A stretch of DNA of 64,000 nt. Source: Eledone cirrhosa (lineage: Eukaryota). Location of the stretch: assembly GCA_964016885.1 (NCBI GenBank), contig OZ024745.1:76570001-76634000 (forward strand), written 5' to 3'. Below the pieces are notes generated by a model that was not told the origin of the DNA, did not search any database, and worked only from the letters and a program-made list of their open reading frames with translations. The translations under genes and the position numbers were made by a program. This document shows, piece after piece, positions 1-64,000 of the stretch. Every line of letters begins with the position of its first letter. The stretch's first letter is position 1.

Positions 1-124
1 GAGATTGTGAGTTCGATTCTCGGACCAGGCTTTGCATTGTCTCCTTGAGCACGACACGTTATTTCACGTTGCTCCAGTTTACTCAGCTGTAGAAATGAGT
101 TGCGATGTCACTGGTGTCAAGCCT
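1..124 (+). mobile_element. tRNA-derived CORE-type SINE, 5' end cut by the window edge
   Basis: B-box-like GAGTTCGATTC, then TTGTCTCCTTGAGCACGACACGTTATTTCAC, which resembles the CORE motif. A related degraded copy with an A box lies at 11078-11185. Confidence 0.6.
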
Positions 125-171
125 TTATATATATATATGCATATAATGTCTTCGTAGATAGAAAAAGAAGA

Positions 172-223
172 AATCAGCCAGACTTGTTTCAATCCTGTTT
201 TGGAATTTCATCAATAGCTGATT
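172..223 (-). ncRNA. Minimal type I hammerhead ribozyme (Penelope-type), with a C3U core change
   Basis: Minus strand reads aatcagcta TTGATGA aattc-caaaaca-ggatt GAAA caa GTC tggctgatt. This gives a 9-bp stem I (one G-U), a 5-bp stem II and a minimal stem III. Confidence 0.7.
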
Positions 224-350
224 CAAAACCAAGTATTAGAGCAATTTGCACAGAAAAAAGCATTATTGGTAGCTAGCTTAATTAATAAATTAGTGATGAT
301 GTGTTAAATGGGCTTTGCTTCAATGCTAAATTGTACTACAAAATATATCT

Positions 351-619
351 TTTTTTTTAGTTATGTAATAAACAACATAAGATCCATGGTGTATGTTGGT
401 TAATTTCCCGAAACTGTAGAGTGCTCAACTTATCGGGCTGGAAGGTACCAATCATATATGTAATATAGAATATGCTTCGATCATAGAGCACTCTACAGTT
501 TCAGGAAATTAATCAACATACACCATGGATCTTATGTTGTTTATTACATAACTAATAAGCTCTGTAGCCTACATAGAGCACTCTTTTTTCCTGTACCTTT
601 CCGACGGAAATACTTCATT
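351..619. mobile_element. Hairpin-plus-tail insertion with a 14-bp target-site duplication (Penelope-like)
   Basis: 70-bp inverted arms at 357-426 and 486-555 (2 mismatches). TACAAAATATATCT is repeated at 337-350 and 620-633. The arm contains a hammerhead-like 3' half, GAAAC-TGTA-GAGTGCTC. Confidence 0.65.
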
Positions 620-944
620 TACAAAATATATCTATAGATTTATATTCAACAACGTATCAATAGACAGCTATCCACATTTTGTCATTATATAAAACACTTT
701 CTTTAAAATGTTACAACCATGCTGACAATATTCAATGCTGATTATATTTTCTTTAGTAACAATAAAGGTTTACCAGAGTAGTCATATATAGACTGTAACT
801 ATCTTTTAAAAAATCCATTTCAAATTAATTAGCTTTTTTGAGAAAATCATCAATATGTTGAATATTATATTATTTTAAAAAATCAAAGATAATTACATTG
901 AACATTTATTAATTCTCAACTAATTCTGTATTACTAATATAGTA

Positions 945-1044
945 ATTATTGTTTCTACTTTAGGCACAAGGCCAGCAATTACCCAGTGCATTACTGGTAC
1001 TTTATTTTATCGACCCGTAAGGATGAAAGGCAAAGTTAACCTCG
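945..1044 (-). mobile_element. Nin-domain SINE, 5'-truncated
   Basis: Reverse complement of TTGCCTTTCATCCTTACGGG-TCGATAAAATAAAGTACCAG...GGCCTTGTGCCTAAAGTAGAAACAAT. More than 20 copies occur in the window. Confidence 0.85.
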
Positions 1045-1223
1045 AATTATTGTTGGGCCGTCAACTATGTACCGTTATGTAAATGAGAGGCGTCTAGTGG
1101 TATGTTCAAATTTTAATGAATAGCCTTCGTTGATTCACGACAAAAGAAAGCGGATGTAAAGAGTTGCAAAGTAGCAACGAAACTCATTATTTCAATCACC
1201 ATCTTATGTTACCAAAATTGTAG

Positions 1224-1279
<56 letters not shown>

Positions 1280-1281
<2 letters not shown>

Positions 1282-1890
1282 GATGAAAAATGGCATGCTG
1301 TGTTGTTGCAAGTGTGATATATAAATAAAATGAAGAATTAAAAATAGAAGCAAGGACTATCCATCATCAGTGGTCTACTAGCCATCATAGGTATTTCTTC
1401 GCATTAAAGACCAGATATCTCAGGCTAGCGCGATACAATAACTAAAATAAGTTATTGGGATAAAAAGAATTGGGTGGAGAAAGAGAGAAAGGTAAACAAA
1501 CACGAATGGTGAGGCAACGTAAAAAAAAAGAGAGGAAAAAATGAGAAAATCAAGTCAATGATTCATTTGAACATAAGAACTTGTGAATATTGATGAGAAG
1601 ACCAAGACACATCTTGACCGTGCGATAGTGAGCGAGGAAAGAATTTCGTACGGTGTGGGACGATGGAGGAAGTGAGAGAGAGGGTGAGTAGCAGAGAGTG
1701 ACTGATTGAAAGTGTGAGATTTATCTATGAAGTAAAGAAAAAACAGGTAGCTACTATACGTTATGTCTTTGTCGATACACAATACAAAGAATTTATTTTG
1801 TTTTTAATATCGATACAAATCCAATGTTTAGAACACTCCAACATTTATTTCTTGCTCAGGAGTATACGATGATAACTTCACATACGACAT
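1280..1890 (-). mobile_element. Degraded Penelope-like 3' end abutting (TA)n
   Basis: 1355-1450 aligns by eye with 5050-5140. Both have CTGATGA on the minus strand downstream of a pyrimidine-rich tract, and both end in (TA)n. Confidence 0.4.
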
Positions 1891-2350
1891 AAATACATAC
1901 ATACAAACACACACACACATGCGCGCGCACGTACACCCGCACACACCCGCATATATATGCATAAACACACACACATATATATATGTATATGTATTAATTT
2001 ATAAAGATGTCTACGCATTAGAGACATTTCATTTTATGAATCAATGTTAACTGTTTAATCATTGTTGAGCGGATTTAGACGGTTTTTGGCTGCTATTTCC
2101 AGCATCAATACAAGCCCATCGTATTGTCCTAATACATTGAGTGAGATACATCCAGCGACGTAACGCGTTGACATCATGCGGCTCGGCAACGACATGGCAT
2201 GTATTATAACTATTCAACTTCTCCGCTTATTCCAAAGAATACTCCGCCCGACGAAGGAACTATAATTCTTTCAATATTGGTAATTCCAATGTCTTGGAAT
2301 GATTAATGTTGTTTTGTGGGTCCCAGAAAGCATGGCTTGGAACTATGGTG

Positions 2351-2489
2351 CGCTTTCATCAGATAAAATATAATATAGGTTAGTTTTATAAATAAATATT
2401 GACATACCCTTAAAAAAATGCAACCATTCTGGTTGGAATCTCCTGGATTTATAAAACTAACCTATATTATATTTTATCTGATGAAAGCG
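2351..2489. repeat. Perfect 43-bp inverted repeat with a 53-nt spacer
   Basis: 2351-2393 is the exact reverse complement of 2447-2489. The arm contains CTGATGA. Confidence 0.9.
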
Positions 2490-2684
2490 TACAATAGTTT
2501 GCTTTGGTGGCCCTTGAAATATGTATAATGAAATAAATATGGTTTTATAAATATAGTTTCCATTTATAAATATAGTTTCCATTTGTTAATATATTGTATA
2601 TTTACTACAATAATTTGTTGAGTGCTTTATATCAGTTATAAAAATATTTTGCTTGTTGTATCCCAACAAATTAAATATAACCTC

Positions 2685-2760
<76 letters not shown>

Positions 2761-2764
<4 letters not shown>

Positions 2765-2993
2765 AAGAATGAAGAGTAACATGGTTGGCTGTACAATAAG
2801 AGCTTTATTTAAAGTATTGACAATTGTTTCGTTAATCAGGTGAGTATAGAGTTCGTTAATCACTTGAGCAAACTCACTGCATAACTATGGAAGCATCTTG
2901 TTGAGTCAAACAAAGCCGTACATTAAAACTATCCACAACGCAGAGCACTCACAACCTCTAACTGGATTACCTATAACGATAAGTTGTTATCCC
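2761..2993 (-). mobile_element. Penelope-like 3' end between (TA)n tracts (same family at 7046-7206 and 54808-54969)
   Basis: Shared terminus GAAGA..AACATGGT(T/C)GGCTGTACAA..TTTATTT..AGTATT(G/A)ACAATTGTTTC. The minus strand has the hammerhead 3' half GAAA-CAATTG-TC followed by AATAAA. Confidence 0.55.
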
Positions 2994-3890
<897 letters not shown>

Positions 3891-4125
3891 GATACAAAGT
3901 CTTCGTAATTTAGTGCATATATGTTTGATGATGTTAAAGAAAATATGGAAGAAAATTGTTGTAATTGAGTTAAAAATGTCCGTAGCGCTATATTCAACAA
4001 GATCTGAGAGACCTCGATATCAGTTGAAGAGCTGTATACTGCTGCACGTCTAAAGTTGCATTTCGTGAGGCAATCATGTCCAACAAAATGAAGCTTATAT
4101 ATATATCTATGTATGTATATATATG

Positions 4126-4190
<65 letters not shown>

Positions 4191-4359
4191 TATGTTTAGA
4201 CAACAGAACGTGTGTATAAGATACAGGCGTCCTGTCGAATATATGACAGTATTTAATTAGCTCAATGCTTGAAAGCAGAGCCGTTAGTCCTCTGTGCTAC
4301 ATATGGTTCGTTCTTGAGGTCGGTAGAGTTTATACTATTGATCTAAATCCTCTTTATAA

Positions 4360-4433
4360 CGCTCTGATGAGTCCTGCAATTATGCAAGGACGAAACACTG
4401 TCATCAAATAAAGATTAATTGATGATGTAAGCG
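4360..4433 (+). ncRNA. Complete type I hammerhead ribozyme, predicted cleavage after GUA at 4429
   Basis: cgct CTGATGA gtcc-tgcaattatgcaa-ggac GAAA ca(ctg)tcatcaa..ttgatga-t-GTA agcg. The core is canonical and stems I, II and III all pair. (TA)n begins about 17 nt downstream of stem I. Confidence 0.85.
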
Positions 4434-4448
4434 CTCTTTGTTTTTGTT

Positions 4449-4497
<49 letters not shown>

Positions 4498-4575
4498 TAA
4501 AAAAATAATGAATAAAACAATGAAACAGTTCCTTATATTAAACAAAAAAAGTTCATTATTTAACGATCGTTTCTA

Positions 4576-4608
<33 letters not shown>

Positions 4609-4613
<5 letters not shown>

Positions 4614-4746
4614 GAACATCGGTTCGTTCACGAGTTTAATTCGTTCTTGAAGGCCGTTCGTCACTCAAGATATTTTATGTTCGGAAAAATTGTTTGTGAA
4701 CTGATTTGTTGGGAATGAGAGACGTTCTTGAAACGGGGTCCCACTC
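4609..4746. mobile_element. Degraded Tigger/pogo-type MITE
   Basis: Imperfect terminal inverted repeats CAATGGAACATCGGTTC ... GAAACGGGGTCCCACTC, flanked by TA. Confidence 0.45.
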
Positions 4747-4999
4747 TATATCGTTTTTGTATTTGTTTTGCAGATTCTTGATGTCAAATTGCGTGTTGAT
4801 TCTTTGTATTCTCTGATGTTGTTGTCTCTTTGATTATATTCAGGGAGCTGCGTGTGGTGAAGTATTGTGTGCGTGTATGTGTGTGTTTAGTATCGCATAT
4901 GCGTGACACGTTTTTCAAAGCCCTTACAAAGTACGGATATAGATTTATATTGTCACAAATTGCCGAGGTGAATCATGTATATATATATATATATATACA

Positions 5000-5350
5000 T
5001 AAGAATAAACGTGCTGCGTGGTTGCAAATGGGTTACATATGAATAAAGTTAGTCCTTCATCAGTGATCTTCCAACCATCATTGGTATTTCATCGCTTTAA
5101 AGACCATATACCTCCGGTTGGTGCGAGCAACGGCTAAAAAAAGTCATTGGGACACGTAAATAAAGGGGACACGAGAGTGTAAACAAACAAAGATGGTGAA
5201 GCAACGAAAAGTGAGGAAGAACGAGCCGGTGAAATCGTGAACGAGAGAGAAAAAAAGACCATCAAACCTGGTTGGAATGTGAGCAAGGAAGGAATTCCGT
5301 ACAGGTCTAACGGGAGGAAGAAGGAATCTAGTCTGTGAATTCGGTGAACA
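5000..5350 (-). mobile_element. Degraded Penelope-like 3' end, paralogue of 1280-1890
   Basis: Homologous to about 1355-1700; minus-strand CACTGATGAAGGAC; (TA)n flank. Confidence 0.4.
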
Positions 5351-5904
5351 TATATATATAAATGTAAGTATGCTAGGGCTAGGGTGAGAAATAAAATTTT
5401 TATAAAATTATATATATATATGAGATTATTGAAGTTTGCTTGAAGCATTGTGGAATAATAAGGTAAATTTCTTTAAGTCGTTTGGAAGCCTCGACAATGC
5501 AGATGGGTAAATCTGCAGGTAACAAGATCCGGTGGTGGAGAGAGATATGTAAGTGGGTGTACGTTGAGATGCGTGGCGTGTATAAGACTAGCGTGTAGAG
5601 GAATGATGGAAAGAACGTAAAGGATAAAAATAAAAATAAAAATAATAACACGAGATAGAGTAACCTTGGGAGAGATTTAATTGTCCCTATATATTTCGGA
5701 TTCACATCCATCAACTGGGTTTTTTTCCCGGGGGGGGGGGGGGGTTGTCTGTCGGAAAGGTGCGAAACGTGTCCTCCGCTGTTCGTTGTTATATTTAACT
5801 TTGTATCTGCATAAATACAAGAATGTGTATATAATATACACATTTTTCTAATATATAGAAATATATAACATGCCTTAAAATATGAATTTTCCTGTTAATT
5901 GAAA

Positions 5905-6010
5905 TAATGGTTTCTGATTTAGGCATAAGGCCGATCATTTTAGGAGAATGAGAAAGTCGATTAAATTGACCCCAGTGCATTACTGGTACTTTATTTTATC
6001 GGCCCCGTAA
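5905..6010 (-). mobile_element. Nin-domain SINE 3' part (long variant)
   Basis: SINE core and tail on the minus strand, including the AGTCGATTAAATTGACCCC segment. Confidence 0.8.
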
Positions 6011-6293
6011 TGGAAATAATGATATACACTTTTAATCGATTTTTGGATCCAATTGGATCCTCATCAGATCAACCACAAGGAAACATGTATTTGATGGGCA
6101 TATACAGCCATTCGCTTTTAATATTATTCTGAATAATAAGTCATTGCAGTTCAGCAAAAAGCTAATGATAGAAACTCTTGGGCAGCTTATATTTAATCTC
6201 CCTCATGACATTATTTTAATATAGTTTATGTATGTGCACATATTTCTATTTGCTCTATTATTTCATTTGAAATGATAAATATTGATTGATTGA

Positions 6294-6360
<67 letters not shown>

Positions 6361-6367
<7 letters not shown>

Positions 6368-6560
6368 GACAACTGAAGGTCGGACTGGAAGATATGCTGT
6401 AAAATTTTATTTCCCCGAATAAAAGTTTACAGCATATCTTCCAGTCCAGCCTTCTGTTGTCGCTTTATAGATACTTTACTCCGTTCCTGCGCCAACCACT
6501 GGATACCACATCTACGATGGATGATTTGCATGAGGTTGAGTCCTTTGTTTGATTCATTAC
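6361..6560. mobile_element. (TA)n-abutting hairpin-plus-tail unit
   Basis: 51-bp arms at 6361-6411 and 6418-6468 (5 mismatches), a 6-nt loop, then about 90 nt of unique tail. Confidence 0.7.
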
Positions 6561-7045
6561 ATGATATACCTACATGATATACCTACCAGAACCACCAGTT
6601 CTACCCTTAGGTAATAAAAATAACTTAAATGGTATATATATATATATACTACACTGTAATTATATCAACATATATTTGTCTAAACCTAATGTTGTTTACT
6701 ACTTTATCACATGGTTGAATTTTCTGAAGAAATTTTCCCACAAAAAAGGCAAATATTAGTTGATTTCGTCTGATTCGAATCGTTAGGAATGTTGTATGCT
6801 CAAAAGTCTCTTTGTGCTCTCGAGGTAGTATCGTACAATTAGTACAGTCTCGTTTGTAGTGTTTCTTGTTTCCAGAAAAGAGACTTAGCCTTGATCTGAT
6901 AAATTGTATTCTCATTCGTTTGTTCAATGTAATCTTTCTGAATTGTTTAGATATGTGTCATAATTATGTACAGTAATGTTGGGGATCTAAATAATCTAAG
7001 TAGCTGATACCTGTTTATTGAACACTTTGTGTATATATATATATA

Positions 7046-7206
7046 GTAGTGAAAGAGTGAAGAAGAACATGGTCGGCTGTACAAAAAGGGTTTTATTTAC
7101 AGTATTAACAATTGTTTCATTGATCAGGTGAATCTAAAGGCCGCTAAACACTCGAAGTTGTGTCACTCGACCTTAAATACAATGTGTCTCTGATCAAATC
7201 ATCGTA
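7046..7206 (-). mobile_element. Penelope-like 3' end with a degenerate long-stem-II hammerhead
   Basis: Close reverse-complement match to 54808-54969; TA tracts on both sides. Confidence 0.6.
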
Positions 7207-7342
7207 ATATATATATATATGCATCTATATGTGCATATACATATGTATATATTAACAACAGTAATGTTTGAGCTCTAAATAATGTAGCTCATTGATACCT
7301 GTTTATTGAGCACTTTGTTTGTATATATATATTTATATATAC

Positions 7343-8250
7343 TCTCAGACTTTGACACGGTTCTCTGTGATATGAGATTCCACCTTTCAAAAAGAAAACC
7401 CAATGAGATCTCTCCAGTTCATCCATTTGACAACATGGATCTCCATAATGCAAACTGGGAAGCAATCAATCATGATCTTGTACATGTCGATTGGTCTTTC
7501 ACACAAGCTCACACCTCCATTAACATCAAAGCATCTTGGCAAACATTTGTAGACACTGTAATAAATATATGTTCTAAACATACCCCGTTAAGATCTGTAA
7601 ACAAATCTAAGTGCAGAATCCCTAGAAACAAAAGAACACTTATCAGAAAAAATTAAAGAATTAACAAAAAAAAAACAAAAAAAAACTTAAATACAGCCAG
7701 CAGCAACATGCCCATTTGACTGCCATTACGCCACTATAATCGAAACATCACAATTTCCAAAACAGCACGATGTCCATCATCAACAATCAAAGAGCAGCTG
7801 AAGAGGCTTGGGCCATCGAGAAAATCAAACTCAATTCCAAAGTGTTCTTTTCATTTGCGAAAAAACACAACGTCACTGGCTCCACTGTCGGTCATCTAGT
7901 TGATGTAAATGGCACTCTCCAAGATAATTCTAAAACCATGGGTGAGATACTGCAGAAACAATACTTCTCTGTTTTCAACGAATGGCTGACCTAGGCTATA
8001 TTATTCCCCAACACATTATATTGGACATAACGTTTGGCGACCCTGATGTCTAAGCATCGAAACTAATCACAATTCAGCAGTAGGCCCCGATAGGTTCCCT
8101 GCTTGTGTCCTGAAGTGTGCCGACACCAGCTTGCATCTCCTCTTGCTAATCTGTGTAGGAACTCACAGAGTGTTGGATATATATACCTGAAAACTTACTA
8201 TCCCACTCTGTTGTCCCAGGTTTCAAAAAGGGAAACAAGTCCCTTGCAGG
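7343..8250 (+). pseudogene. CR1/L2-group LINE ORF2 remnant (EN-RT linker to start of RT)
   Basis: Peptides NANWEAINHDLVHVDW, IKLNSKVFFSFAKK, MGEILQKQYFSVF, GPD, LASPLANL and FKKGNKS, broken by frameshifts. Confidence 0.75.
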
Positions 8251-9002
8251 AGTATGGGATCGATGGTCAGCCCCTGCTGTCCTGATGTATCTATGCGAAT
8301 GCCAAAATATTTCGGTTAAATGGTGCTAGATCTTAAGGAAACTCACGCAGTGCACTCTATATATGAATGGAGATCCACTGAAGTAGGTGGAGAAGTTCAA
8401 GTATCTTGGGGCCGTGTTCACGAGTGATGGAAGGTAGGAGGCTGAATTAAGTGCAAGAATTTCAAGAACTGGTGCAGTATGTGCCAGCTTCAGTATTCAG
8501 TAATCAGAAGTGAAGTAGGCATAAAGGCCAAACTCGCTGTTTTCAATTCGGTATTCGTGCCAACTCTTACCCATCGTCATGAATCTTGGGTAATGTTCGA
8601 AAGATGACGATAACGAATGTAAGCTGCCGAAATGGGGTTCCTCCGAAAGGCCTTTGGAGTAACATTACTCGATAGAGTGCGTAGCTCGGAGACAAGAGAG
8701 TCTACTCCGGGTAGAGCCGCTATTTCTCCGAATTGAGAGATTACAGTAACGATACTATGGGCATGGGGTTAGAATGTCACAGGAAAGAAAGGCTGGACAG
8801 ATTTTACGGGCAAAACCCACCGGCAGGAGACCCAGGAGTAGACCCCCGAGCAAAATGGTTGGATAGCATCCATGAGCTTGGCTGGTCTCACTTGGGAATC
8901 CAGCCGGATCAATTGGAGACGGTTGCTTCTGACAGGACCTGGTGGAGGGAGTGTTTGAGGAGTCTGCCCTCATCACCCTCTCAGGAATAAGTGGGCGAAG
9001 AA

Positions 9003-9005
<3 letters not shown>
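8250..9005 (+). pseudogene. RTE-clade LINE 3' remnant
   Basis: Translations VEKFKYLGAVFTSDG, FVPTLT..HESWVM, AAEMGFLRK..GVTLLDRVRSSE and YGH.VRM, then a short tail and (TA)n. Confidence 0.8.
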
Positions 9006-9056
<51 letters not shown>

Positions 9057-9155
9057 ATACACACACACACACACACACATATATATATGTATGTATGTAT
9101 ATATATATATTTATATATATATGTGTGTATATATATATATATATATAGAGGGAGA

Positions 9156-9223
<68 letters not shown>

Positions 9224-9814
9224 TAGATATAGAGATAGAGAGAGAGAGAGAGCGTGCGAGAGAAAGAGGGTGAGAGAAACAGAGAGAGAGAGAAGTGCAA
9301 GTAGTTGAGGTGTTCACTAGGCAACCATGAATTACACGTGTTTATCCTACTACGTGGCATCATGAGCAGGTGTCTTCTGGTGGAGCCAAGTGTTGTAAGT
9401 GAAATGAAGTAGATGGAAACTATATAAAAACTCGTCACATTGACTGTACATATAATTCTCAAATGCGAGATCTCGTAAGACTGTGTTATACTGATTCCTG
9501 TTTACAATTACGTTAGGGTATTTGTCACTTTGCACATGAAGTCGTTCAGTTGATTGAATATCTGGTTACTCATGAAGGTTTCGACGACTTTAACATACAC
9601 AAACACACCCACTCATATATATATATACTTAATACAATAACAGAGATAGTTTAAAGCTAAACTCTGACTGGTAACCATCTCACTCAACAAACATTAGGTT
9701 ATATTAAAATATAAACCCAATTTAAGTGTTTGGGGTGCTAACAAAATGTATAATGTGGAAAAACCAGTTGTATTATTTTATGAAATATAATTAAAGTTAA
9801 AGTATATATATATA

Positions 9815-9861
<47 letters not shown>

Positions 9862-9863
<2 letters not shown>

Positions 9864-10055
9864 CGAAGGAGCTGTGGTAAGGAACCAGGCGGACCATAAC
9901 GCACCAAAGTACTCAATACTTAGGGTAGTAGAGTGGGTAATAGGAACAAGTAAGACCCCGACGGCTGAGCTCAAGCCGTTTGGACGGCTAATTCAGTCCA
10001 GAATTAGCCGTCGAAACGGCTTGAGCTCAGCCGTCGGGGTCTTACTTGTTCCTAT
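9862..10055. mobile_element. (TA)n-embedded tail-plus-hairpin element, copy 1 (loop AGTCCA)
   Basis: 78-nt tail, 55-bp arms at 9940-9994 and 10001-10055 (1 mismatch), 6-nt loop. Paralogues at 20219 and 63852. Confidence 0.85.
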
Positions 10056-10071
10056 ATATATATATATATAT

Positions 10072-10196
10072 AGTAATAATAATAAATTTGTAGACCAAAG
10101 AGGGCTCGATAAGGATAAATATATATCAAAATATATAAGAACCGTAGAGCATATATATATATGTATGTATATATATATATGTATATATACATATAT

Positions 10197-10234
<38 letters not shown>

Positions 10235-10246
10235 CCATTCACAACT

Positions 10247-10326
<80 letters not shown>

Positions 10327-10505
10327 TAAATAGGTGTTAGAATAGATTTAAAATATTATTGTATTTAACGTTGAAACATTAACTAAATACTCTCACTCAT
10401 ACTGGTGGATAAAATGTAGAAATTTATTTCCAAGTATGTTTTTCTTCACAGATATTCGTGCAGGTAAACATATTATTCCTTCTCTCACTCTCACTAAATA
10501 GGTAT

Positions 10506-10556
<51 letters not shown>

Positions 10557-10629
10557 AAAAGAAGATGGAAAAATTTCATTGAGCTGATTATATTACAGGG
10601 AACAACGTGAGTCCTGTACTCCGTTGCTT

Positions 10630-10714
<85 letters not shown>

Positions 10715-10835
10715 TAAAGGGTGCAATTGGATTGCGTTCAAAGGCGGTATAACTCGATGTTATTGGGGAGCAGAGTATCAATAATAACAATTAGGGAACA
10801 AAGAATCAGTGTTGCAACTCTGATTCTTTGTTCCC

Positions 10836-10907
<72 letters not shown>

Positions 10908-11020
10908 TAGATATATATATAGTTATATAGTAATAATAATAAATTTGAAGACTAAAACCCACAGAGGGCTCGATAAGGGTAAATATATATCAAATATATA
11001 AGAACCCTAGAGCAAATATT
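10072..11020. repeat. Two direct copies of an 80-nt TA-flanked unit (10072-10151 and 10929-11020)
   Basis: AGTAATAATAATAAATTTG..AGAGGGCTCGATAAGG.TAAATATATATCAAA.TATATAAGAACC.TAGAGCA occurs twice. Confidence 0.75.
10713..10840. mobile_element. (TA)n-embedded tail-plus-palindrome unit
   Basis: A 76-nt tail, then a 52-nt palindrome at 10789-10840 (one T-T mismatch, centre GTTGCAAC), with (TA)n on both sides. Confidence 0.75.
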
Positions 11021-11044
11021 TTAATAAATATATATATATATATA

Positions 11045-11078
<34 letters not shown>

Positions 11079-11291
11079 ATGGTGCATAGCCTAATGGTTA
11101 CAATATTAGGATTGATATGTCGTAGGTTCGGTTCCTTGACCAGGCGGTGTATTATTTTCTTAAGCAAAACATTTTATTTCACATAGAACAACTGAGGATT
11201 AACCCTACTCTGGTCAAGAGGGTCCTCTTGTAATATCCGTCGTTTAATGTATGCATGTATGTATACACACACACACACTCACACACACAAC

Positions 11292-11594
<303 letters not shown>

Positions 11595-12353
11595 TGTGTG
11601 CATGTGTGTGCGTGTGTGTCTGTGTGCGTATGTGTGCTTGTGTGTGTCTATTTGGGTACATGTGGGTATGGAACGTAATTGGGCCTCCATCGAAACCGAC
11701 GATGAGTATATTGATTGTTGGATCATTTACATAGAAATAGCCGGATCATAAATGTAGCCGAACACTCTTCAGACACGTGTACTCATAATGTAATTCTCAG
11801 GAAGATTCAGCACGACACAGTTTGGAAGAAATCTAATCCTTTGAATTACAACGGGCTTCCAGCAGTTTTCATCTACCCATTTTCATCCCCACGGCATGGG
11901 TCCAGCCGAAGCTAAGGTAAACGATATTTGGTCAAGACTTCGCCTAAAAGCTGCGAAGAGCGTTTCTTAATCATTCGCCGGCGCGACCTTTACATATGTT
12001 TGTGTGCGCGCGTTTGACTGTGCGCGTGTCCATGTGCGTATAGATATATGCGTATATGTGTACAAAATACTTCAATATAGTTCAAAAGTCACTGAGGATC
12101 TTGTGCTTCTCTTTCTGCTTTTCAAACCTGTTGAATAACGAAAGCTAACTAGAAGAGTTAGTGTGAAAAATTACCTAAATATTCCCTCCATACATACATA
12201 CATACACACATGCATGCATGCGTACGCACGTATATGCATATTCACCTGCATATATACATACACATATATATATATATATATACTACACAGATACACATAC
12301 ATACACACACATATATATATACATATATATGTATAGGTATGTGCGTACTTATA

Positions 12354-12436
<83 letters not shown>

Positions 12437-12644
12437 ATGTGTGTGTATTTATATGTGTGTGTTTGAAAAGAAAGAGGGATACCTACAAATTTATATAAAT
12501 TTATATATATATAGTCGTATACATAATTAAAAAAAAAAGTCTTTAATATACATGTGCATGCGTGCGTGTGTCTTATATTATATTAAAAAGTCTTTAATAT
12601 AATATGTGCATGCGTGCGTGTGTCTTCTCTGTTGTTTGGGGCCA

Positions 12645-12676
<32 letters not shown>

Positions 12677-12966
12677 AAAAATTCACAAACACACAAGAAA
12701 ATAGAAACATCATAAAAAAAAAAAATCAACAAAATATCTATTACTGAAAGAGCGTAACTCACTTGAATGCAAAACGTTTCTGAAACGAACCTTAGATGCT
12801 GTTATTACAAGACCGTCGTTGGTTTTCGATAAACGTGGGTTCTGTTATTATATTATATATTTCTGAGAGCTTGTGTCAGTTCCTCAGTTATAATGTTCTT
12901 TGTTGTCTTCTCACTAAAACTGTTAATGGAATGTCAGTTCGATTCGTATTCTAATTTATATAGTTA

Positions 12967-12967
<1 letters not shown>

Positions 12968-13032
<65 letters not shown>

Positions 13033-13096
13033 GCTGCTGCTGCTACTACTGCTACTACTACTACTACTACTGCTGCTAATACTACTACTGCTGCTG

Positions 13097-13143
<47 letters not shown>

Positions 13144-13165
13144 GCTGTTAATACTACTACTGCTG

Positions 13166-13223
<58 letters not shown>

Positions 13224-13385
13224 CGCTGCTGCTACTGCTGCTACTAATACTACTACTACCGCTGCTGCTACTGCTGCTACTGCTGCTACTAATACTACTA
13301 TTTACTGATGGTGATAATGATGATGACGATGATGCTGCTGCTGCTGCTGATGATAGTGATGGTGATGATGGAAGCTGCTGCTACT
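12968..13385. repeat. (CTA)n/(CTG)n/(GAT)n trinucleotide array
   Basis: Read directly from the sequence. Confidence 0.95.
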
Positions 13386-13929
13386 ATGCCTAACTTATTA
13401 CTAGGAGTAGTAATAGGAACGGCATCAACTTCTCAAAGATCCAATTTAAGAAGATGTGAGGGAGGTGCTACCCTCCAGTGAATTCCATGAATTGGCGTGG
13501 CTAAATAGGTTTACTCTAACTATGCAGCTGCAAGTTTGCGCAAAAGCTGGGAGAAGGCACTGGCCTTTGAATCCAGGGTCGTGCGCGGTATGGGAATCCT
13601 TGAATCACATTTCTTACTTACCTTTCCGCTGTTTTCCGGATCTTTTTTCTTGTGTTGCCCTTCATTGCTATTGCTATTTATTATTATCTATATATTATGG
13701 GGTCTTTATTGATATTGGTCTACCCATCCATACATTTTTAGTCGATGTAAATCACTCCCGTTCATTATGTCTTGTTTACTATTGTATTTCACCTTTACCT
13801 TGTCACCAACGTCTTGCGCTCTTGTGGGAAAGAGGCAAAAAAAAAAGAAGAAAATGACAAAAAAAAGACAAACGTTAGAAACTTCGATCATAATTCTTTG
13901 TGGTATTTACACCAGTTCTTTACATTCGA

Positions 13930-14350
13930 ACGTTCAAATCAGTCGGAGGTTAACTTTGCATTTCAGCCATCTGGGTTCTCGAAAAGTATCAATCAAATAC
14001 CTAAGTCGATTTAATCGACTTTACCCTCCACCCCAAAATGTCTGGACTTGTGCCTAAATTATTCATATTCATTATTATTGTTCATTCGAGGTCAACTTTG
14101 CCTTTCATCCTTACGGGGTCGATAAAATAAAGTACCAGTAATGTACTGGTTAATTGCTGGCCTTGTGCCAAAAGTAGGAACAATTATTATTGGTGTTATT
14201 ATTTTCATTATTATTGGACTGAGTTCAAATCCCGCCAAGGTTAACTTTGCCTTTCATCCTTACCGAGTCGATAAAATAAAGTACCAGTAATACACTGATA
14301 TAATTGCTGGCCTTGTGCCAAAAGTAGAAACAATTATTTTCATTATTATT
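13930..14350 (+). mobile_element. Three tandem Nin-domain SINE pieces separated by ATT-rich tails
   Basis: Cores near 13945, 14088 and 14235, each followed by ATTATT-rich sequence. Confidence 0.8.
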
Positions 14351-14604
14351 AATGTTTTGTTACTGTTATTAATGTTGCTTTTTTCGGAGGTGGGGTGTAT
14401 TTATTTGAACATACCCGAACGCCAGCCTTATGTTCATGGGAAAAAAAGCAATAACGCGCACTTGCACTTCCTTCCCACCACACACCCACACCCACACCCA
14501 CACCCACACAATCGTACTCATACAAACACATACATCTGCGCGCACATACACACAAATAGACAGTGATTAATATAGTGATGATAACCATATTGGAAGTGAG
14601 TGGT

Positions 14605-14795
14605 GTTGGTAGAGCTGTGATCAAAAGCATTCCTGCCATGACTATCCTACTCTTTTAAAAAATTTTTTTTTTATTGGGGGTTATCTAGAACTACATTACC
14701 TTGTGTAAATTATATAATACTGAAATATGTTTTAGAGAAAATTCGACTGCTATTTCTAGCAGGGTGAGCGACCACATAGAGACCACCCACGTTCA
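14605..14795 (-). mobile_element. Old SINE-like repeat (also near 21350-21595, 51547-51700, 52025-52085 and 52548-52735)
   Basis: Shared motif ATT(C/T)G(A/G)CTGCTATTTCTAGCAG..GAG(C/T)GACCAC.TAGAG. Several copies have a GTTGTTTA end. Strand is inferred from that end. Confidence 0.5.
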
Positions 14796-14884
14796 TGTAG
14801 GTGGTATTGGAAAATTATGGAATTGGGCGTTTGAAATGGTAGCGGTATAACATTATGGTTATTCAGCGTCTCACATGTCTACTG

Positions 14885-14932
<48 letters not shown>

Positions 14933-14977
14933 CACTGTGTGTGTCCGTTTGTGTATGTGTGTATACATATTATATAT

Positions 14978-15041
<64 letters not shown>

Positions 15042-15142
15042 GCAAGAGATGTCAACATGAATGGACCTGTTATTTTTATCTAAAGACATTTTTTCCAATT
15101 CCACCCCGCCCTTCCCTTCAATCTATCTTATTTCTCATTCTT

Positions 15143-15178
15143 TCTTCTGATGAAGTACTAGCGTCCGAAACGTTAAGA
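15143..15178 (+). ncRNA. Minimal hammerhead in a Penelope-like 3' end (about 15060-15265)
   Basis: tctt CTGATGA agtac-tagc-gtcc GAAA cg TT aaga, with palindromic ACGT as stem III. It follows a pyrimidine tract and precedes (TA)n. Stem II has one mismatch. Confidence 0.65.
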
Positions 15179-15283
15179 CCCTCTCCCTGCTATATCAAGC
15201 GTTAACCTAATATATACTTTCCATATACTGTACCGATTGTGTTGTTAATTCTGCTTACCTTTTACATACATATATATATATAT

Positions 15284-15353
<70 letters not shown>

Positions 15354-15359
<6 letters not shown>

Positions 15360-15539
15360 TAAGAACAAAAGATGGTTAAAAGAGTTCCATGTATTTTATT
15401 ATGCGCATTTCAAATACATGGAACTCTTTTAACCATCTTTTGTTCTTATATATTATGTATACTCCAGTCCTACAAACTGTAGAGTGCTTCTTATCCGATA
15501 TCTGCATTGCTTTATTGTACTACAATAAAACTCACCTCC

Positions 15540-15542
<3 letters not shown>
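15354..15542. mobile_element. (TA)n-embedded hairpin-plus-tail unit
   Basis: Perfect 43-bp arms at 15354-15396 and 15412-15454, a 15-nt loop, and an 88-nt tail containing AAACTGTAGAGTGCT (shared with 411-425). Confidence 0.8.
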
Positions 15543-15577
<35 letters not shown>

Positions 15578-15666
15578 ATGGAAAAATTTGAACAGGAACA
15601 AAACAGAGAGGCAGTACAACGAATCTTTATTCATTTCACGCTCTGGAGAGTGGGGTGGTGGTGGGG

Positions 15667-15700
15667 AACGACGTTTCGGGCATAAGCCCTTCCTCAGGTG
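15667..15700 (-). ncRNA. Minimal hammerhead in a Penelope-like 3' end (about 15572-16120)
   Basis: Minus strand reads cac CTGAGGA agggc-ttat-gccc GAAA cg TC gtt, with AATAAA downstream. The upstream part (16005-16100) is homologous to 9675-9790. Confidence 0.7.
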
Positions 15701-16118
15701 AGAAGTGTGTGGGAACAGAGTTCAAAGGGTGTGTAGGGGAGTGGTGGAGAGACATATAGCGAAAGGAAACGGTGCGAATGAAATTAAAAATAAAAATAAA
15801 AATAAAGCATGATCAAAATACGAGGAATGAAATAAAATTAAATATAAAAGCATGATCAAAATAAACTGGAATTAAAAGGGGGGTAAATGAGGTGGTGGAA
15901 GGGTGTGGGGTGTGTAGGGGTGGTGGCGGGTGGAGTGGGGAGAGGGAGACGAGGTGTATACATTATCGGAGAAAGCTTTTAGCGATACTCCGGCCAAATT
16001 CCAACTCAGTCAACAAACATTAGGAAATAAGTGAGTATATTCCTAATTAAGCGTTCGGGGTGCTAACTAAATGTATTGTGTGGAAAATTGGCTGTATTAT
16101 TTCATATGAGATATATCG

Positions 16119-16120
<2 letters not shown>

Positions 16121-16157
<37 letters not shown>

Positions 16158-16234
16158 TACATATATATACATTATATATATATATATATATATACACACA
16201 CATATATATATATATACATTATATATATATATAT

Positions 16235-16265
<31 letters not shown>

Positions 16266-16756
16266 CATTATATATATATATACACACACACAAATATATA
16301 TATACATTATATATATATATACACACACACATATATATATATACATTATATATACACAGACACACACACACACATATATATATATATACATTATATATAT
16401 ATATATACACACACACATATAAATAAATATACATTATATATATATATATACACACACACATATAAATATATATACATTATATATATATATATATATACAC
16501 ACACATATATATATATATATATACATTATATATATATATATATATACACACACACATACATATATATACATTATATATATATACACACACATATATATAT
16601 ATATACATTATATATATATATATATACACACACACATATATATATACATTATATATATATATACACACACATATATATATATACATTATATATATACACA
16701 CACACATATATATATACATTATATATATACACACACACATATAAATATATATACAT

Positions 16757-16840
<84 letters not shown>

Positions 16841-16845
16841 CACAC
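16121..16845. repeat. Compound minisatellite [CAT(TA)n(CA)n(TA)n], units of about 35-55 bp
   Basis: Read directly from the sequence. Confidence 0.9.
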
Positions 16846-16847
16846 CA

Positions 16848-17040
16848 GGGCGGTGGATTGGCAGTATCGGTAGAGGGTCGGACGCCTTGCTTTGACGCAT
16901 AGAGTTACGGCCCTTGCCATTCTGAGTTCAAATCTCGCCGAGGTTAACTTTGCCTTTCATCCTTACGAGGTCGATAAAATAAAGTACCAGTAATGTACTG
17001 GTTTATTGCTGGCCATGTGCCAAAAAGTAGACACAATTAT
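16848..17040 (+). mobile_element. Full-length Nin-domain SINE (short variant)
   Basis: A-box-like TGGCAGTATCGG, B box GAGTTCAAATC, core CCTTTCATCCTTACGAGGTCGATAAAATAAAGTACCAG, and an ATT tail. Confidence 0.9.
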
Positions 17041-17347
17041 ATATAAAATAATTATATATATATATACACACTGCACACATACATATATAGATACATACAC
17101 ATATACATACATATATTCTTGTAATCCTTATTTATTAAAAATGTTACAAGTCAAGCAACGCTCGATGGTTATTTAAGTAGATAGGAAAAATAATCCCGAA
17201 AGGACGGCGCGTTGCACTGTACGCCTTTATCTAATGGAGTGAAAACAAGGATGGACATGAATACAAGAGAAAAAGAAACAATACTACTATTACTATTACT
17301 ACTACTGCTGCTACTGACTGGTGCTGCTACTACTGCTACTACTACTA

Positions 17348-17379
<32 letters not shown>

Positions 17380-17381
17380 AC

Positions 17382-17419
<38 letters not shown>

Positions 17420-17511
17420 ATATTACTACCTCAAAAATGAAGATGAAAGAAAAGAGGGGGAGAGAGAGATAGAGAGATAGAGAGATAGACAGATAGATAG
17501 AGAGAGTAAGT

Positions 17512-17543
<32 letters not shown>

Positions 17544-17616
17544 TAACTGAATGTCATTAAAAAGCAAAAGAAAAAACCCCAGAAAAACAGGATCAAAGAT
17601 GTTCGCAATATTGGTG

Positions 17617-17618
<2 letters not shown>

Positions 17619-17652
<34 letters not shown>

Positions 17653-17836
17653 TATATATGTATATATATATATGAATATATATATATATATATATATGAA
17701 TATATATGTATATATATATATATATATGAATATATATATATATACATGAATATATATATATATATATGTATCTATATATATATATATGAATATATATATA
17801 TTCATATATATATATATATATTCATATATATATATA

Positions 17837-17874
<38 letters not shown>

Positions 17875-17982
17875 TATATATATATATGAATATATATATA
17901 TATATATATATATGAATATATATATATATGTATATATATATGAATATATATATATGTATATATATATGAATATATATATATA

Positions 17983-18022
<40 letters not shown>

Positions 18023-18038
18023 TATATATATATATATA

Positions 18039-18072
<34 letters not shown>

Positions 18073-18206
18073 TATATATATATATATATATTAATATATA
18101 TATATATTTATATATAAATATATATATATATATATTCATATATATATATATATATTCATATATATATTCATATATATATTCATATATATATATATATATA
18201 TATATA

Positions 18207-18252
<46 letters not shown>

Positions 18253-18391
18253 TATATATATATATATATTCATGTATATATATATATATATATGAATATA
18301 TATATATTCATATATATATATATATATTCATATATATATATATATGAATATATATATATATGAATATATATATATATATATATATATATAC

Positions 18392-18464
<73 letters not shown>

Positions 18465-18562
18465 TATATATATATATATATATATATGAATATATATATG
18501 AATATATATATGAATATATATATATATATATATGAATATATATATATATATGAATATATCTA

Positions 18563-18634
<72 letters not shown>

Positions 18635-18693
18635 CATATATATATATATATATATATATATTCATATATATATATTCATATATATATATATTC

Positions 18694-18726
<33 letters not shown>

Positions 18727-18740
18727 CATATATATATATA

Positions 18741-18778
<38 letters not shown>

Positions 18779-19030
18779 TATATATATATATTCATATATA
18801 TATATTCATATATATATATAAATATGAATATATATATATATTCATATATATATATATATTCATATATATATATATATATATTCATATATATATATTCATA
18901 TATATATATATATATATATATGAATATATATATATATATGAATATATATATATATATATGAATATATATATATATATATACGTAAATATATTAACATATA
19001 TATATATATGAATATATATATATATATATA

Positions 19031-19070
<40 letters not shown>

Positions 19071-19088
19071 TATATATATATATATATA

Positions 19089-19128
<40 letters not shown>

Positions 19129-19270
19129 TATATATATATATCTGAATATATATATATATGAATATATATATATATGAATATAAATATATATGAATATATA
19201 TATATATATATGAATATATATATATATATGAATATATATATATATATCGCTAGATTATATATATATATAT
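17619..19270. repeat. 1.65-kb (TA)n array punctuated by TGAA/TTCA
   Basis: Read directly from the sequence. Confidence 0.95.
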
Positions 19271-19366
19271 TTCGAAAAGCGAAAACCAACCAAACAGTGA
19301 GTGTGTTCTGTTATTAATTCTGGCAATATTACACAAATATGACCCTCCCCAAGTATAACAATATAT

Positions 19367-19807
19367 ATATTGTTATAATTTGGGAGGGTCATGTTGCCAA
19401 TAAGAAACACACGCACCACCAGTTTCACTTCAATTTATTATAATAAATTTATAAATTTAGGAATTTATAAATTGCCGGTTGGTTGGTTGGTTCCACAACC
19501 AGATGGTTGTTTATATATTGTCAAAGTTCTTTCGTCACACATTCTGTGACCTCTTTAGTGAAGAGGTCACAGAATGTGTGACGAAAGAACTTTGACAATA
19601 TATAAACAACCATCTGGTTGTGGAACCAACCAACCAACCAACCGGAAATTTATAAATTCCTAAATTTATAAATTCATTATAATAAATTGAAGTGAAACAA
19701 CTGGTGCGTGTGTTTCTTATTGGCAACATGGCCCTCCCAAATTATAACAATATCGGTTTCAACACACGTTTTCAGATAAAGAATCTTGCTAAACGAATTC
19801 AGAAACG

Positions 19808-19810
<3 letters not shown>
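19367..19810. mobile_element. Hairpin of about 190 bp with a 5-nt loop plus a 57-nt tail, in TA context
   Basis: Arms at 19367-19555 and 19561-19753, loop TAGTG, few mismatches or indels. Confidence 0.85.
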
Positions 19811-19844
<34 letters not shown>

Positions 19845-19950
19845 TATATATGGGATAATAAGTTAACGTTAACTATATGAATATATATATATATATATAT
19901 GAATATATATACATGAAAAAAAAATATATATATATATATAACAAATTTAA

Positions 19951-19988
19951 TATAGACCTGTTTCATTCGAAGGAAATCATCAGGATAG
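19951..19988 (-). ncRNA. Minimal hammerhead candidate
   Basis: Minus strand reads ctatc CTGATGA t-ttc-cttc-gaa-t GAAA cag GTC tata. Stem I is weak; the motif abuts (TA)n. Confidence 0.55.
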
Positions 19989-20176
19989 CCATTTCTCTAT
20001 TAAATTTGTTGCTTACACTCTACTAATGTATTGACTACCTTACTTACTGTGGTCACCCCTGATTGAACCCGGAATATGTGTGTGGGTGTGTGTGTATGTA
20101 TTAGTGCGCGCGCGCGTGTGTGTGTGCACGTGTGCATGTATGTGTGCATGCGTGGCGTTTTATATAATGTGTATGC

Positions 20177-20517
<341 letters not shown>

Positions 20518-20524
20518 TATATAT

Positions 20525-20830
<306 letters not shown>

Positions 20831-20906
20831 TGTAGGAGCTGCTATCTCATTCTACAGCTGTTCATGAATGGTGATTGATGGAACTGATGGCGATGATGAT
20901 GACAAC

Positions 20907-20949
<43 letters not shown>

Positions 20950-21179
20950 CTCTTAATAGTGTTGTTGTTCCTGGTGTTGTTGGCAGTGGTGGTAGTGGTG
21001 GTGGGGGAGAAATATGGTAGTTCTATGCATGATGACATGCAAATGATGACGGCGATGATGATGATGATGAAAGTAATTACGAATTCAATGATTAATCGTC
21101 TCAATTGCTTTAAATGTAAAGTAGTGCCGCTACTTCTCTCCCCTCGCTCATCGCTATCATCATCATCATTATCATCATT

Positions 21180-21291
21180 GAAATCCCACCGAGGTTAACT
21201 TCACCTTTCATCCTTACGGGGTCGATATAAATAAAGTACCAGTAATGCACTGGGTAATTGCTGGCCTTGTGCCAAAAGTACAAACAATTAT
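21180..21291 (+). mobile_element. Nin-domain SINE, 5'-truncated
   Basis: Core and tail motifs present. Confidence 0.8.
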
Positions 21292-21820
21292 CATCATCAT
21301 CATCATCATCAATATAATGAACTCCGTCATTACTGTTGACATTGTTGCTGTTGTTTAACCTTAGGTCAGTCCTGAATAATTATACTTGTCATCAAAAAAA
21401 ACCCTTCACAATGATGGGTTCCGTAATATTATTTACTCACTATGCATGTCAGCCTACATTGTCTAATGTATTCGTGTTTCGTTTTTTCCTTCATCTTTTA
21501 CTTTAAAAATCATTAGGTTGTAAATTAGAGTAGATTTGACTGCTATTTCTAGCAGCCCGAGTGATCGACCACGTAAAGGCACCCTCGTTGGCTCGTGACC
21601 ATGAAGAGGTTCGATGTTACTATTGCTTTCAATAGAGTCACACCTCTTTTAACCTATCCTATCGTAGAGTTGAAGTAGCGGGGGCACGTTTAGTGATTGT
21701 CTAATGGTGGTGGCGGTAGTGGAAGTAGTTATTATTAACCCTTTGTTGAATTCATTTAAAATAGTGATAATAATTCATTCATTGATATTCCGTATAGGGT
21801 TAATGGGTAGCTGAAAGGAG

Positions 21821-21933
<113 letters not shown>

Positions 21934-22019
21934 TTCATACGTAACGTATTTATATAAATATGTATAGATATAAATATATAGATACAACTTAATTGCATAT
22001 ATATATCTATATCTATATA

Positions 22020-22050
<31 letters not shown>

Positions 22051-22076
22051 ATATATGTATATATACATACACATAT

Positions 22077-22153
<77 letters not shown>

Positions 22154-22208
22154 AATATATATAAATATATAAGTATGTATATATAAGTATGTATATATAT
22201 ATATATAA

Positions 22209-22350
<142 letters not shown>

Positions 22351-22549
22351 CTCTTTGTGTGTATGTGTGCAGATTCTCATTTTGTATTCTTATTTTGTTT
22401 GTCTGTCTTATACATTTTACATTTACTCTAATGACTTTGTTGGAAACATCCTCCACTCTTTCCTTCCTTTCACTCCCTCTCCACCCACGCTCTGTACATC
22501 AACATTTTCTGGTTTTATCATATGCTACTTCAACCACCTCATATCTCTC

Positions 22550-22645
<96 letters not shown>

Positions 22646-22764
22646 CCCTCGCTCCCTCGCTTATATATATATATATATGTACACGTATATATTTATATTT
22701 TCAAATATATATATCGATTTATCTATATATATATATACGTAAACATTTGTATTTAAATGCATAT

Positions 22765-22850
<86 letters not shown>

Positions 22851-22873
22851 ACACACATACATATATATATATA

Positions 22874-22941
<68 letters not shown>

Positions 22942-23315
22942 AGTGTGAGTAAATTCTCTTTTTACTTCATTGAATAGGCACCTACCTTCCTATTTCTATT
23001 ATGTTTACTGCTCTCTGCAATTCCTTGCTCTTTACTTACTCTGTTTCTGACCTGTCTTCTACTTTATTTGACTCCACCTACCCATCTCCCATCCATGCCT
23101 GTGTTCTGTCATCATCTTTCCACGCAATTTCTTCAACTCTCATTCGTGTTGCCAAACAGTTTTCTTCTCTCTTTCGTTTCTCTCATCTTGTCTTTCTCTT
23201 AATCCTTCTTTTCCACATTCACAACAATATTCACGAAGTTAGTTTCTATACTTTAACTAAAGAGTATCCACCTATCTACACAAACACGCCACCCCCCACA
23301 CGCACACGCACACGC

Positions 23316-23357
<42 letters not shown>

Positions 23358-23456
23358 CCACTCACACACACCCACACCCACTCATACACACGAATATATA
23401 AATATATAGTATGTGTAAGTGCGTATATATATATATATATATGTAAAAAAAATATA

Positions 23457-23504
<48 letters not shown>

Positions 23505-26500
23505 TTTTGCGAGGATAACGATGGTGGTCGACCCTATCGAAAGCTTTCGACTGATCTAAATTGATCAAGGACCCACCCGTGCCAGGTTTCCTAGTTACCC
23601 TCAACACGATGTATCGCATAAGGTGGAGGTTGTCGTGGATGGATCTGTCGGGAATGGCGCATGACTGCGCCTCTCCCACCAGACCACCAACGACAAGCGT
23701 CAACCTCTTTGCTAGCACCTTGACCAAAATCTTGAACTCTGTGTTTAGCAGAGTTATGGGCCTGAAATTATCTATGTTATCCCCCTTCTTCGGATCCTTT
23801 CTCAGCAGCGCCACCGTTCCTCGGCGGCTCACAGAGCAGGGAATTCTCCCGTTCTCTTGCCAGTTGCAGTAGACGTCCGCCAAGAGGCCTCCGAATAAGT
23901 CTGGCATTTGTACGTAAAGTTCATAGACCAGACCATCCAAACCAGGCGATTTACCCCTTCTGCAGCCAGTCATTGCTTCCCGTACTTCAGCTGCTGTTAT
24001 CGGCTTTTCGCAACACTCCGCCTCAGTGACCGAGAGCTGCGGCAGTCGGTCGAGGTAGACACTAACGTCCATCCCTCGATCCGGCCCGCCGCTGCCCCCC
24101 GAACAGCTGAGCGAAGTGTCGCTGAAAAGCTTCACACATTTGCCCGGGATCGAGTAGCATGCGCCCGTCGTGGTCCACCAAAGACCCGATCGTGGCTTTA
24201 TTGCCACGACGCGCCTCCGCCACTCGGGCCCATTGAACGACTTTTGTCCCCTCGTGTCTGAGAGCACGCACCCTAGCTCTGACAACTCAGCCTTCGTGCT
24301 TTGCATTGAAGAATTAGTCAAGGGCCAATTTCGCCGCAAGTACGTCGGTCGCGATGACTTTGCTAAGCGCCTCGTCTAATTTTCTAACTAGTTCTCCCTC
24401 TGCTCTATTTTTCTCTATTGCTAAAGCCTTACTAAACCTAATGACTTTATTCTAATCGCTCTTTTCAGAGCAAACCACCACTTGTTGTTGATGATGGCGC
24501 CCGTCAACGCCCGCTTAACTAGTTCGCTAATCCGGTCTCTGTAGGCCTTGCGCGCTGTTAATGACGCGTTTAGCTTCCAGTAGCCGGGTTCTTGTCTATG
24601 AAGCCTATCTAAGTCAACCACACAGATCACGAATTTGTGGTCCGTGTAGCTGACTATCTTGAATTGTGGACAGTCTATGCTGGACCTATCTATTTCCCTA
24701 CAAAATACTCTATCTAGATATGATCTGGATGATCCGATGCGGTTTGTCCAAGTCCACAGTGGCACATTCGGGAAATCTAATCGGTACCTGTCAGACAGTT
24801 GAAAACGCCTGAGCAGGTTGGTGACGCTCTTGCACCCTCATCCCCTATCCGCTAATCCCACACAGTCCCAGCGTGCATCTAAGATCCCGTTCCAGTCGCC
24901 CACTAACACTAAAGAGCGGGACGTTCCAAGAAAGGTCTCCAGACGCCGGAATAAATCAGGCCGCTCTGCTCCTGTCGGGGCATAGACGGCGCTTGCCCGT
25001 CTCCGCTGGTCACGTCCATCACCACCAACTTACCTTCTGGGTCCAGGAAGATGACCCGTATGGCGAGATCTAAACCTCTCCGAAAAAGCACAGCAACTCC
25101 TCCCCCGATCCAGGACGTCTGGGAGATGCGTATACATCGTAGCCGCCGAAGATCGGTGCGAAGGCCCGTGCTTCGGAGATTCTGGTCTCGCTGATGGCCA
25201 CCACATCTTTAGTGACCTGAGGTCGTTGAGCAGGTGGCCCTGCTTCCATGACGACCCTAAGCCACGCGCATTTATGCTGCCTATTCTGAGTGAGTTCATG
25301 TTGAAATGGAGTGGAAAAGATGGGAAAGACCACTTACCTTACTTCTCGTAGAGGAAGGATGGTTTCTCCATCCTTCTCACTGCTTGTGGTTGCCTCCGGA
25401 AGGATGTCCTTATAAATACTCCTGGAGAGTATTTGTCGGTAGTCTCCGATGTCCTTGGGGAATTTTTGTTTTAGTGTCGTGTACGTTTTCTGTGTGATGC
25501 GAGTGATTTGTATGTGTGGAGGTGGTGTGAATCTTTGGGGTGTTGTGTAGTCTTTTTCTGTGATGCTAGTGTTGTGTTGGGTTGTTCAAATTTAATGCTG
25601 TGTAGTGTGTATCGTTTTGGTTGTTTTGTTTTGTTTGCGTTTGTTGTGGGTTTGTTTCTGTTTCGCTTTTTGGTGACTTTTGTGGTGTTGGTGATGGTGG
25701 TGTTGGCGTTAATGATGGTGATGGTGTTGGTGTTTGTGGTGATGGGGTTGGTGATGCTGGTGTGGATGGTGGCATAGCTGTCCTAACTTTTTTGTTTGTT
25801 AGTTTATTTGTTTCCCCCTGTATTTTGTTTTTGGAGGAGGAAGGAAGAGGATTTTTCTTTTCGGGTTTTTTTTTCTTTTTTTCTTTTTTCCTGATACAGT
25901 TTCCCACTCCTCGTCGTCACAATCTGTCTCCAGTTGCGATAGGTCGGGGAGTAGAAAATCCTCCACAGGCGCTGGTTTGGGTTGTGGCGTGGTGGATGGT
26001 GCTAATTCTGGCGCGGTGGGTGGTGGTGGTGCTGATTTTGCTACTGTTGCTGGGGTTGTTGCTGCTACAGTTGTTTCTGTTTTTGCTGCTACAGTTGTTG
26101 CTGCCATTTCTGCTGCTGGTGGTGTTGATGGTTGAGTCACTGGAGTGGGTAAGAGAGGTGGCCTCAACTTTTTAGCCTGAGGGCAGAAAGCCTTTAGGTG
26201 GGTTCCTTCACCACAAACGACACACCTAGGCCTTCTACCTCAACGATTGCGGTGAGGTGGCTGCCGTCAGTGAGGTCTATCACGTCTGGAACTTCCTCAA
26301 TGCTTTTTTGGTCCGCTTGGATCAGGAGCTCCATCCCAGATCCGGACCAGTTCTCCTGCTTTTCTTTTCAATTATTTTCGTGTTGGCTATTAGCCAGAGA
26401 ATTTCGATGGCCGGTGGAATGTGGGTCACCCTGATCTTCACGAGTCTCTGTCCACAATAGCTTGGGACGAGTGTGAAGTCGTCGCTTCTTAATGGGACCA

Positions 26501-27434
26501 TGGAGTGCTCTCTGGCTTCCTGTGGTGTTCCAAAGAAAACGTCCATGGTTCCATATTTCTGCCTACGTCTGATGTGGGTATTTTTCGCCCACACATGTCC
26601 CACAGCTTTTTGTATTTGGGACTCGGATGCCCGTTCCACTCGGCGTGATTTTGTGTTTATCGTCCGATAAGACACGGTGCATAGACGCCGATGCTCCATT
26701 TTATTAGACTGACCCTGTACCCATTTTTTTTTACCATTCTCTTGGCTTCATTTAATTCATCCTGGCTTACCTCGATTGTTTCGCTTTTCTTGGCTGCTTT
26801 GGCAAAAGACACATTTTGTTTTGCGTTGGTGTTGATGTTGTTGTTGTTATTCTTGCTGTTGCTGTTGTTGTTATTGTTATTTTTGTTATTGTTATTTTTA
26901 GTTTCAGTTGTGGTGGTGGTGGTGGCGTCAGTGGTGTTCGGCGTGGAAGAGTCGATTCTGGGTGAATCCATTTCGAAGTCACGAGATAATAATTTATTTT
27001 TCTTTGTTTTTGTTGTCGCTGTGGTGGTAGTGGGGGTGGCGGCTTTAACAGTTATTGGTAATGGCGGGAAATGAATGTCTGCGGGAGACAAATTTAAATT
27101 ATTGCCACTGCTTATATTTTAAGTGTTGGCAGCTGTAGTAATATTTACAATGGTGGTGTTGGTATGAGGTGTTAGTTTGTGAGGAAGGCTGTCAGCTTCG
27201 TGAGGCTGTGAGGCGTGCATGCTTTTTTCAAAGAAAATTTTTGTTTGATAATTATAAAAGTTTAAATTTTGGGCTCAAGGCCCCAATCTTTTTGAGTGTC
27301 CTTTTCAGAAAGCAATATTTGTGAACTTATAAACACTTAACAACAAAAGTTTTCCATAACTGGCAATTTGAAACAACTGAAAACAACAAACCTTTGCGGA
27401 GCTCACGATAATACGATTTCCTACGTAGGTCGCC
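23505..27434 (-). mobile_element. Tx1/L1-clade LINE with intact 5' end, 3' half missing, frameshifted
   Basis: ORF1 spans about 27091-25300 and includes the CCHC knuckle CVVCGEGTHLKAFC (26224-26183). ORF2 starts at 25299 (MNSLRIGSINARGL) with APE motifs YLDRVF, TDH and YWKLN, and RT motifs KSPGLDG, FRPITLLN and LDQSKAFDRVDH. It then breaks off at (TA)n. The 5' end abuts (TTA)n. Confidence 0.9.
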
Positions 27435-27491
<57 letters not shown>

Positions 27492-27492
<1 letters not shown>

Positions 27493-28035
27493 GCATCAAC
27501 CACCTCCCATACTTGAAAAAGATCACATCTCAATCTTGTGGAACTTTAGCATCCAAACAGACTGAAAAATAGATGCAAATAGACCTGATATAATATTGAA
27601 GTACTTTCAAAGGAGGGTATGCCTGCTAATTGATATGTCTGTTCCAATAGACAAGAATGTATCTATAAAAACATTTGAAAAATTGAGCAAGTATAAGGAC
27701 CTGGAGATAGAAATTGGAAAAATGTGGAAATTGAGAACTAAAACAATACCAGTGGTTGTAGGCGCTCTGGGAATGATACCTAAGGGGTCTAACGACTACT
27801 TATCGCAAATCCCAGGAAACCCGCGTATAGGAGAAATACAAAAGATAGTACTAATGGGAACTGCCCATATACTAAGGAAGATCCTGTCAATATAAGTACA
27901 TCACAAGTCTAAACACTAAGGATGCATGTGTGAATATGTGTGTTCTTTCTTGAACATGGCGGACCTTGTTGTCTCTTGAGGTCACTGGTTGTGACTTGGT
28001 GATAACTCGTATAAACATAAAGCAAGATAAATGCA
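27492..28035 (+). mobile_element. Dong/R4 family B, 5'-truncated copy between (TAA)n tracts
   Basis: Near-identical to 40100-40638; RLE C-terminus (RPD..ID...EK..KYKDL, IPVVVGALG). Confidence 0.92.
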
Positions 28036-28061
28036 AATAATAATAATAATAATAATAATAA

Positions 28062-28875
28062 GGGAAGAAAACGTACATGGTGGATATATCGGTATGGAAT
28101 CGCTCCCGTAAGTTTTTGATTTTTACTTATTTAAAACAACTGTGATAAAATAATTCTTATTACAAATGAAGTATAAGATTACAGTTTTCACGCTCAGCAA
28201 GCCACAACGCATCACATTACGGCATAGGGCCCCAATATTTAATATTTAATTTTGGATCAGAAATGTTATAGTCGAAAAAGAGAAAAATGGCAAAATGTCT
28301 AAGTGGACAGGCAGGCAAATAATTTCACCACCAACACCACCACCGCCACCATCACCACTACCACGCCAAAAACTCTAGTCAAGTTACCTCAACTTCTATT
28401 TCTACTTCAACTTCAACACCATCACTACAGTACTACGATCACATCACCACCACCACTGCCTCATTATCGCTACCGCCGCTATTCTCTCCCACTACCTCCT
28501 GCTAAGACAGGCATCGTAGTATTCCCACTAAAAGAGGAAGGCATCAAAAGATATAAATAGACTGATTTGATGACCCGGTCAAAAAATCAAAACAACAAAA
28601 TACAAAATCAAAACAGCACAGCAGCAACGAAAAACGTAAAGAAAAGAAAAAAGAAAAGAAAAACAGACAGACAGAGAAGGGAAAAAAAAACTAAGTCAGA
28701 CATTCAAACATTACATTACAATGAAACTTATGCTTATTCTTTTTTTTTTTGGGGGGGGGGTTACCTATTTGTTTGTTTGTTTATTTATGTTCGTCTACAG
28801 CGTGATAGTGCCACACTAAAATCACCGGGGGTGATGAAATCACCTGAAGTAATGAAATCACCGGTGGTTATGTAA
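28062..28875 (+). repeat. Duplicated spacer unit following (TAA)n; paralogues at 35707-36445 and 44661-45950
   Basis: GGGAAGA..CTCCCGTA(A/T)GTTTTTGATTTTTA...AAAAGATAT(A/G)AATAGA is present in all three copies. Confidence 0.8.
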
Positions 28876-28877
28876 CC

Positions 28878-31800
28878 ATACATTCACCAATCCTCGATAA
28901 GAGTGTTTAAATTTCGAACCTAAACAGTTCGAATAACGGTGAAGTGGAGACTGGAATGTCATGTGACAGACTCTCACCCAGCAGGTGCTCCCTGGCTCAG
29001 CAGCTGAGACCTGGCTGTCAACCAAATACTGCTGGTGTCGGAGGAAGAAGTAGAAGGAAAAGGACCAGAACCAACTGGACGAAAGAAATGTTATGCAATG
29101 TTACCCGAAGAGTAACCCAAGGAGAAAGGCTATAGGAAACGGATGCATAACATCTGGAACGAGATTGGTCTATTTAAATTAGATGAACAAAAATTGGCCG
29201 GGCAGGCTCGGCTAATAAGAACTAATGGGTGGATAAGCGAGCTGGAACTGGAGGAACTGAGCAGAGAGATTAGGTTGGAAATGGAGGCTGGAGTATGCCA
29301 GGCAAACGAGCCAGTGGGAAATGAAGGTGAAGAGGTTGAGAGAACGGAGGAACCATCCGAAGCAGACAATGATCTGAATGCTGAAATAAACAATACCTGG
29401 AACAGAGATACGGCCATTGAGGAAATGAATGCTGACGGGCTAGGACAAGATTTGGTTGATATCCTGAACTTAGTGGTAGATGAATTGAACAATGATAGTG
29501 GGAAACTTATGAACCTAAGATTTGTAGACAGGAAAAAGTTAAAAGAAACAACAGCTAAGGTAAACAAAGTCATCCCATACCTTAAGGCGAGGAGCCTTCA
29601 CCAGTGCAACAATATCCTCAAAGATCAGAACCTTGGTGGAAGAAACGACTGAATGGTCAAATCAGGGAAATGAGAAATGACATTGGAAAGCTTGAGTCAC
29701 TACTGAATGGGACACTACAAAACATAGACACTAAAAATAGACTGGAAATAAAGTACAAAACTAGGAGGAAAAAGCTAAATATTATCGTCGAGGAACTGAA
29801 GCAAAGCATTGTAGCAAAGAGTGCAAAAATTAGGCGATACGAGAGCAGAGTCAGTCAGTATAAACAGACCGCATGTTTGACAACAACCAGAAGATGTTGT
29901 TTGGACAGCTTGAAGGGAAAGAAAGGCAACGACTTGATCCCTGAGGCGGAACAAACTAAGACATTCTGGAGAGGAATATGGCAGCAGGATGTTAAACATA
30001 ACGACCAGGCAGTGTAGATTGAGACAGTACAAAAGGAGATTAGTGAACAGGCACACCAACAAACTGATTTGAGTATCACAGTTGAAACTGCTAAGGGGCA
30101 GGCCAAAAAACTAACCAACTGGAAATCACCAGGCCCAAATGGTGTGCAGGGGTATTGGATTAAAAATATAACATCCCTCCAACCGAAACTGACAATCATG
30201 TTCAATGACTGCTTGATGTCAGGTGAGGTACCAGAGTGGTTGGCAAAAGGTACCACAGTTCTGGTAATGAAAAACCGAATCAAGGGTAATGATGTTACGA
30301 ACTATAGACCTATCACATGTCTGTCCGTAATGTGGAAACTGTTGACGAGCATTGTGTCTGAGGAAATCTACCATCACCTCCACACAAACAACTTGTTACC
30401 GGACGAACAGAAAGGATGCCGAAAGAAGTCCCGTGGTACAAAGGACCAGTTACTTATTGATAAGATGGTAATGAGGAATTGCAAGAGGAGACACACTGGT
30501 CTTGCCATGGGATGGATAGATTACAAAAAGGCATTTGACATGGTGCCTCATTCTTGGATCACCAAAAGCCTAGAGATCTTCAACGTGGCAGATACCATCA
30601 AACAGTTGTTGGGCAAAAGTATGAAGTCCTGGAAAACAGAGTTAACATCAGCTGGAGAATCCTTGGGAGGCGTGAAGATCAAGAGAGGTATCTTCCAGGG
30701 AGATAGACTGTCCCCTCTTTTGTTTGTCCTTGCCCTCATGCCCCTGACCATTATACTGCGAAAAGTGAGAGAAGGATACAAGTTGGGAAAAGGAGAGCTT
30801 ACCATCAATCACCTTCTCTTCATGGACGATCTTAAGCTCTTCGGGAAGAGTGAGAAGGAGTTGGATGTGCTTGTTGACATTGTCCGTATTTTTAGCAATG
30901 ATATATGTATGCAATTTGGTATTAATAAGTGTGGAGTCCTTGTTATGAAGAGGGGTAAATTGAGCAGAAGCAACGGAATGCAGGTACCAACAGGTGAGAT
31001 GATACAGGAAATTGACACTGAAGAAGGATACAAGTATTTGGGTGTTCAGGAGGAAGATGACATCAAGAACAAAAAAATGAAGGAATTGATAAGATCTGAA
31101 TACATTCGGAGAGTAAGGAGCGTATTAAAGTCACATCTGAACAGTAGGAATGCCATAAGTGCAGTAAATTCCCGAGCTGTGTCTATTATTAGGTACAGTG
31201 CGAGAATTCTGAGATGGAATGTTGCTGAACAAAAAGAAATGGATAGGAAGACTAGGAAGCTATTGACTATCTACAACATGTTCCACAAGAGGAGTGATGT
31301 CGATAGACTCTACTTAAGGAGATCTGAAGGTGGAAGAGGTCTTATCAGCATAGAGGACTATGTTCAGATGGAGAAAAACAACCTACACAAATACGTGACT
31401 GTTGTAGGGAGCCAATGCTCAGAATTGTACTGAAGGAGAGGACAATAGACCAGGAAATAACAACAAGGACAAAGAGCAGTCTTCATGAAAAATCCCTTCA
31501 TAGTACCTTCTTTGAGAAAACTGAATTCAGGGATCCGCAGACATGGAACTGTTTGAAAAGAGGAGACCTTAAAAAGGCTATAGAAGGAATGCTAATGCCT
31601 GCGCAAGAGCGGCCCTCAAAACGAAGTGGTTGAAACACCATATTTACAAGGAGGAGGCTAGCCCACTGTGCAGGATCTGTGGAGAGAGAGATGAGACTGT
31701 GGCTCACATTGTGTCCGAGTGTAAACACCTAGCCCAGACTCACTATAAAGGCTGGAGACATGATGTGATGGGCAGGGTGATCCACTGGCACCTATGCAAA

Positions 31801-32317
31801 GTAAACAATTTGCCACATTCTGAGAAGGGGTATGAGTATAAGCCAGAGTCGGTGATAGAAAACGATCAGGTGAAGGTGCTGTGGGATTTTAGGATACAGA
31901 CGGACAAGAAACTGGAACACAATAGACCTGACCTGGTGGTTTTGGACAAGGAAAACAGATCGTGCCTGATTGTGGATGTGGCCTACCCATTCGACACGAG
32001 AGTGCAAGAGAAGGAGAGGGAGAAAATTAACCGATACCAGGACTTAAAGTGTGAGGTAAAAAGGATTTGGAACTGCCATTAAGTCAAAGTGGTCCCGGTT
32101 GTCATAGGCGCACTAGGTACTATCTCAAAATGTTTCCAGGGATGGTTAAAGAAAATTGGCCCCGCCACGCTTTTTGGAACGCTTCAAAAGGCATGCTTGC
32201 TGGGAACAGCAAGAACCCTCCGATACGTTCTGAATATCTGAGGCTGCAGGTAGTGGCTGATATTCATTTCAACAAACTTTCCAGTTAACTAACATCAATG
32301 ACTGAGACTCAAAGAAC
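28878..32317 (+). mobile_element. Dong/R4 family A copy 1, near full length, pseudogenised
   Basis: RT (WKSPGPNG, YRPITCL, DYKKAFD, QGD.LSP, LFMDD), CRIC..H..C finger and RLE, with many frameshifts and a (TAA)n tail. Confidence 0.93.
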
Positions 32318-32366
<49 letters not shown>

Positions 32367-32368
<2 letters not shown>

Positions 32369-35300
32369 GAGATTGGTTTATTTAAATTAGATGAACAAAA
32401 ATTGGCCGGGCAGGCTCGGGTAATAAGAACTAATGGGTGGATAAGCGAGCTGGAACTGGAGGAACTGAGCAGAGAGAATGGCTTGGAGATGGCGGGTGTA
32501 GTATGCCAGACAAGCGAGCCAGTGGGAAATGAAGGTGAGGAGGTCCTGAGAACGGAGGAACCACCCGAAGCAGACAATGATCTGAGTACTGAGATAAATA
32601 ATACCTGGAACAGAGATACGGCCACTGAGGAGATGAATGCTGACGGGCTAGGACAAGATTCGGTTGACATCCTAAATTTAGTGGTAGATGAATTGAACAA
32701 TGATAGTGGGAGACCTATGAACCTAAGATTTGTAGACAGGAAAAAGTTAAAAGAAACAACAGCTAAGGTAAACAAAGTCATCCCATACCTTGAGGCGAGG
32801 AGCCTTCACCAGTGCAACAATATCCTCAGAGCAACAGCAAATACGGTGAGGAAACTACTTGGTATAAAAGCGAGAGGAAACAACAGACAAGAAAGAGCAG
32901 AGCCGTGGTGGAAGAAGCGACTGAGTGGGCAAATCGGGGAAATGAGAAATGACATAGGAAAGCTTGAGTCACTACTGAATGGGACACTAAAAAACATAGG
33001 CACTAAAAATAGACTGGAAATAAAATACAAAACTAGGAGTAAAAAGCTAAATATTATCATAGAGGAATTGAAGCAACGCATTGTAGCAAAGAGTGCAAAA
33101 ATCAGGCGATACGAGAACAGAGTCAGTCAGTATAAACAGAACCGCATGTTCGACAACAACCAGAAGATGCTGTTTGGACAGCTTGAGGGCAAAGAAAGAG
33201 GCAACGACTTGATCCCTGGGGCGGAGCAAACTAAAACATTCTGGAGAGGAATATGGGAGCAGGATGTTAGACACAATGCCCAGGCAGGGTGGATTGAGAC
33301 AGTACAGAGGGAGATCGGTGAGCAGGCACAGCAACAGACTGATTTGAGTATCACAGTTGAAACTCTTAAGGGGCAAGCCAAAAAACTAACCAACTGGAAA
33401 TCACCAGGCCCAGATGGTGTGCAGGGGTATTGGATTAAACATCTAACATCCCTCCACCCGAAGCTGACGGCCATGTTCAATGACTGCTTGGTGTCGGGTG
33501 AGGTGCCAGAGTGGTTGACAAAAGGTACCACAGTTCTGATAATGAAAGACCGAATCAAGGGTAATGATGCTACCAACTATAGACCTATCACATGTCTGCC
33601 CGTAATGTGGAAACTGTTGACGAGCATTGTGTCTGAGGAAATCTACCATCACCTCCACACAAACAACTTGTTACCGGACGAACAGAAAGGATGCCGAAAG
33701 AAGTCACGTGGTACAAAGGACCAGTTGCTTATTGATAAGATGGTAATGGGGAATTGCAGGAGGAGACACACTGATCTTGCCATGGGATGGATAGACTACA
33801 GAAAGGCATTTGACATGGTGCCTCATTCCTGGATCACCAAAAGCCTGGAGATCTTCAGGGTGGCAGATAACATCAGACAGTTGCTAGGCAGGAGTATGGG
33901 GTCCTGGGAGACAGAGTTGACATCAACTGGAGTATCCTTGGGAAGCGTGAAGATCAAGAGAGGTATCTTCCAGAGAGATAGCCTGTCCCCTCTGTTGTTT
34001 GTCCTTGCCCTGATGCCCTTGACCATTATGCTGCGAAAAGTGAGAGCAGGATACAAGTTGGGAAGGGGAGAGCTTACCATCAATCACCTCCTCTTCATGG
34101 ACGATCTTAAGCTCTTCGGGAAAAGTGAGAAGGAGTTGGATGTGCTTGTTGACACTGTCCGTATTTTCAGCAGTGATATATGTATGCAGTTTGGTATTGG
34201 TAAATGTGGAGTCATTGTGATGAAGAGGGGTAGGTTGAGCAGAAGTAACGGGATCCAGATACCAACAGGTGAGATGATAAAGGAAATTGACTCTGAGGAA
34301 GGATACAAGTATTTGGGCGTTCTGGAGGCTGATGGCATAAAGAACAAAAAAATGAAGGAATTGTTAAGAACTGAATACATTCGGAGAGTAAGGAGCGTAT
34401 TGAAGTCACATCTGAACAGCAGAAATGCCATAAGCGCAGTAAATTCCCGAGCTGTGTCTATTATTAGGTACAGTGCGGGAATTCTGAGATGGAATGTTGC
34501 TGAACAAAAAGAAATGGATAGGAAGACTAGGAAGCTATTGACTATCTACAACATGTTCCACAAGAGGAGTGATGTCGATAGACTCTACCTAAGGAGATCT
34601 GAGGGTGGAAGAGGTCTTATCAGCATAGAGGACTGTGTTCAGATGGAGAAAAACAACCTATACAAATACGTGACCTATAGTAAGGAGCCAATGCTCAGAA
34701 CTGTACTGAAGGAGGGGACAGTAGGCCAGGGGATGTCCAGGGAGGAAATAACATCAAGGAGGAAGAGCAGCCTTAAGGGAAAACCCCTTCATAGTACCTT
34801 CTTTGAGAAAACTGAATTTAGAGATCCACAGACATGGAACTGGTTGAGAAGAGGAGACCTCAAAAAGGCTACAGAAGGAATGCTAATGGCTGCGCAGGAG
34901 CAGGCCCTCAAAATGAAGTGGTTGAAGCACCATATCTACAAGGAGGAGGCTAGCCCACTGTGCAGGATCTGTGGAGAGAGAGAGGAGACTGTGGCTCACA
35001 TTGTGTCCGAGTGTAAACACCTAGCCCAGACCCACTATAAGGGCTGGAGACACGATGTGATGGGCAGGGTGATCCACTGGCACCTGTGCAAAGTAAACAA
35101 TCTACCACATTCTGAGAAATGGTATAAGCATAGGCCAGAGGCGGTGATGGAGAACAATCAGGTGAAGGTGCTGTGGGATTTTAGGATACAGACGGACAAA
35201 AAAACTGGAACACAATAGACCTGACCTGGTGGTTGTGGACAAAGAAAAAAGATCGTGCCTGATTGTGGATGTGGCCTGCCCGTTCGACACGAGAGTGCAA

Positions 35301-35610
35301 GAGAAGGAGAGAGAGAAAATTAACCGATACCAGGACCTAAAGTGGGAGGTGAAAAGGATTTGGAACTGCCATGAAGTCAAAGTGATCCCGATTGTCATAG
35401 GCGCACTGGGGACTATCTCCAAAAGTTTCCAGGGATGGTTAAAGAAAATCGGCCCCTTCACGCTTTTTGGAACGCTTCAAAAGGCATGCTTGCTTGGAAC
35501 AGCAAGAACCCTCCGATACGTCCTGAATATCTGAGGCTGCAGGTAGTGGCTTGATATTCAATCCAACGGACTTTCCAGTTAACCAACATCAATGACTGAG
35601 ATTCAAGGAA
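32367..35610 (+). mobile_element. Dong/R4 family A copy 2, 5'-truncated, the most intact
   Basis: 938-aa open frame (32402-35218) with RT and the finger CRICGEREETVAHIVSEC. A +1 frameshift in an A run near 35200 separates the RLE end (to 35534). (TAA)n on both sides. Confidence 0.95.
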
Positions 35611-35617
35611 TAACAAC

Positions 35618-35671
<54 letters not shown>

Positions 35672-36689
35672 TATAATAATAATAATAAGAAGAAGAAGAA
35701 GAAGAAGGGAAGAAGACGCACGAGGTGGTAGAAGGTCATGAAATCGCTCCCGTATGTTTTTGATTTTTAACATATTTAAATCAATTGTGAAATAACAATT
35801 CTTAGTACAAATATGCATAAACCACCGAATGAAGTCCCATAAAATTTCGGATCCATATTATATTGTTATATCGCTCAAATATTCAATTTTGTATTATATA
35901 TTTTGTATTCAAAAAAAGAAAATGGTTATAAATGGAAGAAAACACCCTCTGTCTACACTATATAGAACAGCCAAATAACAGCAATTTCACCAACACCAGA
36001 AACTTGATACACCACCTATCCCATCACACTAAATATAACAGCCAGATAACGGCAATTTCACCACCACCACCATCAATCCCGGCATGATAATAATAATTAC
36101 TATTATTATTGTCTCAAATTTTAATAAAATGTTTAATTCCAATTTTACGGGAATATGTCAACACAATATATATTAAACATACGAACACAAACTCATAGAT
36201 ACTACATATCACAAAACCCAGTAACCACAACGCCACCGCCGCCACCACCCCATCCATCATCTTGCTACCACTATCCCATCGCCGCCGCCACCACTCCTTC
36301 ATTGCTACCACCACTATTCCCCTGTTAACTTGAGAGAGAAAGGGGAAGGTGGCGGTATCACTAGACAAGGGAGAGGCTAGCAAAAGATATAAATAGATTG
36401 ACTTAGTGACCTGGCCACCGGCCAAACGTCAACATCAACAACTATGGGACTGCTGGCTCCCCCCTTCCTCACCAACAATATAAAAAGCCCCGGCACCACC
36501 ACCGACATATCCAACAACAATAACAGGCAACTACAGCAAAAAGTATATTATATTATTGTAATGCACTGGATGATTGCTGGCCTTGTGCTTGGAGTGGAAA
36601 CAATTATTAATAATTTCATTCTTAAGCCACGCAATGCTCACATTAAGGAACCACTCATGATAATAACAATTTAAAAAAAAACAACAAAA

Positions 36690-39600
36690 AGAAAACCCCG
36701 TGACCAAGAAATACCGGGATGGCGGCCGGCAGGGAATAGCCGTGTCTCTAGGGGAGAACGACCCGTCTAGTCTTGGTTGACACTCGTTCTAGAAGTGGTA
36801 ACACGAAATGATTACCCCTTGGCGGATAAGGATAAAACGCGACAAAATAAAGTTAATGTCTAATGATAAAATCTCATACCGGATCGGCCGTCACCCGGGT
36901 AAAAAAGGGCCGCGTCCCTCAGAGAGGAACCAGACTGGGGTCGAAAAATCAGCTAATGGTTCAAACCTTCCCATCACTTCGGAGCTGGAGACCTCCCATA
37001 ACCGGAATACTCCTACTGTTGGCCCTCCATGCTCACCACCAAGAAATCCAAAGAAAAAGAGAGAAAAATGGTCAAGGGAAGATAATAAAGAAGTCCTTGA
37101 GGCTTTCTACACTGCCATGTACTACCCATCAAATACATCGAATACAGAACAGACATATATCAACTGGAAAAAGAAACATCCCGAAAACAGAGGCTATATT
37201 GACAGTAACAAACTAGCCAATATACGAAGAAATATTGTAAGAAAAAAGTTACTAACTGATATAGAAATTGATCAGATCAAGCTATTAGCACAAAGACAGC
37301 GAAGGGAAAATGAAACATGTGTCAGTGAAAACGAGGTAAACTGTAACACTTCGAACCCCAGGGTTGGGGCGGAATCACTGGCAACAGAACAAATTAAAGA
37401 AAGGATCGAAAAAGTGGAGGGAGTGCATGCTCAGGATGAAACTCCAAATGAAAATAATGAGATCGTAAATGATAAAGAAATGAATGAGAATGAACTTGCC
37501 AACTTGAAGGATGAAATTATGACCGAATGGATGAAAATGAAAGAATCTGACATGGGGCAACGAGACACCCTCCCTAAGATCCAGAACTCCAAACAGAACC
37601 AAAAGATAATACACAAGACTAACATAATTCTCAAAAACATTATCATCACAAACAAACTAAACATTACTGATTTAAATCATCTCTATTATGCATCGGCTAA
37701 AGTCACCACTCACTTATGTGGAGTGAAGATGAAAAAACAAAGGAATTCCCACAAGAAATCTACTTGGCAAGAGAACATCAATCGCCAAATAAACCTTCTC
37801 CGATCTGACATAGAAATTTTAACAAACTATAAAGTAGGTGAACATGTTAAACAAACTAAACTTAGAAAATTGAAAAAAAAGTACAGTATAAAATCAACAT
37901 GTGACATAGACATGCTGATAGAAATAATCAAGCAAAAAGTGTCGGCCAAAGCTGCACGTATAAGGCGCTTTGAAAAACGATCTAGATTCTATAAGGACAA
38001 TAATATGTTCAAAAACAACCAAAGAAACTTCTACAGAAAAATTGGTAAGTCAACAATAACTGCTAAATCAATACCACCCAAGGAGGAAGGGCAAGAATTC
38101 TGGGAAAAGATCTGGGCCGAAGAAAAAGTTCATAACATACATGCCCCATGGATAGACAGACAAATGAAAGATACAGCTCACCTTGAGGAACAAATATGGG
38201 AAAATATAACAGTTGAACAGTTGCGCTTGGCTCTAAGAAAAACCAGCAAATGGAAATCCCCAGGAAAAGACAAAATACAAAACTTTTGGATAAATGCCTT
38301 CACAGAGTCTCATGAGCTGTTAGCCCAACTTTACAATGAAATAGTTAAGGAGCCAGAAAAGATACCATCATGGCTAGTTAATGGCATTACATTCCTGCTT
38401 CCGAAGAATGATGAGACAAACAATCCCAAAAATTACAGACCGATAACTTGCTTGACCACAATGTATAAAATTTTAACATCAGTCCTAACTGAATACACAT
38501 ATGACCACCTGATAACAAATGACCTATTTCCCATTGAGCAGAAAGGGTGTAAACGAGGCTCATATGGCTGTAAGGATCAGCTTCTGGTTAACAAAATGAT
38601 ACTGGAAGATTGTCATAATAGACACAAAAATCTATCGATTGCTTGGATAGATTATAAAAAAGCATTCGATAGTTTGCCACACAGTTGGATTGAAAAATGT
38701 TTAGAGATTTTCAAAATATCCCCCGTTGTCAGGAGGTTTTTGTCATTCAGTATGAAGACATGGAAAACGACACTCCTTTTGAATAGTGAAACAAAATCAC
38801 TGGAAGCTGGAGAAGTTAATATTAATTGTGGAATTTTTCAGGGTGACTCTTTATCACCGCTTTTATTCTGCATCGCACTTATACCATTAAGTAAAATGCT
38901 CAATGAAACAAAACATGGATATAAAGTCTATGACAAAACCATTAATCACCTGTTCTACATGGATGACCTGAAACTATTTGCAAAAAATGATGAACAATTG
39001 CAAGGGCTATTATCCACTGTGGAGCAGTTCAGTGATGACATTAAAATGGAGTTTGGACTAGATAAATGCGCCAAAGCAACGTTCACGAGAGGAAAGCTGC
39101 TGAAGAGTTCAGACATTAATCTTGATCGGGGGAACGTGATAAGAGAACTTGATCAAGAAAAAACTTACAAATATCTAGGTGTTTGTGAAGGAGACGGAAT
39201 CAAGCACTCGACAATGAGGGAAAGGATAAGGAAGGAATGTTACCGCAGAGTAAGAGCAAACTTAAGAACGGAATTGAATGCAAGGAATAGTTTCGATGCC
39301 ATAAACACGCTTGCCATACCAGTAGTAACCTACAGTTACAATGTCATCAACTGGTCAAGCACAGAGATCCGTAGGCTCGATACAAAAATTCGAAAATTCT
39401 TAACCATGCACAGAATGTATCACCCTAAGGCAGATATAGATAGAATATATCTCCCTAGGAAAGAAGGAGGACGTGGGTTAATCCAGTTAGACATTGCGTT
39501 GAAAACTGCAACAATTGGATTATAATATCTAAGGGAATCACATGATTGGATGATCAAACTCGTTTTGAAACACGAAAGCATCAAAAGATCATATTCCATT

Positions 39601-40640
39601 ACAAAAGATGCACAAAGATACAGTAATGGACTACAAATTTCAGAAGTCCCATTTACTGCTGAAATGGAAAACACAGAAAAAGCAAAGCGGGTAAAAGTAA
39701 CTGCAAAGAAAGAACTGCTACTGGAACTGGCTAAGAAATGGCAAGAAAAGCATCTGTATGGAAAATACCCAGAAAGAGCTAACAATCCTGATGTTGACAA
39801 AACTTTAACCCATCAGTGGTTGGCATCCTCTGGACTGAAATCGGAGACTGAAGGACTGATTATATCAGCACAAGATCAGTGTCTGCCAACAAAAAATTAC
39901 CAAGCCAACATAATAAAAAATGGATGCAGCCCATTATGCCGTGTATGCAAAAAACAACCAGAGACCATTGACCATATAATTTCAATGTGCAGTCCTATAG
40001 CTCCAACCGAATACCTAAACAGGCATGACAGAGCTGCACAATACATACATTGGATAATGTGTAAGCATTTTGACCTGCCCCATCAAAAGAATTGGTGGGA
40101 GCATCAACCACCTCCCATACTTGAAAAAGATCACATCTTGTGGAACTTTAGCATCCAAACAGACCGAAAAATAGATGCAAATAGACCTGATATAATATTG
40201 AAGGACTTTAAAAAGAGGGTATGCCTGCTAATTGATATGTCTGTTCCAATAGACAAGAATGTATCTATAAAAACATTTGAAAAATTGAGCAAGTATAAGG
40301 ACCTGGAGATAGAAATTGGAAAAATGTGGAAATTGAGAACTAAAACAATACCAGTGGTTGTAGGCGCTCTGGGAATGATACCTAAGGGGTCTAATGATTA
40401 CTTATCGCAGATCCCAGGAAACCCGCGTATAGGAGAAATACAAAAGATAGTACTAATGGGAACTGCCCATATACTAAGGAAGATTCTGTCAATATAAGTA
40501 CATCACAAGTCTAAACACTAAAGATGCATGTGTGAGTGTGTATGTTCTTCCTTGAACATGGCGGACCTTGTTGTCTCTTGAGGTCACTGGTTGTGACTTG
40601 GTGATAACTCGTATGAACATAAAGCAAGATAAATGCAACT
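36690..40640 (+). mobile_element. Dong/R4 family B, near full length, one in-frame stop
   Basis: ORFs 36808-39525 and 39550-40497 are in the same frame, split by one TAA. RT FYMDD, finger CRVC..H..C, RLE RPD..ID, and a (TAA)n tail. Confidence 0.95.
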
Positions 40641-40660
40641 GTAATAATAATAATAATAAT

Positions 40661-43600
40661 GATTTCATTTATTTTCCACAAGGGCCGACATATAGGGGAC
40701 AATACAAAAGACTGGGACAGTGGGGTTTTACAGAAAAATCGAGTAAACAATATGAATAAACAAAGTAACAATAACAAAGTGTCAATAAAGTAACAAGAAA
40801 ATTACAAGAAGAAAAAATTCCCCAATAGGGGGGATGAGCACATAGGGTTCGCTCAGGTACCCCACCAATCATGAACGACCCGACGCTTCGAGAGAACCCT
40901 GGAAGGGCACCCCTCTCCTCTTCAAATTTACCTACCTACAGCCGCATGACCAGAGTAGGCCCACTCACACGGGCCATTCTCGCCACATTCACCCACCTTT
41001 CAGCAAATGTACCGGGGGGGGGGGGGGGGGGCAGCACTTTCTCTCCACCCTCACCTTCCTTTCCAAGTGAAACTTGAAAAAGTTGATGAGGGATTGGCCG
41101 AAGAGAAAAGTGTCTGTCTTCAGTCCTTTCAACCTCGTCCACCATACAACTTCTTTCGCTACTGCCACCAGACAGAGGAAAATTGCCTGCCCTTCCTGGC
41201 CAAAAGAAGGCGGCGGGTCGATCTTCACTATGGACTCGGCCGAAAGTCGGATCCGTTCTACTCGCGACAACAGCTGTTCAACATAACTCCACAAGTCAGT
41301 AATGCACGGACACTGGACGAGTGCGTGCAGAACGGTTTCGTCGCTCTGCGCGCATCTCGGGCAGGTCCATCTGACAACACTTCCGTGCCTGTAGAGTTTA
41401 TCTCGAACCGGCAGTGCCCCCCCGGTAGCACTGCGAAGCGAGGGAAATTATCCATCGTCCCCGGCTCGAAAGTCCTCCGGTACAGACTGGTTAGTTCGAC
41501 TTCGTTGACTCCCAGAGCCTCTCCGAGTGCGTCGTCGCACTTGCCCACCACTAATCCTCTATAGAACTCGAGAGTGGAAGTTCCACTGACCGCATTGCCC
41601 GCCTGGTAGAGGGCAGTGAGTGCCTGGCAACATTCCAGATGCCAGTCACCCAGTCTCGGTCTCTTCTTGACCCAGGACTGCAACTCAGTCAAAGAAACGA
41701 GCTGCGGAAAGGCCCGTCTGACAAACGGCGACCACACCTGTTCACCGTTTAGGCAGAATATCTGAGAGATGCCGCAGCCTCAGCGCGTGCCTGCGCATCA
41801 TTAGCCACGGCATGCCCACCCCTCCACGTAGAGGGTTCTGGCAGCAGATGGACCGCCTCACCAGCGGAACCTGACCCCTCCACAAGAATTTGAAGAGGAG
41901 CCGCTCCAAGATGGCGAGGCGCGAACGGGGGCAAGGGACGACCGTCGGACTGCAGTAGATGACGGACGCGATGTACGCGTTCGCCACCTCCGCCCGACCT
42001 TTCAGTGATAGTTTCATCCCAGCCCATTTCTGGGTGAGACTGATTACCCTGCCCGTCACCTCGTCCCAATTCTTATCCACCTGGAGGTCTGGCCCGAATC
42101 AAACCCCTAGCAACTTTACCGGTCCGTCCGTCCAGCGCCTAACGACGCTATTGGACGGCATGGACTTGCCTCTCCAGGTGCCGAGTTGCAAGCCTACTGA
42201 CTTTTCCGGGTTAAGTTTTGCTCCCGTCAACCTTTCATATTCCTCCAATAAGTTGCCGACCACCTCGATTTCTGAGGTGTCCGACACCATCACGGTGATG
42301 TCGTCCGCATAAGCCGACACAGCCTTTCCGCGTCCCGGTTCGAGCGGGATGCCCTGCAACAGCTCCAGCTTCCGCAGTAAAGGCTCGAGCGTCAATACGT
42401 ACTGAAACGGTTCCGAGAGGTGGCCATTAATTTTGACCATCGAGCAGGTGCCGCTGTGCATTGCAGCGATCCAGCTTCTGAAGACGGGGCCGAAGCCAGC
42501 CGCCTTGAGGACAGCCTCCAGGTACCGATGGTCGACCCTATCGAATGCTTTCGATTGATCTAAATTGATCAGAGCCCCACCGAAGCCAGGTTTACACCTT
42601 ACCCTCTCTATGATGTATCGCATTAGGTGGAGGTTGTCGTGTATGAACCTGGTTGGGATTGCGCAAGTTTGCGCCTCCCCAACCAAATCCCCGACGACAA
42701 GCGCCAACCTCTTTGCTAACACCCTGGTCAAAATCTTAAACTCTGTGTTGAGCAGAGTTATGGGCCTGAAATTGTCTAATGTGTCCCTCTTGTTCTCGTC
42801 TTTCCTTATCAGCGTCACTACGCCCCTGCTCACAGAACTGGGAATACTCCCGTTTTGCTGCCAGTTGCAGTAGAGGGCTTCGAGGAGATTGGAGAACAAG
42901 TCTAGCATATTTACGTAAAGCTCGTAGGGCAGACCATCCAAACCGGGTGACTTGCGCCTCATGCAGCCTACAAGGGCATCCTGAATCTCGGTTGAAGTAA
43001 TTGGCCTATCGCAGCGCCCAGCGTCAGCCGTCGAGAGTTGCGGCTAGCCATCGAGGTAGGGACTGAAGTCCGCCACCATCTCTGACCCGCCACTTCCCCC
43101 GAACAACCGAGCAAAATGTTGGCGAAAGGCCTCACACATCCTCTTGGAATCGCTCAGCTCGTGCCCGTCTCGGTCCGTCAAAGACCGAATCGTGGTTTTA
43201 TTACCACGCTGCGCCTCTGCCACGCGGGCCCATCGAACAGCTTTGGTTCCCTCGTTTCTCAGAGCACGCGCCTTAACTCTGACAATGCAACCTTCGTGTT
43301 TCGCATTGAAGAAATGGTCTAATGCCATTCTCGCCGCTAGCATATCAGTTGCAATGCCACTACCAATAGCCTTGTCTAACTTATCTACTAACTCCCCCTC
43401 CTTTCTATTTTTCTCTAATGCTACTTCTTTGCTAAACTCTATCGACATTACTCTAATCTCTCTTTTGAGAGCCCCCCACCATCTATTGTTGACGACTCCC
43501 CCTGTCAACTTTTTCTTAACTAAATTGTTGACGTGGTCCCTGTAAGCCTTACGTGCCGGAAATGACATGTTTAGCTTCCAGTAACCCGGTCCTAACCTAC

Positions 43601-44307
43601 GCGTCTTATCTAGGTCGACCATACAGATCACAAACTTGTGATCTGAATAGGCGACCGTTTCAAAACGTGGACAGCTTACACTAATTTCTGTCTATTTTCC
43701 TAATGAATATCCTGTCTATATACGATCTAGATGACCCTATGCGGTTAGCCCAGGTCCACACTTGCGCATTAGGGAAATCTAGTCGGTACCTGTCAGACAG
43801 TTGGAACTGGCTGATCAGGTTCTTGAGGCTTTTGCACCCCCCGCTCCTATCGGATACTCCCACACAGTCCCAGCGTGCGTCTAAGAGGCCGTTCCAGTCC
43901 CCCGCTAACAGTAAAGGGCGAGACGTACCCAGAAAGGCTTCCAGGCGTCTAAAGAAGTTCGGCTGTCCTGCCCCAGTAGGAGCATAGACGGCCACCAGTC
44001 TAAAGGCACCACCTTCATTATTGTTCACGTCCAGGACCACCAACTTCCCGTCCGGGTCCCGGAAGATCGACCTTACCTCGAGATCCAGGCCTTTCCTAAA
44101 CAGCACTGCCACCCCGCCTCCCATTCCCGGCCGGCTAACAAATGCAAAGATCTGATAGTCGTCGAAAATGGGGGCTAGTGCGCGCGTGTCGGAAATCCTG
44201 GTCTCGCTGACTGCAATTACATCCATTTCTATAGACCTGAAGTCGTTGAGCAGGTGACCCTGCTTCCAGGACGATCCCAGGCCTCGAACATTTAAACATC
44301 CTACTCT
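40661..44307 (-). mobile_element. Tx1/L1-clade LINE, ORF2 plus 3' UTR, second subfamily
   Basis: Begins RVGCLNVRGLG. APE motifs SET, VYAP, GDWN and YIDRIF; RT KAFDRVDH and AYADD (the QGCPLSP region is deleted near 42400); C-terminal CPRC..ETVLH..C. Ends with AATAAA then (ATT)n. Confidence 0.92.
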
Positions 44308-44598
44308 ACCAGTGGTTGTAGGCGCTCTAGGAATGATACCTAAGGGGTCTAATGATTACTTATCGCAAATCCCAGGAAACCCGCGTATAGGAGAAATACA
44401 AAAGATAGTACTAATGGGAACTGCCCATATACTAAGGAAGATTTTGTCAATATAAGTACATCACAAGTCTAAACACCTAAAGATGCACGTGTGAGTATGT
44501 ATGTTCTTTCTTGAACATGGCGGACCTTGTTGTCTCTTGAGGTCACTGGTTGTGACTTGGTGATAACTCGTATGAACATAAAGCAAGATAAATGCAAC

Positions 44599-44599
<1 letters not shown>
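44308..44599 (+). mobile_element. Dong/R4 family B 3' fragment
   Basis: About 8 differences from 40350-40640; followed by (TAA)n. Confidence 0.92.
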
Positions 44600-44661
<62 letters not shown>

Positions 44662-45257
44662 GGGAAGATACGCACATGGCGGATAGAGTGTTATGGACTC
44701 ACTCCCGTAAGTTTTTGATTTTTTACATATTTAAAACAATTGTGATAGAATAATTCTTATTACAAATAGAACATAAGATACCAGTCATCACTCTCAGGAA
44801 GTGACAACGCATCACATTATGGCATAGGGCTCCAATATTTAATATTTCATTTTGTATCAGAAATTTTATAGAAAAAAAAGAAAATGGTTACAAACAACAG
44901 CCAAATAAATTCACCACCAACATCACCACCGCCGCCGCCACCATCAATACTACCACAAAAAATTTAGCCAAATACAAACCAACGGCTGCAGCAACACCAT
45001 CACTATAGTACTACCATCGCATCACCACCGCCACCACTGCATCATCGCTACCACCACTATTCCCTTACTATCTTCTGTTAAGAGAGGGATGGTAGTAGTG
45101 CCACTACACATGACTAGAAGCGAGGAAGGTATCAAAAGATATGAATAGACTGGTTAGTGACCTGGTCAAACAGCTAACAACAACACCATGTATCTCTAAA
45201 CTCCCTCAAAATGTTTAGTTTAAATTATGTCAAATCTAAACTATAATATAATAATAA

Positions 45258-45585
45258 TAATTGTTTCTACTTTTGGCATAAGGCCAGCAATTACTCAGTA
45301 CATTACTGGTACTTTATTTTATAGACCCTGTAAGGATGAAAGGCAAAGTTAACCTTGGCGGGATTTGAACTCAGAATGGCAAGGGTCGTAACTCTATGAG
45401 TCAAAGCATGGCGTTCGACCCTCTACCGATACTGCCAATCCACTGCCCTTAATATAATAATAATAATTGTTTCTACTTTAGGCACAAGGCCAGCAAATTA
45501 CCCAGTGCATTACTGGTACTTTATTTTATCGACCCCGTAAGGATGAAAGGCAAAGTCAACCTCGGCGGGATTTGAACTCAGATCA
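45258..45585 (-). mobile_element. Two tandem Nin-domain SINEs in TAA-rich tracts
   Basis: Full copy at about 45258-45449 and truncated copy at about 45465-45583. Both are absent from the paralogous spacer at 28062. Confidence 0.88.
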
Positions 45586-45949
45586 TAAATATAATAATAA
45601 TAATGATAAGCAACAAGTCGAAAAAATTATAGAACAGAACACAGACAAAAACAAATGCAACAACAAAAACAAATTTCAAAAGTTTTGAACGCAACAACCC
45701 CTACTTCCCTCGTAGCTAAAATCGTAAACAGCAGCAGCAGCAACAACAGCACTAGTAACCGATATTACTGGCCTTGAAAAACGAAAAATGTAAAGGAAAA
45801 AAACAAACAAAAAAACTAAGTCAGACATTCAAACATTACAATGAAACTTATATCTATTTAAAACAGTTTTTATCTATTTATTTGTTTATTTATTTATGTT
45901 CGTCTACAGCGTGATGGTGCCACGCTAAAATCACTGGGGGTGATGAAAT

Positions 45950-48900
45950 CACACATTCACCAATCCTCGATATGAGTGTTTAAATGTCGAACCTAAACAG
46001 TTCGAATAACGGTGAAGAGGAGAGTGGAACGTCATTTGACAGACTCTCACCCAGCAAGTGCTCCCTGGCCCAGCAGCTGAGACCTGGCTGTCATCCAAAT
46101 ACTGCTGGTGTTGGAGGAAGAAGAAGAAGGAAAGGGACAAGAACCAACTGGACGAAAGAATAGAATAGAACTGTTATGCAATGTTACCTGAAGAGTAACC
46201 CCAAGGAAAAAGGCTATAGGAAACGGATGCATAACATCTGGAACGAGATTGGTCTATTTAAATTAGATGAACAAAAATTGGTTGGGCAGGCACGGGTGAT
46301 AAGAAATAATGGATGGATATTCGAGTTGGAACTGGAGGAACTGAGCAGAGAGATTAGGTTGGAAATGGAGAGTGGAGTATATCAGGCAAACGAGCCAGTA
46401 GGAAATGAAGGTTAAGAGGTTGAGAGAACGAAGGAAGCATCTGAAGCAGACAATGATCTGAATGCTGAAATAAATAACATCTGGAACAAAGATACGGCCA
46501 TTGAGGAAATGAATGCTGACGGGCTAGGACAAGATTTGGTTGATATCCTGAACTTAGTGGTAGATGAAATGAACAATGATAGTGGGAAACCTATGAACCT
46601 GAGATTTGTAGACAGGAAAAAGTTAAAAGAAACAACAGCTAAGGTAAACAAAATCATCCCATACCTTGAGGAGGGGAACCTTCACAAATGCAACAATATC
46701 CTCAAAGCAACAGCAAATGCGGCGAGGAAATTACTTTGCATAAAAACGAGAGGAAACAACAAACAAGAAAGATCAGAACCTTGGTGGAAGAAACGATGAA
46801 TAGTCAAATCAAGGAAATGAGAAATGACATTGGAAAGCTTGTGTCCCTACTGAATGGGACACTACAAAACACAGACACTAAAAATAGACTGGAAATAAAG
46901 TACAAAACTAGGAGGAAAAAGCTAAATATTATCATAGAGGAACTGAAGCAACAACGCATTGTAGCAAAAAGTGCAAAGATTAGGCGATATGAGAGCAGAG
47001 TCATTCAGTATAGACAGACCGCATGTTTGACAACAACCAGAAGATGCTGTTTGGACAGCTTGAAGGGAAAGAAAGAGGCAACGACTTGATCTCTGAGGCG
47101 GAACAGACTAAGACCTTCTGGAGATGAATATGGGAGCAGGATGTTGAACATAATGATCAGGCAGTGTGGATTGAGACAGTACAAAAGGTGATTAGTGAAC
47201 AAGCACACCAACAAACTGATTTGAGTATCACAGTTGAAACTCTTAAAGGGCAAGCCAAAAAACTAACCAATTGGAAATCACCAGGCCCAGATGGTGTGCA
47301 GGGGTATTGGATTAAAAATATAACACCCCTCCACTCGAAACTGACAACCATATTCAATGACTGCTTGATGTCGGGTGAGGTACCAGAGTGGTTCACAAAA
47401 GGTACCACAGTTCTGGTAATGAAAGACCGAATCAAGGGTAATGATGTTACCAACTATAGACCTATCACATGTCTGTCCGTAATGTGGAAACTGTTAACAA
47501 GCATTGTGTCTGAAGAAATCTACCATCACCTCCACACAAACAACTTCTTACCGGACGAACAGAAAGCATGCCGAAAGAAGTCCCGTGGTAAAAAGACTAG
47601 CTACTTATTGATAAGATGGTAATGAGGAATTGCAAGAGGAGACACACTGGTCTTGCCATGGGATGGATAGACTACGAAAGGCATTTTACATGGTACCTCA
47701 TTCTTTGATAACCAAAAGCCTAGAGATCTTCAAGGTGGCGGATAACATCAGACAGTTGTTGAGCAAAAGTATGAAGTCCTGGGAAACAGAGTTAACATCG
47801 GGTGGAGAATCATTGAGAGGCGTGAAGATCAAGAGAGGTATCTTCCAGGTAGGTAGTTTGTCCCCTCTGTTGTTTGTCCTTGGCCTGATACCCCTGATAC
47901 CCATTATACTGCGAAAAGTGAGAGCAGGATACAAGTTGGGAAAAGGAGAGGTTACCATCAACCACCTCCTCTTCATGGACGATCTTAAACTCTCTGGGAA
48001 GAGTGAGAAGGAGTTGGATGTACTTGTTGACACTGTCCGTATTTTCAGCAATGATATATGTATGGAATTTGGTATTAATAAGTGTGGAGTCCTAGTGATG
48101 AAGAGAGGTAAATTGAGCAGAAGCAACGGAATCCAGGTACCAACAGGTAAGATGATAAAGGAAATTGACACTGAAGAAGGATACGAACATTTAGGTGTTC
48201 TGGAGGAAGATGACATCAAGAACAAAAAAAAATGAAGGAATTGATAAGATCTGAGTACTTTAGGAGAGTAAGGAGCGTATTAAAATCACATCTAAACAGT
48301 AGGAATGCCATAAGTGCAGTGAATTCCCGAGCTGTGTCTATTATTTAGTACAGTGCGGGAATTCTGAAATGGAATGTTGCTGAACAAAAATAAATGGATA
48401 GGAAGACTAGGAAGATATTGACTATCTACATGTTCCACAAGAGGAGTGATGTCGATAGACTCTACTTAAAGAGATCTGAAGGTGGAAGAGGTCTTATCAG
48501 CATAGAGGACTGTGTTCAGATGGAGAAAAACAACCTGCACAAATACGTGACTGACAGTAGGGAGCCAATGCTCAGAATTGTACTGAAGGAGAGTACAATA
48601 GACCAGGGGATGTCCAAGGCGGAAATAACAACAAAGAGGAAGAGCAACCTTCATGAAATATCCCTTCATAGTACCTTCTTTGAGAAAACTGAATTCAGAG
48701 ATCCACAGACATGGAACTGGTTGAAAAGAGGAGACCTTAAAAAGGCTACAGAAGGAATGCTAATGGATGTGCAAGAGCAGGCCCTCAAAACGAAGTGGTT
48801 GAAACACCATATTTACAATGAGGAGGCTAGCCCACTGTGCAGGATCTGTGGAGAGAGAGATGAGACTGTGGCTCACATTGTATCCGAGTGTAAACACCTA

Positions 48901-49487
48901 GCCCAGACTCACTATAAAGGCTGGAGACATGATGTGATGGGCAGGGTGATCCACTGGCACCTATGCAAAGTAAACAATTTACCACATTCTGAGAAGTGGT
49001 ATGAGTATAAGCCAGAGTCGGTGATAGAAAACGATCAGGTGAAGGTGCTGTGGGATTTTAGGATACAGACGGACAAGAAACTGGAACACAATAGACCTGA
49101 CCTGGTGGTTTTGGACTAGGAAAACAGATCGTGCCTGATTGTGGATGTGGCCTGCCCATTCGACACGAGAGTGCAAGAGAAGGAGAGGGAGAAAATTAAC
49201 CGATACCAGGACTTAAAGTGGGAGGTAAAAAGGATTTGGAACTGCCATGAAATCAAAGTGGTCCCGATTGTCATAGGCGCACTAGGTACTATCTCAAAAA
49301 GTTTCCAGGGATGGTTAAAGAAAACTGGCCCTACCACGCTTTTTGGAACGCTTCAAAAGGCATGCTTGCTGGGAACAACAAGAACCCTCCGATACGTCCT
49401 GAATATCTGAGGCTGCAGGTAGTGGCTTGATATTCATTTCAACAAACTTTCCAGTTAACTAACATCAATGACTGAGACTCAAAGAAC
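45950..49487 (+). mobile_element. Dong/R4 family A copy 3, near full length, pseudogenised
   Basis: Likely start ATG at 45984 (MSNLNSSNNG). Colinear with copy 1, with stops and frameshifts. Tail is (TAA)n(GAT)n(GAA)n. Confidence 0.93.
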
Positions 49488-49552
<65 letters not shown>

Positions 49553-49611
49553 GAAGAAGAAGAAGAAGAAGAAGAAGAAGAAGAAGAAGAAGAAGAAGAA
49601 GAATCCCGGAA

Positions 49612-50385
49612 GGATGGAGGGCAAATTTATTTGGCTCGACACGATTAGAAACAAAAACGTAAAGGACCGGAACAAATAGCACGTGGCATTTTACCCAACA
49701 CTCTAACTTTCCTGTCAATCCAACATCCACTCATAACAACAAGAATGGTCTCTGATTTAGGCACAAGGCCAGCAATTTTAGAAGCGGGGAAAGTCGATAA
49801 AATCGACCTCAGTGCGTTACTGGTACTTATTTTATCGTCACCGTAAGGATGGAAGGCAAAGGTAACCTCGGCACGATTTAAACTCAGAATGTAAAGGGAT
49901 GTAACTATATGCCGCAAAGTATGTTGTCTGACGCTCTACCAATACTGCCAATCCACTCATAACAGCAATAATTGTTTCTACTTTTGGCACAAGGCCAGCA
50001 ATTATTCCAGTACATTACTGGTACTTTATTTTATCGACCCCGTAAGGATGAAAGGCAAAGTGAACCTCGGCGGGATTTGAACTCAGACTATAAAGGGCCA
50101 TAACTCTATGCTACAAAGCATGGTGTTCGACTCTCTACTGATACTGCCAATCCCCCATAGCAATAATAATGGTTTCTTATATAGGCACAAGGCCGGCATT
50201 TTTGGGGGAGGGGGAAATCGATTAAATCGACCCCAGGTGACTGGTACTTTATTTTATCGACCCTGTAAGGATGAAAGGCAAAGTAAACTTCGGCGGGATT
50301 TGAACTTAGATCATAAAGGACCGTAACTCTATGCTGCAAAGTATGTCGTCCGACGCTCTACCGATACTGCCAATCCACTCATAAC
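49612..50385 (-). mobile_element. Head-to-tail array of four Nin-domain SINEs
   Basis: Units at about 49612-49732 (degraded), 49745-49958, 49968-50156 and 50168-50380, joined by CATA(A/G)CA..AATAAT linkers. Confidence 0.85.
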
Positions 50386-50527
50386 AGCAATAATAATAAC
50401 AATACTAACCTGTCTCTTGCATGATAATAACAAATTATCATTAAAACCAGATTGTATATTCCATGATTATAATAAAGAATCAATGACCCTAGTTCAATAG
50501 ATTGAAGTTTTCCCTGGGGAAGTAACG

Positions 50528-50536
50528 TTAGTAATA

Positions 50537-50591
<55 letters not shown>

Positions 50592-50616
50592 GCTCCTGCT
50601 GCTGCTGCTGTTGCTG

Positions 50617-50674
<58 letters not shown>

Positions 50675-50800
50675 CACGACCACATCACCACCATCACCAC
50701 CACCTACAACAAAAACAACACAACCACCACCACCACCACCACCACCACCACCACCAACAACAACAACAGTAATATCAATAACGGCAGCCACAGCAATAAC
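50528..50800. repeat. (CTA)n/(CCA)n/(CAA)n array
   Basis: Read directly from the sequence. Confidence 0.95.
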
Positions 50801-52230
50801 AAATTACTGAAGCAATATGTATATTTGCATATGTTTAGACTCCAAACATATGCAAATATGCATATTGCTAGAGAAACTGAAGTAGAATTAAAGCGGACAC
50901 AAGCATAGCTGAGTGATTAATAAGTTCATTATGCAATTATAAGGACTCATGTATGATTCCACTGCATGGCGTTTTGAGTAAGTATCTTTACTATAGCTAT
51001 GAAGCGACTCAAAACTTGTGAACGAAATTGGGTAGAAGGAAATTTTGAGGAAGACCGTCGGTGGGATTCTATCTATAATTGAAAGCTTCAGCCTGGTCAC
51101 ATATTGTGCCACATTGGCTCGGGAATTACTTTAAAAGTATGAGTCTCTAGAACATTCAACCACTTACACGTTAATTCATAGGTTTATGAGTTTATCGAAC
51201 AATGGAAGTTCATCGTTGAAAGCGACTGATGATCCATGTATAAAACAATTATTTTATCTCCTAATGTATTGAGTAACTTATTGTACACAAAGGAACCAAA
51301 CTCCCACTGTCACTGCCTCCGTCTCTCTGCTCTCCCCATCTCTCATCGGCGGACAGAATAGAGAAGGCGTTTCCGTTTTCTATTTTAGTCTCTGGAAATC
51401 TGTTTGCATATTTGTGTGTTTCAGTGAATATTTGCGGATATGGGTGCGTATTTATTTCCCGCTCTCATATAACACGCACACACGCACGCACACAATCACA
51501 CACATTCACATACTTATGAATACATATATGAAGTGACAATCAAATGTTGTTTAGCGCTAATTCAGTCAGGATTAATTAAATATGATCATAGGCATGTCTT
51601 CCTTCACATTTCTCTCTTCCTATGCATATGTAAGATTACATTATCTAATGTGTTGTTTTGGATGTGATTTGAGGTAGCCTGATTGCTATTTTGAGGCGAC
51701 AAATTGTAAGAGTCGTTAGAACGTCGAATAGAATGCTTTGCGGTATTCGTTCCGACGCTACGCTCTGATGAATTCAAATCCCGCCAAAATCAAATTTGTC
51801 TTTCATCCTGGTTAGTACTGGGATCGATTCTTCCTCTATACCTCTTTCCCACTTCCTCTGTGACACTTTTCTTTTACTTCCTTTATATATTTCTTCCTTC
51901 CTCTTTATCTCTTCATCGGAGGCAATAAGCTGTGTTCAGATCTGGAGAATGACGGGCTCCACTAAGATTAAAATGCTCGAGAAAGGCCATATTTCACCAG
52001 GAGTCACAGTTTCATACATGCATTGCTATGCCTACTATTTCTAGCAAATCGAATGACCTGACCATTTAGAAACTTCCTAGTTGATGATCCGTGGTTATCA
52101 GGAGAAGTAAATTTTCATGTTTATGAAAAATTCCAGCTTTATATTTAACTCTAAACTACAAAATTAAATGCGTTTGCTCATTCAATAAGGTCATTACAAT
52201 AACAGCAACAGCAATCATATCATTACCACT

Positions 52231-52275
<45 letters not shown>

Positions 52276-52495
52276 AATATACAGAGTGTACCCCCAAAAT
52301 GTAGAAACCTCAGAAAATAACTGTTACCAGAGTCGTTTGCTATAAATAATAGCTTAGCAAACTAATCCAGTAAAGTACCCATATCGACGGAGAAAAAAGT
52401 GACGAGCAGCCCCTTCGAACTTCGTGTATCTCTTACCCTCTATAAATGAACTTTACTCAATTTTCTATGCTAATATTTATATTTATTGATTGTGG

Positions 52496-52547
<52 letters not shown>

Positions 52548-52979
52548 GCTGTTGTTTAGTTTCAGGCAAGACCTATGGCCATTCTTTCCATAACCATCCT
52601 TGCTTTTCCCAGTGCACATTGCATGCAGGATCACATAATCCAATAAGGTTTTCTTTGCACCGATGGCAGGGTGTGATCCGATGAAGATTCGGCTGTTATT
52701 TCTGGTAGATGGAGCGACAATGTAGAGGTTGTCTTACCTCGTAAGCAAGGTATGTGGATAGAATTAGTTTGTTGCGCCTTTGATTCAAAATTAATGTTTA
52801 CAAATGTTCAGGCTTATTTGCAAATCGGTTTATATTGATGGTTTATATTGATAATCTAGATATAATCTAAGACAGTTACTGACAAGTTTTACTTTACAAG
52901 ACGAGCATTTTTGAAACAAAGTGTCAATGTAACACATACATGTATACCTAATTTTGAATATAGGATGATGTAAATATAG

Positions 52980-53069
52980 TCTGGTTTAAACGGTAACACG
53001 CTTGCCTCAGTGAAGTCACAGTACTACCTCCATGTTGAAAACGCGAACCACCTATCTCCTGTTGACGGG
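52980..53069 (+). CDS. Candidate host exon, product unknown (SGLNGNTLASVKSQYYLHVENANHLSPVDG)
   Basis: AG before, GTAAGC after, 90 nt open in phase 0, non-repetitive. The acceptor is weak and I recognise no homology. Confidence 0.25.
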
Positions 53070-53100
53070 GTAAGCTTGCTACCGGTTAGTATTATATTTA

Positions 53101-53479
53101 GGTGGATTGGCAGTATCAGTAGAGAGTCGGACGCCATGCTTTCCAGCATAGTTACGCCCCTTTACGGTCTGAGTTCAAATCCCGCCGAGGTTAACTTTGC
53201 CTTTCATCCTTACGGGGTCGATAAAATAAAGTACCAGTAATGTACTGCGTAATTGCTGGCCTTGTGCCAAAAGTAGAAACAATTATTTTTAGGTGGATTG
53301 GCAGTATCAGTAGAGAGTCGGACGCCATGCTTTCCAGCATAGTTACGTCCCTTTACGGTCTGAGTTCAAATCCCGCCGAGGTTAACTTTGCCTTTCATCC
53401 TTACCGGGTCGATAAAATAAAGTACCAGTAACGTACTGGGTAATTGCTGGCCTTGTGCTAAAAGTAGAAACAATTATTT
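53101..53479 (+). mobile_element. Near-identical tandem dimer of the Nin-domain SINE
   Basis: Units start at 53101 and 53292 (191-bp period). Confidence 0.9.
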
Positions 53480-54074
53480 TTACTAACTTGCCTCTGTTCA
53501 GCTCATGACTACTGCTGGAATCATATATTTTGTAATACATTTGAATGGATAATACTAACCTTAAGCTAGTAGTACTAGTTCTCATGCAATGCTAGCAACA
53601 CTCGATTTGTCTCTATCCTTCGAAGCATGAACAACCAAATTGCTAAAAATAATATTTCTTCGGACATAGCATGTCTCACACAATTAACAATAAGAGTCAA
53701 CATACAAAGATTTATGTTCATTTATTATTAGTTAAAGAAAGGCAGTATTTCATTAAATCCGTTCATATATTCCAAGATGTCGAAATAAGTTTCTATCCAA
53801 AAGATAAATCTAAGATCAAAATCGTTTTAGTTTATATCTGCATTGGCTTCAATCCCTACATAAACGCAATCTATGCATCCAATAGAGTCAACGTGATGTC
53901 AAAACGATTAAGCAGGTCTTATTTAAAATACATCTGAGTTAAGAAAAGGTATAAATACATTAAGAAATAGATTATGATGAACGACAAAAAGAAAGAATAA
54001 AAGAATAGCGATAAATGAGATTAAAACATGAATAAACAAAAAAAAAAAAGATACAGTGGCATATATATATATAT

Positions 54075-54196
<122 letters not shown>

Positions 54197-54485
54197 GTGA
54201 GTGATTAATAATAATATCATCATAATATTATTAATATTCGGTTTGTTTGCTAGAAAACAGCCTCATGAACGTGTTAGATGATCAATGTTATCCTTTTGTT
54301 CCAGCGGTAGCTGAGAGAAAACAATCGACAAAATTCAAAATAAATAAGTTTAATTTGAAAGTTTTTTTAAAAAATAAGTAAAAAAACAATATGTAAATTA
54401 ATTATGAAAACAGGAGGCATATAGTAAATACAAACAGTTTTTAAACAGGGGATATACTTATTCGCCGTAGAAAGGTACGGTAAAA

Positions 54486-54667
54486 TAACTGTTTCTACTT
54501 TAGGCACAAGGCCAGCAATTACCCAGTGCATTACTGGTACTTTATTTTATCGACCCCGTAAGGATGAAAGGCAAAGTCAACCTCGGCGGGATTTGAACTC
54601 AGATCGTAAAGGGACGTAACTATACTGGAAAGCATGGCGTCCGACTCTCTACCGATACTGCCAATCC
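54486..54667 (-). mobile_element. Nin-domain SINE (same subfamily as 53101)
   Basis: A and B boxes, core and tail on the minus strand. Confidence 0.9.
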
Positions 54668-54807
54668 AAAATAACAAAATGTAATTACATTTTAATCGAA
54701 ATGTCTCGCCATATGAAGAAAGAAACAGTTTCACTTCAATTTTAATTTTACAACCAGATTAGGAAAAACACTCTATAATTGTATAACATCTACTGTATAT
54801 ATATATA

Positions 54808-54917
54808 TATTCTGAGGATTTGATCAGAGGTAAACACTGTATTTAAGGTCGAGTGACGCAACTTCGACTGATTAGCGGCCTTTAGACTCACTTGATCAAT
54901 GAAATAATTGTTAATAC
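54808..54917 (+). ncRNA. Hammerhead candidate with an 82-nt stem II domain, in a Penelope-like end (to 54969)
   Basis: tatt CTGAGGA t-ttgatca...tgatcaa-t GAAA taattg TT aata. The paralogue at 2815 has GAAA caattg TC. Confidence 0.5.
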
Positions 54918-54964
54918 TTGAAATAAAGTCCCTTGTACAGCTGACCATGTTATTCTTCATTCTC

Positions 54965-55027
<63 letters not shown>

Positions 55028-55042
55028 ATAATAATATATAAT

Positions 55043-55073
<31 letters not shown>

Positions 55074-55088
55074 ACAATAATATATAAT

Positions 55089-55119
<31 letters not shown>

Positions 55120-55185
55120 ATAATAATATATAATATATATATATATATAAATATATATATATATAATAATATATAATATATAATA

Positions 55186-55343
<158 letters not shown>

Positions 55344-55575
55344 GTCTCTTGATCTGGGAGAAATAACTGTTAAAGCTCTTCTCAAAGAACTCGATAATCC
55401 CTTAAAAAGGACAAATTTCACTTTGGATAAGTTTGATATTCTACGTCCGAATAAACAAACAAAGAATGATCATGGCTGGAACATAGGCTTGCTGGATCAG
55501 GATAGAAGTGTGACCAAATAGAAAAAAAAACACAGTTGTGAAATACAGATACATCATGTACTATAATACTTTCAG

Positions 55576-55650
55576 TACACAAATTACGTAAACGAATATA
55601 AATGCAACATTGTCGCATTACCACTACACTATTGGCTTCAAAAATATTAA
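55576..55650 (+). CDS. Candidate terminal host exon (YTNYVNEYKCNIVALPLHYWLQKY*)
   Basis: TACTTTCAG acceptor; phase 0 is compatible with 52980-53069; no homology recognised. Confidence 0.2.
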   Translation, partial: YTNYVNEYKCNIVALPLHYWLQKY

Positions 55651-56429
55651 TGTCCCTCCCAAGAAACCCTTTGAAACATTCACTACTAATGCATATAATT
55701 TTAATCTCTGAAATAACATCTATTGAATGCGTCAATACCTAACACATTCTATCTAACGCATCCCAACCCTTTAAAAATAACTGATGATAAATGCTTTTAA
55801 ATTGTATTAACGCAATTCTATCATTCACAATTTTTATTTTTATTTATTTATTTTTTGTTTGCATTAGCCAGTTGCAACGGATGACAATAGCAACTTTAGA
55901 TGATAATATGGCCATATGGATTTTAAACACCGATTGAAAAACGTGTCTAAAAGAAGCCAATAACCACAACGAAAACAGAAAAGGAAAGAAACATTAAGAA
56001 TATGAAACTTAAAATCGTATTTCTATACATCTGAAAAAAAAGATCTTTACATTTTATACACACATACACATGCATACACATACATATGTTCATATATTCT
56101 ATTGATACGGCGCAAACACTTGCGATAGATTTTATAATATATATTTGATTTATATTTAACTGTACGAAACACAATTTTCATAAAATTTCTTCTCGTTTAA
56201 CATCAATTTACATTGATTTTTTCCAATATGGCTCTTAAGATATATTAAATAAATGCTAAGTAGGTTTCGATGGGCGCATATTTTATAAGTAATTGATACA
56301 TTGATACATTTTTATCTTCTTTAATTGAAAGCTCGAACGACGAACGAGATTTTTGTCTACTGTGCATGACTTCAATTTAAAAAAACCCGGCTATTATTCT
56401 TTCGCTACTCCCTGTAAAATCTCGAGAGT

Positions 56430-57645
56430 TATGCCTCTCTTCTAGGGAGGGTGATGTATCCATTGGATAGACTATGGGCTGCCGATCTATAGTACCCAGA
56501 ATTGCAGCATCTACATGAGAACCTCTGTTCAGGAGTTCTGAAAAGTGATCTCTCCATCGAGTGGTGTTTTTGTCCATAGTTGTATGTAGGCCAGTGCTAT
56601 CTTTTGTCCTCATAGTTGTGATTCTTGTCGAATTGGGCCCAAATGCTTGTTTTATTAGGTTATATAGCTCTTTGCTATTTTTTGAATCAGCAGTAACCTG
56701 TTTCTCTGCTGGAAGATTCGACCATCAGGTGTCCTGCGTTTTTCGCGGTTTGCTCTGTGCCTCAGCCTTAGCTTGCTTAAACTCATCCTTTAGATGTTTT
56801 CTCTGTACTTCTGATAGATCTTTCTGCAAGAGACTGCTACGTATATTGTTCTTGCTGGCAAGAATAGCACTTATTGCTCGGTCATTTTCTCTAAACCATT
56901 CCCGAGATTTGACCAAAACTGTGCTCACAATATCATTAGTGGCATTGTACAATTTAATTACAGGTTTCCTTCCATGGATTTAGATATGTTACTGTTCTGA
57001 GTCTGTCCCACAGGAAGGCTTGTGTATCTGGAGAGTGGCGCTTAGCAACATCAAGACGCTTGGGAAGCTTGACTGTCTTACGTGACCGAGAAGGAGACTT
57101 AATGGCCAAACGCATCTTTGATCCAACAAGGGGATGGTCTGTCCAGCACTCTGCACCATGGAAGGAACGAACATTGCAAACATCTTGCATGTCACGTTTA
57201 CTGACGATCTCGTAGTCCAGCAGATGCCATTGCTTAGACTTTGGATGCATCCATGTAGTTACACTGTTGCCTTTGGATTGGAATTGTGTGCTGGAAATAG
57301 ACAGCTTAAATTCAGAGCACAGTTAGAGCAGGAGTAAACCCTTGTCGTTTACCTTACCCACACCAAGTCGCCCAAGGCAACTCCATGTCTGCCAATCCTT
57401 GCCACTTTGGCACTGAAGTTATAAGAAGGATAATCTTGTATGAATTGGGAATAGATTGCAGTAAATTTTGGAGATCTTCGTAAAACCGGTACTTGACATC
57501 CTCAGTACCCACGAGGGTAGATGCATAGATGCTGATCATGGCAGCGTATCTACCTTCACTTAGATAGAGACAGAGTCTCATGATTCTATCGGCGATACCA
57601 CGGGCAACTCACATTGCTCCGAGACCATGGTGTTACGGATTGCGA
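56430..57645 (-). pseudogene. RTE-clade (BovB-like) LINE remnant, APE domain and linker
   Basis: IISIYA-like motif with FYEDL, MHPKSKQWHLLDY, GAECWTDH and RWRDHFSELLN; frameshifted. Confidence 0.85.
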
Positions 57646-58649
57646 ATTATAAAGAAAGTGAACCATAACCTGCTGATTTGGTTGTAAAATTTATATCGCT
57701 TGTATTCCAATGTCAACATGACAATACCCTTGTCCTGTATTCATTGCTATGATATTAATTCTCCAATAACCCTATTCGGTCATCCTTGTGTAATTATGGA
57801 TGTTATCCGGTCTTCATGAAGGAATGCATTCAGTTCGACTATAAGGAAATAAAATATTTAGCGATATATAGCAACTTAGCTGAGTGACTTTTAGCGGCGT
57901 ACCCGAACCATGGATTCAATCCCATACTGTAAATAGTAGGAATTGTCGACGCCACAATTGAGGTTGGGGATATACACAAAATATCAAGAAACCTTTTGAT
58001 TTACTCCATTGTTATGATTAGGAAGCAACATATCGTGGTACCAAAGAAGAGAAAATACTATTTTTTGAGATACCTTTCAAAATACTAACTAAGAGATGAA
58101 AACTAAATTTTCATGCTACGGGGCATTTACTAATTGTCAGAAACTACGGTTCCACCTATTACTAAGTTTTCGGACAAAGCAGCAAAATAAGAATATTAAA
58201 ATATATTTTGCTGTAAAATGTTGTAAAAACCCCAAGCTAGTAACATCGCCATATAAACAAAGAAGTATAACAGAAAATAATCAACTGGAAATTCTGACAC
58301 AATCACAAAGCAGTCTATAAAGGCTTGAGCGAACAATTAATAGAAATCACGGAAGCAGCTCAGTGGGGTGTTGGAAATGTTTTCAAGAAGATTGTAGAGT
58401 GAAGAAACACACATACACAGATAATTTAACAATTGCCTCAACACCTATGCAATACAGCTGAGAGAAATCTGAGATGAATGATTGTCTTAAAAAAAGAAAT
58501 ATACAGAAATCAAACCAAAATATACAAAAATGCAGTCAAAGTTTTCTTACAGACAGAAGTAATTGCACACACCCACACAAACACACACAGACACACACAC
58601 TCACACACGCACACTCACACACGCACACTCACACACTTACACACACATG

Positions 58650-58681
<32 letters not shown>

Positions 58682-58774
58682 GTTTTTCAGTGAATTACTG
58701 GTGATGGTACCCATATAAGCACTCAATGCACAAGCCTAGTATATATAAGAAAAAACGATGAAACGATGAAGCTT

Positions 58775-58860
58775 CGTTTACGCGTTTCGCAGATGGTTGG
58801 CTCAAGGTCACCTATGGAAGCAATGGACCCGACTCCAGCATTGATCTGCTCATAAGACTT
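58775..58860 (-). ncRNA. Degenerate hammerhead with long stem II, between TA runs
   Basis: Minus strand reads CTTATGA gcagat...atctgc GAAA cgc GTA. Core G5 is mutated and stem I is poor. Confidence 0.45.
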
Positions 58861-59095
58861 ATATATAGTATAGTTACAAACAAATTTAAAAGTTTAAGAC
58901 ACTTAATTACTGATAATTGTTTCATCCAAAGATGTAATTGATAACTTATAAATGATGAAAAACATTTTCTTTCGGTAACTACAGGCATTTTACTAACTAT
59001 AATACATCTACTCAGAATAGAGCTAGAAATATATTAACAGGAATTATAAGGTCTATTATCTCTTAGTATGTAGAGTTTAAAAAAATATTATTTTT

Positions 59096-59296
59096 TGGCA
59101 GTATCGGTAGAGCATCGGACACCATGCTTTGCGGCCCTTCACGTTATGAGTTTAAATCCGGCTGAGGTTAGCTTTGCCTTTCATCCTTACGGGGTCGATA
59201 AAATAAAGTACCAGTAATACACAGGGGTCGATTTAAACGACTTTCCCCTCCCCTTCAAATTTCTGGCCTTGTGTCAAATGTAGAAACAATTATTTT
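59096..59296 (+). mobile_element. Nin-domain SINE (long variant)
   Basis: A and B boxes, core, the GGGGTCGATTTAAACGAC segment and the tail. Confidence 0.85.
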
Positions 59297-60121
59297 TGAA
59301 ATATAATAAAAGAACATTAAATTTCACAGAAGCATACAATGGTAATAAGTATATCTATAATAAAATGAAAGTCTGATGACTAAAAATTCTTCAAAAAACA
59401 TAGTTACAGAGGAGTAAACTACATTTTGACTGAGGTATTGGCTATAACAGTGAATGAGGTTAACAATTATATGATGCTATTAGGCAGAATATTACACCTA
59501 AGTTATGGGGAAATACTTATAATGATAGATACTTATATAAAGAACGTGGGATTTTTATAATTTGATTTTGACAATTATTATGCATTAGATTCCTCTATCC
59601 TCCCAAATAACGCACTATTAATGATTTTGGACCACACTAACATAATGTCAATATCCTCTGTGAAATTATAACAGTACTGTGATTGGAATTCGACCCATTC
59701 GATTAACTCTGGACTGTTTATTACCTATCTTCTGTACTATAAAATCATATTGAGCTTTATATTTTCCTAGCTTTTATGTGGTTATATGTCTGTGTGTGTA
59801 GATAGATGAGCGCGTGTATGTGTAGTATGTTGTACTTGCGTATTTATCGTTTAATAAGTTTTGGTTCCCGTAATTTCTAGGAACATACATTGTACCATTG
59901 CTACTTCTAATTGAAAAAAAAAGCTAGCCAAATATAATGAGAATAGGGATTGTTTTGAAACAAATTACATGGGTTCATGATCAATTAATTCAATGGGTGT
60001 GTTTGTTATTATGAAGTGGGAAGACCCATTTTAAAGAATTGAAATGGAAAATTTAATACACACACATGTACACACTCATAACCAACTTACCTCAAAAATA
60101 AATATATACATACACACCCAC

Positions 60122-60227
<106 letters not shown>

Positions 60228-60299
60228 AGAGAGGCAGAGAGAGAGAGTGTCGGGACTCGATGGCTGAGTTCTTGCCATTTCAACAGTTAGTCCCAGACT

Positions 60300-60830
60300 A
60301 TTTCCTAGCACAACTTAGGAGTGTTGAAATCATTCTACTCCCGTCCTGTTGTAACCAGGGATTGGTGAAGGTCGGGTAACTCTCGTGCCGCCCACAATTG
60401 CCAATATTTGGCTCGCAGCGGCTGTCCTCGCAGACGTTGAGGACAAAATAACGACACTAGAGGCCTACAGAATCAAAAGATAGAAATGGTTGGGAACGGG
60501 GATATGGCTTCTCATCTAAACGGACTAAGAGTGTTTCGAGGCCATCTCCGATATTATCGACCTCGTGAACGGCACCCGCTTTCCCATAACTGTGGAAGAT
60601 AGAAAATCCGAAAGCCGATCTTGTGACGGAAAACCTATTTCAAGGCTCACTGCCCTCAAATAAAACAAAAAGCAGTGGCCTCATTGAATAAATCAGCAGT
60701 AGCAGTAGCATAAACGGTACCACAAGCAGCCACATACTACATTAACAACTGCAGCACACACAGCACAAAACACGCCAAGACAAACATCAGTGCCAGCGAT
60801 AACAACGACACCGACAACATGCCCTTCCCC
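60300..60830 (+). pseudogene. Tx1 ORF1 remnant
   Basis: SVEIILLPSCCNQGLVKV..VPPTIANIWL aligns with SDDFTLVPSYCGQRLVKIRVTHIPPAIEILWL in the 23505-27434 element. Confidence 0.65.
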
Positions 60831-61589
60831 GTGAAAGATGATCAAAGGGACGTGAGGAAATCCAATCAATATTTTTGAACAGGTTTGACGATTGTTATTC
60901 TCCTGAAAACAGCAATGCCTATCTTATATAATCTGCCAATGTCTTTATACAAATGGTTTTGCAACCCTCCTCTTATGTCGGTAACAAATGGGATGACACC
61001 TTAACTGCCTTAACATCTTTTTTATAATTCAACAGCTAGGTCGGTGAAATTCTTTATATTTACAGCTCGCTTCTGCTTAACATTACAGTAATTTGGTATT
61101 ATTATGCCGATAATTAGTGTGCTATTGTCATTTTTATCATGGAAAAATGATATCAGGCTTATGGGATATCTAGTTCTCTGTATGTATGCTAAATGATTTA
61201 ATTTCTTGTGAGATTTTGGTGCTGCTGATATAATCGATTTACTACAAGTTCATCAATGCTAGTCAACAAAAGCACGTTGCTGGCCTTTTTGGAAGTAGAA
61301 AGGGTAGTGAGAAATATTTAGAAACTGCATATATTTTGCTTCTTGATGCCCAGTAATCCCTACCAATTTCTCTTCCATTGAAGTACTGTCGCTAGGCTTC
61401 AGACTTATGTACTATTTGGTGTTTTTATATTATGTTTCTAGGGAATTTAGGACTGTTTCTCTCCACTTCATTCCTATTGTGCCAAATGTTATAGTTGTCA
61501 CAGGTAGTATTCTCATTGTTGATATTATGGAAGACCTGATAGAGCGTCGATTAAAATACCGTTGCGGTGTTTGTTCTTGCTCTTTATAT

Positions 61590-61738
61590 TCTGAGTTCAA
61601 ATCCCACTGAGGTTAGCTTTGCCTTTCATCCTTACGGTGTCGATAAAATAAAATACCAGCAATTCACTGGGGTCGATTTAATCGATTTTCCCTTCTCCCA
61701 ACATTGTTGGCCTTGTGTCTAAATCAGAAACCAATATT
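61590..61738 (+). mobile_element. Nin-domain SINE (long variant, truncated)
   Basis: B box, core and tail. Confidence 0.85.
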
Positions 61739-61744
61739 AGTATT

Positions 61745-62290
61745 GTGGTTGGTGGAGTTTTGACTTTGGCGTTCTATAAAAGGTTAGTGTCTGATAAATG
61801 CGACAACTTACTCGTGGAGATTCTAGGTGACAACAAAAATAACTGACTAATATTTTCGTGAGGACTTTTAGTCGAGAGTTCATTGATAATTTACAGAGAT
61901 GTCTGGCCTGACAGTACTACTGAGCGTACATTTGGGATAAACTCTACAGGGATTGAGGTACTGTCATCCAAGTCTGTCCGAGATGCAGGGTGATGAAACT
62001 AATTTACACGTACTCGTTCAGCGGATGGCCATTGCAGACTTGTGGAGTTATGTTGAACAGTTGCTTTTACAGGTAGGAAGGGTCTGTTATCAATAGAGAC
62101 CATTATAAAGATCGTCTCACCGCCTTCCTTTCGCCAAGAAGGGCAGATAGATTCATTTCTATTGTCCATGGCAAAAGCGGTTGTGTGGAAGATAAGATTG
62201 AAAAAGCTGAAAACAGACACTTTCTTCTTCAGCCAAGCTCTCACAAACATTTGCATGTTTCACTTGAAATTGAGATATGAGGATGATGTG
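61745..62290 (+). pseudogene. Tx1 ORF2 C-terminal remnant
   Basis: LAFYKRLVSDKCD and IKIVSPPSFRQEG..MAKAVVW..LKTDTFFFSQAL align with 41000-41580 (minus strand). Confidence 0.75.
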
Positions 62291-62324
62291 CTGCTTTCCA
62301 GGAAATTCGATGATATTTAATATT

Positions 62325-62440
62325 TAGACTTGAATTCTCCATTTGCTTATCCGTTTGAATTTTCATATCCCATAATACTTTTTCATTGTTGTTTTCAAAA
62401 ACATATTCTAGTTTATGGTCACACTCCATCTTTGTGTGTT
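62325..62440 (-). pseudogene. Short Dong/R4 RLE-region remnant
   Basis: HKLEYVFENNNEKVLWDMKIQTDKQMEN. Confidence 0.6.
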
Positions 62441-62741
62441 CAAAGAAAGATTTAGATTCTACATAGTTGCTCAAACGTTTAAAAATAGATAAGTAATTGC
62501 TCACATAAATTTCTTGAAAAAGAAAGAGCATGTTAAAAATGACTGGATGATCACAGATGGATCGCCTTTGATCATTGATCTGATGGATTAGGTCAGATCT
62601 AAACACCAATAAAAACGATGATCTTTTCGTTTCCACTCACTAGGTTATACTCGTGAAGGAGCACATAGTAATGTGTAGACATTTTATCATAGCAGTCTTA
62701 GTTTACTTTGTGGTAAAATTTAAATATAACAGCTTCTGTAG

Positions 62742-62822
<81 letters not shown>

Positions 62823-62842
62823 CCACCACTACTACTACTACT

Positions 62843-63400
62843 GAAATATTTCACATTATTTTATAGTTCCATTAATGAACTGTTGAACTGTGCTTGCAAC
62901 TTCCTAACTCACCGTATTTTTCTGGTCCAGTCATAACAGGTACAAATGATAACAGGTACAAATGATAACAGGTACAAATCTAAAGGTCTAGTCAGGATGG
63001 CGTATCTGCAAATTCATCATTAGTTCAGTATAAATGTTCTCCTTTTCACTAACCTTTAGTATTATATTTACATATACTGGGCAGCTAATTTCCACTAGTG
63101 TCTATGCCTTCTTTTCGCTGACCCATGTCACTATGTCTGGTCTGTTATGTTTGCATTTTATTGGGGTTTTGGCTAAAATACGCGACCAGTACTCGTTTAT
63201 ATGTATGCATATGCCCTCCAAATTACTGTAACATTTTAAACGTTTATTCTCAGGACTATTCTTTCTACGGATTGCATTGTATAGTGTTTTGGTCATTACA
63301 TCATGCGTCAGAGGTATGTATGTCTGTATGTACGGATCGATGTGTGTATGACAGTAAATATCAGTCATGCTGAAGTGTGAAGCATCGAAGAAACTTTCCT
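62843..63400 (-). pseudogene. RLE-type (R4-like) LINE 3' remnant from a third family, ending at (TAG)n
   Basis: Y..THDVMTKTLY..KCKHNRPDIVTW..LVEISCP..EKENIY..FVPVI. A 16-bp unit is triplicated at 62932-62979. The (CTA)n tract lies at 62743-62842. Confidence 0.65.
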
Positions 63401-63752
63401 TACTATGTTTTACTCGTTACTCTTTTCCCTGTATTGTATATATGTCTAAACAGAAGTCTCTAGAATGTTAGAGATGTTGAAAGTATCGATTTCCTATCAC
63501 GCACTGTACATATATCATATTTTCTTCTTTTTTCGTTTTTTTTTTCTTAATTGCTTTGTTTGCTGATATGTTTATTTGTGTCTCTTCTTCTTCTTCTTCT
63601 TCTTCTTCTTCTTCTTCTTCTTCTTCTTCTTCTTCTTCTTCTTCTTCTGTGCACTGAGTCTGTTGACATGTGTGTTGACATGTGTGTTGGTGTGCGTGTG
63701 CGTTTAGGTGGATGTTTATGCGTATGCAAGTATGAGCTAATGAATCAATGCG

Positions 63753-63992
<240 letters not shown>

Positions 63993-64000
63993 TATATATA

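Follow-up and report, generated by a model that had tools for sequence, protein, structure and literature searches.

Three copies of a Dong-like LINE (A1, A2 and A3, here family A) lie in the same orientation within the 64,000-nt stretch of Eledone cirrhosa DNA analysed here (assembly GCA_964016885.1, contig OZ024745.1, positions 76,570,001 to 76,634,000; hereafter the window), and the middle copy, A2, departs from its two relatives with an excess of sense-strand A-to-G changes (Table 1). The initial annotation took these changes for the fossil of one ADAR-edited element RNA that had been reverse-transcribed and fixed. Does A2 thus record a single editing event, or were its changes acquired in another way and, if so, by what process? 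At sites in positions 33696-34345 where A1 and A3 agree and A2 differs, three-way alignment reproduced exactly the counts on which that proposal was built (23 A>G, 8 G>A, 3 T>C, 2 C>T and 7 transversions), together with its five AA>GG doublets and its amino-acid changes of the K>R, K>G, N>G and R>G class. Over the whole alignment, A2 alone differs at 152 of 2,761 three-way columns, with 62 A>G, 27 T>C, 21 G>A and 9 C>T.

Table 1. Coordinates of the features in the window, with the basis of each assignment.
Feature	Position	Strand	Basis
Copy A1 of the older (O) subfamily; a short internal deletion lies near 29620	28684..32365	+	alignment
(AAT)n tract forming the tail of A1, into which A2 inserted	32318..32367	+	sequence
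Copy A2, 5'-truncated, young (Y) subfamily, R4/Dong-like LINE	32367..35610	+	identity to genome copies
Reverse transcriptase (RT) domain PF00078	33563..34321	+	E=1.8e-20, aa 420-672 of ORF 32306-35218
The 23 A>G sites of the initial annotation: subfamily-diagnostic, gained stepwise	33696..34345	+	three-way alignment, young copies, ladder
CCHC zinc-knuckle motif (presumed)	34961..35014	+	by eye in translation
One-base insertion private to A2, frameshift ahead of the endonuclease	about 35198	+	copy alignment
Restriction-like endonuclease motif region (PD...D; presumed), out of frame in A2	35217..35283	+	in frame in natural young copy L019
(AAT)n tail or target tract 3' of A2	35609..35688	+	sequence
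Family B: distant RT-bearing LINE serving as replicate and outgroup	36802..40660	+	PF00078; 277/751 aligned residues identical to A2
Copy A3 of the older subfamily, one of the more heavily decayed	45809..49535	+	alignment

The solved structures nearest to the A2 RT, among the PDB matches, were R2 proteins first and L1 ORF2 next. Two downstream motifs, taken to be a CCHC zinc knuckle and a PD...D restriction-like endonuclease, were seen by eye in both A2 and L019, and neither gave a profile match. AAT tracts border A2 on both flanks and also follow A1 and A3 on the 3' side, in these window copies. With its RT, its knuckle and nuclease motifs by eye and its (TAA)n insertion, family A appears to fit the R4/Dong clade, as judged from sequence. 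The reading frame of A2 had been described as left open, a description that does not hold in full: the copy is 5'-truncated, and its private one-base insertion shifts the frame before the endonuclease. Among young copies spanning the A2 length, the frame is open in 27 of 50 when insertions are ignored.

A2 stands in a train of Dong-like copies at (AAT)n tracts (A1, A2, B and A3; window positions 27492-49535), in which 3' fragments of family B also occur at 27492-28059 and 44307-44622. Two decayed RT-bearing elements on the minus strand (23362-25287 and 42099-44355) are 73% identical to each other and gave no DNA match to family A. A dispersed SINE-like short repeat of about 190-340 bp is present in both orientations at 45244-45589, 49725-50397, 53091-53482 (as a tandem pair), 54482-54674, 59088-59298 and 61573-61739.

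Placing A2 among its relatives in the genome (3.0 Gb, 1,796 contigs searched) changes the picture. The best 40 scored genome matches to the stretch were all about 100% identical to it, and A2 shares 98.7-99.6% identity with most of 29 other top genome matches. A 20-base motif whose two central doublets both read GG has 2,191 genome occurrences, its AA form has 1,875, and the half-way form has 9. Divergence from the majority of the own group is about 1-4% in the older group (A1, A3) and mostly below 1% in the young group (A2). We scored the 23 sites in 144 young copies, of which 134-142 cover each site; 7 duplicate loci were discarded in the course of the analysis, as were, from one set of 147 young candidates, 9 that were mosaic or intermediate. 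At 22 of these sites G is carried by at least 90% of the covering young copies, and at the 23rd by 101 of 134. The differences that are truly private to A2 amount to three unique substitutions (two G>A, one C>T) and the insertion, with zero A>G. The changes are thus not A2's own, and with states common to about 2,200 copies and gained stepwise, A2 is not the fossil of one edited RNA.

The stepwise gain is seen in trees, which order the copies as a ladder that leads from old ones over intermediates to young ones (copies with fewer than 2,200 aligned bases were excluded from the tree, and 6 to 8 mosaic or probe-selected copies were left out of the 228-tip tree and of the private-change counts). 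Along 16 chosen copies, G is found at 0, 1, 3, 4, 4, 7, 15, 18 ... 23 of 23 majority A>G sites, among which are 21 of the 23 sites originally counted. Even the doublets came apart, four of the five having been built one base at a time: (i) at 34065/66 and 34199/200 AG is already present in most old copies (50/60 and 48/56), (ii) at 34233/34 AG is carried by 20 of 28 intermediate copies, and (iii) at 33891/92 GA is seen in L094 and L099. FGINKC therefore went from N to S to G. Other substitution types were gained in the same ladder steps as A>G. Four sequencing runs of unrecorded kind carry both old and young states, which thus exist outside this assembly.

Given this ladder, it is scarcely credible that a single hyper-edited RNA left its fossil in A2 or in one recent ancestor. 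The local count, the direction and the doublets are real, and at the fifth doublet, 33899/33900, no single-G intermediate occurs in the sampled copies; since that doublet is unsplit and copies between intermediate and young are few (the 9 half-way matches), one small multi-site step is possible. Spread of the sites over many stages, the split doublets and the other substitution types alongside all speak against it, and no single event made the A>G cluster; the original finding is explained by ordinary subfamily structure, and the element itself is an ordinary Dong-like LINE.

Some copies (L003, L087, L097, L102 and L224) are mosaics with a sharp switch between young and old states, in both orientations, which would reflect either template switching or gene conversion between subfamilies.

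The polarity of the changes was upheld. A is ancestral: older copies have A, homologous proteins side with the old residue, and family B has K in MKxW. Over the 33 codons altered by A>G only, 80 homologous proteins favour the old residue in 23 and the new one in 6, with 4 ties. A search at 80-90% identity, meant to yield an outgroup subfamily, retrieved old family A copies only, so that the A>G direction is drawn from copy age, the ladder and the proteins. The claim of clustering was borne out in part. The 650-bp stretch is no significant cluster, the best 650-bp window holding 26 A>G against 23.3 expected (p=0.17), whereas doublets and short gaps are mildly in excess, with 5 adjacent doublets against 1.9 expected (p=0.038) and 26 gaps of at most 10 bp against 16.8 (p=0.005), both under an expectation that ignores uneven constraint.

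What, then, drove a source lineage to gain G step by step? Decay of dead copies is dominated by G>A and C>T at 1.17% each per copy, with A>G at 0.47% and T>C at 0.43%, i.e., it is symmetric between strands, as the initial annotation had assumed of DNA-level decay. The replicating lineage behaves otherwise. At 340 four-fold sites it gained A>G at 12/119, T>C at 6/84, G>A at 0/78 and C>T at 1/59, which relative to per-copy decay corresponds to about 21x, 13x, 0x and 1.2x. Pooled over four lineage stages, 267 events comprise 119 A>G, 42 T>C, 35 G>A and 16 C>T, and the A>G share by successive stage is 20/41, 76/174, 19/44 and 5/9. Since the lineage spectrum reverses that of decay, the A>G and T>C changes are likely to come from the copying cycle or from a fixation bias, not from ordinary germline mutation. 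The lineage is also skewed towards the sense strand: synonymous A>G stands at 57/281 against T>C at 28/259 (p=0.003), and on branches of the 228-tip tree with at least five tips at 89/280 against 52/260 (p=0.009), these tree counts being inflated by recombination. Young-copy singletons are strand-symmetric (1.09 versus 1.03 per kb). Two further estimators were set aside: regression intercepts as a per-round mutation load, as biased, and counts of singletons across all loci, which remove recurrent G>A. In the old copies L282-L341, private A>G is about 1.3-1.4x T>C (2.67 versus 2.10 per kb, p=0.013); its neighbour context is flat, and G>A and C>T are symmetric.

On balance, we think it probable that the A>G states of A2 were fixed stepwise along a chain of active source elements and arose mainly as errors of the copying cycle, predicted to be RT misincorporation, that passed a filter of selection on the protein. 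The states are shared, were gained in stepwise order and run from A to G, and A>G and T>C are both accelerated, with a two-fold sense-strand skew in family A; conserved residues are avoided. With every round of transcription and target-primed reverse transcription, a copy would gain a fraction of a substitution: dC placed opposite template A would yield a sense A>G, and a wobble dG opposite template U would yield a sense T>C. Dead copies would then show the usual symmetric decay by G>A and C>T, and the lineage that continues to jump would sum the errors of copying. Purifying selection would confine amino-acid changes to variable positions; changed residues do lie at variable columns (mean conservation 0.39 versus 0.62), and such selection would account for the quiet stretch at 34440-34588, noticed in the initial annotation and found here to be without old-to-young changes of any type.

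In vitro, the RTs of L1 and R2 are reported to make 1.2-2.2e-4 errors per base; most are transitions, and thymine is the base most often substituted, cytosine the one most often misincorporated (PMC11331410). We read these, from the portion of that report drawn on here, as the base placed in the cDNA; both this strand reading and the transfer to the present RT would have to hold for the comparison to apply. Young copies carry 133 private A>G in 144 copies, i.e., about one each with decay included; the 76 fixed A>G would therefore imply a hundred or more successive rounds, as an order of magnitude. This need for many rounds counts against RT error as the source, as do the synonymous A>G at twice the T>C in family A, the ranking of third-position neighbours in the order of ADAR, and the lean of young private A>G to a 5' A or T. 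At window position 33599, a young-lineage T>C changes Ser to Pro and restores the residue of 77 of 80 homologues, possibly a repair under selection.

These very points bring ADAR back in another guise. Low-level ADAR might supply a large share, about half, of the lineage A>G, with T>C left to RT error; we regard this only as a tentative alternative. Element RNA could, on this less favoured account, pair with antisense or inverted copies, gain one or a few inosines and be reverse-transcribed, and lightly edited copies that still encode a working protein could become the next sources. ADAR would then perhaps act as a steady mutator, its products including amino-acid changes in the RT, and would push the element against the AT-ward drift of the genome. 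Across animals ADAR is described as favouring a 5' U or A, disfavouring G and targeting young repeats (PMC9989829), and squid editing outside the nervous system as being directed at repeats (PMC9068888), each in the part of the source used here. The order of third-position synonymous A>G by 5' neighbour (T 14/46, A 30/109, C 10/58, G 3/68) matches, i.e., U~A>C>G, by column counts and by tree; G>A and T>C have no such 5' context at synonymous sites, and the two-fold A>G skew recurs in four successive stages. The 5' preference thus held at synonymous third positions, as had been claimed for A2, and vanished at first positions, where A>G followed A in 6/117, T in 4/72, C in 1/93 and G in 9/134 (20 events, p=0.82). 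It is at first positions that the 5' neighbour is free; at positions 2 and 3 it is tied to the amino-acid change (K>R/N>S tolerance) or to the codon family, so that the ranking there is confounded and the nine of 20 first-position events after G, with no depletion of 5' G, weigh against ADAR. Moreover, T>C is also strongly accelerated, and editing of the sense strand cannot produce it.

Recent tips give a faint signal of the same kind. Private A>G of young copies lean to a 5' A or T at p=0.045 for strict singletons and p=0.0004 when up to three carriers are allowed, and old-tip private A>G have a flat 5' context. A strong lean in young tips was considered and dropped: removal of shared alleles shrank it to p=0.045, and to p=0.12 against old copies. 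Linked A>G pairs within 30 nt in young copies number 1 against 2.1 expected. Changed sites are not more often paired in the local fold, a measure blind to pairing between copies, with a weak effect within +/-10 nt at synonymous sites (p=0.03). No hyper-edited segment was present in 398 alignments (845 kb, with 142 of the loci chosen by their position only), and in scans of 321 and then 398 alignments no stretch of 150 nt held more than 4 clean A>G, not above G>A. Three genome-wide probes for two adjacent changes returned 1, 0 and 1 matches, both otherwise ordinary copies; such probes are blind to copies edited elsewhere, and a hyper-edited rate below about 1% is compatible with these results. 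The lack of linked pairs, of hyper-edited family members in these scans and of extra local pairing speaks against a large contribution by ADAR. Two copies, L280 (window-equivalent 34460 and 34463) and L281 (33579 and 33581), each show two nearby TA>TG changes in otherwise ordinary decay, which could be two-site edits or chance.

Family B offers a replicate, with about 58 candidate copies of which 30 were sampled. Its lineage gained 92 events, including 26 A>G, 22 T>C, 12 C>T and 9 G>A, and its synonymous changes stand at 16/379 for A>G against 19/315 for T>C, i.e., these 30 copies show no strand skew, and they show no 5' context. The lack of skew again runs counter to ADAR. One family B copy, L277, has 110 private changes, of which 25 are A>G, 7 T>C and 24 G>A; a dense cluster is absent (5 per 150 nt).

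A GC-ward fixation bias on the source lineage, through biased conversion among copies or through selection against A-rich sequence or for certain codons, seems to us unlikely, less so than a single fossil and more so than ADAR. It would account for A>G and T>C both being raised and G>A and C>T not, and for weak-to-strong transversions of 18 versus 14 on the lineage against 68 versus 156 in dead copies; because mosaic copies exist, and show exchange between subfamilies, a GC-favouring bias is possible. Conversion is strand-symmetric, yet third-position NAA>NAG stands at 30/113 and NAT>NAC at 4/72, a gap that likewise counts against codons ending in G or C being preferred in general. Nor would such a bias readily raise the lineage rate to many times the neutral one. 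Errors of the copying cycle, filtered by selection, thus remain the account that we prefer.

The interest of the locus shifts accordingly from A2 to the family. The dense ladder of source elements has a spectrum opposite to that of dead copies, with A>G and T>C accumulating 13-21 times faster, and could serve as an in vivo read-out of the mutations that the retrotransposition cycle adds. It would also offer an answer to the open question, raised for vertebrate elements, of how LINE base composition is kept against AT-ward bias (PMC9099904, in the part relevant here). Should ADAR truly supply a part of the changes, RNA editing would, beyond its role as a defence, introduce heritable mutations into active elements. 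We found no report in the open-licence literature of a LINE source lineage whose spectrum is reversed and skewed towards the sense strand.

Among known systems, the R4/Dong clade is described with an RT followed by a zinc knuckle and a restriction-like endonuclease and with (TAA)n insertion (PMC7998251); by that description family A is alike in domain order and in (TAA)n insertion. An N-terminal Myb-like domain is a further mark of the clade; the A2 copy is 5'-truncated. APOBEC-edited LTR retrotransposons of vertebrates (PMC4866542) likewise rest on the notion that a host deaminase marks the DNA of retroelements in a strand-biased way. There, as far as that account was consulted, the mark consists of G>A in single-copy clusters of 10 or more with about 10-fold strand bias, whereas family A has no single-copy clusters, a two-fold bias and lineage-wide changes. 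For edited sites in coleoid genes (PMC7703385), genomic replacement of A by G is likewise discussed in connection with editing; in the part of that study drawn on here, the argument is about how selection acts on host genes and does not involve edited RNA being reverse-transcribed. Transitions dominate the L1 and R2 RT spectra (PMC11331410) as they do here, those spectra being from other enzymes in vitro, at about 1e-4 per base. In studies of vertebrate LINEs (PMC7140322, PMC9099904), C>T and G>A prevail among the singletons of dead copies, a spectrum like that of our dead copies, and, according to the portions relevant here, shared mutations were left out on purpose. It is in these shared changes, along the lineage of active sources, that family A displays the reverse of the vertebrate singleton spectrum, namely A>G and T>C.
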